From Malacoraja senta (Eukaryota): a DNA stretch of 64,000 nt. The stretch is from NCBI GenBank assembly GCA_038087875.1, contig CM075990.1, forward strand, positions 17,796,001 through 17,860,000, written 5' to 3'. The notes beneath the pieces were generated by a model. That model worked only from the letters and a program-made list of their open reading frames with translations, did not search any database and was not told where the DNA came from. The translations under genes and the position numbers were made by a program. Every line of letters begins with the position of its first letter. Positions within the stretch are counted from its first letter, which is position 1. Positions 1 through 64,000 of the stretch are shown in pieces.

Positions 1-672
1 CCACAAGGGCCACATCTAACTCCCTCTTAAATATAGCCAATGAACTGGCCTCAACTACCTTCTGTGGCAGAGAGTTCCAGAGATTCACCACTCTCTGTGT
101 GAAAAAAGTTTTTCTCATCTCGGTCCTAAAGGATTTCCCCTCTATCCTTAAGCTGTGACCCCTTGTCCTGGACTTCCCCAACATCGTGAACAATCTTCCT
201 GCATCTAACCTGTCCAACCCCTTGAGAATTTTGTAAGTTTCTATAAGATCCCCCCTCAATCTCCTAAATTCTAGCGAGTACAAGCCGAGTCTATCCAGTC
301 TTTCTTCATATGAAAGTCCTGACATCCCAGGAATCAGTCTGGTGAACCTTCTCTGCACTCCCTCTATGGCAATAATGTCTTTCCTCAGATTTGGAGACCA
401 AAACTGTACGCAATACTCCAGGTGTGGTCTCACCAAGACCCTGTACAACTGCAGTAGAACCTCCCTGCTCCTATACTCAAATCCTTTTGCTATGAATGCT
501 AACATACCATTCGCTTTCTTCACTGCCTGCTGCACCTGCATGCCTACTTTCAATGACTGGTGTACCATGACACCCAGGTCTCGTTGCATCTCCCCTTTTC
601 CTAATCGGCCACCATTTAGATAATAGTCTGCTTTCCTGTTTTTGCCACCAAAGTGGATAACCTCACATTTAT
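1..672 (-). mobile_element. CR1 LINE fragment (ORF2 C-terminal region; 3' end lies left of the window)
   Basis: Near-identical to the copy at 29040-29520, whose minus-strand ORF reads as CR1 reverse transcriptase C-terminus (LVRPHLEYCVQFWSP, RRLRGDLI). The two antisense ORFs 342..623 and 28975..29469 are almost identical. Confidence 0.9.
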
Positions 673-1009
673 TGTGGACCAAAGGGCCTGTTTCTCTGCT
701 GTCCTGTTCTATGTTCTTGTTGATAATCCCTCCTACTTTTGCATTCAATTTCCTTAAGCAAGAAACAATAACATTGTTAATTTTATTAATAATAATTTGC
801 AATGCAGATCATGCTCCGTCTCCCAGACCTCTCTGCACCTAGTCAGGTCTCTATCACTTGCTATGTAGGTCATCTTTTGGCAATGACATATTGCAGCCAG
901 GTGCTGGATATGTTGTTGCAAGGTCCAAGAACAATAACTAGGTTACTAGTAATATGTTGCCTGCATCAACCTAGTTGTAACTTGGAAATAAAAAGGCATT
1001 GATAACCAT

Positions 1010-4000
1010 GAAATATGGAACAAATTTATTCAGTTGTACACAAAAACATTCTGGAATTTTTACTAGACGTCAGCAAAAGCTAACAAAAGGCATCATTATA
1101 AAGATGGAATTACACAGAGCTGATGCACAGACCTCTGCAAAACACTGTTTTACACACTCCTTTATTACTTTCAATTAAGCAAAATGCAAATGTAAACATT
1201 AAAGACCTCTGATTTGAACTTGTTAAATAACAGTAATACTGAACAGTACTTGAAACCTATAAATAAACAGGCTAGAGTTCCTTTATTATGGGGCTTCATG
1301 TTTATCCATAGAATTGTTAAAAGGTAATTAATTAACTGGGTGCTTGTAAGATAAAAGTTCTGATGTCTAACTTTGTTGTTTTAAATGAAACACTTGAGTT
1401 GTACAGTCTCACGCTCACAAACATCCAGCCTGTACTGAACAATGTTTTGATACTGAATGTTCCCTTTAGTTTGCAATCTTATTCAACACCAGGCTATTCT
1501 ACAGCATTCCCATTGATGCCACTGGATCATATCTCCCCTTCAGCGGGTTTCCACCTATGGGCACTTTGACAGGGTCAACACCTCTCACTTGCAGAGTTGA
1601 CAAAATATCAAAGGCTTATCGCCACTGTATCCCGCTCACTTTCCTTCATCTCACTCTGTTAATTTGAGCCTGACCAGGTTCTATTTCAAATGAAATGCAA
1701 GGGAACATTCCAGGCAGAGGGTCCTTCTGTGTAGGAAGCAGTGGCAGGTGGGACTGGCAGGACTGACCCACAGTCTCTCAACCTCTGACCATTGTACAAA
1801 CCAGAACACTCACATGCCCATTTGATTCGATCATCACTAACCTATCTGTCTCATTCCTTGCCAGTGATCGTTCCCAGAGTTTACACAGCACGACAAGAAT
1901 AATTTGTAGATTTGAACTCAAGGCACCAATGATTAAGAAATCAGCTGGTCCCAGTTGTCAGAAAGAGAATAAATGCATTTCATAATGCACTGGGTTACAA
2001 AGAACATGTTTAACTAAAGGTATCCCTTGTCCTGCTCCACAAAGTGCTGTTTGATTAGGCAGGTATCTCTTTAGACAAGGCCATCGTTTCAACATCCACG
2101 ACCCGTGTGCAGAATCACCCAGAACTCTCCCCACCAGCAGCCCTTCCAACAGGGAGCTGAAGAACTCGGAGAATCCCCAGTAACGGAGGTTTGTCAGATT
2201 AATGCGGATGGTGAGGAATGGCTGTAGGATAGTGCTCGGGCACTGCAGGAATACCAATACTCGGGCACTGCAGGAATACCAGGGTCACTGTAAATGTCTG
2301 ATCTACAAATATGTCAGAGACCATCAGACACTCAGTGTGTGTAGTCGTTCTAGGATCATTAGAACACATCACTATCCTCAATTATCATGACTTTCTGCAG
2401 CAAAACTGCTGAAGTAGATATCTTGTGTAAAACTGGCATCAGTGTTTGGCTGGGAACGCTGAGTATTCATATCGATGAATCATCTGAGCAAGCTCATGGG
2501 AAGGGCAGGAGAAGGAAATAGCTCCTCACCACAAATGCCAAACATTCACTCTACAGCAGGAGATAGGATGGAATAATTCCTATCTCACTTCACAAACTGG
2601 TCAACATGTTAACAAGTGGATGACATTTCAGGTCAAATTCAGTGCAATCACAGCAGCAACCTTTCAGGCAATGCAAATGTTTTACTACTTTTACTACTTA
2701 CAGAATAAAAGGATTTAAGTGAGTGAAAGAGTGATTCTCAGAGACACTGAATACCTTTCACTGGCAGATTTCCTGCACTCTGACTGCAATTACATCTACC
2801 ACTTCACAAAGCTGGAAGGAAAGGTCAATAAAGCCAGGCTCTGACTCCAGCGGTGAGTCAGCCACAGGAATCTCCTGGCAGTAGGAGGGAAGAGAGCGGT
2901 CACATTGCTGCAAGTATAGGCAGTCAGGTGGAAGGGAATAATTGCAGCCGATCTGTGGGATGCAGAGAAGTGTAAAGGTTTATATTTTGGTGGGAAGCAT
3001 GGGAAGGGACAGTCCAAATGACGGCAGAGTTCTAAATGAGTACAGGAACAGAAAGATCTGAGATGTACGTGCACAAGTGTTGTAGGTTGAGACACGACCC
3101 TGGGCTTTAACAATAAAGGTATGGTGTGCACAGTGAATATTAAACTACAGCTGCAGCAAGAGAATTACCAAAGGCATGGATAAGGGTTAGTTGTGGAAAG
3201 ACAGTAGAGGCTGAAGCTCTCCTTGGAACAGAAATACTCATGACTGGTTCTACAGGCAGCATCTTAAATCACGAAGGTCAGAGAGAAACTGTTTTATTGG
3301 CAAGCACTCAGGCACAAAGAGTGGTGATGGGCAAGAGAACCAAATGACACAAGGATTGGTGGTTGTGGAAGCACTTCCAGGGTCAGTGGATGCAGATTCA
3401 GTGTAATGTTCAAAAGGGTTTGGACAGAGGGACTGTGATGGAGCTTTGCCAGAGAGACTCAGGCACTGTCAACAGAAGACAAGAATAGGTTTGGCCAGTA
3501 CTCCAGAGTTCAGTGCGGGCGATGATCTTAAAGGAACCTACCAATTCTGATGGTGCCTGACAGGGGAGATACTGGAATGACGTTTTCCCCCTGACTTTGG
3601 TTTGTAGGTCCAGGTATTGCCATCTCTAAGTAACAGCCCAGTCATTTGTGACTTGGTGCAGGAGATGCTTTTCACCCACATAGTGGGTGGAGACCATCAC
3701 TGGTGTGTTCAGGACAGAGAAGATTAGATTTTTGGATATTCAGGGAATGAGAGAGAGCAGGATAGTGCAACAGGGTGGTGTTGATCAGCCTTGTCCTAAA
3801 GAACAGAAGGCGACTTCTGACATTCCAAGTTCTGATATCATCATCTGATCAAATTAAACTGCAAATTACAATAATAACTCCAGAAGAAACAATGAATATT
3901 AGCTGGTTTGTCAGCTTCTTGCAAATATGAAAAGCCATTCTTTCACCATTTTCCATGTTAACTGCGGCCCGAGGACAGCAAACACAGCCCTAGTCTGCAG

Positions 4001-5306
4001 GGAACAGGTGACAAGTGGTACTATCACCATCCCCCATGTCATGGGGGGACTATAGTCTAAACTATCCAAGCATTAACGATAAATGCTATCTCAAAGAACT
4101 ACTGAATTATCTCTATGAATTCTATAAATTATGGTTTAGATAACATTTTATATTGCAAATAGTGTATTCTAATAAACTACGTAAGTTTGTAAACATTACA
4201 AGTGGTTGTTGAGTGTTTTTTCTGAGTACATTCAGTCTGACAATGAATACTGCTTGTCCCTCGAGGTCCACAAAGCCACAGCTAGCAAACGGCAGCTCAA
4301 AGGGAAATCGGTTACACACAATGCAATCAATGTTTCTCCAAATGCTGTTTTGTTTCTTTAGGAACAGATACTTTGTGCACTTCATGATGACATTGTAGAA
4401 TGAGAATGCATTTTTAAAGTTTCTCCAGAATTCCTACACCTCTTTAGTGTTTCCTCAGGCAAGTGCAAAACCAGAGTTCCCTGAAATAAAACCGAGCGAG
4501 GAACACACTGGAGGGATTCCTCACACAAACATATCAACAAGGAATGCAGAGAAAAACTTCTTCTAAACACCTCAAATGCCAATCTTTGAACAAGTCTCTG
4601 GCTTCATTTAAAATATTCGTCTCAATGTGGAAAAAAAGAGCTTATTTGGAATGTAGCAGCAGTACGTCCTGTGGGCTTGTTGTTCCCTCACATCACCACC
4701 CTAAACTGTGCCTGAACCTAACCCTAATCCCACCCCAACAGTGCCCGAGCACCCACTAAACCGTGCCTGGCCTAACCTAACCCCACCACAACAGTGCCCT
4801 ACCATCCTCTAAACCGTGCCTGGCCTAACCTAACCCCACCCAAACCGTGCCTGGCCTAACCCAACCCCACCCAAACCGTGCCCGACGCCCGCTCTACACC
4901 ATACCTGACCCCACCACTAAACCTGACCTGACTCCCACCCTATACTGTGCCCACCCTTCACCCTAAACCCAAGCATGATACCACCATGAACCATATCAGA
5001 CACTCACTGAAACCCTGCCTGACCCCCACAGCCAGGCACAGATCACATTATGGGGGGGATGGCTTGCTTCCCTGCCCACAACAAACAGGATTCCTAACTG
5101 CTGGAGTCAACATATTGCAGCAAAAGAAAAGCACAATTTCAAGTAGTGATTTGCCATGAGCCAAACAGACTGCCAACTATCAAGGCCTTGGCCCCTTCAC
5201 ACTTACATCTGGCTTGTATTGACTACACACATCTTGTATACAAAACCAGTTATTTCCATAATCTTTTGTTTGTCCAACAAACCAATTGGTTAGGGCAGAT
5301 TACTAC
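1010..5306 (-). other. SAMD8: Probable long SAMD8 3' UTR with candidate poly(A) signals
   Basis: Follows the SAMD8 stop at 5307. AATAAA occurs on the minus strand at 3293-3298, 1282-1287, 1161-1166 and 1025-1030, the distal ones in AU-rich sequence. The true end cannot be determined from sequence alone. Confidence 0.45.
4697..4970. repeat. Degenerate C-rich minisatellite (CTAAACCGTGCCTGGCCTAACCTAACCCCACC-like units)
   Basis: Several imperfect ~30-55 bp units containing AAACCGTGCC and CCTAAC are visible. Confidence 0.8.
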
Positions 5307-5611
5307 TTATCCAATCAATCTCTTCAATAATCTTGGTCTGGAAAGTGGCCAACTATATTCATTTGGTACTGGGCCGTTGACATTGCATTCAAAGAATGAA
5401 AACATTGGAAACCAAATGCGTGCCCTTCGGCTCTGCTGATAAGCTCGAGTGTTGGCTAGTGTGTGGTAATACAAAAAGAGCCTTGTGGTGATATAAAATG
5501 CGATGAAGACATCGATTGAGTAATGTTCATGTGCAGCAAGGATGAAGAAGATTCCAAACAGGTTCATTACCCAAGACAAGGTGTGCAAGAAGTTCCAGCT
5601 TCTTGGTGTAT
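5307..5611 (-). CDS. SAMD8: SAMD8 (sphingomyelin synthase-related protein 1, SMSr) last coding exon
   Basis: Encodes (Y)[13 protein letters not shown]...[15 protein letters not shown]...LLKRLIG*, including the SMS catalytic H-Y-x-x-D motif. Acceptor tttag| is phase 1 and matches the upstream exon. Confidence 0.97.
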
Positions 5612-8246
5612 CTAAATGGGGGTGCAAAGGAAAGGTTACATGTTAGGTTTAGTTTTCAGTTTCAGCTCAGTGACCAAGACCAGTATCCCCAAAACAGAAA
5701 CAAATATAGTATGAAAATTACATGAATGATTGACTGTAACTAAAAACTAAGCTGCACCGAGAATGACACAAACGGAGGAGGCTCTCAGTGCCTTTGTGGC
5801 TCATGAAATGATCTCATCTGGTCCAACCTCAACCTATCTCAGAGCCCTGTAAATGTTTTCCCAACAAGTGCTTCCAACTTCCTGTTAGGCAGAACATTTC
5901 GTAGGATTTCGAGGAGCAAGGTTTCTCCCCTTAGCTATCTTTACCGATTAATTTACAACTGGGATCCCTGGTGAGATGGATAATTGGATCCAAAATAGCT
6001 CAATGAATGTAGGTGGAGGGCAGTAGTGGAATGAGCTTTTATGAATGCAAGTCTGTGACCAATGATATTCAGCAGCAATTAAAAACAATTGTTTGGATCC
6101 AAGTAAAAAAAATATTTTTGCCAGATTTGCCATCTTGCAACTGACTTAGAGACTGACGTTGAGGGGACATCAGTGTTGGTTGGTTGGTTAAAGGAACTGG
6201 GGGGGGGGGGTGGAAGGAGGCAGAGATGATAACTGTTTACATGAAGGGTTCCTGCTCCTTTCAATAAAGTTTATTATGTGTTATCACCGTCAGTGTTATG
6301 TTGACACATCAATGAGGCTTAGTAAAGTAAACTCGAGCTGTGTAAACCGAGCCACATGTTGCTACAGGCAGGGCAAGGGTTTGTCCAGAGATGCTGCCTG
6401 ACCCACCAAGTTACTCTAACCAACATTCTGTGTCCATGTTTTCCACAAGGCACGGTGTTCTGTGGGACTCAGTGACAGAACATGTAACCAGCTGTTAGCT
6501 ACCGACTGCAGCCTGTTAAACGGCTTCAGGACTCTCACATCACTCACACCCCCACCTGCCCAGATCTACCCAACACTAGGGGTGCCACTTTCCCTTAACC
6601 TACAAGGCAGGAATTTACAATTTAATTCAGAGTGCATATACCAGAATGTCAAAGATCAGCTGAAAAAATATATAAAACTTACACTGGTAGGTTTTCAGAA
6701 GCAGAGTAAAATTACTTAATTAAAAGTGCCTCAATAGTTTTATTCAAGGGTGGCACAATGTCCCTGCACTCTAACCTGGGACAGAAATAGACAATAGACA
6801 ATAGGTGCAGGAGTAGGCCATTCGGCCCTTCGAGCCAGCGAATGGGACAAAACGTTCCCATCACTGCACTTTCCATCACCAACTCTAGAATCAGATCCTG
6901 GCCCAACTCCAGAGAGGGGACAAACCCACTCCAGCCTCACGTTTACCATCTCATGAAGTCCAGTTGCCATGTATTGTCAAACGTAGACTTTTTAAAATGC
7001 CAAGATTCTGCTGTGTTAATTGGGCACTTCCTTAACCGGGCAGGAGACAACTAAACTGTGAATGTAAAGCTGGCGACATATTCCATACATTAACATCATA
7101 TTTGTAAAAGCCACAGATATTGATATGACAAAGGCAGTTAGAGTTTCAACAGGCAGCCAAGTCCACAACTGCATGGCTCCTGGTCTCAATCAGCAACAAC
7201 AGAACAAGAAATGTTATAGAATTTCTTCCCTCATAAATCATACAGAATTCATAACAGAATGAAGTGCTGAGTGCAGAATATGCCACTGACTGGCGAGTAC
7301 AACTGCCCAACATTCTGCTCCAGTGACCTCCCCCCTGCACACGTGTGTGAATGACTGACAGGTCATTGTCCCTAGTTCCTGGATTTCCACTTACTGTAGC
7401 TTTACTGTAATCTAATTGATGTTTGAGAGTTCAAATATGACTTATTGGTTCAGTAAAATGATGACAACCAAACTAAAGCAAGCTATATGACAGATTCTGC
7501 AATAACTAGGCAGAACTACAAAGAAGTTACATGGATATACTCACTTTGTCACCACTGATTTGTGCTGTGTTTAGAACTGCACAAGCATCCTCCCACTTCA
7601 CCACCTAACCTCTTCATAATCATTCCTTTCATACCTTCTTATTTGCCAAACTACATTGTGGACAATTTTGAGAAATGAATTTATATTGACAAATGTATTC
7701 ATTTTATTCAGGGAATATGACATATAGAAATACTTTATTGCCACTTTTGCACAGAAACTCGAGAAACATATCCTGATTTAACTCTTACAATTGGTGGAGG
7801 CCTAAATTTACAGACACCAAGGTCTGGTTAGAATTCTCTTATTCTGGGAAGTATATACATGATTCAATAAACACACGATGATGAAGAGGATTTTAGATAG
7901 GCACATAGAAGTGCAGGGAAGAGAGGGATATGGATCAAGTACAGGCAGTTGATATCAACTTGGCATCATGTTCAGCACAAACATTATGGGCCGTAGGGCC
8001 CCTATGGGAGCTGTACTGTTCTATGTTCTAATTTTATAGAATCTGCTTAAAGAAAAAACACAAGACGTTTCCTTGATCTTTCGTCATTGACACACATCCA
8101 ACATGTGACCTTTCTACTTAAACGGAAGCGTTTTGCACAATAGTGTGAATCACTGCGACAATCCTGCTGAAAGTAATCACTCCCTGTTCCTTATAATGGT
8201 CTTTGCGCCTTACAGTGACCTAATGAAGGTGAAGTTTAATGCTTAC

Positions 8247-8397
8247 ATTCTGTAACAAAGAAGTTGAGCATGGTGAGGACAACAGTGTGGCCACTGAACA
8301 TGTAGTCTCCACAGGTATGGACACCCGTTAGTGTCATTCCAAAACCACTCCAAATCGCCAGTGCTCTTTGGAACTTGGCCCACTGGTCTCCATACAA
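8247..8397 (-). CDS. SAMD8: SAMD8 coding exon 4
   Basis: 151 nt, [50 protein letters not shown], with the SMS CGDxxFSGHT motif. Splice sites tttcag| and |gtaagc. Not in the ORF track. Confidence 0.96.
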
Positions 8398-8789
8398 CTG
8401 AAAAAGAAAATACACTGTGCTGAGCTTCCTGTCAGAGTTGCAGCAGAACTATTCACATGCCTGTAACAGGGCCGTGGTCATCTTACAGAGGCCTGGACTT
8501 CAGCAGTGGGGGGATTAAAATGTAGTTCATTTATCTGCAATAAAGGTGGTGACTGAAAATACCAGATTCCCGTGAGCATCATCTGCTCACTACCTTCATC
8601 AGTGCGGGAATCACCACACGCCAGAGGAACAGCACTACCGGCCACTCATCAGTTGCTGCACATGCTACTCACGGGGCAGTTAGCAACACAGTAAATCAGG
8701 CCTCAACAATGATGCCCATTTCCTGTACGGGAAGATGAAAAATGATACCAGCGCATCACAACAAATGTGTTGAAGAAATATGATGTGGG

Positions 8790-8945
8790 GGAGCAGGGGG
8801 GTCAGGGAGCGGCGGGGTCAGGGACATGGGGCGTGGTCAGCAAGGGGCAGGGTCAGGGAGCTGGGGTGGGGTCAGAGAGCGGGGATGGGGTCAGAGAGGG
8901 GTGGGGACAGAGAGGGGCGGGGTCAGAGAGGGGCGGGGTGGGAAG
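8790..8945. repeat. G-rich tandem repeat (GGGGTCAGRGAG... units)
   Basis: About 8 imperfect 15-20 bp units with GGGG runs, inside a SAMD8 intron. Confidence 0.8.
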
Positions 8946-9236
8946 AGGAGGTGACTGGCCACTTGCACCTGAGCTTTAAATATTCATCAAGTAAACTGCA
9001 GGTGCCTGTTCCATGTATATCAGTGTTCGGAATATTTGTTCTTTTTTGAATGCACAAAACTTTATTCTTCACATTCAGCATTTCAAATATTGTAGAAATG
9101 TGAACTTTCCATTAATGTAGTGAATAAAATTAATTGCAGTTTAAGAAGCAAAATTTAAAAAACATTAAAGCGGACTTTAAAACAAGATAATGCATGGCCA
9201 GCCCGAGGAGAGGCGGCATGATTTGTACAAACCTAC

Positions 9237-9354
9237 CTTCCCGGAGCACTGTAGGTGGTGGCCAGGCACAGAGAGGGAGGTGACAAACATAGTTACACAG
9301 CGCAGCAGGAACACTGTCCCCATCAGACTACACATGCGGCGGAACAGGATGGAC
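9237..9354 (-). CDS. SAMD8: SAMD8 coding exon 3
   Basis: 118 nt, (R)[39 protein letters not shown]. Splice sites gttag| and |gtaggt, with consistent phases. Confidence 0.96.
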
Positions 9355-10007
9355 CTAACCAAAACACCAGAAATATCAGCATTACACTTTGTAATTCATT
9401 CCCATTTCATCATTACGCTCAAAGCTTCTTGTTCAATTGAATTGAATTGGTTGAAAGATACAGCAGGGATTCTTCAGCAGTACCTGGTTGAGATAAACAA
9501 TTTAGTACCGAGGGCATCAGGTTACATACAATGACGTGGTTTTTAAGAAGCATCGTTGGAGAGTGTTTGGTTTCACACAATAAATCCAGAGCAATATTTT
9601 CAGAAAATTATTAGTCAACACTCTACAGAGCAAGTGCAAAATGCACAATCTCAGCTGGCCAACTAACAAAACCTCTGCATTTCATTGGAAAATAAACAGG
9701 CATTTCCATTTGCAAGAATAAAGTTTTAGAGCTTCATTGGAATTAAAATGGATACTTTTCCAAAGATTATTGGTGTTTCTTTAATATCCTCAGTCTCACA
9801 AAGCAATGGAAAATAAGAAGGGTCTTGACCCGAAACGCCATCCATTCCTTCTCTCCAGAGATGCTGCACTAAGTAACTCCGGCTTTTTGTGTCTATCTTC
9901 AGTGAAAATACATGGTTTAGGTTTGTCACAATTCAGCACACATTAAGCAGTGTTTTTTAAAATGAGAGCTCTAAATCTCGAGCACCAAATGTAATTGTCA
10001 CACCTAC

Positions 10008-10103
10008 CTGTGTTTGTGAAGTAGCAGCAGTAACAACCAGATAATGCAAAGCACAACACCACACACCTCAGCCATCGCAAAAGCCCATGGAATCCTTGGA
10101 ACA
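10008..10103 (-). CDS. SAMD8: SAMD8 coding exon 2
   Basis: 96 nt, (S)VPRIPWAFAMAEVCGVVLCIIWLLLLLLHKH(R). Splice sites gacag| and |gtaggt, phase 2 at both ends. Confidence 0.96.
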
Positions 10104-10869
10104 CTGTCAACAGAAACAACACAACACAACAACGTGTAAATGTATTTAGAAAGGTATCTACCTGGAGATGCAGTGTTTGGCATCATTTGATCTTTACTGG
10201 GAAGTTATTGAATAGTTGCACAACGTGCCCAAAGAGACACAAGAAACTGCAGATGTTGGTTTACAAAATACAAAAAGACACAGAAGCAGCAGCAGAAAGG
10301 GAACTCAGAATTCCAGCAAAAGGATTTTCCTGTGTCATACAAGATTAGATTAAACATACAATGTTTGAATTTAAGCTGATATCATGGTGAGATGAATGAA
10401 TTGTGCAGTCATATTTTGTGGCTACTCATAGAACATGGAACAGTACTTCAAGAGTTCAAGTTCAAATTTATTTGTCACATTTACCATGCAGCGTTACAAT
10501 TAAAAAGGACATCATATACAACATAATTCAACACAGACATCCACCACAGCATTCCTCACTGTGGTGGAAGGCAATACAGTTCAGACAGTCCTCCTCCTCC
10601 TCCCTTGTTCACCCGTGGTCGGGGCCCTGACCCTCCGTAGTCGCCGCTCAGGATGTGGCCCACAATGTTTGTGCCAAACATGATGTCTGGCTGAACTTAG
10701 ATTCCTCTATTGCTATAACCTGATAGGAACCCACAATTCCAGATCATTAGTCCGCACTTCTGTATTACCCTTTCAGTTGGGCCACAGAAAGCTCTGTTTC
10801 CATGCTGTATGACGAGATGCTTCCAGATAGGATGCTTTCTACAGTGCGTCGACATTAATGGTTGTGTCA

Positions 10870-11780
10870 TTGGATACATGCTGAATCTCCTTGGCTTTCT
10901 GAGGAAGTAGAGTCAATGGTGTACTTTGGCTGTAGCATCAGGACAAATTGTTGGTGATATTTACACTTAGGAAGTTAAAGCTTTCGATCACATCCACTTC
11001 AGCGCCATTGATGCAAACTGGGGCATGTATTCCACCCTGCTTCCTGAAGTCAGTTTTACTGATATTGAGGGAGGTTGCTGTCTTGACACTATGCTAGGAA
11101 ACTTTCTTTTTCCTGACTCATCATTGTTTAAGATTCAGCTCATTATCGTGGTGTCAACTACAAACATTAATGGAGTTAGGATAGAATTATGCCACACAGA
11201 CCCAAGTATATAATTAGTATTATAAGGTGCTGAGAACGCAGCTTTGTGGGACATCAATATTGAGAATTATTGGGGAAAATATGTGTTACCTTCCCTTAGT
11301 ACAGTTCAAGAGGTCAAGCACCCAGTTACAGAGGAGGGTGCTGAATCCAAGGTTCAGGAGTTTGGAGATGAATTTGGTTGGAATTATCATGTTGAAGGTG
11401 GACCTATAGACAATAAATGAGAATCTGACATAGGTGTTATCCAGATGTTCCAAGGTTTAGGGCCAAGGAAATGCCGCCGGCCTGGTAGGCGAATTGCGAT
11501 TGATCACGCTGGTCAGGGAGACTGGAATTAACGTGCACCAAGACTAGTCTCTCAAAGCACTTCACAATGGTAGATATTAGATCCAACAGATGGTGGTCAT
11601 TAAGGTATGTGGGTTTGCTTCTCATTGGTACTGGGATGATGGTGGTATTCTTAAAATAACTGGGAACCTAAGATTGGAGTTGAAAAAGGTTAAAGATATT
11701 CATGAATACTCCTGCCAGCTGGACTGCTCAGAACCAAGAAAGTCATCTGGGCCCGTTGTTTTCTGTGGATTCTCTCTCAG
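10870..11780 (-). mobile_element. Decayed Rex1/Babar-like LINE fragment
   Basis: ORF 11437..11625 has KCFERLV...QFAY motifs typical of this reverse-transcriptase group. Many disablements. Confidence 0.65.
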
Positions 11781-12294
11781 GAGGTCCAAGGATCTGTGCC
11801 GGGATCTGTTGTTTGTGATATACATACACAACTTATACAAAATGTAGATAGACACAAAAAGCTGGAGTAACTCAGCAGGCAGTATCTCTGGAGATGGGTT
11901 GATTGGTAGGTTTGCAGGCAACATCAAAATTGGTGGAGCTGTGTACAATGAGGAGGCTGTCCGTATACAGCGGGATACAGATCAGCTACAGACATACCAG
12001 TAGAACACATATCTTCATCCATCCTTCCCACCTCCTCAATCACTGCAACACGTTCTCCAATTCCAATGTGTGATGAAACATCTTCCCTTTCAACCAGCCA
12101 GACCAAACGGTTAGCAACCCACTTACACTTCTTTCAGTTTAACGCAGTATCTCTATGAAAGATCGAAATAACTCACAGAGCGGGCAAACATTAGGTTGAA
12201 ACACCTGCATTCAGTCCACAAGCTTCTCCCGACTCATCACTGTCCCATTAATTTTAATTTAATGGAACAGAATTACATTCATGGGCTCTGAACT

Positions 12295-13010
12295 CTGACC
12301 GACTTCTACAGATGCACCATAGAAAGTATTTTATCAGGATAAATCACAGCTTGGTTTGGGAACAGCTCCATCCAAGACACCAAGAAATTGTAGCAAATTT
12401 TTGACACAGCCCTGACCATCACACAAACCAACCTCCCTTTTAATGATGGTAGACACAAAATGTCGAGATCCTTCCTCAGACCCGAAATGTCACCCATTTC
12501 TTCTCTCCAGAGATGCTGCCTGTCCCGCTGAGTTACTCCAGCATTTTGTTTCTACCTTCGATTTGAACCAGCATCTGCAGTTCTTTCCTACTCCCTTCTA
12601 TTGACTCCATTTACACCTCACGCTGCCTCAGCAAGGCCAGCAGCATAATCAAGGACGAGTCGCACCCTGGCCACTCCCTCTTCTTCCCTCTCCCATCAGG
12701 CAAAAAGTATAGAAGTGTGAAAACGCACATCAACAGCTTCTTCCTAGCTGTTATCAGGCAACTGAATCATCCTACCACAACCAGAGAGCAGTGCAGAACT
12801 ACAATCTAACTCTTTGATGACCCTCAGACTATCCTTGATTGGACTTTCCTGGCTTTACCTTGAACTACATTTTATTCCCTTATCATGAATCTATACACTG
12901 TAAATGGATTGGTTGTAATCATGTATTGTCTTTCTGCTGACTGGTTATAATGCAACAAAAGCTTTTCACTGTACCTCGGTACACGTGACAATAAACTAAA
13001 CTAAAACTGA
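12295..13010 (+). mobile_element. Rex1/Babar-like LINE 3' end, interrupted by a short Penelope-derived repeat (~12440-12590)
   Basis: FYRCTIESILSG-like coding remnant, with a 3' end of AATAAA plus (CTAAA)n. The insert is flanked by the direct repeat CTCCCTT (12433-12439 and 12591-12597). Confidence 0.65.
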
Positions 13011-13216
13011 TGATAGGCAAAATCTCCATTCATAATAATGGTTAAATTGATTGTATGATCCACGAAACCACAATAAGTTTAATCTGTGTGCTACACAGCG
13101 GTTCAGGTAAAGTCCGTGCAATGTAACACAATGGCTTTAATTGGACCTGTACCACCTCCCAAAATTGGACATTCCCTGTTGTTGATATGTAACTCAAAGG
13201 TTGCCAGTAACAACTA

Positions 13217-14828
13217 CAGTGGCTTGCAAAAGTATTCATACCCCTTGAACTTTCCCACATTTTGTCACGTTACAACCACAAACGTAAATGTATTTTATTG
13301 GGATTTTATGTGATAGACCAACACAAAGTGGTGCATAATTGTGAAGTGGAAGGAAAATGATACATGGTTTTCAAATTCTTTTACAAATAAAAAACTGAAA
13401 AGTGTGACGTGCAAAAGTATTCAGCCCCCCTGAGTCAATACTTTGTAGAACCACCTTTCGCTGCAATTACAGCTGCAAGTCTTTTGGGGTATGTCTCTAC
13501 CAGCTTTGCACATCTAGACTGAAATTTTTGCCCATTCTTCTTTGCAAAATAGCTCAAGCTCAGTCAGATTGGATGGAGAGCGTCTGTGAACAGCAATTTT
13601 CGAGTCTTGCCAGAGATTCTCAATTGGATTTAGGTCTGGACTTTGACTGGGCCATTCTAACACATGAATATGCTTTGATCTAAACCATTCCATTGTAGCT
13701 CTGGCTGTATGTTTAGGGTCGTTGTCCTGCTTGAAGGTGAACCTCCGCCCCAGTCTCAAGTCTTTTGCAGACTCTAACAGGTTTTCTTCCAAGATTGCCC
13801 TGTATTTGGCTCCATCCATCTTCCCATCAACTCTGACCAGCTTCCCTGTCCCTGCTGAAGAAAAGCATCCCCACAGCATGATGCTGCCACCACCATGTTT
13901 CACAGTGGGGATGGTGTGTTCAGGGTGATGTGCAGTGTTAGTTTTCCGCCACACATAGCGTTTTGCATTTAGACCAAAAACTTCAATTTTGGTCTCATCT
14001 GACCAGAGCACCTTCCTCCACATGTTTGCTGTGTCCCCCACATGGCTTGTGGCAAACTGCAAATGGGACTTCTTATGGCTTTTTTTCAACAATGGCCTTT
14101 CTTCTTGCCACTCTTCCATAAAGGCCCGATTTGTGGAGTGCACGACTAATAGTTGTCCTGTGGACAGATTCTCCCACCTGAGCTGTGGATCTCTGCAGCT
14201 CCTCCAGAGTTACCATGGGCCTCTTGGCTGCTTCTCTGATCAATGCTCTCTTTGCCCGGCCTGTCAGTTTAGGTGGACGGCCATGTCTTGGTAGGTTTGC
14301 AGTTGTGCCATACTCTTTCCATTTTCGGACGATGGATTGAACAGTGCTCCGTGAGATGTTCAAAGCTTGGGATCTTTTTTTATAACCTAACCCTGCTTTA
14401 AACTTCCCCACAACTTTATCCCTGACCTGTCTGGTGTGTTCCTTGGGCTTCATGATGCTGTTTGTTCACTAATGTTCTCTAACAAACCTCTGAGGCCTTC
14501 ACAGAACAGCTGTATTTATACTGAGATTAGATTACACACGTGGACTATTTACTAATTAGGTGACTTCTGAAGGCAATTGGTTGCACTGGATTTTATTTAG
14601 GGGTATCAGAGTGAAGGGGGCTGAATACTTTTGCACGCCACACTTTTCAGTTTTTTATTTGTAAAAAAATTTGAAAACCATGTATCATTTTCCTTCCACT
14701 TCACAATTATGCGCCACTTTGTGTTGGTCTATCACATAAAATCCCAATAAAATACATTTACGTTTGTGGTTGTAACGTGACAAAATGTGGAAAAGTTCAA
14801 AGGGTATGAATACTTTTGCAAGCCACTG
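13217..14828 (-). mobile_element. Full-length Tc1 (DD34E, IR/DR, Passport/PPTN-like) DNA transposon with frameshifted transposase
   Basis: TA target duplication on both sides and ~210-bp terminal inverted repeats starting CAGTGGCTTGCAAAAGTATTCA. Transposase 14453->13435 has GRPPK, WSDETK, QDNDPKH and SPDLNPIE motifs, with frameshifts near 14096 and 13515. Confidence 0.96.
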
Positions 14829-15860
14829 TATATACTGGCATGGAAATCTCCGGGAACACACACACACACACACAGACAGCCACAGGCAGACACCCTAACT
14901 CACTAATTTGGCAGCGTAGAGCCTTTAGTCAGCATTTGGAATGTCTCCAGATATTACTGTCAAACAGATAGTTTGGGAATATCTACCAGTTAAACATTCA
15001 GAAACGTAAAAGCTAATATAATTAGATTTAAACACTCAAAGACAATTAAACAGATTAAAGCTAACTCAATTAATTTAAAAGACACATCACCTGAAAGTTG
15101 CCTCTTAGCTATTCCTTCCACGTGAAATGAATGGATTCACTGAACCCAAGGCAGGTTGACTGAAGCCCAATGGAGTGCTGTCGGCATATCATCGGTGACC
15201 CCTTCTGAGGAAGCTTGGGACTTCACTGTTCACACATGCTTCCTGACAGAGGTAAATCCAGGATATCATCCTGAATTATATAGGTCTTGTAATAAAGGCC
15301 ATTTGACTAGTTTGTTTCCAATAGTTTTGCATCAATGACAAATTTAAAGTTAGTTAAGTTTAGTCATCATTCAGTTTTTAAACTGACCAGTAACCAATAA
15401 AAGGAATTGTTGGGAAGCAGTTAGTACCTTTGAATGCTACAAGCTATGCAACAGCTCTGAAACCTTTGAAGCTTCAGAGGATTATGCCCATGATTACCAA
15501 AGTGCTAGTCACATGGTCCTTGAAATTCCAATGCTTGTCCTTTATGGTTTTTGTGGCATTTCATAGTTTGCTCTTAGAACAGGAGAATTTCACAAGAGCA
15601 CAATAGATATTTAACAATATGTATCCAATATATTTTCCATGTACATCTTTTTTAACATGCAAATGTTCCATGATTTTCACAAATGGTCCCCCACTAAACA
15701 TTAGAACATTGACTTCCTGAAAATTAACGGTCAGAATACGAATGCACAAAGTTCATCATTTGTTGTGAACAGAGATGCATGACGACCAAAAACACAGTCG
15801 ATTCTCAAATGCTTTTTAGAATGCAAAAGACCAAAATGTAGGAAATCTAGAGAACTGCAA

Positions 15861-16174
15861 GGGCAGCACAGTGGTCAAGCTGGTAGAGCTGCTGTCTCAC
15901 AGCACCAGACCCAGGTTCGATCCTGATCTCGGGTGCTGTCTGTATGGAGTTTGCACGTTCTCCTTCTGACCACGAGGGTTTCCTCCGGCGGCTCCGATTT
16001 CCTCCCACATCCCAAAGACCTGCAGGTTTGTAGGTTAATTGGCCTCTGTAAATTGCCCCAAATGTGTAGGAAGCGGATGAAAAAGTGGGATCACCTAGAA
16101 CTAGTGTGAACGGTTGGCATAGACTTGTTGGGCCAAAGAGCCCGTTTCCATACTGCATCTCTAAACTAAACTAA
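15861..16174 (+). mobile_element. tRNA-derived V-SINE (HE1-like)
   Basis: A box (TGGTCAAGCTGG), B box (GGTTCGATCC), V-domain (GGAGTTTGCACGTTCTCC...GGGTTTCCTCCGG) and a (CTAAA)n tail. Confidence 0.88.
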
Positions 16175-16934
16175 GCTTTAATTTCCAAAGATCAGCAGTG
16201 CAGCTTTGGCATTGTATAAATGAGAGAAGCAGTCTGATCCCCATTGCACGAAACAGTGTTCACCAAATGGTGCCTGGCTTGGGTTTAGCAAATCACCAGA
16301 CAGGAAGCAATGATTAGGACTGTGATTGTCAGAGCAGCAGGTGCAGAGTGCCCAGTCACTCCACATCACTCTGCAGAACAGCAGCTTATCCAAATATGGA
16401 GAAATTAAATACACTGATTACAGGCATGCTTTCTGTCTGCATACCGTTGTAAAATAGGTGCAGAATTGCAAGAGAAATTCATTTAACATTAATTTAGTTT
16501 ACATAACATGCACACAGAGGGTGTTATATGGAAAGAGCTTTCAGACAAAGTGGTTGACACAGGTACAATAACATTTAGACACTAGGGCAGGTTCATGGAA
16601 AATATAGGTTTAGAGGGGTATGGATCAAATATGGACAAATGGGACTAGCATTGAAACTTGGTCAGTAAGGATGGGTTGAGCTGACATGCTGTACAATTCT
16701 ACAATGATTTAATAGTAATGATAGTAATGATTTAATAGATTAGAGATTGAAAAGCTACAAAAAATCAGAGCCTGCTGGGAACAGATTTGCCAGGATGCTT
16801 CAGGAGCCCAAACCACAGGTGCTCCATTTTGATGAGGTAACCCACATTCCCCAATGACTCCAGCATGCCTCCTACTCACTTGTGGTCAATTTACTGTAAA
16901 AGCATACTTTATCATCACATTATGTAATGCTTAC

Positions 16935-17509
16935 CTATCCAGGAATATGTCTGGTAGGGGTGGATAGGTTTGCATGTCAGGGACACGTTCGTGAACTATT
17001 ACCATCACAATCGATGTAAACCCGAAGACTATAAACACATAAATAGAACTCAAAATAGTCTTCCAGTACTCGGGGTCAATTCTTCGTGTTTGATGTTTGT
17101 GGTATTTACCATTCTGAAATTGTTCACTATTCGCGTCTCCAACAGAACCACCACTGTCCCCAAAGTGTTCCACACCATTGCACTGACAGTCCTTGCTTTG
17201 TGAAGTGTTTGTGGCACATGAAACATTACCAGGACAATCGTCACTCGTGTAACCCATCTCTGTCAGGACATCTTTGTGCTGTTTTTGCAGTTTCCGAATA
17301 GATACCATTAACCTTTTAATATCACCCAACACTTTCAGTTCTAAAGGTGGGCAGCGTAAATCATATTCAGTCAAAGTTAACAGGGCGACACCATCCAGTC
17401 TGTGCTTATTACACAGGAGATCGACATAATCGCTGAAGCCTTCCTCCTTTAGCCACTTGGCTACATGTTTGCTGCTCCAGCGTCTGATATTAAACTGGCT
17501 TCCCATCAT
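16935..17509 (-). CDS. SAMD8: SAMD8 first coding exon (SAM domain and first transmembrane segment)
   Basis: [25 protein letters not shown]...LGDIKRL...[19 protein letters not shown]. Acceptor ccag| at 17516 and donor |gtaagc at 16934. The five exons total 1245 nt, giving 414 aa. Confidence 0.97.
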
Positions 17510-17828
17510 GGTTCAACTGGAAAAAAACAAACAAAAGGTCTTCATTGTGTGGAATTACACATCTGATTTAACAGAATTTAGTCGAGTGAAAAAATACTTC
17601 AAATAATATTACATATACTTAGATATTACACATGTGAAGGTTCCTCATTTACATAAATACTTCAAATTAAGACGTGGCTTGTTCCTTAGGGTCTCGGCCT
17701 TTCAAGGATAGAATGTTTTGTACTATAAAGTGAATTCACACTGGATACCACAACATTGTGGTAATCTCCCTTGCTTCATTGAAGGAAATACAATCCCACT
17801 GTCGGCTGCATCACAACAGACAGCTGAA

Positions 17829-18605
17829 GCATAGAACATAGACATGGAATATAGAACAGGATTGGGCCCTTCGGCCCACAATGATTGAGCCGAGCTTGAA
17901 GTTAAACTGATTTCATCTGCCGATACATGATCTATATTCTTCTATTCATTTCACTTCCAAGTGACTATCTAAAAGTCTCTTAAACATCACTATCGTATCT
18001 GCCTCCACCACCACCTTTGGCAATTTGTTCCAGGTCTCCACAACTCTCTGTAAAAAAACTTGCCCCGCGCATATCCATTAAACTTCTCCCTCTTATTTTA
18101 TAGATATGCCCTCCAGTGTTGGAGATTTCCACCCTAAGGAAGAAAGGTTCTGACTAGCTACGCTATCTATGCCTCTCATAATTTTATATACTTCTTTCAA
18201 GTCTCCCCTCAACTTCCGACATTCCAGAGAAAACAATCCAAGTTTATCCAGCTTCACCTTGTAGCTGAAACCCTCTCAGGCAGCATTCTGGTAAACTTTC
18301 TCTACACCTTCTTCAAAGCCTCCACATCCTTCCTCTAATGGGGCGAACAGAACTGCACACAATACTCCAAATACAGCCTAACCAAAGTCTTACTTTGTTG
18401 CATCATGGTTTCTTTACTCTTATACTCATTGCCCCCAATAATGATGGCAAGCCTTCTTTACCACCCTACTTCCTTGTGCTGCCATCTTCAGTGAGCTATG
18501 AATATGGACTTCCAAATGCCTTTGTGCATCAATACTGTTAAGAGTCTTGCCATTAACTATATGCTCCCCTTACATTCTACCTCACACTTGCTTGGATTAA
18601 ACTCC
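17829..18605 (-). mobile_element. CR1 LINE 3' fragment
   Basis: (CATAGAA)-type tail, GGCCCTTCGGCCCA 3' hairpin and CR1 ORF2 C-terminal remnants. Confidence 0.8.
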
Positions 18606-18709
18606 CCTCAATAATGGGATAGATTCCATCAGGCCCTTATCCACCTAAATGCTCTTCAAGAGCCACAGCGCCACCTCCTACTCTCAAACTGCTCTAGAAA
18701 TTTCTATTT

Positions 18710-18985
18710 AGATTAGTTTAGAGATATAGCATGGAAACAGGCCCCTCGGCCTACCGAGTCCACGCTGACCAGTGATAATCCGTACACTAGTTCTATCCTA
18801 AATATTAGGGACAACTTGCAGAAGCCAATTAACGCGCAAACCTGCACGTCTTTGAAATGCAAATGGAAACCGGTGCACATAGAGAAAATCCATGCAGTCA
18901 CAGGGAGAACGTACAAACTCCATACAGACAGCACCTAGGGTCAGGATCGAATCCAGGTCTCTACCGCTGCGCCACTGTGTCGCCC
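18710..18985 (-). mobile_element. V-SINE (HE1-like)
   Basis: Reverse complement of the same family as 15861-16174. Confidence 0.85.
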
Positions 18986-19029
18986 TAATTCTCCATACTG
19001 ATCTCGCTGCTCCCCAAGTCCTCCTCAGT

Positions 19030-19750
19030 GAATACAGATGCAACATACTTATTTACCACCTCATCTACATCCTCCGACTCCAAGCATTGACACCTACACT
19101 CCTTTATCCGAGCGGTCTAACCTTCTCCCTGGTCACCCTCTTCTTTAACATATGTATAAAAAGCCTGGGGATTTTCCTTAATCCGATTTGCCAATGACTT
19201 TTCATTGCCCTTCTAATCGCCCGTTTGAGTTATTTCCTACTAGCTTTATATTCCACATAAGCCCGTCTAACACAACTTTCTTAAATCTGACATTCACTTA
19301 TTTTTTCTTCCTGACCAAGTTTACAACCTCCTTGGTCATCCACGGTTCCCTTACCGGAACATGCTGATCCTGCACTGTGATCAGCTGGCCTTTAAACAAC
19401 TCCCACATGTCCTCTGTGGCCTTACCCAATAACAACTGCTCCCAATCTACCGTCCTTAGCTCCTGCTGAACGACATTGTCATCTGTCTTGCACCAATTAA
19501 GTATCTTCCCCTGACATCCAGACTTGTCCCTATTCAAAACAATCTTAAAACTTATGGTTTCACTATCTCCAAATTCTTCTTGCACCACAACAGCAGTCAC
19601 CTGGCCAGGCTTGTTTCCCAATACAAGGTCCAGTATGGTCCCTCCTCGAGTCAGATATCTACATACTGTGTAAGGAAACCTCTTAGATACACCTAAAACA
19701 TTTGGCCCTGTCTAATCCTCTTGCACTAAGTACCAGTCAATATTGGGGAC
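19030..19750 (-). mobile_element. Decayed CR1 ORF2 internal fragment
   Basis: ORF 19298..19621 (DWEQLLLGK...MWELFK...PWMT) resembles the CR1 endonuclease-RT linker. Confidence 0.7.
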
Positions 19751-19894
19751 CAAATTAACATTTTAAAACCATTTCCCCCATCCCATAGAAATGGCACACC
19801 CATTCCTGCTGCAAGCACTAAATCTAATTTGACCAGACATGCATTTAGCAAGATGATTAGTTGAGCTTAGAGATACAACAAGTATCTCGATCCT

Positions 19895-20200
19895 CAGCAT
19901 GGAAATGAGCTCATTGGCTCACTGAGGCTACGCTGACCATCGATCACCCGTTCACATTAGTTTCATGTTATCCCACTTTCCCATTCACACACTACATTGT
20001 AGGGGCAATTTACAGAGGCCAATTAACCTACAACATATAAACCTGCATTGCCTTCATGATGTGGGAGAAATCCAGAGCACCCGGAGGAAACCCATGCGGT
20101 TATAGGGGGAACGTGCAATCTTCAAAAACACCACACGAGGTCAGGATCAAACCTGGGTCTCTGGCATTCTGAAGCAGCAGCTCTACCAGCTGTGCCACTG
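19895..20200 (-). mobile_element. V-SINE (HE1-like)
   Basis: Same family as 15861-16174, on the reverse strand. Confidence 0.82.
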
Positions 20201-23200
20201 CATTTTACAATGAGTTCATATTTACTGGAACTCACCTTTGGATTTCTTTTTCCATAAACACTATCAAGTTTAAAATGCAAATATTTGTGTAAAAATATCC
20301 AAATGTACTACAAAACCAATCCTAATTGTTTTTTAGTTAATCTAATTCAATGCACTAAACAAAGAGTGAACAACATCTCTTGTATTAGTTTCTGTCGTTT
20401 ATAACTCAGTCCAGCCCTGCTGAACAAGTAACCAACCACTCCTCAGTCACAAATATCATATGTTAAGCATTAGAAAATCAGTATTATCCTGCAGCCAACA
20501 AGAATGTTATGGGGAAACAAGGAACTGTAGATGCTGGTGCACAAAAGACAAAGTGCTGGAATAACTCAGTTGGACAGGCAGCATCTCTGGAGAACTTGGA
20601 TAGGGTTATGCCACATGGTCTACCCCAACACATTTCATACTTCCAAGACGGAGCGGAGATGACCTCATACTCTTCATATCACAAAGATTTCTACAGCTAT
20701 CACTTGCCGACTCTCTCTCACTTCAACCAATCTAACAACTGTCTCCAGACTCCTATATTCCATACTTCCAAGTCACACTTATCTAAAGCTTGGATACATG
20801 TAAAGCCCACTGCCACCATCCTAATTACCAACATAGTATTGTTCTATCCCTGTGACTGGATAAACGGAGTGATTGGGAATTTGAAGGATTGAAACTAAAC
20901 TGCTTCCATAGCAACATTTATATTTTTTAAATACAGTCAAGAGTTTGGGTCAAGTGGGATGGCAATCCCAGTTGTACTTAGTCTGAAGAGTAAAGTTAAA
21001 GGAGCTTACCTGACCTTACGTACAGCTCTGCTCAGCCTCCTCACTGAAGCCTCACAAGTCAAAGCTCAGCACTTCAGCCCAAATATCTTCAGTCTGAAGA
21101 AGGGTCTCGCCCATTCCTTCTCTCCAGAGATGCTACCTGACCCGCTGAGTTACTCCAGCACTCTGTGATGCTGCCTGACCCGCTGAGTTACTCTGTGTCG
21201 ACACACAGCTAATCACAATGCGGCTGCTCTAAAATACTCGAGTGATTACTGTGGCAAAGATCTATATCCAATTAATTTTTTGCATTTATGCCGGAGGACA
21301 ACCAGGTCAGTCTGAGAAATATGTTACTCTTACCAAAGGGTAGCAGTCACTATCCTTATATCATCCGATTCCACCAATGAGAAACACACACACCTCTGAC
21401 GATAGCCCACTTGACGAACTCTTGACTGTACTCTTTAAATATAAATGTTGCTGAAGATGCAGTTTAGTTTCAATCTGACTTTTGCACTTGCACCTGCACA
21501 TAAACCAGGATGACACAGCTAAACATGCTCTGTCAACTCTAACCCCTACCTTGCTTTCAGCTACTGCAAATCACTCCCGATTCACCCATTTCTGTCCGAC
21601 TATTAAAGGCATCACTTCATTTGTTTCTAAATTTACATCTGTCATCTTGCAGAAATAAGGATGTGCCATTTAGAAGCTACATAAGCAAAGGTCAAATCTT
21701 AACTCAGAATTAACATTAGGTATTTGATCCAAGTAAAAATAATTAATTTGCAGGCTTTTAAATTAAAGTAGTTTAATTGAGGTAACATTCAGTATTTCCA
21801 ATCCTTTCTGATATCATAATGTAACCATAATCTTCATGTGAAGTTCATATCACATACTACTCAGCAAATGCTATTAATATTTGCACAAAAGACAATGCAA
21901 AAGTGGGGCAAGTGTGCAGCCAGCATGCCCTTACTCCTATCTTTCTCAAAAACAATGATATTTACTGTGGGGCACTGTTTAACCACTCTCCCTAGAACCT
22001 CACTTCAGTCCCCATCATCCAAACCCCCTCCCGGTGGATTTAAACAGTGCCCAGAGTAGGATTGCCCTTCACTCAGTAGAAGGTAAGGCTACAAATTTCA
22101 GCAACAAAACTGTCTCACAATGTCGGTTTTGGTACTAAATAAAGGTAAGGTTAAATTGAAACCAAGGTAGTCATAATCCACGCAGAGATAGAACAATACC
22201 AGAGGTTGTGGGGAGACTTGTTAAAAGTGTATAAAATGATGAGAGGCATAGATAGGATAGACAATCAAAACATTTTTTTTCCCCAGGATGGAAATATCAA
22301 ATACTAGAGGGCATAACTTCAAGGTGAGAGGGACAAAGTTTAAATGAGATGTGCAGGGCAAGATTTTGTCTATGGTTAGCAGCTATTCACTGATGCAATC
22401 AGCTTTCAGTAAGTTGATTGATATGCCACTCTCAACCAGAACTGACAATGGTATTCATTACTAATATATCAGAGGATTATTAAAGCACACACTGACGGTA
22501 CTGTTTCAGCAACTCTCGCCACTTTGTTCCAAAGTCCCCTGGACACGTAATGTTCTAATCTGTGCCTAAATGCCCTATATCTTCAAAATTCCTTCTGAGC
22601 AAAGGGCAAAAGATAACATTTTCTATTGCACAAAATACTTCTCAGCATCCTTTGTCCATTTAGCTCATGAAGGAATTTGTGGGACTTTGGAACAGATTGG
22701 AAAGGTTGCTACTACGTGGTAGTCAGGAGGAACCTCACACAGAGGTAGCTGGCTGTTGTTGTTGAAGGCTTCAGCACCTCATCTCAGGAAGCCAAGCCAT
22801 CAGAAGTTCAGAAGCATTCAACTCCACTCTCAAAACCTCAGCAAATGAAAAAGCCAACGGCTGCCATGCAGCAAGACATCATTCAGACATGGGATATGTG
22901 ACAAGAACATACAAACCAAGATTGCTGCAGTTCACAAGGTCATCTCCAACAAGAAAATGTAACCACTTACCTTTTGCATTCAATAGCATTACCATTGTAG
23001 AGCTCCCCGGCATCAACAGCCTGGGGAAGGGCAATTGTCACCACTGACCAAAAGCTCGCCACATTGCATAAATACTGTGAGAGCATTTATAAAAGCAAGT
23101 CAGAGACTGCGTACTCTGCAGCACATGCCCTATCGACCAAAAATCAAAACCTTTCCACTGTCTACTTAATACAGCTCAAGCAATAATCAACAAGGTGGCA

Positions 23201-24689
23201 GCATCCAGGACATGCAGCTTGCTTGGCTAGTTGTCTGCTCACCATCCTCTATCACTAGCTGCAGTGTACTGCTGTGACTCACTGAGGCTACTCCTCCAGC
23301 ACCTCATAAACACGGTGACCTCCAGCACCACAAACAAGGGCTTCAAGCACATGGGAACACCACCAACAGGATATATCCCTCCAAGAAGCACACCATATTC
23401 AAAATATATCATCGATCATCACTGGATCAAAACCTAGAAACTCACAACCCAACAACATTACGAAGCATCTTCACCAGGTGAACTTCAGTAGCTAAGGTGC
23501 TCACCACCATCGTCCACTTACACAAGCACAATAATGGATAGGCATTAAATGCTGGCATTGCCACTGATGGCCACATCCCAAAGAATACCAGGAACGTTCG
23601 GGAGGATAGGTTACATTTCATTTGATGGAAACATTAAAAAGCATTTTTTAGCACATATTTTTCTAAGACTGACAATTTAAACCAGCGCATTAAAAGTCAC
23701 GCAAAATGACTGCGAATATTAGTAACTAGGACCTATTTTAAAAACAATAATGGCAAAGGTACTCTGCAGCAAATTATAATTAATCTCCATTCAAGGTTAG
23801 ACTCACTCTTTGCAAACCAGTTCCCACTGCGCATTATTCTCTCACTAAATTTACAGGTATCTTTAATATAAATAGAATGTACCATTAAAAATGCAGAAAA
23901 ATCCACTCAAAAATCAGTATCAACCCACAAATGCCAGGCAACAGCAAGAACTGGTTTAGGGAAAGCATCATATATATTTTATAATCAGATGATGTCAATG
24001 TTAATATTGTAGTTTTTATACAGAGTACAGTGTATATAACTTCATATGCACAATGGGGAAAGAATGTCAGAAGTAAACAGCAATTTCTGTCTGAAGCCCA
24101 AATGAACATGCCACATGCTGGGACAAATACACTGACTTGCTCGTAATAATTCTACAAAAATCCCTCCACATGTAGTCTCATGAGGCTTTCACTGTGTGGG
24201 TCTGAAGGCATGGTGTGGATGATCTATCTCATAGTTGCTGCAAGCCATTAATTGGTTCTTAGCATTTCTAGAAATTATACATCAAAATATTATTATTTTT
24301 TTAAACTGGAAAACACCTTTTGACAAAAACTAGCCAAATTGAACCATATTTAATTATGACAAAAGTCAAACCTATTCCAGTCCTGCAGGGGTGCAACAAT
24401 AAAACTCTGATCCAATCACGAGTTTGAAATTGACAGACTGATGAGAACATTGCCATTGAGTAAGCACTGACATACCACACCTTGATGACGTGTTCATGAG
24501 TTGGTGCACTTGCTGTGCTGATAAATTGCAGCCTGTTTGCAAACTAACAGCATCAGCTACTTTTATGGCTGGGTACTTCATTGCATGCAGTGTAAACACT
24601 ATCCACCACAAATTTGTTTTTAAACACTTAACAATTAAATAGCATTAACAACTCTAAGCAAAAGGCAAAAAAGCAGAACTTGAGGGCAG

Positions 24690-26680
24690 GAATCTTGTGG
24701 TTAAACCCAGTGCTTGTGCTAATGAAGGGAGGAATAGGATAGGACACACGAATGAGGCGGCTGAGGAGTTGGTGCAGGGGGCAGTGACTCAGATTTTTTT
24801 GACCGTTCAGATTTCTGAGGCGGAGGTGACCTGTAAAAGAGAAATGAGTTGCACCTGAACAGGAGGGGGGCATTGCTACAAGGGAGGGTTTAAACTAGAT
24901 TAGCAGGGGGTTGGGATTCAAAGCAGTAGGAAGTTAGATGAGAGACTGGAGGTTGTTATTAAAGTCAAAAAGAGCAAGTTCTGTTGACAAAACAGGCAGG
25001 AGCATAGCAGGGAGCAAAGACTAGTGGATTTATTTGCATTTATTTTAATACAAGAGGCCTGTCAAGCAAGACGGATGAACTCAGGGCATGGACAGCTTTG
25101 TGGGACTTTAGATATTATAGCCAATACAGATACATAGCTAAGGGAGATGGACTGGCAGCTAAATGTTCCAGGGTTCAGGTGCTGCAGGCAGGACAGAGTT
25201 GAAGAGAGGAGGAAATTTTGTATTTTGATTTTATTAGAACATTACAATAATAGTCTGAGGCAAAATTGCTGAGGGATCATCTAGTGAAGGGATGGAGCTG
25301 AGAAATAAGGGGATGATCACCTTGTTGGGATTGTACTGTAAGCCTCCAAATAGTCAATGGGAATTAGAAGAAAAATATACCAAGTAATTACAGACAGCTG
25401 TAAGAATAACTGGGGTGTCACAGCAAGGGATTTTACCTTTATTAATATAAACTGGGACATGAGTTTAGATCAGGTGGAATTTATTAAATATGTTCAGGAA
25501 AGGTTTCCTCGGGCAATATATAGAGGGTCCTACTAGGGAGAGGCAAATTCACTGGAAAGAATACTGAGGGATAGGATATACGTGTTATTGGATAGATAGG
25601 GACTGATTAGGGAGTCATCATGGCTTTGTGCGTGAGAGACCCTGTCTCACAGATTTGATTTGAGTTTTTTTAACAAGTAACCAAGAAGGCTAATGGGCCC
25701 GGGTGGTAGATGCAGTGGACTTCAGCTAGGCCTTTGATAAGGTTCAGAATGGTAGGCTGCTCTCGAAGATACATAATAGGCTTGATGGTATGAAGCAGAG
25801 GGTGGGAGTGAAAGGTTGTTTTTTAGACTAAAGACCTGTGACAAGTGGTGTGCCTCACGGATTGGTGCTGGGTCCATTGTTGTTTGTCATCTATATCAAC
25901 ACATGCTGAGAATGCATAATGATGTGAATTTGTCGGTGACAATAGATGGTATTGTATACAGTGAAGGATATTATCTAGAATGACACTGATTAGCTGGGTA
26001 AGTGGACAAAGTCATAGGATCGTAGAGCACAGAAATGACCTTCAGGCCAACTTCTCCATGCCAACCAACATGCCCCATCTAAGCTTTACTCCAATTTGCC
26101 TGCAGTTGGTCCATATCCCTCCAAACCACTCCTTAGATATTCCTGTCCAAGTGTCTTAATGCTATTATAATATCTGCCTCAATTATCCACTCTGGCAGCT
26201 CATTTCACCCTCGAAGTGAAAAAGGTTGCCTCTCTGGTTTGAATTAAAAGAAATGGCAAATAAAGTTTAATTGAGATGAGCATAAGGCATTGCATTTTCA
26301 TACGGCAATGCAGAATAGGACTTAATATAGTGAATAAGAAGGCTTTTAGCTTGCTGGCTTTCACCATTAAGGACATGAATATTGAAGTGGGACATTATGT
26401 TACAGTTGTACAAGACGCTGGTGAAGCAGTTGAGTTTTTTATCCAGGGTTGGGGAATGAAAAAATATAGGGCATAGGTTTAAGGGGAGAGAGGAAAGATT
26501 TTATAGGAACCCAAGCGGCAACTTTTTCACTTAGAGAGTGGTGTGTATATGGAATATGCATTTAACTGGAACAATATTGGAAAGGTTTAGGGGATATGAA
26601 TCAAACGTGGGCAATGAGTAACTTAGATAGGTGCCATGGTCACATGCAAGGATTGGGCATAGGGTTTAATTGGATAAGTA
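24690..26680 (+). mobile_element. Old fragmented CR1 LINE, with an opposite-strand CR1 3' fragment inserted at ~26010-26250
   Basis: Degenerate endonuclease and RT remnants (GACTTCAGCTAGGCCTTTGATAAGG, GTGACAAGTGGTGTGCCTCA) and CR1 3' region. Confidence 0.7.
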
Positions 26681-26769
26681 TGTACCGAAAGCAGTAATTA
26701 GAGACCAAATTTCCTGCCATGAGCAACTCCCCAAAACCTTTCAGTTATCCACAAAGCAATGGTCAACAG

Positions 26770-27035
26770 TTTAGTTCAGAGATACAGCATGGAAACAGGC
26801 CATTCACCCCACCGACCATTGATCATCCGTTCACACTAGTTCTACGTTATCCCACTTTCTCATCCACTCCCCTTACATTAGGGGCAATTTACAATGGCCA
26901 ATTAACCTACAAACCCACATGTCTTTAGGATGTGGGAAGAAACCGAAGTACCCGGAGGAAATTGAAGTACCCAGAGGTCACAGGGAGAATGTGCAAACTT
27001 CACAGTCAGCACCCTAGGTCAAAATTGAACCTGTA
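26770..27035 (-). mobile_element. V-SINE (HE1-like), 5'-truncated
   Basis: Same family as 15861-16174. Confidence 0.8.
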
Positions 27036-28373
27036 AGCCTAAAAATTGTGTTAGGAAAACGTGTATAGTACCCAGCTACAAAGACTGAATATTAAGTTCA
27101 CCATTTTCACATTAACATCTTTTAGACAACATATATTGATTATGAATTTTAAATCTTTATTAGGGCTCAAACATTGTGATTATAACCCAAATGTTTACTC
27201 GCGTAAGCCGCACCAAGGACACTCAAAACATATTTTTGAAACTCTGCCTTCTCAAATGAAAGCAAAACCCAACACGTTTTGGTAAATAATTCACAAGATT
27301 ATGTTTTGAAAATCAATTCTGAAGGTTACACCTATCTAGTCCAAACCAAGTTGGTTACATACTAATCTGCATCAAGCAGTGTTTTGGATTTCAGAAACAC
27401 ATGATTACAAATTCACTGCTTAAACAACGTTCAAATTAACAAATACATTTTTACTGCCAGTAACAAATAAACAAAGCTTCAACTGTTGGCCTGAAATGAC
27501 TGAATATTAACTGTCTTGCTCTATGTCGAGGTGAAGTCAGCCCTGTGAGAGTTTCCAATGCTTTTGTTTGTATTCAAAACCTCCAGTGCCCTCAGTATTT
27601 TGCTTTTGATAAGCCCCAACAACATCATCGAATATATCCCTGTAGTATTCACACTGTACATAAATAAAACACTTGCTAGGAACAATAAATAGCTGTAGCT
27701 TTTGATCAAAGTGTTAAAAGCTGAGAAAGTCGACCTATTATCTTTGATGCTGCCTGATTTGCTGAGTTTTTCCAACATTTGTTGTTTCTGTGACAACTCC
27801 TAAAACCTGTCTGCAGATACAAGAGACTGCTGGGTCCCTGTACATATCTGCCCACTCCCTCTACAGATGCTGCCCGACCCGTTGAGTTCCCCAGCACTTT
27901 GTTATTTTCGGCTATAACGTGTGTGGCTGTCGGTATAGCATCGGTGAATAGGCTTCACTATTTAATTTACTTAAATTTTAAATCAGGTCAGTGTTCCAGT
28001 TCCAGGATCAATTTCTGACAAAGCTCTGTGAATGTCTTGAGCAATCACATTTGTGCCAAAGTCTCCGGCAATAAACACGAGTAACACGTCCACTCACACA
28101 GGGGAGTGACCACTCCACCACCCGGCCTGTCACCAGCCCTACTGACCCCCGCCTCCCACCCACCTCTCGTCCCCCCACCCACCAGCCACCCCATCCCCAC
28201 CTCCCGTCCCCCCACCCACCCTGGTCTCCCTCTCCCCTCATACCCCTGACTCCCCAGTCCTCGACCTCTCTTAGCCCCCATCCCCTCCCCTGATCCCTTC
28301 ATCCCCAGAACAACCTCCTCTCCCCAATCCTCCTCACCCCCTGCCCGCCCGCAGGCGGCCGGCTGTCACTTAC

Positions 28374-28460
28374 CCCACAGGCCTGTTCCGTGACCGTGAC
28401 CGGGCCCGTCAAGCGCTCACTGCGGACCGGCCGTCCGGACAAGCCCGGCGCCGCCTCGTC
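28374..28460 (-). other. SAMD8: Probable non-coding first exon of SAMD8 in a CpG island
   Basis: Consensus donor GGG|GTAAGTG at 28373-28367, CpG-dense, GC boxes just upstream and G-skewed sequence downstream. The 5' end is approximate. Confidence 0.75.
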
Positions 28461-28494
28461 ACATGAGCCCCGCCTCCGCCTCCCTCCGCCAGCA
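28445..28494 (-). promoter_or_regulatory. SAMD8 TATA-less promoter elements: E-box TCATGTGA and Sp/KLF GC boxes
   Basis: TCACATGA at 28459-28466, followed by CCCCGCCTCC and CCTCCGCC repeats. Confidence 0.6.
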
Positions 28495-28724
28495 CAGCGC
28501 CCCCTGCAGCACCGGAGACAGACACAGCGCCCCTGCAGCACCGGAGACCCAGCGCCCCCTGCTGCACCGGAGACACAGCGCCCCCTGCAGCGCCGGAGAC
28601 ACAGCGCCCCCTGCAGCACCGGAGACAGACACAGCGCCCCCTGCAGCACCGGAGACCCAGCGCCCCCTGCTGCACCGGAGACACAGCGCCCCCTGCAGCG
28701 CCGGAGACACAGCGCCCCCTGCAG
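28495..28724. repeat. 26-bp minisatellite, 9 units (CAGCGCCCCCTGCAGCACCGGAGACA), each resembling a CTCF core motif
   Basis: Units start at 28495 and run to 28710. A 4-unit higher-order block (107/108 bp) occurs twice, followed by a final partial unit. Confidence 0.95.
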
Positions 28725-29839
28725 AGAATTCCACAGATTCACAACTCTCTGCGTGAAAAAGTTCCTCTTCATCTCAGTCCTAAATGGCCGACCCCTTATT
28801 CTTAAACTGTGACCCTGGATCTGGACTCCCCCAACATCGGGAACATTTTTCCTGCATCTACCCTGTCTAATACTCTAAGAATTGTATATGTTTCTATAAG
28901 ATACATAGATACATAGAAAATAGGTGCAGGAGTAGACCATTCGGCCCTTCGAGCCTGCACCGCCATTCAATATCATGGCTGATCATCCAACTCAGTATCC
29001 CGTACCTGCCTTCTCTCCATACCCCCTGACCCCTTTAGCCACAAGGGCCACATCTAACTCCCTCTTAAATATAGCCAATGAACTGGCTATAAGATCCCCT
29101 CTCAATCTCCTAAATTCTAGCGAGTATAAGCCTAGTCTATCCAGTCTTTCTTCATATGAAAGTCCTGACATCCCAGGAATCAGTCTGGTGAACCTTCTCT
29201 GCACTCCCTCTATGGCTATAATGTCCTTCCTCAGATTTGGAGACCAAAACTGTACGCAATACTCCAGGTGTGGTCTCACCAAGACCCTGTACAACTGCAG
29301 TAGAACCTCCCTGCTCCTATACTCAAATCCTTTTGGTATGAAAGCTAACATACCATTCGCTTTCTTCACTGCCTGCTGCACCTGCATGCCTACTTTCAAT
29401 GACTGGTGTACCATGACACCCAGGTCTCGCTGCATCTCCCCTTTTCCTAATCGGCCACCATTTAGATAATAGTGTGCTTTCCTGTTTTTGCCACCAAAGT
29501 GGATAACCTCACATTTATCCACATTATACTGCATCTGCCAAACATTTGCCCACTCACCCAGCCTATCCAAGTCACCTTGCAGTCTCCTAGCATCCTCCTC
29601 ACAGCTAACACTGCCCCCCCAGCTTAGTGTCATCCGCAAACTTGGAGATGTTGCCTTCAATTCCCTCATCCAGATCATTAATATAAATTGTAAATAGCTG
29701 GGGTTCCAGCACTGAGCCTTGCGGTACCCCACTAGTCACTGCCTGCCATTGTGAAAAGGACCCGTTTACTCCTACTCTTTGCTTCCACAGCTGGTACCTG
29801 TCGTGGGCCGCCGTCCTTCTAAATTCCAGCGAATACAAG
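28722..29839 (-). mobile_element. Composite young CR1 LINE (nested 3' fragment, 5'-truncated with a complex junction)
   Basis: ORFs 28992..29732 and 29605..29856 give CR1 RT motifs ([28 protein letters not shown]). An internal (ATACATAG)n tail lies at 28901-28917. Confidence 0.92.
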
Positions 29840-30182
29840 GTTTGGGAATGGTACATTCTGGAATCTCAACCAAGTGTAAGGCAGCCGTGGTTCACCGCTG
29901 GCGCTCACGCCAAACACACTCCAGTACTTTGGTAAAGATATGATGCGTTCGTGAATGGACGTGACGTGTCGGTCATTCATCAATCTCAGAGGTGGCAAGT
30001 TGTTCAGCCCAGACCTGAACCACAGAGCCAGAATCTTTGTGCGGATTTGTTTTGAGATATCGGATACGGACCGGGCGGGGTTTTGTTTTGGGTCGCATCA
30101 GGCGAACACTGGCACCTGTCATCAGGCGAGACTGACAGTGAGCAGGCAGCTCGGAGCAGCGACGGTGCCCCGACTTCAGGCC

Positions 30183-30334
30183 ATGTCAACGGCAGTGTCC
30201 GGGCCCAGTGGCCACCCCCCGCTGCCCGGCGCCGGGAGCCCCACAGTAGACGAGCTGGAGCGGCTCCTGCGCGACAACACAGTGGCGCTGAGTCGGGTGG
30301 ACGAGGTGTGGCCCAGTCTGTACATTGGGGACAT
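30183..30334 (+). CDS. DUSP13A: DUSP13A-like (MDSP) atypical dual-specificity phosphatase, coding exon 1
   Basis: GCCATG start, MSTAVSG...ELERLL...SRVDEVWPSLYIGD, donor |gtgagt at phase 2. Lies head-to-head with SAMD8. Confidence 0.88.
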
Positions 30335-30812
30335 GTGAGTGAGTGAGTGCGTGTCCAGGGGCGGCGGCAGAATGACTGATCCCCGCCTCGGGACCGGCTC
30401 ACCGCCCACACTGACCGGGCACAACAGGATAGACCACTCGGCCCTTCAAACTCAGGCCACCTGCTCCAGGCAGACCCCCCGCGGGCCCCATCCCCCCTCT
30501 GCCTCCCCGTATATCTGTAAATATCCCGCCGGCTTCGCCCAGTCGCGCCGAGAAGTGACCTGTCGCCTGTGTTTCCATCGGGTCCCAGGTCCCCAACGTC
30601 GGACGTTTCAAGGCAGGGCCGTGGGTCTGTTTGGGAGGGGGCATGCGGACGGGACAGGCGGGAAAGCCCCTCCGGTGCCGCCCCGCCCCATGTTCGTAAC
30701 CGAAACGTCTCAGAATGTGGAAACTGTCTCTGACCACTGTCTCTGACCTTTGCTTAACCTCTGACCTTTCCGGGACCTTTGCCTTAACCTGTGACCTCTG
30801 CTTGGCCTCCAG

Positions 30813-31030
30813 GACGGCGGCCCACGACAGGTACCAGCTGTGGAAGCTGGGCATCACCCACGTACTGAACGCTGCCCACAAACAGCTGGCATCCAGCGGC
30901 TGCCAAGACTTCTACGGGATCACCATGGATTACCGCGGCATCGCCGCCCGCGACCTGCCCCACTTTGACATCTCCGCCTATTTCTATTCCGCAGCTGAAT
31001 ACATTCACCAGGCAGTTGATGTTCTTGGAG
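30813..31030 (+). CDS. DUSP13A: DUSP13A-like coding exon 2
   Basis: 218 nt, [23 protein letters not shown]...DLPHFDISAYFYSAAEYIHQ. Splice sites ccag| and |gtaaga. Confidence 0.93.
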
Positions 31031-31772
31031 GTAAGAAACCATCCCCGCGTGCCACACGCACACATTGTTAACATGCAAGCTCTCTCTGTGTAAAGACTCT
31101 GTGCAGTCCATAAGGGATAGGAGCGGAATTAGGCCATTCGGCCCATCAAGTCTACTGTGCCATCCAATTATGGCTGATCTATACCTCCCTCAACCCCATT
31201 CTCCTGCCTTCTCCCCATAACTTCTGATCCACTACATTGGTGAGTTGTTGCCGAGTATCGGCGGGTTCACGATTAGATTGACAAACGAACATTATGCAAT
31301 CATAGAACCACCTACAGCGCGGAAACAAACCCTTCGGCCCATTTTGTCTATGCTGACCAAATTGGCATTCTGGATTAGTTCCATTTGCCTGCATTTAGTC
31401 CATATCCCTCTGGAGTCGACACCCTTCCCGTCCATGCTTATGTCGGACTACACCCTATCACAGACACGGGGAGGGATGTATGGAAGGGATAGGGCAGTAA
31501 GATTACAGAGATAATGTTCGGGGTCCCTATCTAAAAGCTGTCCCTATCGTATCTGCCTCCACAATAAACTAAACTAAAGTAAACGAAACTAAACCACGAC
31601 TCGTGGCGGTGTGTTCCAGCCACTGTGTAAAATGTGGTTATTTCCTGAGTTCACACATTATGGAACAGATATCATTTACTGGGCATTTACTGTCGGCTGC
31701 CGAGAATTCTTCTGACCGTTTGAACACGGAGGGATGTTGGTTGGAGTCACTACGCGCTTTGCTTTGTCTCAG

Positions 31773-31972
31773 GGAAGGTCTTCGTCCATTGTGCTTTCGG
31801 ATATAGCCGGGCGGCCACTCTGGCGCTGGCTTATCTAATGATCCACCAACGCCTCTCGCTGTGGGAAGCCGTCAGCAAGGTGGCGAAACACAGACGCATC
31901 TACCCAAACCGAGGATTTCTGAAACAGTTGCGGATCTTGGACACAAAATTACAGCAAGAAAGGAAGGTTTGA
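31773..31972 (+). CDS. DUSP13A: DUSP13A-like coding exon 3 (catalytic loop)
   Basis: [30 protein letters not shown]...[11 protein letters not shown]...KV*, with HCx5R intact. Protein totals 189 aa. AATAAA at 32254-32259. Not in the ORF track. Confidence 0.93.
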
Positions 31973-32319
31973 TTTAGTCATCTCTTTGCGGCTCAGTAAA
32001 TGTTGAGTAATTCTTGTCTGCAGTATGACTACTTTTTAACGATAACTCATTGTGGTGAAATAACTGATTGTGAGCAGAGACGCGCGAGTATTTTAGTGAA
32101 CTTCACACTCATTCTGTTGGTAAACACGCACGGTCCCAAACACTACTGGCGCAAGATTCTCACTTTACCTGGAACTAGACCAAGGAGCCGTGTCATTGTT
32201 GAAGTGTTTCTGCAATTGTAAAGAGTTGTTATTACCTGCAGACAATTAGTTTTAATAAAAGATAATTTTGTCGACTCAGCTGCGACTTTGCTTCTGATAT
32301 CCTGGCTTCTGATATCCTG

Positions 32320-32560
32320 GCTTCATGTACACGGGCGAGACCAAGCGGAGACTCGGCGACCGTTTCACTGAACTTCCCAAGGTTGCTACCTTTTACCCCC
32401 CCACCCCCTTCCCATTCCCACACTGGCCTTTCCGTCCTGGCCCGCCTCCATTGGCCACAAGCAAACTGGAGGAACAGCAGTTTGCAACCCAAATGTATGA
32501 ATGTTGAATTCTCCGATTTTAGGCAACCGTTCACAACACCCCCTCTGCCTCTCCCCTCCA
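32320..32560 (+). mobile_element. Penelope-like element fragment (GIY-YIG endonuclease region)
   Basis: YTGETKRRLGDRFTE matches the Penelope YIGET...L..R..EH motif. Confidence 0.7.
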
Positions 32561-32796
32561 CATCTACCCCACGACGCCGCCACGACCCGCTTGTCCGTCA
32601 GCTTCCTCCTCATGTCCACGCTGAGCGTCGCTCTGAGCCCCCGGGATCACCCGGACTTCGCCCTCCCCGGTCTGAACACGGTCCGGGTCAGTTGTCAACA
32701 GATCAGCGAGCCGCAGCTGTCTGCAAACGTCAAACCCAACGGGCGCCAGTGATCGGCGGCGAGAAGCGGGCAGAAACACGGAGAAAGCGGCGGGAC

Positions 32797-32954
32797 ATGG
32801 CGGCGACGTCTCCGCCCCAAGATGATCCCGGTCCCTCCACCGCCGGTGACCCGGGAACTCCCTCCATTCTGGAGCTGGAGACGGCGCTGGAGAGCAGCCG
32901 GGCGCCGCTGAACCACGTCGATGAAGTTTGGCCCAATCTTTACATCGGAGACCT
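32797..32954 (+). CDS. Second DUSP13-family paralogue, coding exon 1
   Basis: GACATGG Kozak context, MAATSPP...TPSILELETAL...NHVDEVWPNLYIGD, donor |gtgagt at phase 2. Confidence 0.88.
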
Positions 32955-33671
32955 GTGAGTACAAATGTTGTTTCGGGCGACCACCCGGTCTCGCCGCTCA
33001 CTCCCGTCCCACACACGCATTGTCCGTTCACTTTAAGCTGCTGCTGGGCGCCGGAGGGCAGAATGGCCGCGCTTCGCCTGCAGCGTTGTTGGGCCGGAGC
33101 TGTTCGCCCCATCTGTTAGCAAGCAAGTCCACAGCTAACGCGGGAGTCCATCAAAGTTCAGGACCGGCGGGTTCCATAAGTGATAGGAGAAGAATTAGAC
33201 CATTCGACCCATCAAGTCTACTCCGCCATTCAATCATGGCTGATCTATCTTTCCCTTTCAACCCCAATCTCCCTGTGGCCCGTGACACCTGTACTAATCA
33301 ACAATCCAGGAGGAGGGAACCTTGGATAACAACAGAGGCTCAAATGTGGTCAAAAGGGAAAACAAACCGATATCTGCGAGATTGAAGAGAATGTGATCAG
33401 ACTGGGCCTTTGGGGAGGAAGGAGAGAGGGGTATTGTTGAGTAATATTTAGTCACACATACAACACTCAGCAGCATATCAATTCTACCCTAACCATGCTG
33501 CATCACCAACTTACAGCACATGTCGGGCTGCGATAACATGAATGGTGTTTCATTGTCCCCGCTGCCGGCGAGAGGCCTGACAATGACAACTGTTGTAACG
33601 AGGCGCGGGGACGGACCAGGCATGTGAAGGTGGGGCATTGATAATGGGACCTCACTGTGTTCCCGACACAG

Positions 33672-33889
33672 GCTGGTCGCTCACGACAAGAAGTGGCTGC
33701 GGAGATTGGGAATCACACACGTGTTGAACGCGGCGCACAACAAGAGTGGCAGCAAAGGCGACGCCATCTTCTACGGCAGGAGGTTCCGGTACCGCGGCAT
33801 CGAGGCGGACGACTGCCCGCTGTTTGACCTCAGCCGCTATTTCTACCCGGCAGCGGAACACATGGAGGAGACGCTGCGGGATCCAGACG
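33672..33889 (+). CDS. Second DUSP13-family paralogue, coding exon 2
   Basis: 218 nt, LVAHDKKWLRRLGITHVLNAAH...YRGIEADDCPLFDLSRYFYPAAEH. Splice sites acag| and |gtgagg. Confidence 0.92.
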
Positions 33890-34009
33890 GTGAGGCAGCT
33901 TCTGTTGTTCACCCTGAGTGGCCGGAGCCGCTGGCAGAGTGACCAGCGGGGTGTCCGCGACCCTCAACCCTGTAGTTCGCTGCTAGCGGGGTCCGACCCG
34001 GAAAGGGGG

Positions 34010-34460
34010 CGTAGAACAGCACAGGAACAGGCCCTTCGGCCCACAGTGTCTGTGCCGATCATGATGCCAAGGAAACATCTAATGTACCTCCATATGCCCC
34101 ATTGCCTCTATGTGCATAAATGCCACCATGTATCTGCCGCGGCAGCACGGTCCAGGTACTCACCACCCTCTGTGTAAAAATACATTTGCACTGCACATCC
34201 CCTTAACCCCCTCCCCCCTCCCCCCTCCCCCCTCGTCTGATAACTATGCCCTCTAGGGTTACATATTTCTACCCTATCTACCGTATCTATGACTGCCATA
34301 ATTTGCAATACTTCTAACAAGTCTCCCCTCAACCCCCGACATTCCAGAGAAAACCCAAGTTTGTTCAACCTCTCCCTGTAGCTCAAACCTTGTAATCCGG
34401 CATCATTCCGGCAAACCTCCTCCAAAGCTTCCCCGACCACAACTGTACACAGTGCACCCA
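34010..34460 (-). mobile_element. CR1 LINE 3' fragment
   Basis: ORF 34108..34461 contains GLSYRERL..LG.SLE.R.LRGDL. Confidence 0.78.
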
Positions 34461-34708
34461 TGTCTATTGCGCCAGAGACCGCGCTGTCCGCCGCAGCCGC
34501 TCCGCAACTGGTTTAGGACCCGCCTGCCCAGTGGACAGGCGCTGGAAACAGGAACCCGGCAAAATCCGAGACAGCCCGTTAGAAATGCGACCAAGACTGG
34601 GGTCTCTAGTCGGCAGGCTCACCAGTAGCACAACAGCCGCCTGTAAGTTTAGAAAGCAAACTTTATTATTCAACTCAGTTCAGTCTGTCTGTAACTAAAC
34701 AATTCTCC

Positions 34709-34711
<3 letters not shown>

Positions 34712-34754
<43 letters not shown>

Positions 34755-34780
34755 GTATCTTTGTGTGTGTGTGTGTGTGC
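34712..34780. repeat. (TG)n / (TGTA)n microsatellite
   Basis: Directly visible, about 35 nt upstream of the acceptor at 34813. Confidence 0.95.
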
Positions 34781-34813
34781 GTATCTCTGCGTATCTCTCT
34801 GTGTGTCCCTCAG

Positions 34814-35094
34814 CGAGGCTGTTGGTCCACTGCATTCTGGGGATGAGCCGCTCGGCCGCTCTAGTGTTGGCCTACCTGATGATCTGTGGACAACGCTCTC
34901 TGCTCCACGCCATTCACAGGGTCATTCTCTACAGACCCATCTCACCCAACCGCGGCTTCCTGCAACAGTTACGCAACTTGGACATGGAGTTAAGCGCAAA
35001 GAAGCCGCAGCGTTTGCGGGAGGAGTTACATGATCCTGTGACGGTCGAGGGGTCGCTGTCCGTGGCTGCAGCGACCAAGGAGGCGACTGACTGA
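34814..35094 (+). CDS. Second DUSP13-family paralogue, coding exon 3 (catalytic loop)
   Basis: [24 protein letters not shown]...[11 protein letters not shown]...ATD*. Protein totals 218 aa. AATAAA at 35627-35632. Confidence 0.92.
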
Positions 35095-35264
35095 CTGACT
35101 GCCCGCAGTGACCCTGCGGTGACGGCCTCGTCGTGCATTTAACACCTGCGGGTTCACGATGCCACCTCTAGAATATCAGCAGTCACGTCCCCACCTCCAC
35201 CCCCCGGCCATTTATCTTCGCCCAAAGACCTTGCATTAAGCTGCAACCTCTGACAGTTGTAGAG

Positions 35265-35480
35265 TTATGGAGTGATACAGCACGGAAACAGGCCCTTCGG
35301 CCCATTGAGGCTGTGTCGACCGCCAATCGCCCATTTAATCGAATCCACTAATCTCCACGTTTTATTATTTTTGCCCACGCTCCCCCTCCCCCGGTCAGTT
35401 CACCTCCAACCCGCGTGTTTTGGGGATGTGCCAGGAAACCGCAGTCACGCAGAGAACTTGCAAACTCCACACCGACAGTG
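35265..35480 (-). mobile_element. Degenerate V-SINE fragment
   Basis: GATACAGCACGGAAACAGGCCCTTCGGCCC tail and GCAAACTCCAC motif. Confidence 0.65.
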
Positions 35481-36022
35481 AGCGGGTTCAGTCCTAACGA
35501 CAGCCGGGCGGACACGTCGGCCGTGAGGCTGCTGCCGGCAGTGGGGCAGCGACGGCGGGTTGTGTCGGGGTCCCGAGTGGACAGAGCACAATCGGTAAAT
35601 CTGAAACCTGTTGCTCGCGGCAGCGAAATAAACCAACTCGTATATCGACAGCTTCAATGTCATTCATTTAAACCGCCTTGTCTTCCGCCTGAAACAAAAT
35701 AATAAGTTTAATGTTTCTATCCAAGTGCGTGGAGTTTTACAAAGTGCGAGAGGAGGGCTCGCTGGGGGGGGGGGGGGGGGCCGCACTCCGCGCGTCTATG
35801 AATCAAACCACTGACTCTCATATTGACCCCGAGCATGGACAGGACAAGTTTGGGGAGGGAGGGGGTGGAGAGGAGAGAGGGTTGGATCGCGGATCATGAG
35901 CTGAAAGTCACCGTAAGATTTCAGTAAATCCGCCGCAGATATCAACTGTGATTCACTGCCAACGCGGATGGTCGGGCGGGTGTCGGCGGCGCTGATCTTT
36001 CGCTCTCCGTGACGCTCCCGAG

Positions 36023-36206
36023 GGCAGGTTTTCGTTCACTGTACGATGGGGATCAGCGGGGCAGCCATCCTGGTCCTCGCCTTCCTGATCAGTGAAGGGG
36101 TGACCCTGCTGGAGGCCATGACACAGGAACATCTGTCCGAGCCGCGGTTTCCTGGGCGCAGCTCCAGCAACTCGATCGAGCGCTGGCGAGGGAGGGGCGG
36201 CGATGA
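36023..36206 (+). pseudogene. Disabled DUSP catalytic exon, DUSP13B(TMDP)-like
   Basis: Reads GQVFVHCTMGISGAAILVLAFLISEGVTLLEAM, then ICPSRGFL, then QLQQLDRALARE...TGA, in three different frames (shifts near 36130 and 36158). The catalytic Arg is replaced by Gly, and no upstream exons are recognisable. Confidence 0.85.
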
Positions 36207-36569
36207 CCGAGCCTCTGTCACTTGGCTGGGCCGAGGCCACAAGGACATTCCACGGGCGGGGAATGAGGGGACAATGTCGGGGATGTTGTGACATTTCCCC
36301 AGAATGACCACGGGTTAGTGATGTGTTCACCCGCATTAAACCTTCATCTGTCAGTAATATTTCACCATCTGGTAAAGTTTAGTTGCTGCTAATTGGCCCA
36401 TTCCAACGATGTTTGGCTGAAAATGTGAAGTCAATGTCCGGTGCTGTTTCTTCATTGCGCTGCTGCCGGAGCTGCCGGGCCCGGGCGAGGGAGTCGATAT
36501 TCCCGTGGCTGATGGACACAGGAGCCGGACGCTGAGCGACAGCCTGACTCCACTGCGGACGAGTTGCTT

Positions 36570-36780
36570 ACTTTAGTTTAGGGATACAGTGCGGAAATTG
36601 TCCCCAGTGAGTAGGGATCATTTACACCAAGCCAATTAACTTGGAGTGTGGGAGGAAACCGAAGATCTCGGAATAAACCCACGCACGTCGGGGAGAACAT
36701 GCAAACTCCGTACAGACAGCACCCGCAGTCAGGAACCAGGGTCTCCGGTGCTGCATTCGCTGTTCGGCAGCAACTCTACC
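36570..36780 (-). mobile_element. V-SINE (HE1-like), interrupted near its 5' end
   Basis: GGGAGAACATGCAAACTCCGTACAGACAGCACCC family motif. Confidence 0.78.
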
Positions 36781-36787
36781 CCCCCCC

Positions 36788-37962
36788 AGGGCCGGATTTA
36801 CGTATAAGCTAGACAAGCTTAACCGTAGGGCCTTGAGATCTAGGGGGGCCTACTCACCTCGCCGCCCCACCGATCATCCGCCTCCTACTCTTTGCCCGCT
36901 GACCCTCGACACTCCACCGCCCTCCATCAGCCCACAGCCGTCACCTTACCTGAATCCTGGACTCAGCACCGGGCCTGAAGCTTCCACGCTGCAGATTCCT
37001 ACTCCCCTGGGTTTGACTGCGCTGGGTCCTAGTGCCAGTCCCCCACCACCCTGGTAACCTCAGTGGTTGTTCCACTGGGTCTTCCCCATTCCCCTCAAAC
37101 CATGTGACCCCAGCTCTTCCACACTAACACTACAGTCCTAATACCCCCCTACCCCCTGACCACCCACCATCTCCCCACCAGTCATCGCCTCAGCCTCAGT
37201 CTACTCACCTACCTTCCTCTGGACCCAACCCCCATCCCTGCCGTATGTTCACCATCCCCCCTGACCTCCCCCACTCTGATACCGAAAGGTCTGTCCTCAG
37301 CAGAGACCTTACCTTTGTCCCCCTCTGTCCCCACCTCGATGAGTTCCGCGCCCGCTGCGATTTGGAGCTCTTCTTCCGTCACCTCCGCCTCACAGCGTTC
37401 TTCCATGGGAAGTTCTCGCCCCCATTGATGATCCCTTTTCCCGCCTCCAACGGACCCCTCCTCTTGGACCCCCCTCATGGACACTGGTACAATTAAATTT
37501 GGGGGTCACCATCCAACGTCGGAACGGGAGAACATTCTCAGCGGCGTGGACTTCCGAATCGGCCACTTCCTACCGGAGACCGCGGCTCCCGAAGTCCACA
37601 GGCTGCGCTGGGTGGAGATTCACGTTGGCGGCCCTCGGCAAAGGGATCCCAGGGCTCCGCGATATTAAAATGAGCCCAAGGCTGGGAGCTCCGCAACCCA
37701 CAGCTCCATGATGTTGAAGCAGCAGGCCCAAGACTCCAGAGCTTCAAAAGGCGATCTATGTAAGGCATCACTCGCTCCGCAGTGAATCCAATATGGATTT
37801 TAAAACCAACTGTTTAATGACAACATACAGTAGGATCTAAAAGTGTCACACTGTCACTGTCGGGTAGTCATGGACCTCTAGTCGTGGGGGTGGGGGATTG
37901 GGAGGGGGGAGGCCTCACAAGTGAAATAGCTTAGGGCCTCTCTTCATCTAAATCCGTTCCCT
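36788..37962. mobile_element. Non-autonomous TIR DNA transposon (hAT- or Harbinger-like) containing a Penelope fragment (~37230-37480)
   Basis: 14-bp terminal inverted repeats AGGGGCCGGATTTA / TAAATCCGTTCCCT with 2 mismatches, C-runs on both flanks and subterminal TAGGGCCT repeats. Internal ORF 37245..37496 (FTIPPDLP..TERSVLSR.LTFVP...LELFFR.LRL) resembles the Penelope N-terminus. Confidence 0.65.
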
Positions 37963-38149
37963 CCCCCCCCTGCACCCCGTTACTGTTCACCTCCCCCAGG
38001 GAGAGGCAGGAGCTTCTGCGGGAACCCGTCCGGCCGCTGCTTTACAACCACACATGCGTTTCAATTCATTCGCAGTTTAGTAGCAGAACAACTCGCTATA
38101 ACTTCGAGAAACAAGTCGCAGCCCAGTCAGCGCCGGGACTGGCGGCCCC

Positions 38150-38270
38150 CCCATCCTTAAACCCCACCCCCCATCCCCCCCCCCCCCCCCCGCCCAAGTG
38201 TGGCTTCAGATTCCGGCTATAAATAGTCCTTGCTCCGATGCCCGACAAAGGGCAGAATAAGCAGCTGCTG
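38150..38270 (+). promoter_or_regulatory. DUSP29: DUSP29 promoter: C-rich Sp/KLF tract, overlapping MEF2/TATA element and E-box
   Basis: CTATAAATAG at 38217-38226 is a perfect CTA(A/T)4TAG and contains TATAAA. CAGCTG at 38262-38267. Donor GTGAGT at 38351 and acceptor ttccag| at 38502 define a 5' UTR intron. Confidence 0.7.
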
Positions 38271-38560
38271 GCCCTGAACATACGGAGAGCGCCGGGCTCA
38301 GCGAACGGGAGGGCGGCGGCAGACGTGACCGGGAGCGGCGCCGGTTCCCCGTGAGTAAGCGACCATCTCCCGCGTATTGACGAGAAAACTCCGTGACCGC
38401 CCTTCACACGCGCCTTGCCGTGGAGTGTGGTGAAAACCGGACCCACTTAGGGCTCTGCGAGGTTGGGTTTGTGTGTAGATGTTTGCGTTTTCTCTATTCC
38501 AGACACCCAGGCCGATTACATTTGGAGAACCGCCCGGGTTGGGTTGCTTGCTCTGACGAG

Positions 38561-38724
38561 ATGCTCTCCGGCAGGACTCCAAACCCCTACAGGCCAGTGA
38601 CTGTGGACCCCGACGATGATTACACGACACCAGGAGCCTTCGAACTGGAGCGACTCTTCTGGAAAGGTTCTGTAAAATTCTCTCACGTCGACGAAGTCTG
38701 GCCTGGCATTTCCATCGGAGACGA
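38561..38724 (+). CDS. DUSP29: DUSP29 (DUPD1) coding exon 1
   Basis: [10 protein letters not shown]...[18 protein letters not shown]...[25 protein letters not shown] is characteristic of DUPD1. Donor |gtacgt. Confidence 0.93.
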
Positions 38725-38759
38725 GTACGTTCCACACAACTGCAGTTCATGTTCATCAG

Positions 38760-40370
38760 ACATTGGGGTAGAGTTAGACCATTCGGCCCATCGAGTCTAC
38801 TCCATTCTGCATGGCTGATCTATCGTTCCGTCTCAACCCCATTCTCCTGCCTTCTAACATTACTCAAAATTACTCAACATTACTCAAAAATCTGTCAATC
38901 TCCATTTTAAACATACCCAATGACTTGGCCTCCACTGCCGTCGGTGGTAATGAATTCCACAGATTCGCCACCCTTTGATTAAAGAAAATCTTCCTCATCA
39001 CCTTTCTATATGTACATCTTTATCTGCAGGTACATTTTTATTCTGAGGCTATGGCCTCTGGTCCTAGACTCTCCCATTAGGGGAAACATCCTCTCCACAT
39101 CCACTCTATCCAGGCCTTTCACTATTCAGTAAGTTTTAATGAGGTCTCTCCTCATCCTGTTAATCTCTATCAAGTACAGACCCAGAACACTCATGGTACA
39201 TTAACTCAATCATCCCCAGGATCATTCTTGTAAACCTCCTCTGGACCCTCTCCAATGCCAGCACATCCTTCCTCATATATGGGGCCTAAAACTGCTCACA
39301 ATACTCCAAATGCAGTCTGACCAGTGTTTTATAAAGCCTCAGAATTACAACCCTGTTTTTATATTCTCGTTCTCTCAAAATAAACGTTAACATTGCATTT
39401 GCCTACCTCAATACCAATTCAACTTCAAATTTAATTTTTGGGGAATCCTGCACCAGCAGTCCCAACCCCTGCACCTCTGATTCCTGAATCATCTCCTCAT
39501 TTAAAAAGTAGACTATGCCTTTATTCCTACTACCAAAATTCTTGACTCTACACCTTGCTACGCTGTATTCCATCTGCCACGTTTTTGCCCACTCTCCCAA
39601 ACGGCCTCTACACTACCTGCCTCTCCATCTATCTTTGTATCATCCGCAAACCTGGCAGCAAAGCCTTCAATCCCCAAGTCCGAATCATTAATATACAAAG
39701 TGAAGTAGTGGTCCCAGCACCGACCGTTGCGGAATTCCGTTAGTCACTGGCAGTCAACCAGAAAAAGCCCTTAATTTCCACTCGTTGCCTTCTGCCATCC
39801 AGCTCAACCTTCAATCCATGCTAGTATCTTCCCTCGTCTCTCGTCTTCTTTAGCAGCCTCATTTGTGGCACCTAATCAAAAGCATTCTGAAAATCCAGGT
39901 AAACAACATCCACTAAGTCTCCTCCATCTATCTATATCCATCCTCAAAGGATTCCAACAGGTTTGTCAGTCAAGATCTCCCCTTCACAAAACCATGCTGA
40001 TTTTGACCTATTTTATCATTTGCATCTAAATACTCAGAAACCACATCCTTAATAATGGATTTTAAAATCTCACCAACCATTGAAGTCAGGTGAACCGGTG
40101 TGTAGTTCCCCCTTCAATCCCCCTTTTGCTTCAATCCCTTCTTGAACAGTGGAGTAATATTTGCAATTTTACAATCCTCTGGAACTACTCCTGACTTGTG
40201 ATTCTTGAAAAATCAACTCTAATGCCTCTACAATCTCTTAAAGCCACCTCTTTCACATCCCCCGTGTGCAGTCCATCCTGTCCAGGTGATTAATCCACCT
40301 TCAGAAGCACCTTCTCCTTAGTAATCGCCACTCCACTAATTTTCACCCTCTGGATCTCTTGAATTCAGGC
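38760..40370 (-). mobile_element. CR1 LINE, 5'-truncated and decayed
   Basis: CR1 3' tail and hairpin at ~38760-38850, plus RT remnants (ORF 39403..39600 GEWAKTWQMEY). Confidence 0.85.
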
Positions 40371-40931
40371 AGTGGGATTTACTAAAGCTATGTGAAATCT
40401 AGAAAACAATATAAAACCATCATCACCAACTGAATTACTGAAAATCGTTTAACTTCTCACACTTGGGCAGCCTGATCATGAGGAATTCAGCACAAAATCA
40501 AGTTCTTCAGCCCAACTTGTCCATGACCCCATAATTCCAACGGACCAATCCCATCTAAACTAGTCCCATCAGCCTGTGTTTGGCCCACATCCTTCCAGAC
40601 CTTTCCTCTCCATGTTATTTCTAAGTGTCCTTGAATTGTTGTTACTGTACCTGCCTCAACTAGTTCCTCTGGCAGCTCATTCCATGCACCCACTACCCTC
40701 TGTGTGAAAAAGTTACCCCTCTGGTTCCTATTAAATTTGTTCCCAGTAATTATTGATTCTTCTACCCTGGTGAAGACAGTGCATTTACTCTCTGTGCCCC
40801 TCGTGATTTTATATACCTTTTGAAAGGTAACCTCTCATGTTCCAGGAGTATTCCCTCTGAAATTTGTTTTGCTTTAAATGTCATCATGTTTTCCACCCTG
40901 CCTTGAGCCTTGATTATATATTTTGTTGTAG

Positions 40932-41152
40932 AGTGATTGCATTGGACCGGTATACTGTCGAAAAGATGGGTTTTACGCATATCCTAAATGCAGCTCATGG
41001 TCGGTGGAACGTGGGCACTGGGGTGGAATACTACAAGGACATGCCTGTTGATTACTATGGTGTGGAGGCCGCAGACCTGCCAAGTTTTAATTTGGGCCAA
41101 TTCTTCTATCCTGCTGCTCAGTACATTGACAGAGCACTGAGCACTCCTGGCT
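40932..41152 (+). CDS. DUSP29: DUSP29 coding exon 2
   Basis: 221 nt, [36 protein letters not shown]...[23 protein letters not shown]. Splice sites gtag| and |gtaagt. Confidence 0.95.
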
Positions 41153-41924
41153 GTAAGTGATACCGGACATCCTCGGCCACAGTTTGTTTTTTGAGCTCCA
41201 TACCAGGTGATGCTGGCAGAGAAGTAATGAACATATTACAACACAATGCATTGTACTCGAAACACGCTCCGGCACTCAGAAAGAATTATACTTCACATCA
41301 CCTTTCTGGGATTATTCCTTCGGAATCTTAAAACAATGTAATAATACTTGGGCAATATAATTAATGATGTGCATTATTACTAAACCTAGCGCAATAATAT
41401 AAAACCCCAAGTATGTTGGAGAAACAAAATCTGTTAAATATCGAGAAACATCTTTCCATCTATCATACTTCCCAACTCCCGAAAGGAAAATGGAACATAT
41501 ACTGAAATGATGGGAGGGGATATGTGGATGGAAGCGGTGGGAAGATTTAGCCAAGGGATTAAAATGATGAATGCTTGTAGTTGGCACGGAGGAATCCTGT
41601 ACTTCTGATGCAGATCAGTGAGAGCAGGGAGAGCCGCTCTCTCTTGTGGGACCACCTGAAATATGCCAATGGTTCTAGATTTAGTTGTACCTATTGAAGC
41701 GGAAGTGGAAGAATGGTAACATTTGTGTGCCTATGGGGCAGGGACAAGGGGGGGGGGAGGGGGTTGGTCAACAAGATAGGTCTTTGAAAGGGTGCCACCG
41801 GGACAACAGGCCAGAAATTATGTTGAATAATCTCATATTTAGGATTGTTTTACAAGCTAGAAATACCTGGTTGAGCAGTTTTCCTGAACATAATTTTAAA
41901 CTCTGCCTAATTGACTTTAACTAA

Positions 41925-42850
41925 ACCTTTGACAAGATCCTGCATGTCGGTGAGCCTGGAAGGTTTAGATCACAAGGGATCTGGGGTGAGCTAGCCATGT
42001 GGACACATAATTTGCTTTGGTGGAAGGAGGCAGAGGGTGATGGTACTGGGTTGTTATTAGAGGCCTGTGACCAGTGGTGTACTGCAGGGGCCGGTGCTGG
42101 CTCCATCTAGTTTCTCATCTTATTTGGATGACAATGTTGTTAACATGGTTAGTAAGATTGTAGATGACACCAAAATTGGTGGTGTAGTGGACGGTGAAGA
42201 AGGGCATCTACATTTGCAACAGGTTCTTGCTGAAAAGTGGAAGTGAGGAATGGCAAGTAGAATTTAACTCTAACAAAGTGTTGTATTTTAGTAAGTTAAA
42301 CCAGGGCAAGACATACACAGTAAATGGTAGGGCTGTGGCTAAAGAGACCTAGGACTACAAGTACCTACTTCCCTGAAAGTGGCAACACAGGTGGACAGAT
42401 GGTGAAGAAGACATTTGGCACATTTGCCTTAATTAGTCAGAGAATTGAGGACAGAAGTTGGGATGTTATGTTACAGCTGTAAAAGTCGTTGGTGAGACCA
42501 CGCGGAATGCAGTCCTGGTTGCCCAGCTACAGAATGGATGTCATTAAGCTGGAAAAACAGCAGAAAAGATTCACCAGGATGCTACTGGGCCTAGTAGGTT
42601 TCATTCATAAGGAGAGGCTGGATCGGCTGTAACCCCCACCTCCCCAGCGTATAGGAGGCTGAGGGGTGCATTTATAGAGGTATATAAAATAATGAGGTGC
42701 ATGATCACAATCTTCTCCCAGGGTAGGAAATCATCCCAGCGAAGGAAAGTCTAAAGTAGAGGACAAGACTAGAGATTTAAAAGGGCTCTGAGCGGGAAGT
42801 TGGCAGAAGAGTGTTGGGCCCAAGAGCCTGTATCACTCTGTGACTCTCAA
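41925..42850 (+). mobile_element. Decayed CR1 LINE
   Basis: RT remnants (GTGACCAGTGGTGT..., GATGACACCAAAATTGGTGG, GAGGCTGAGGGGTG). Confidence 0.78.
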
Positions 42851-43864
42851 ACTCAATCCATCTTGTTCGTTATGCATGTTAAACCAGTAACTGCCTTGGT
42901 CTCCAGCCTAACGGCTATATTGTCATGGTCAAGTTCATCGTCATTCAATGTCTGATATTAATCGGCAGATTTATCTGATGTACATTGCAGTATCTGATGT
43001 ATGGATCAGATTCAGTTATGCAACCTATTAATAGCCATCGGTGGGTTCAGTGGAAAATAATACCACCTTAGAGCCGAGTTATGTTGGCACATCAGTGCAA
43101 ACGATGGCATTTATATTGAGTCAGATAGAGTAGAACCTGATTATTAATAGCAGCAGTAAACTGCCGAGTGCATCACTGACATTTCAACAGCCTTTGATTT
43201 CCTGTTACAAGAGCAGCTGTCCCACGGATGATGAAACGTCAAGCAGTAATATCTTAAACATTTCCCTGGATCCTATTCCGCTCTGATTCACCGTGATGTT
43301 CACTTTCGTGTCGTGTTTTGGCCCAGATTCCACTCTAATCTCAACTTTAATTGGGTGTTCATGTTTTAATAAATTCACCATATGGTTGTTATCCGGCACA
43401 TTTTATGAATTATTGCTGCCTGTTTATATCAGTCAAGCTCTTTGCTATCCTGCATCTTAGACAATAGTTTGTCCAAAATTTCACTGAAAGCTGTTTTTGC
43501 CAAGAAGTAATTTTGTACAATTTCCCTATTGAAACAAAATCAAATTGCACAAATGCTGAAAATCTGAATTATAAACTGAAACTGTTGGCAGCAGCTGGTA
43601 GATTGTGGAGACAGTTACTGCTTCCAATCCACAATCTTTCATCGTAACCAGTTCAGTATTTCTGCTTCAAACCAACCTGTGCTCCGCCTGACGGGCAGGT
43701 CTGCCGCTACACGTTGCACCAGCTGTCTGATACAGTGGAGCTCTGGGGCAGTGGGCTCATGCACATGGCTGCACTGTGAGACTACACCAGCAGTTGCACG
43801 CTGATTGTTCAGAGATACCGATTTGATCATCTTGCAGCTTAAATTGCAGGCTTCCACATTCACA

Positions 43865-44350
43865 AGTGATTATTTGTCATATGCACCGGACATGAAGACT
43901 TGCGGCAGGTTTACAATGCAGCATCACCTGTAAATATAAATGTGTTCAGTTATTCTGTAATAGTGCAAACCCCATAGTATGTGGAGCAGACTTACTAGTG
44001 CAGGGTGCGTTATCTTTATTGCTGCGGTAGGGCTGTGGTTAGTGTTGAGCAGTGTTCAAGAGCCTGATGGTTACTGAGAAGAAGCTTTTCATGAACCAAG
44101 TGGTGACAGTACCCAGATTCATATGCCAACCTCCCAGTGGTAGCAGAGATGAGAGTGTGGCCGGGGTGGTGTGTGTCTTTGATGATCGTCTTGAGGCAAT
44201 GCTTGCTGTAGATCCCTTTGATGGGTGGAACGTCGGTATCCACGATAGACTTGGCATTATCTACCATTTTCTGTAACCTCCTCCATTCCTGGTCATTGGA
44301 ATTACCAAATCAGCCCACGAAGCAACCAGTCAGTATGCTCTCTACATACA
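43865..44350 (-). mobile_element. Rex1/Babar-like LINE 3' fragment
   Basis: ORF 44016..44267 has an IIKDTHHPGH motif and resembles 12295-13010. Confidence 0.6.
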
Positions 44351-44478
44351 TTCAAAGTTATTTGTGGTTTAAATGCTTTTTAACCGGTGTACAATTCCTA
44401 GCTCAGATTCTGCAGAAATCCTTTCCTTGTTTGACACAATTGGTCCTCTGAATAAAAGCTGTTCTTTTTCCTGTGCAG

Positions 44479-44723
44479 CCAAAGTCTTTGTGCACTGTGC
44501 GAGAGGCCGGAGCCGATCTGCCTCCCTGGTGCTGGCGTACCTGATGATCTACAAGAACCTGACGGTGGTGGATGCAGTTGAAGAAGTACTGAAGCACCGG
44601 TGCATCTTACCAAACCGTGGCTTCCTGCAGCAGCTGAGAGCACTTGATATCCAGTTGATAATGGAGAGATGTGTGGCAAAGAAAAACATCAGCATAAATG
44701 CAGAGGAGAACAAAATCTGTTAG
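44479..44723 (+). CDS. DUSP29: DUSP29 coding exon 3 (catalytic loop)
   Basis: [24 protein letters not shown]...[17 protein letters not shown]...KIC*. Protein totals 209 aa. AATAAA at 44815-44820 and 45171-45176. Confidence 0.95.
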
Positions 44724-45469
44724 CACTGCTTTCACCATACAGACAATAGCATTCTTTTTATATGGAAAAGTACATTGAGCTGTAAATATATTATCTGATA
44801 AGTAAGAAAGCTTTAATAAATGGAGAAGGCAAGTATCCCTGGCATGACCAATGGCATGGGTCTGAGATGCACACAATTTCACACATGGAATTACTGGCAT
44901 TATAAAACAACCGCAATAAGTACAACTAAAACCCACTGAACCAACAATTGTAGTTTGAAGTTCCAAACAGACATGAGCACTAATCCCAAGTTATTTGAAA
45001 TCTTTAAAATTGGGATTATACAACAGAAGTGCAATTTATAAAAAGAACAATTGTGAAATTGAACTTTAAGAATTTGTAAATGAATTATATTTATTTGTCC
45101 TCACTTACAAATTATTAAAATGTTACATAGAAAAAGTGTATCTAGTATCGAAACCTATTGCCAGGAACAGAATAAACATTAAAAAAAAACACACACTTGT
45201 TCTGGTTGTTCCCCAACTATAGTTACAAAAGACTAATGACCACATATTAAAATAATCTCGAAAGAAGTTAGCTTTGGACTAATCTTGCTGGGAACTGGTC
45301 CTTTCTCAATAAAGTCATGAGCTATGAGCTTGGTAGCGTCAGCATCTCAGCCTTCCCTACCTGGCAACGTCTCTGAGGATGGAGCTCTCTCAATCCTGGA
45401 ACAGAGACTGCAGTGTATGGCAATGATAGAGCACCACTACTGTATACTGGTAAAGTTGCCTCATCTTTA

Positions 45470-45752
45470 AACTTTAGGGATACAGCATGGAAACAGGCCC
45501 TTTGGCCCAGCAAGTCACTCCGACCATCGATCACCCTCTACACTAGCACTATCCTACACACTAGGGACAATTTACAGAGCCAATATACCTACAAACCCGT
45601 CCATATTTAGAATGTGGCAGAAAACCAGAGCAACCGCACGCAGTCATAGGGAGAACGTGCAAACTCCATAGAGACAGCACCCATAGTCGGGATTGAACCT
45701 GGGTCTCTGATGGTGTAAGGCAGCAACCCTACCATAGTGCCTCTGTGCCATC
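45470..45752 (-). mobile_element. V-SINE (HE1-like)
   Basis: Same family as 15861-16174. Confidence 0.84.
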
Positions 45753-47514
45753 CTGTGTCATCTGTGGCAGCAAGATTTATAATTTCCCAACTCTTACACA
45801 AACTTTATGCAATGACATTGTGTTATCGAGTATCAAAAGCCAAAGCAATTATTTTGCTGCAGCACCAATCATCAATAAAGTGCCAGTGTTCAGGCTCATC
45901 TGTACCTCTGAAGAAGGGTCCTGACCCTAAACGTCACCTATCCATGTATTAGGGATGCTGCCTGACCCGCTGACTTATTTCAGCACTTTTTGTTTTATGT
46001 ACCTTTGAATCTTCTGGCTTGTGGTGAAATATTGCTTGCAAACTTACACTGAAGTTCATAATAGAATCAACAACCTATTAATGTGCACATAAATGTAATA
46101 CGTAAAGCTCTCGACTGCCAGCCACACTCGCAGGTACCCTGCTTTAGATTCAGAGTTCCAAGGTAGACAAGAATCATGTGGTCAATACAATAGGTTCCTG
46201 GAGTGGGCTATAGGATGGGGAAAATATCTTTCCCTTCATTGTAATTTCTTCTCTAAATATAGAACGTTATAAGGTTTAGCTCGTGCCCCAGAGGCAACAC
46301 TCACCACATCCGGTAGGAAGTCTATCCCTTTTCCAACATGTTAATGTCTATAGTCAGGAGTAGAGAGGAATCTGGGTTATGACCCAGAATAGTCACGGCA
46401 GCTGTAAAAGAGTGAGCTGATAAAATTAACATATTATACATGCAGTAAAATAAACTCATCTGATCAACTAAATACATAAAGCTCAGCATGTTCTGGAGTA
46501 CCTGAAGTATTTTTGGATATTCCTGCTATTTCCACATAACAGCAGAGGAGCCAGAGCAGAAGGTGAGTGAGCTCTGGTCCCGGCTGATGGAGACCCTCTT
46601 GTCCACGTTGCTGCCTGATCCCTGGATCTTGTGGTTTCTCTGGGTCCAAAAGAATTTCAGTCTCCGGTTGAATACAACCAACAACTGAGCTCTCATAGTC
46701 CGTCCAAGTAGAGAATTTCAACGATTTACAATCCTAATTCAGACATTTCTTCTCATCTCAGCCCAAATGGCTGACTCCTTATCCTTATACTGTGATCATT
46801 TGTTCCCAATTGCCCTGTTCAGTACTTACTGTGTGTGTCGGTACTTCTCAGAGTCGTGCAGGTCTCGGTGTGATCACCTTTGAGCTCAGGCAGATCTTCC
46901 CTAGTGTCTTCTGATTGGCCATTGCCTTTCCCCTTGATTCAACCAAGCAAATCTATACAGCATTAACACCAAGACAAATACATTCTTCCTTCTTTATGTA
47001 AAGAGAGACCAAAACAGTACAATTCAAACGAGATCTCATCCAATCGTGTAGGAGTGCAACAAGAATTATTTTTCTTTGTCCTTCAGTTAGTTTGCAGTGA
47101 AGATCAATATATGATCTGCTTGTTGTCGCCTGATTGAAGTCAATGGAGAGATCATCTTTGCATCTGTCTGCCAATGCACGTTTCAATCCTCTCATTATGT
47201 AAGCTCAAGAGAGTACAGGCTGGTCTGGTTAACTTCTCCTCATATCGTCTAGGAACCTATCTGGTGAGCCTCAAGTGCTGGACATCCCTCCTTGCACAGG
47301 GGGATCAGACTTGTGCTCCATGCAAGTCTTCAAAAACACCAATATCTCTTTGTAAAACGTCACCGACTATCTGATCTACTATGATTTTCTAAGTATGATG
47401 ATAATCTAACATCATGATGAATTCTGGCAATTAAGCAACAAAAAAATCAGGCGGAATAGTTATATTGCTCCTATTTATTAATTCGCTCACTTTTTAAAAT
47501 TATGCTGTTAACTT

Positions 47515-47820
47515 TTTTAGTTTCGTTTAGAGATACTGCATGGAATAGGCCCTTCGGCCCACTGAGTCCATGCTGACCAACGTCCACGCCGACTAGTTTT
47601 ACGTTATCTCACTTTCTCATCCCTCCTTACACACTAGGGGCAATTTACAGAGGGCCAATTAAAGTCATGTCTCAGGGATGTGGGAGGAAACTGGAACACC
47701 CGGAGAAAACCCATGTGGTCACAGGGAGAACGTGCAAACTCCACACAGCAGGCACCCATGGTCTGGATCAAAACTGGGTCTCTGGCGCTATGAGGCAGCA
47801 GGTCTATCAGCTGCACCACC
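47515..47820 (-). mobile_element. V-SINE (HE1-like)
   Basis: Same family as 15861-16174. Confidence 0.84.
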
Positions 47821-49094
47821 TTTTTTCCTTCTATTCTGTTGTACCAGAAGCCAAGGTATTTTGGGAGATAATGAATGTACACATTGCCTCTGCCTAACGT
47901 TCTCCTGAGGCATTGTCATGGAACGGAGACGACTCACCCGCAACAAGCAAACATTCCTTGCTTACTGTGAGGAATGCTGCCGTGGATTTTGTGGAGCAAG
48001 AAGATCAAAGGGAGATCTCAGTCAGAAAGGATATGGATTACAATGCTTAAAAGGAATGTGAAGGAAGAATACTGCTATTTTAAAAGCAGCTGAACGCATT
48101 CGAAGTGGTGAACCCTCCTTGGCCGCTGAGCACAAGCTGGGAGGTGGAATCAGATAATCAAGTCCCTTTTTCTGATGGCCTGAATCGAGAAGGTGAATGA
48201 GTTCAACTGTGGAAAAAACATCCAGGAATGTTCGATTTGCAGTTGAGTATTTACAATACTCTGTGGAGGAGTATATTCCAAACAATCAGGAAAAATACTG
48301 GTACAGGGAAACAGTCTGCTAATCTTTGCTGCCTCGATAACGTGTTGTACAGCTGACTGAGCTCATAATACACCATATGTACACAAAGCCTCCCATTTCA
48401 TTAGATCAATCTTTGTTCTATAGCAACAAATGCTTGAACTGAAAGTTTCCTTGATCTAAATGCAACGCCATCTCTTCCAATAGAATCTACACCACCAGTT
48501 TCTTTATCAGAAAGAAGAATTCTTGGAACTATCAGCTCCACACATGAGATTTTAAATCACTGAGACAGCTACATTACCAAAGCTGTATGACTAACTGCTA
48601 CAGAATTCTCAAAGTTCCCAAAGAACCTCTGCCTTCACTTTCGGCAAGTTACACGTCATTCAGAATTCTGGAGCCCATACTTTGTGCTATCAGCATCCTG
48701 GACCTTCTCACAGCAGGATGCCTTCATATGCCTCTAAAATGCTGCACTCCCCAATCTCCCTTCTCTGACACCATTCTGCATTTCCCTCTCTTATTTCATT
48801 GTCAAGTGCAGCATTTTGTTGTTGTTTCCAAAACATACCCTTAAAATCAAGTTTACTGTTCTCTTTGCTCTTTGCAGAAGTCTCACCCTCTTGCAATATG
48901 GCACTGCTCTAAACTAGTTCTTTTTCATTCCTGCCTACAGTCCTATTTTAGCACTGAGCTTGTTTTGCCATAGGGTGTATTTATATAAATAGGAGCAAGA
49001 TTGGACGCATAGTAATTGTTAATCCACGTAATCTATCAATACATTTCCAAAGATTTCACCAACATATTCTGAAACTTTACAGCACAGGAAGTCT

Positions 49095-50416
49095 GGAAAT
49101 GGGTCAACATAATTTATTCCATGTTAAAATGTACAGCATCCTTTGAAGTGACTGGCTAGGATAACCGATAAATACAAGTGCGTCTCACTTGTCTGCGTCC
49201 TATTTTTATACATGTATCCAGCTTTTTCCTCTCAGTCATTACAGTCACCATGTACAAGTACAAAGGCTACAAAAAGCAATATAAACAGACACAAATACCT
49301 TTGCTTTTTACATGCGTTTTGGAAGCGTATGTTGGTCTATTCATACACTACAGATCTAAGATTTGTTTTAAAATAGAACTTCAATATTCTCTAGAGATAG
49401 AAAAATCTACTGATGGAATGCCAATGGATAGTTGAAGATGTTCATCATTAGACCAACATATCTCTGAACAGTTACTCAGACAATGGGTTTGTCGCTGATC
49501 GATACTATTAGTGAAAAAGCTTTGTTTTATCTGAAGCTGACATGTACAAGTATTCAGATATGTTGTTAACAGAATTTATGTGTTCATTTGTCAAACAGAA
49601 TACTTTGCAATCATTTAAAAAACAGAAAGCTGCCTCACTGAAGGAAAGAAATTAGGTATAAAAAATGTTTCAATTATACACTAAACATTTTTGCAAGTAA
49701 CTTCTTCAAAACTGCCAAATGAACTCAAGGTTTAGCTTTTACATTTTTTACAGTCTCAGAATTAACAAAAATATAGTTTTCATTTTACTTCAAAGCTAGT
49801 AAAACCTAATAAAGGCGAAAAATAACAAATGGCTTGCTGTTAAACACAACACATTCCTGTTTTACGAAAGGACACACTGTCACAAACAAATTTTTCCAAT
49901 GATTTTCTGTTGCATGCTGAATAATGTCATCAGCTTCACAAAAATCAACTATACTTGTACTGTATACCAGAAGTCTAAAGAACAAGGATTTCCTATCTTC
50001 AGCTCCATGTGTAGTTAAGTTGTCTCCTACTTGGGCTTGTTTCTTCTTCACGTATGACTGGCTGAACTCTCTACAAAGGTAAACAGGCACATTGAACGTG
50101 TCTGATAATGGTGTACGCTTCCGTTTCCATTCTTCTTTTGAAGATGTAGTCTGTCCGAGCCAAACACAAAGGAAAAATACGAATATGCAGAGATGAAAAC
50201 AATTCCCACCCAACTAGACAAAAAATAAATAAGGCTTCTGTCTGTGACTAGAGTGAACACAAAGTGCCATTAATAATTTCTTCAAAATTACTTCAGCATG
50301 ACAATTCAGCTGAACAGCTGGTCTTTAGAGTCCACCATCTTCCACCCAGTTATTTGTATTTTCGGTTTGCTTCCAGCTATGCAGATCTTCCTTTTGTGAT
50401 CTTACCTTGGCCAAAT
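49095..50416 (-). other. KAT6B: Probable KAT6B 3' UTR
   Basis: U-rich stretch with no recognisable repeats after the stop codon, with AATAAA on the minus strand at 49113-49118. Confidence 0.6.
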
Positions 50417-52812
50417 CTACCTCCTCATATAGGAGCCGTTCAACGGCTGTTTAGTCATGCCAGTGTTCATGTGAGTGTAGTGAGCTGGCCCTGTGTACAT
50501 CACGTTGCCATGTGGCACATTTTGCATGGATTGTTGGCTGTATGGCTGACTTCCCATCATGCTCATTTGCATCTGCATGGGGTACTGTGTGGTTTGATTC
50601 ATGTAGGCTGGATTCCCATGATAGCCACTGTTCATCATGGACTGAGTCATCCTGTATCCATTCATCGCGTTCAACGCGTTCATGTTCATGGAGTTGACGT
50701 TGTATGGTGGTGCTGACATTAGGCCCATGTTGACACTACGCTGCATGCTCAGAGATCGTGCTGCTGGCTGCATGGCCACAGCTGATGTGGCCCGGCTGTA
50801 GATCTGTTGCTGGTGGGCAGCGGCAGGTGGGATGGGCACTGACTTGGAGCGAATGGCAACGTGGCCTTTTGTTGACATTTGTGTTGGCAATCTTTGGGTA
50901 TGAGGGATTCCAATGTTTGGGCCGCCCATGGTGCGCTGTAGAAGCGGTGATGCCAGATTCATTGGTGGCGGGGTGAGATTAGGTGGGGGAGTCATTGTAG
51001 GTTGTGCTTGTGCTCCCCCAGATAAGGAATGAGGTGACTGCGGAATCTGCACAAGGCCGGAGTGTGGGGTGGACAGGGAGACACTAGTTGCATAGGAAGT
51101 AACAGCAGCTGAATGGTTATAAGGCAACGGATGGTCCATGATAGTATTGGTGAGCTGCTGTAGTTTGGCCAGGCTGAAGTTAGCAGATGGCTGTGGATAG
51201 GCCCCGGTTCCAAAATCACCCTGGCCCATTCTTTCATAGATGCTGATGGCTGAGCTGCCAGTTTCTGCAACGTCTGCCATTTGTATCGCTTGTGTGAAGC
51301 TGGTGGGCATGCCACATTGTGACAGTTGCTGCTGTTGATTGCTACTTGGAGATCTCTCAATTATACAATTCTGCGGAGATTTAACAGTGCAGGTTGGTGG
51401 AGAATTGATAGTATTTTGCTGCAACAAACTACAACTGCCATTGATGTTAGTCATCTGCTGAGTGACTGCACAACTATTCTGAGTAAGGCTACTGGAAGAT
51501 ATGTTACTGTACGAGCAGCTATTCTGTGTTGTGTTGTTGCCACAAATGCTGTTTCCCATGGATGAGTCATAGCTGCTTGGATTCTCGTAGTTTTCAGTTG
51601 TGCTCTCAATGCTGCCCAGGTCACTGAAGCCACTGTCCACAACTTGTTGCGAATGGTCAGACACTGAGGGGACATCCATTATTGGACTGGTTTCTATGTT
51701 TTGTAAAGGTGGTGCAGAAATACTACTCTGATCAGGGCTGATCTGATTATAACTATTCTCCATGGGAGGCACACTAGGGCTGTTTACAGAACAAACTGAC
51801 TGGCTAGGATTGGAATGAGCAGATGAAAGAGGACTGTTGTGATCTGACTGCTGGCTGTCATCCACTGTGGTTACTTGTGGACTCTGCTCCGTATGAGAGT
51901 AGGTCTGCAGATTCCTACAGGCCTCCATAGTCTCGGCACAGTCTTGGTATGTATTTACTTGCTCACCATTTTCCTGTGTTAATGATTGAACAGCTTGCAC
52001 CGTCTCCGTGTCAGGTTCTGCATTTATATTTTCTTCTCGAAATTCTGGGGACTGCTTTCCATTATCCTTGTAATCCTGGTTGTTGGTGTGATCTTCATCT
52101 GAATCTGGTGTGTGTTCTGAGATAGCTTCATGATTATTGTTCTGATCATCAGAATCCGAAAGAGTTTCAACATTTCGATCTATCTTATCTTTCTGCTCGG
52201 TTTCATTGCTTGGAACATTTAACTCGAGGAACGGCTCCTGGTTCGGTGCTTCTTCCTCTGGAGTGTCTTTCACTGCTCCAGCACACTCCATGTGACTGTC
52301 ATCTTCATCATCTGCATCATGATCCTCATTCCGATTAGCCTCCTCCTCCTCGTCATCTTCCTCTTGTTCAAGATTATGTGCTTCATCTTCAGGAACCCCA
52401 CCAGCAAACTCATGTTCTTTTTCAGCCGTTTCATCCAGAGGTTCCTGCTCCTGACTTGACGAGCAGGTAGACTTTGCTGGGGATTCTGGCTTTTGCTCAT
52501 GTTCGAGTTCATCTTCCTCTGTTATTGAAGAGGCTTTGTCAGCAGGTTTCTCAGCAACAGCGTTCTGTTCAGGGACCATGGGATTCTCCTCTGCGGTGCC
52601 ATGTTGCTCTGGCACCTGGGGAGTTTCTGGTGGTGTGTACAGGTTGAGTTTAAAGCCAGCTTTACTCTCAGCTTTACGTCTCCATTTAGCCGGACCTCGC
52701 TTCACTCCTTTTGGCCAGCCTTTTTTGCGTTTCACAACTCTTGCTAAAGGCTCAGAATCAACAGAGTTTTCCTCAGTGTTCTCTTTTGAAGAGATATCAG
52801 TATTTGCTTTAT
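50417..52812 (-). CDS. KAT6B: KAT6B (MORF, MYST histone acetyltransferase) last exon: acidic and Ser/Met-rich activation domains
   Basis: [53 protein letters not shown] and the C-terminus LNGSYMRR*. Acceptor cccag| at 52812, phase 1. Synteny with DUSP29 favours KAT6B over KAT6A. Confidence 0.96.
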
Positions 52813-53229
52813 CTGGGCAAGAAAAAAAGAAACTTGTTTTAAGTGCTCACTGCTACCCAGTTGAATAACATCGGCGATTAGAATATCTACAGTTCATGTT
52901 AGTGTATCGTTAAATAAAACATAACTTGTAGAGATAACAAGAATGATCTTTGCTGTATCACAGGTTTCTGCTCAAATAAATGCAAATCTTAATTGATATG
53001 TTATGCTTCACACAGAATTTCTTTTTGAAATGTCATTTGCATAGAAGTAGATAAGCAAATTGACTTACTGGAGGAAGGGTTTAACGAAACGCTCATTAAA
53101 TTAAACTCCCACTGAAGCTAAATGAGGATCATTAATTAAGGTTGAATCAAACCAAGTCAGGAGTCCCCATTTCATATTTAAATAACACCACTGATTAAAG
53201 CACAATCTAGGAGGTTAGTGAGACAGCAC

Positions 53230-53715
53230 CTGGAAACTGTGGGCATTTTTGGTCGCCTAACTATAGGAAAGATGTGATTAACTTGGAGAGGATTTAGAAA
53301 ATGATCCACAAGGATGTTTCCAAGGCTGAAGGGTTTCAGTTATGGCTGAGTCTCTCTTCCCTGGAGCACAAATGGTGATTCTACAGAGGTTAATAAAATC
53401 ATGAGGGTGTAGATAAGCTGGATGCTCACAATTGTTTTTTTTTAGAATAGGGAAGTCTAAAACTAGAGGGCATGGATTTAAAATGTGAGGGGAAATATTT
53501 AAAGGGAACCTAAGGGGTAGGTTTTTCCAGAGGGTGGTGCGGATATGGAACGAGCTGCCAGAGGAAGTGGTAGAGGTAAATATAAATCACATTTAAAATA
53601 CATTGCTTTAGCTTCATGGATAGGAAAGGTTTAGAGGGATATGGGCCAAATGCAGGCAAATGAGACTACCTAAGATGGAGCATCTTGGCCAGCATGGAAA
53701 AGTTCAGTTGGACCA
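53230..53715 (+). mobile_element. CR1 LINE 3' fragment
   Basis: Typical CR1 3' region (GGAACGAGCTGCCAGAGGAAGTGGTAGAGG...GAGGGATATGGGCCAAATGC). Confidence 0.78.
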
Positions 53716-54179
53716 AAAGGAAATAACACTCCCAGAGATTTGTCAGTATTCATTCTTGCATTATCACAGATTTGTGATATAGTGTCAGGTAATACTTCTC
53801 CAAGTTGTACATTGTGCCAATTCGACCATCTTTTATTATTTGAGGGCTGACAAATACTTTAATAGCATCCAAAAATATCATCCAGAAGGGGCCCCTCATT
53901 TGCACCAATTTCTCCAAGCAAGGAATGAACAAAATAATATACAGTGATCTCATCTAAATTACATGTAAACCCAGAAGTTGATTACTGATGATATTTCAAG
54001 TATTTATTGAGAGTATGCCTCTGTATCTCTTGTTAAGTTTAAGCTACCAAAATTATAATTTGGAAAATATGCAAATGTCTATTTTGTCCTCTGGCTCTCG
54101 GTCTGTTTTGTGGCCGGAGAGGCCATCGGTAAAGTCAGTGAAGCAAGGGTTTACTGGATCAAATATTTCAAACTGAACA

Positions 54180-54370
54180 TGTAGGGGAGAACTGCAGATG
54201 CTGGTTTAAATCGAAGGTAGACACAAAATGCTGGAGTAACTCAGTGGGACCCACAGTATTTCCGGAGAGAAGGAATGGGATCAAGAGGGTCTCAACCCGA
54301 AACATCACCCATTCCTTCTCTCCAGAGATGCTGGCTGTCCCGCTTGGTTACTCCAGCGTTGTGTCTACTG
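54180..54370. mobile_element. Penelope-derived short palindromic repeat
   Basis: Imperfect inverted arms at 54217-54279 and 54308-54368. Related single arms occur at ~9815-9900, 12445-12590, 21090-21200, 27860-27900 and 45908-45990. Confidence 0.65.
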
Positions 54371-54502
54371 GAATCTGAATGCAGCTTGTGAGGGAATCAG
54401 GTGAAAAGGTCACATTCCACTACATCTTGGTGTTCTGCATGTGGTCCACTCTGCACTAGATCTCTAAAAGTACCAATGCAAAGGCAAGGCTGCCAGGAGA
54501 TA

Positions 54503-56099
54503 CAGTGCCCTCCATAATGTTTGGGACAAAGACCCATCATTTAATTATTTGCCTCTGTACTCCACAATTTGAGATTTGTAATAGAAAACATCACATGTGG
54601 TTAAAGTGCACATTGTCAGATTTTAATAAAGGCCATTTTTATACATTATGGTTTCACCATGTAGAAATTACAGCAGTGTTTATACATTGCCCTCCCATTT
54701 CAGAGCACCATAATGTTTGGGACACAGCAATGTCATGTAAATGAAAGTAGTCATGGTTAGTAGTAATAAGTAGTAATTTGTTGCATATCCTTTGCATGCA
54801 ATGACTGCTTGAAGTCTGCACTTCATGGACATCACCAGTTGCTGGGTGTCTTCTCCAGTGATGCTCTGCCAGGCCTGTATTGCAGCCATCTTTAGCTTAT
54901 GCTTGTTTTGGGGACTAGTCCCCTTCAGTTTTCTCTTCAGCATATAAAATGCATGCTCAATTCGGTTCAGATTGGGTGATTGACTTGGCCACTGAAGAAT
55001 TGACAATTTTTTAACTTTGAAAAACTCCTTTTGAGGCATTTGTTTGAACTTGAGCAGATAGGATGTGTCTATATACTTCAGAATTCATTATGCTACTATC
55101 ATCAGCAGTTATATCATCAATAAAGATAAGTGGTCCAGTACCTTCAGCAGCCATACATGCCCAGGCCATAACGCCCCCACCACTGTGTTTCACAGATGAG
55201 GTGGTATGCTTTGGATCTTGGGCAGTTCCTTCTCTCCTCCATACTTTGCTCTTGCCATCACTCTGATATAATTTAATCTTTCTATCATCTGTCCACAAGA
55301 CCTTTTTCCAGAACTGTGGTTGCTCTTTTAAGTACTTCTTGGCAAACTGTAACCTGGCCATCCTATTTTTGTGGCTAACCAGTGGTTTGCAGCTTGCAAT
55401 GTAGCCTCTGTATTTCTGTTCATGAAGTCTTCTGCAGACAGTGGTCATTGATAATCCACACCTGACTCCTGAAGAGTGTTTCTGATCTGTCAGACAGGTG
55501 TTTGGGTATTTTTCTTTACAATGGAGAGAATTCTTCTGTCATCAGCTGTGGAGGTCTTCCTTGGCCCGCCTGTCCCTTTGTGATTAGTAAGCTCACCAGT
55601 GCTCTCTTTCTTCTTAATGATGTTCCAAACAGTTGATTTTAGTAAGCCTAAGGTTTGGCTGATGTCTCTAACAGTTTTATTCTTGTTTCTCAGTCTCATA
55701 ATGGCTTCTTTGACTTTCATTGGCACAACTTTGGTCCTCATGTTGATAAACAGCAATAAAAGTTTCCAAGGGTGATGGAAAGACTGGAGGAAAGACTAGG
55801 TGCTGAGAGCTCTCTTATACCTGCATTAAGGAGGCAATTTAACACACCTGAGCAATTACAAGCACCTGTGAAGCCATGTGTCCCAAACATATGGTGCCCG
55901 GAAATTGGGGGACTATGTATAAACACAGCTGTAATTTCTACATGGTGAAACCAAAATGTATAAAAATGGCCTTTAATAAAATCTGACAATGTGCACTTTA
56001 ACCACATGTGATTTTTTCTATTACAAATCTCAAATTGTGGAGTACAGGGGCAAATAAATAAATGATGGGCCTTTGTCCAAAACATTATGGAGGGCACTG
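54503..56099 (-). mobile_element. Full-length Tc1-family DNA transposon (second family) with inactivated transposase
   Basis: TA duplication on both sides and ~220-bp TIRs starting CAGTGCCCTCCATAATGTTT. Transposase from ATG 55741 has a stop at 55490, a frameshifting deletion near 55030 (DNDPKH motif absent), and VLWTD and WPSQSP motifs. Confidence 0.95.
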
Positions 56100-57382
56100 T
56101 AGATCAAAGAAAGAATATCCAGTGAAAGAACAGTTATTGCATTCAAGATTAATTCTATAAAAAATACCTTTGAGAAATAAATTATCTTTATAAAATAAAG
56201 CACCTGTCTGCACTGTATTTTACTATGATCTAGGCCGGTTTTATTGGCCTTTACAAAAATCCTTTAAAAAATGAACTACTCTTGTTTACAATTCAGTCAT
56301 AAATGCAGTTCTACATTATTGGTGCAGTACACACTTTCAAACATCTCCAGATTGTTCACACAATGTACATGATCATACATTTATACGTGTTAGTACAATG
56401 TACAATGTCAGAACTTTAATACCAACAGCACACTGTCCACTGTCATACTTCTATATTTTATGATTACAGTGAACACTGCAATTCAGTTCCATATTGTCAG
56501 TATAATATACACTGTCCACGTTAAAAAGAGCAGAGATGAACCTAACAGTGGTGTAACGATGGTAACTCTGGAGGACTAACTCTGTTCAATTGGTGGTCTT
56601 GGTGAAGATGCAATGATGTTAGTGATAATAGTAAAGGTTTGCTGGAATTACTAGGGTTTGTAAATGTCCAGATAAACGGGCTGATGCAAGCACCTTTTGC
56701 ATGTTTCATGCCTTCATTACCCATATCCTATTTCACACGGAACACAGTGATATAATTCAGACAATGTATTGAGTCATACTCTAATCAGAGCTCAGTGAGA
56801 TTTTAGATTTTTCTGTACATTCAGAAAGTATCAAAAAACGTATTGTCAAAGAACAGTTTCTACCAAACTGCTGAGTGTTTCGGGTGATATTTATGGAAAT
56901 AGAAAGGGATGTGTTATATCCAAAGGTTGCTTTTATTTTGCAACAGATGGAAATGGCAGAATACTTTTGCTGGTGAGGCAGGGTTGGTTCCAGATGAATG
57001 TATGGAGATATGCATAAAGATTGCCTCAAACAGAGCCAAACGCTGCATTTAGTTGCTTCCTGATTTAGGATTAGTCTAAATGTTGTTATGTGGAATTCGA
57101 AACAGAACTGCTTAGTGACAGCGGCTAAATACCAAGCTCAAATACGAGGCTTCACACAGGTCAAGAACTGAGATGGAATGTTAGATGGCCCTGTAAAGTT
57201 CACATCACATTGGGGATACTTTGCTTTCCTAAGGTCCACAGTGGCGGTCACGGACTGACCTTCCACTCCAGGTCCTCACTGCAACAGCTATTCACAGCTT
57301 TTTAATCTTGGGTTTAAAGTCTTTATATTTATTATCCAAAAATTGAGAATTAATTTAACAGTTAGTCATAATAGTTTTGTAC

Positions 57383-57692
57383 CTGTATGCTGTTCTTTCT
57401 CAGGAGTTTCATCTGCACTTTTGCAGAAATCTTCTTCTTCATGTGACTGATTCTTCTTTTTTAAGTCCAAGCTGTCACAGCGATGCCTCAAGAAATTATT
57501 GTCTTCTTCATCACAATCATAATCCTCCTCTTCCTCACAAGTAGGTTCCAAGCAAGGCATTTGACCCTCATCATCAGAGTTCTCAAAGGCTTCATGAAGT
57601 ACCTCAGTTGTTTCGGAAATGGTCTCAGTGGTAACGCTGCTGTTATGTCTCCGCCGTTTCCGTCCCCTCTTCTTTCTGTGTATGAGCAGCCT
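57383..57692 (-). CDS. KAT6B: KAT6B penultimate coding exon
   Basis: 310 nt, [32 protein letters not shown]...MPCLEPTCE. Acceptor tttcag| at phase 0 and donor |gtacaa at phase 1 both fit the neighbouring exons. Confidence 0.92.
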
Positions 57693-58449
57693 CTGAAACA
57701 TCCAAAGTTCTCCAACCATTATAATCACTTCACTCACTGCAGTTCCAACATTTGTAAACACATCAAATACCAATGGTGACATGTTATCTCTAGTCAGGTT
57801 TTGGATAGATTATTAATGAGACCAATTTAAAAACTCACATGCTTCTGCTGAGAACAGCCTGGGGCCTGCTGATGATTTGACTGGCCGTGTGTTAGGACAG
57901 GCTAACTACATGTTGTGCAAGAGTACTGGGAGTGGATTTCACCGTGGAGAAATAGACAATAGACAATAGGTGCAGGAGTAGGCCATTCGGCCCTTCGAGC
58001 CATTCAATGTGATCATGGCTGATCATCCCCAATAATAGACGGTCAATATGACCAATATGAGGTTACTAGGTCTGGGTCCAAGGATGATAATCAGTTATAG
58101 AGTTACTGACACATGTCCTGAGCCCCTTTGGCTCAGCATCAACCATCAGTTACCCTTTTACACTAAGCCCAATATATTCCCTCCTCATTCCCATCAACTC
58201 CCCACAGATTCTACCTCCTTCATGCACATTTGGGGCAATTTAAAGTGGCCAATGTACTTTTCAACCGATACAACCAGACCCCTAAGAGGAAACCCATGCG
58301 GTTACGGAGAGAACGTAAAAAACTCTACACAGAGAGCACTGGAGGTCAGGATTAAACCTGGTCGCAGCACAGTGTATTCATTGTTGAGGAGAAAGATAGA
58401 TTTGCGTAACCTATATATATATATAAATCCACATTTACACATCAATTAA

Positions 58450-59590
58450 AGTGCTTGAACAGATAGAAAATGCAATAAAAATGTCAATTGGAATTTGGGC
58501 TTTATGTCAACAGCGTTGGAATACAGAAAGAATGGGATTGGGTTTCATTTGTACCGAGCCCTGAACACAACACCTTGATTGATGTACAGTTTTGGATAGT
58601 GTGCTCTAAAAGGATAACACAAATAGATCAGAATGATTCTAGGAGGTTAAAGGGGTAAATACAATTTGTTTATATAATCTTTATGTGCCTTCTTCAGGAA
58701 TGAGTATTGGGGAAATGAACCAAAAGGTTACATATACCAAAACTATTGAAATTTAAGACAGAGAACAATAGATTTTTCTGAGATAAAGGCATTATAAAGT
58801 TGTTTGAAATAGCTTCATTGGCTCCTGAGTGTCCCTGACAATAGGGGGGGAATGGTGCCCGAGTGTTGGGGATTGTCATTTTGTCATTGAAGAAAACCAA
58901 ATTATCTTTTATTTTTGAGGAAGGTCCAGGCATCTTAATGACCTAACTCAGATTGATTCAGAGGAACCTTGGTGTTCTAGCACATGAATCACATGTTAGC
59001 AGGCAGGTCCCACAAGGAGGGAAACAGTATACTAGGCTTTATTGCAAAGGGCTGGGGTTGAGGAGGTCTTATTCCAGTCGTATAGCATGTTTGTGAGGCT
59101 ACACCTGGAATATTGTTCAAAGAAGATTCACCTGGCTAATTGTGGGATGTGATAGTTGTCCTATGAAGAGAGGTTGGACAGTTTGTGTTTTTATTCTTTG
59201 GAGTTTTGAAGTGGGGTGACCGTAGTTAACCACACATGTTTGTAAAGGTTTCAACACACCAGATGTCAAAATGTTTTCACAAGCAGTATAGTCACCATCA
59301 AGGGCCCATAGCTACAAAATGTTGGCCATTCATTTAAAACTGAAGTACAGTATACATACATTTTTTTCTCTAAGAGGGTAGTGGAACTTTGCCCCCGAAG
59401 GCTGTTGGCCGAATCATTAGATATATGTAACGTGGAGATGGATAAGTATTTGAAAGATTAAGGAATTGATGGTTATGGGGAATTGACACAAAAGAGTTAA
59501 GGCCAGCACAGACAGCCATGATATACTGAACAGTGAGACAAGCCTGAGTGATCTGGTAGTCTGCTCTCGCTCCTATTTTCTTGTGTTTTC
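58450..59590 (+). mobile_element. Old decayed CR1 fragments
   Basis: GTGAGGCTACACCTGGAATATTGT and CCTATGAAGAGAGGTTGGACAG remnants. Confidence 0.6.
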
Positions 59591-60189
59591 ATGTAAAAGC
59601 AACAAAGTACACCAGAGGGCACTATTGCATTGATATTAAGAGGATAAAATGCATTACATTGATTCTTCCAATATTTTTAGTAAATGAAATATAGAAAACA
59701 TTCAAATAAAAATCAGAGCAAGTATGTTCAGATGAATGGTTTCCCGTGTTTATTCAATAATAATACCTAATTTGTCACACTTTAGTTAATATCAGCACCA
59801 TTTTCATCGCAATGATTTAATTTAACTCCCAACTTCATTCCTTACCACTTGCTACATGTTATCATTACGAGTAATAGCTGTCATTAACAAATATTTCCTG
59901 AAAAAGCACATTTATTCTTCATTCTAAACAGATGCTTGTACAAAGCTAAAATGGTCTGGAAATTTGACACTAAAGTTTGAGTTTACACGTTTCAGTGCCT
60001 TTTTGGAGAGTTTATTCTTTTGTTACAAAAAGTTTCGGAAGCGGCATTGATGTGTCACAGTACTGTTGTTATATTGATAATGGAGTCATAATCATACAGC
60101 AATGGGAACAGGCCCTTCAGTCTTGCCCATCCTATCTACACGTCCCATATCCCTTTAAACCCATCCTATCCATGTACCAGCCCAAAAGT

Positions 60190-62698
60190 CTTTTCTTTCT
60201 TTTCTTTTAAAATCTTTTTATTAATTTTCAAAAAACAAAAAAAATAATGATAAACATAACAGCGATATTGATACATAGGGATCAGGATTACATTAACAAC
60301 AAGTGTAACCTAAGTATGAATCCAGTGTCAAAATACACATTGGGTATAATGGTTAAAAGAGAACGTATATATAAAAACAAAAAGAAAAAAAGAAAAAAAA
60401 GAGAAAAAAGAGAAAAACAAAACGCCCTAAACTAAAATAAGCAAAACAAAAAAACCCAACAGAATCTGGGTTGCAAAGAATTTCAACAATTTAGATCCAT
60501 CCCTGTTTGTCGCCAAATCCGTTCCAGCGTATATGGGTAAGAAAATTATTATAATGGTTGGAGAGGGAACAATTTATATCGGGTGAAAATATTGAATAAA
60601 GCTTCCCCAAGTCCTATCAAATTTAACCAAGGGTTCAACAATGAAACTTCTAATTTTTTCTAAATTTAAACATGATATCGTTTCAGAGTACCAATGAAGT
60701 GTGGTAGGAGGATTAGAGTCTTTCCATTTAAATAAAATAGATCTTCTGGCAATTAATGTAGTAAAAGCAATCAACCGATGGGCTGAACGGGACAGATGAA
60801 TAGAATTTAACATTGGTAGCCCAAAAATTGCAGTAATAGGATGAGGTTGTAAATCAATACCTAAAACTACAGAAATAGTATCAAAAATTTATTTCCAATA
60901 TTTTTCCAAAAGTGGGCAAGACCAAAACATGTGAGTCAACGAAGCCACTTCACAATTACATCTGTCACAGGTAGGATTTATATGACCATAAAAACGAGCG
61001 AACTTATCTTTTGACATATGAGCTCTGTGGACCACCTTGAATTGTATCAGAGCATGTCTTGCACACATTGAAGAGGTATTGACTAATTGAAGAATCCTCT
61101 CCCATTTCTCTATAGGTAAAGAAATTTGAAGTTCTCTTTCCCAATCATTGTTAATTTTATCAGATGCACCTACTTGTAATTTCAAAATCAACTCATAAAT
61201 AGTCATTATTAAACCTTTCTGATAAGGGCTCAAATTTTTTCCGAGATTTCGGTTTGATGTGATAATGGAAAATAGGGTAAAGCAGCCTTAAAAAAATGTC
61301 TAATTTGTAAATATCTAAAAAAATGTGAGAGGTAGATTATATTTATTGGAGAGTTGTTCAAAAGACATAAAACAACCGTCCAAAAACAAATCACGATAAA
61401 CTGCTAATCCCTTCCTCTTCCATAACAGAAAGGCTTCATCAGTGCTAGACGGTTGGAAGAAAAAATTAGATATGATAGGACTCGATAAAATAAAATCATT
61501 CAATCCAAAAAACCTACGAAATTGAAACCATATTCGCAATGTGTGTCTTATTATTGGGTTAATCGTATATTTATTCAATCTCGTAATTGTAAAAGGTAAC
61601 GAGGCCCCTAGGATAGAAGCCAATGATAACCCTTGCATAGAATCACGTTCAAGATTTATCCATCCTGGGCATTGGGTATCTTCTAAGTCTTTTGTCCAAA
61701 ACATTAAATAACGAGCATTAACTGCCCAATAATAAATTCTAAGGTTCGGCAATGCCAAACCACCGTCTTTTTTAAATTTCTCTAAGTATTTTTTACTTAG
61801 TCTGGGATTTTTATTCTGCCACATATATGAAAAGAATTTTGAGTCAATAATATTTAACAAAAGATTTAGAAATAAAAATAGGTATCATCTGAAATAAATA
61901 TAAAAATTTAGGTCGAATAAACATTTTAATAGCATTGATTCGGCCGATTAGGGATAAGGACATTGGTGACCATTTAGTAAGCTGTTGTCTGACATGGTCA
62001 ACTAAGGGCACAAAATTGGCTTTAAATAGGTCCTTGGGTTTCTTGGTGATCTTAATACCTAAATAAGTAAAACAGTCGGTAGTCAATCTAAATGGAAACT
62101 GCCCATAATTCACAATTTGATTGTTTAGTGGAAAAAGCTCACTCTTACTAAGATTTAATTTATAACCAGAAAAACGACTGAATTGGTTAAGTAAAGCTAA
62201 TATTGCAGGAATAGATTTCTCTGGATTAAAAATAAATAATAACAGATCATCTGCATAGCTTATATGTCTTATTCCCACGGACAATACCAAAAATATTGGG
62301 GGATTCCCTAAGAGCAGTGGCCAAAGGTTCCAAAGCAATATCAAACAATAAAGGGCTTAAAGGACAGCCCTGTCTAGTACCTCGAAAGAGCCGAAAGAAA
62401 GAGGATCTCTGATTATTGGTAAGTACAGAAGCCTGAGGTATATGATATATCAGCTTGATCCAAGAGATAAATTTTGGACCAATCTTAAATTTTTCAAGTG
62501 TATTGAATAAGTATTCCCATTCTAGCATCAAGTGAAATGACACATTCTGGAGTTTTATTTGAAGCAGTATATACAATATTCATTAATCTCCTAACGTTAA
62601 AGTATGAATAACGATTTTTAATAAAACCGGTCTGATCTTCAAAAATAATTTGCGGTAAAATGTTTTCCAATCTCATAGCTAATATTTTTGAAAGATCT
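60190..62698 (-). mobile_element. 5'-truncated L1/Tx1-clade LINE inserted into a CR1
   Basis: ORF2 pieces DQTGFIKNR, RGTRQGCPLSPLLF, YADD, GGLALPN and C-terminal CDRC..HMFWSC. AATAAA at 60222-60217 and an A-rich tail at 60190-60208. Confidence 0.92.
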
Positions 62699-63385
62699 GC
62701 CCTCTGTGTGAAAATGTTGCCCCTCAGATTCCTATTAAATCTTTCCTCTCTCACCTTAAACATACAGTTTTTGATTTCCCCTTCTCAGGGTAAAAGGCTG
62801 TGCATCCACCCTATATATTTCCCTTATGATCTTATACACTTCTATAAGATCAGCTATCCTCCTACACTCCAAGGAATACAGTCCTAGCCTGTCCAACCAC
62901 CAGCTCAGGCCAAGTCCTGGCAACATCCTCATAAATCTTCTCTGCACTCTTTTCAGCTCAACAACATCTTTCCTATAACAGGGCGACCAAACCTGAAGAC
63001 AATACATAAACTATGTCCTCACCAGCACCTTGTACAGCTGGAACATAACATCCCAACTTCTATCATCAAAACCCCTACTGATGAAGACCATAGTGCCGAA
63101 ATGCTTCTTGACCATTTAATCTATCTGTGACGCGACTCTCAAGGAACTATGCACCCCTAGATCCCTTTACTCTACAACACTCCTCAGAGCCCTGCCATTT
63201 ACTGTGAAGGTCCTGCCTTGGTTAGACTTCCTAAAATGCAACACCTCACATTTATCTGCATTAAACTCCATTAAACCTTAAAGCCCTGCGGTAAACCTTG
63301 ATAACTATCTTTGCTATCTATATTACCACCCACTTTAGAGTCATCTACAAACTTACTAATCATTTCTTGCACATTCTCATCAAAG
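62699..63385 (-). mobile_element. CR1 LINE fragment (its 3' end continues at ~60080-60190 on the other side of the L1)
   Basis: ORF 62756..63007 (QVWSPCYRKD...RVQRRFMRMLPG...LYSLE). Confidence 0.82.
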
Positions 63386-63785
63386 CAAGGTTTCTGCAGA
63401 GCAAAAGTTTCCAGAAGCATCTGTGATAACTGCCCAGTCAGTCAGTTCAGAATGAGGCTGGTCAGACACTGAATGAGACCTCCACTTATTACCACAGAAT
63501 CTTAATGCATTTACAATGTGTCTGATTCAATCTCTCACTTCAAAGTTGGCAGCCCCCATGCTGCACAGAGGTGTCTGCCCAAATCATTGGTTGACAGTGG
63601 CTTACGACGACAGAGCATGGCACGGCAGTTTAACACCAATTAACATGTTTGAACTGGTATTGAAATATTATTTGGTTGACGCTGATTTATTTGATTAGCT
63701 TTCAATCTCAGACATTCTGGAGGGTATAAAATGAATTTAATTAAATGTGAATAACTGGGGAACATGCTTCTTCCTTTTAGCTCAC

Positions 63786-64000
63786 CTTTCTCTTTGGCCC
63801 CCTAGCCAATGACTTTGCTGTGTCTGGCGATGGACAGAGCTGCGTCTCATCGTTCTCATCCTCGTATTCCTCTTCGCTGACTTCATTCGGAGGCTCCATT
63901 ATCAATTCACTGTTGGCCGGTGGACACACAGACTGTGTAAATCCATTTTTACACGTTGCATTATTTACTGAATGCACATCGGCCTGCATTTCAGCACACT
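63786..64000 (-). CDS. KAT6B: KAT6B coding exon (partial; continues beyond the window)
   Basis: Frame is open to the window edge and ends ...EEEYEDENDE...GPKRK. Donor AAG|gtgagc at phase 0 joins [14 protein letters not shown] in frame. Confidence 0.85.

What the first reader, a model, noticed from the sequence alone, without database searches (positions are those of the whole stretch)
28495..28724. Tandem array of nine co-oriented CTCF-like motifs between the SAMD8 promoter and the DUSP cluster
Seen: a 26-bp minisatellite whose minus strand reads GC(T/A)GCAGGGGGCGCTG in nearly every unit (unit 2 lacks one G, unit 9 is partial). It has a duplicated 4-unit higher-order block, starts immediately upstream of the SAMD8 GC boxes and ends flush against a CR1. 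Known: the CTCF core consensus is CCASYAGRKGGCRS, which full units match with only 1-2 mismatches, and homotypic same-orientation CTCF clusters can form strong loop anchors or insulators. Inference: a repeat-amplified, possibly copy-number-variable insulator separates the housekeeping SAMD8 CpG promoter from the divergent, tissue-restricted DUSP genes and shields it from the adjacent young LINE. CpGs inside the motif could make it methylation-sensitive. This is the best candidate for an undescribed system in the window.
Basis: partly seen in the sequence, partly recalled or inferred. Interest (0 to 1): 0.78.

Follow-up and report, generated by a model that had tools for sequence, protein, structure and literature searches.

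The report
CTCF-motif minisatellite beside SAMD8 promoter
A short repeat right beside the start of a housekeeping gene in a shark- or ray-like fish carries nine same-direction binding motifs for the genome-folding protein CTCF, is also present in a related species and may have grown from a scrap of a jumping gene, which makes it a likely but untested chromatin boundary of a kind already known from mice.

Summary
The array is real: 28493-28724, 26-bp period, a 108-bp block duplicated at 99%. With a recalled CTCF matrix 8 of 9 units score 13.3-17.4 bits, all on the minus strand; 77 of 20,000 shuffled units reach the common unit's score.

Read contigs of the same species support at least two blocks and give unit 2 its fifth C, so it is not an assembly expansion. 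Two of three relatives laid keep the first motif; one, 4.5% diverged, also has tandem units at about 12 times flank depth.

New here: the unit matches the head of the window's common SINE-like repeat (17 bases exact; 4 of 20,000 shuffles) apart from the C-run that completes the motif.

Best reading: a SINE-seeded, amplified CTCF cluster that stops cohesin arriving from the SAMD8 side. Binding is untested and the spacing is tight. 'Shield against a young LINE' is not supported: the abutting LINE piece is old. Closest known: mouse DXPas34. The scan noted a similar array before on other DNA (XPA, e1-7791257).

The parts
28493..28724 (-). Minisatellite, nine units of 25-30 bp, each with a CTCF-like 19-mer on the minus strand (19-mers start at 28495, 28525, 28550, 28576, 28602, 28632, 28658, 28684, 28710)
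28493..28708 (.). Higher-order duplication: a four-unit 108-bp block present twice, identical once unit 2 has five C
   Evidence: read-contig break points agree with two or more blocks
28340..28492 (-). Presumed SAMD8 promoter and non-coding first exon: 75% GC, CpG o/e 0.99, splice-donor-like site at 28372-28373, GC-box-like words at 28451-28481, E-box-like word at 28459. No RNA evidence
   Evidence: only CpG island called between 1 and 29800 is 28001-28900
16931..17512 (-). First coding exon of SAMD8 (sphingomyelin synthase-related protein 1)
   Evidence: E 1.4e-83 to PDB 8ijr; SAM domain
28721..28902 (-). Old LINE remnant abutting the array (CR1 name recalled, not tool-tested); a short further piece probably at 29817-29840
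   Evidence: 81% to the copy at 67-249; alignment of the short piece
28903..29780 (-). Young 5'-truncated LINE nested in the old remnant, lacking about 190 bp that the copy at 1-672 has
   Evidence: 100% over 49 nt and 97.9% over 432 nt to the copy at 1-672; open frame 28992-29735
30183..31068 (+). First two coding exons of a DUSP13A-like gene, divergent from SAMD8, ATG 1.46 kb from the array
   Evidence: E 1.1e-25 to PDB 5xjv
36700..36800 (-). SINE-like copy with a 9-nt insertion whose head shares 17 exact bases (36739-36755) plus an adjacent 6-base block with the array unit; differs at the C-run
59606..59624 (+). The window's only other strong CTCF-like site (17.3 bits), facing away from the array; the DUSP genes lie between the two

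Best explanation
A promoter-proximal cluster of CTCF sites built by tandem amplification. Origin (inferred, about 55%): a piece of SINE head lay upstream of the SAMD8 promoter, gained a run of five C that completed a CTCF motif, and was multiplied by slippage; it has kept turning over since, including the recent 108-bp duplication. Function (inferred): the array sits at the edge of an unmethylated CpG island and CTCF occupies some of the nine sites, probably a few at a time because cores are only 7-11 bp apart. All motifs face the SAMD8 gene body, so they stop cohesin arriving from that side. The SAMD8 promoter then sits at the inner edge of a domain on its 3' side and the DUSP promoter 1.4 kb away lies outside it. 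Shown: array, motif scores, orientation, presence in relatives, SINE likeness. Inferred: binding, methylation state, barrier effect, order of events.
For: Motif match beyond chance for the unit: 77 of 20,000 shuffles. Eight of the nine best sites in 64 kb. First motif present at the same place in 2 of 3 relatives laid, the third not covered; tandem contigs in 1 of 3. Variable columns of the seven 26-bp-aligned units are 14, 17 and 26, none in the C-run or core CpG. The only other strong site faces the opposite way, the divergent pattern described at skate insulation minima (PMC10115646, passages). In human K562 cells, deleting an element near ZNF503 raised both SAMD8 and ZNF503 (PMC11310080, passages), which fits SAMD8 sharing a domain on that side; the human gene order beyond SAMD8 is recalled. 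SINE likeness: 17-nt exact match, reached by 4 of 20,000 shuffles; 5 of 6 SINE copies tested score above most shuffles (0, 11, 28, 60, 80 of 1,500; the sixth, lacking that part, 1,343) while the copies themselves score only -2.4 to 8.2 bits as CTCF sites.
Against: No ChIP, ATAC, methylation or Hi-C data were seen. The matrix is recalled, and scores drop to 5.3-11.1 bits on a CpG-island background. All units miss the first consensus C and six also the A. No upstream-module word lies in the recalled register (21-25 bp instead of about 15). Doubly bound 2xCTS examples have 30-40-bp linkers (PMC4562119), and the modelled dosage effect used 180-bp spacing, about 15-bp flanks and strong sites only (PMC11828424), so nine motifs need not give nine times the strength. 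Three variable columns are too few to show selection. The tandem contigs of organism C are not bridged to the flank by 31 letters, and organism B shows no small array contigs (74% of that run read). No other SINE part (A box, B box, body) lies near the array. A metagenome and a viral scan found no further SINE copy with the insertion.
Confidence: 0.5

Rival explanations
1. A neutral, repeat-derived minisatellite at the edge of a CpG island. The CTCF match is incidental, or CTCF binds with no effect; the array persists because elasmobranch DNA changes slowly.
For: About 23% of human mini/satellites derive from transposons (PMC3389668, abstract). The unit's likeness to a SINE (4 of 20,000) is statistically stronger than its CTCF match (77 of 20,000). 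Unit make-up differs between organisms A and C, and even between the assembly and run X2 (a 75-nt contig where 98 nt was predicted). Only a minority of annotated CTCF sites are predicted to affect folding (PMC11828424).
Against: The one part that differs from the SINE copy is the part that makes the motif. The position is directly upstream of the promoter. The first motif is kept in both relatives that cover it. A similar array was noted upstream of XPA in another genome (e1-7791257, unchecked).
Confidence: 0.28
2. A 2xCTS-type promoter element. CTCF binds, but its job is local: it phases nucleosomes, keeps the CpG-island edge open and unmethylated next to LINE DNA and tunes SAMD8 (or DUSP13A-like) transcription, without insulating.
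For: Closely spaced CTCF motifs are enriched at active promoters, single sites at intergenic places (PMC4562119, passages). DXPas34 acts on Tsix expression and binds several factors (PMC10885031, passages). CpG o/e falls from 0.64 in the array to 0.24-0.44 in the LINE pieces. The two promoters are under 2 kb apart.
Against: Strict co-orientation and the divergent partner at 59606 suit a directional barrier. The two roles are not exclusive.
Confidence: 0.15
3. A REST/NRSF site array: successive units join a left-half-like and a right-half-like RE1 word.
For: Units 1 and 5 give a split RE1-like match with an 8-bp spacer and 3 mismatches, the only 2 such hits in the window (consensus recalled).
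Against: The conserved GG of the right half is missing; the other units give no hit at that threshold; SAMD8 is not known to me as a neuron-restricted gene (recalled).
Confidence: 0.03
4. An assembly expansion of a single site.
For: GC-rich tandem DNA is often mis-assembled; one base of unit 2 disagrees with read contigs, and one contig length is not reproduced.
Against: A single block predicts one unbroken contig. X2's flank contig instead ends at 28522 and the next pieces start at 28493 (57 nt) and 28520, as two or more blocks predict. A second species has tandem contigs. X2 may come from the study behind the assembly, so it is an independent method, not surely an independent animal.
Confidence: 0.02

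Closest known systems
DXPas34 minisatellite near the mouse Tsix promoter (PMC3149622 and PMC10885031, passages)
   Same: CpG-rich minisatellite of about 30-bp monomers with a CTCF site per monomer, close to a promoter, varying between related species, possibly grown from a mobile element.
   Different: DXPas34 has proven CTCF binding and a role in X inactivation. This array is shorter in period (26 bp) and extent (232 bp), lies directly upstream of a housekeeping promoter, and has no binding data.
SINE B2-derived CTCF sites of rodents (PMC5880236, passages)
   Same: A small change in a SINE sequence makes or strengthens a CTCF motif, which is then multiplied.
   Different: B2 sites spread by retrotransposition to thousands of loci. 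Here the spread is local and tandem; none of 6 SINE copies tested in the window is a strong CTCF site (best 8.2 bits).
Clustered CTCF sites (2xCTS) at promoters (PMC4562119, passages)
   Same: Several same-strand motifs within one ChIP peak at a CpG-rich promoter.
   Different: Nine motifs with 7-11-bp linkers instead of two with 30-40-bp linkers; BORIS arose in amniotes (PMC5973138, search listing only), so only CTCF itself could bind.
DXZ4 and ICCE CTCF-bound macrosatellites (PMC6125249, passages)
   Same: Tandem repetition multiplies CTCF motifs that serve as loop anchors.
   Different: Their units are 3-5 kb, leaving each site its own flanks and nucleosomes; they are specific to the inactive X.

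Membership tests
CTCF-site minisatellite (DXPas34-like) | Tandem array of short monomers | tested here: met
CTCF-site minisatellite (DXPas34-like) | A CTCF motif in each monomer | tested here: met
   8 of 9 as assembled, 9 of 9 with the fifth C seen in reads; matrix recalled
CTCF-site minisatellite (DXPas34-like) | CpG-rich and next to a promoter | tested here: met
   CpG island 28001-28900; the promoter is inferred from sequence, no RNA seen
CTCF-site minisatellite (DXPas34-like) | CTCF bound in vivo | not testable with these tools
   none of the 24 runs listed has a library description on record
CTCF insulator / loop anchor | Orientation consistent with a boundary | tested here: inconclusive
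   divergent to the strong site at 59606; no sequence beyond the window, no genome held
CTCF insulator / loop anchor | Cohesin retention, Hi-C boundary or enhancer blocking | not testable with these tools
   no contact or reporter data
CTCF insulator / loop anchor | Site conserved across species | tested here: inconclusive
   first motif kept in 2 of 3 relatives laid (2.6% and 4.5% diverged), too close to show constraint
Transposon-derived tandem repeat | Unit similar to a transposable element | tested here: met
   17 nt exact plus 6 nt; 4 of 20,000 shuffles
Transposon-derived tandem repeat | Rest of the parent element flanks the array | tested here: not met
   7 SINE copies against 27800-30200 gave only 10-12-nt chance-level hits outside the array
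tRNA-derived SINE (V-SINE HE1 of sharks and rays, listed in PMC3747384) as the donor | A-box and B-box-like words in the head; dispersed copies | tested here: inconclusive
   B-box-like word in 5 of 7 copies, A-box-like word found loosely in 7 of 7 at up to 2 mismatches; copies 67-84% alike; no Rfam tRNA hit; no repeat library to name the family
RE1/NRSE | Two half-sites with intact GG at canonical or permitted spacing | tested here: not met
   GG missing; only 2 of 9 units match at 3 mismatches (consensus recalled)

The most novel reading that the evidence does not exclude
Cartilaginous fishes repeatedly build directional CTCF boundaries at housekeeping promoters by turning the head of their abundant SINE into a CTCF motif and amplifying it as a minisatellite, so that unit number tunes boundary strength between individuals and species. 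This array and the one noted upstream of XPA in a chimaera-like fish would be the first two members.
Probability: 0.12. Interest if true: 0.72.

Novelty: new member of a known kind. Interest (0 to 1): 0.45.

Why it matters
If bound, this is a natural allelic series for an open question: how the number and very close spacing of CTCF sites set barrier strength. Published tests that I saw used about 180-bp spacing. It would also show a transposon-to-CTCF-site-to-tandem-array route outside mammals, in a lineage where loop extrusion has so far been inferred from motifs in ATAC peaks (PMC10115646, passages). If unbound it is an ordinary SINE-derived minisatellite.

Tried and rejected
No genome is held for this window, so no genome-wide count of such arrays or of the SINE variant. 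No RNA holder was listed, so the start site of SAMD8 is untested. Organism F (X16) has no orthologous cover beyond 28246: uninformative. Only 3 of the 8 relatives listed were laid, and only units 1-3 were in the laid stretch, so the right junction and the LINE's presence in relatives are untested. Hairpin or cruciform role: folding z-scores 0.68 and -0.33. G-quadruplex: best 25-nt G4Hunter value 1.16 in the array against 2.72 in the C-rich tract at 28110-28340. Rfam: 1 hit at E 0.2 elsewhere, none here. Unit pattern in metagenome contigs: 6 single hits, none tandem or SINE-like on reading; viral contigs 0. My note that organism C's 56-nt contig is a pure self-loop is only partly borne out: a pure 26-mer tandem reproduces its placement (2 substitutions, 1 gap) but my graph simulation splits the loop into 52 + 34 nt. 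One search's five-C model added the wrong base and was redone. Pfam named neither the KAT6B-like exon nor the LINE frame; both names are recalled. PMC8282625 and the CTCF-evolution preprint 10.64898/2026.10.19.759930 (passages) did not bear on tandem arrays. Own-scan look-ups by place, sequence and genome were blank.

Full report
THE ARRAY. Tandem Repeats Finder reports 28493-28724 with period 26 (8.7 copies, 86% matches) and period 108 (2.2 copies, 99%). Splitting at the motif gives units of 30, 25, 26, 26, 30, 26, 26, 26 bp and a partial ninth. Among seven units aligned at 26 columns only columns 14, 17 and 26 vary; units 1 and 5 carry a 4-bp insertion in the spacer.

THE MOTIF. I scored the window with MA0139.1 counts recalled from memory, not from a tool. 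Eight of nine units score 13.3-17.4 bits on the minus strand (p 7e-7 to 8e-6); unit 2 as assembled fails. Of 23 hits above 8 bits in 64 kb, only these eight and a plus-strand site at 59606 (17.3) exceed 13 bits. The skate genome paper used a cut-off of 8 with this matrix (PMC10115646, passages). On a 70% GC background the units score 5.3-11.1 bits, so strength depends on the background. Because the copies are one event, the fair test is on the unit: 77 of 20,000 cyclic dinucleotide shuffles, 36 of 20,000 base shuffles and 4 of 3,913 real GC-rich 26-mers put in tandem reach 14.36 bits. That is unlikely for one minisatellite but not extreme given 29 TRF rows in the window and many motifs a reader might spot.

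SETTING. SAMD8 runs on the minus strand (exon 16931-17512, E 1.4e-83 to PDB 8ijr). The only CpG island called left of 29800 is 28001-28900, with a donor-like site at 28372-28373 and GC-box-like words at 28451-28481. I take this as the SAMD8 promoter by inference; no RNA was available. A DUSP13A-like gene starts on the plus strand at 30183, a DUPD1-like exon lies at 44373-44720, and a KAT6B-like exon at 50417-52846 (name recalled; Pfam blank).

IS IT REAL IN READS? No genome is held. Of 24 runs listed, two of organism A hold 92% of the words of 27000-28724 and eight other organisms hold 5-23%. I laid 27900-28575 (flank plus units 1-3) on one run each of A, B, C and F (contigs only). In A (X2) the flank contig has 0 differences and ends at 28522; a 57-nt contig covers 28493-28548 with one more C after 28529, and a 75-nt contig starts at 28520. 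A de Bruijn simulation of the region with five C in unit 2 and two or more blocks predicts the break at 28522, the 57-nt piece and the start at 28520; the assembly as written predicts 41 and 56 nt, and a single block predicts no break. It predicts 98 nt, not 75, for the third piece, so X2's allele is not identical to the assembly. The 57-nt contig has 1.6 times flank depth (43.9 against 26.8), nearer two blocks than three or five, though depth is a rough guide. The array is therefore not an assembly expansion, and probably has nine intact motifs.

RELATIVES. Organism B (15 differences in 578 letters) runs through unit 1 to 28520 with no difference listed in the motif, and its contig ends 7 letters later; no small array contigs appeared (74% of the run read), so one or several units cannot be told. 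Organism C (24 in 538, 4.5%) keeps unit 1, lacks 37 bp of the promoter (28439-28475), and its flank contig ends 2 letters after 28521. C also has an 80-nt contig over three units (depth 14.7) and a 56-nt contig across unit junctions at depth 99 against 8.0 for the flank. A pure 26-bp tandem reproduces that placement. This points to about a dozen more uniform units in C, with the caveat that these pieces are not bridged to the flank. Organism F is not covered there.

ORIGIN. A search of the unit against the rest of the window found a 17-nt exact match at 36739-36755. It lies in the head of a dispersed repeat with at least nine copies, 67-84% alike, with box-like words of a tRNA-derived SINE. 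The alignment shows that most copies read like the two ends of the unit, and that the copy at 36700-36800 has a 9-nt insertion that makes it match the whole unit except that two A stand where the unit has five C. Four of 20,000 shuffled units reach 17 exact bases anywhere in the window; five of six copies tested align better than most shuffles (0, 11, 28, 60, 80 of 1,500), and none is a strong CTCF site itself. Against this, the full match rests on one copy, the unit is internally repetitive, and no other SINE part flanks the array. I put the SINE origin at about 55%. HE1 is the SINE family listed for sharks and rays (PMC3747384, table passage); I could not test that name.

THE LINE. The piece abutting the array (28721-28902) is 81% like the copy at 67-249 and has lost its 3' end; a young element, 98-100% like the copy at 1-672, is nested from 28903. 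An array shared with a species 4.5% away is probably older than an insertion 2% from its nearest copy. So shielding from the young LINE is an unlikely reason for the array.

HOW IT MOST LIKELY WORKS. By the convergent-site rule (established knowledge; orientation bias reported for skate) minus-strand motifs stop cohesin arriving from lower coordinates, the SAMD8 side. The promoter would sit just inside a domain edge and the DUSP genes between divergent sites at 28.5 and 59.6 kb. Housekeeping genes often lie in such boundaries (PMC11344162, passages), and a human element near ZNF503 affects SAMD8 too (PMC11310080, passages). Cores are only 7-11 bp apart, closer than the 30-40-bp linkers of doubly footprinted sites (PMC4562119) and the 180-bp spacing of dosage models (PMC11828424). 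The gain is probably higher occupancy and redundancy, not nine bound proteins. Every functional step is inferred. I give this reading 0.5, a neutral minisatellite 0.28, a local promoter role 0.15, REST 0.03 and artefact 0.02.

WHAT IS KNOWN. SINE-born CTCF sites (PMC5880236) and transposon-born tandem repeats (PMC3389668, abstract) are also known. I saw no report of this locus or of such arrays in cartilaginous fish in five searches: CTCF + tandem repeat + minisatellite + binding sites + insulator, CTCF + skate + cartilaginous + Hi-C (10), SAMD8 + CTCF (18), VNTR + CTCF motif + copy number + repeat unit (19), CTCF + ChIP-seq + shark + elasmobranch (22). I read listings for these and passages only of the papers named; no supplements were opened, the skate ATAC and boundary tables could bear on this locus, and the library lacks most subscription papers.

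VERDICT. A real, cross-species CTCF-motif minisatellite at a housekeeping promoter, with a plausible SINE seed and untested function: a new member of a known kind, interest 0.45.

Noticed in passing
window 29781-29817: Exact inverted 37-nt copy of 30811-30847, the acceptor edge and start of DUSP exon 2, at the 5' junction of the young LINE; looks like a templated insertion made during retrotransposition.
   Followed up: partly
window 28895-28903 and 29087-29095: The young LINE lacks about 190 bp found in the copy at 1-672, and resumes at the same 9-base word at which the old remnant ends; may be a template jump guided by likeness to the target LINE, or a target-site duplication.
   Followed up: partly
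window 28439-28475: Organism C lacks these 37 bp of the presumed SAMD8 promoter, including an E-box-like word and part of a GC box; organism B has a 5-bp insertion at the same edge.
   Followed up: no
window 59606-59624: Single strong CTCF-like site (17.3 bits, plus strand), divergent from the array.
   Followed up: partly
window 28110-28340: C-rich tract just inside SAMD8 intron 1 with high G-quadruplex potential on the minus strand (G4Hunter mean 1.72, best 2.72).
   Followed up: no
window 13215-14830 and 54501-56101: Two Tc1/mariner-like elements with 212-222-bp inverted ends (96% and 93%) and transposase-like frames (family name recalled).
   Followed up: no
window 29801-38800: Unusually long CpG-rich stretch (six called islands) over the DUSP genes, for genes thought to be tissue-restricted.
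   Followed up: no
window 30183-44720: At least three DUSP13/DUPD1-like first coding exons on the plus strand (near 30183, 32860 and 38600).
   Followed up: no
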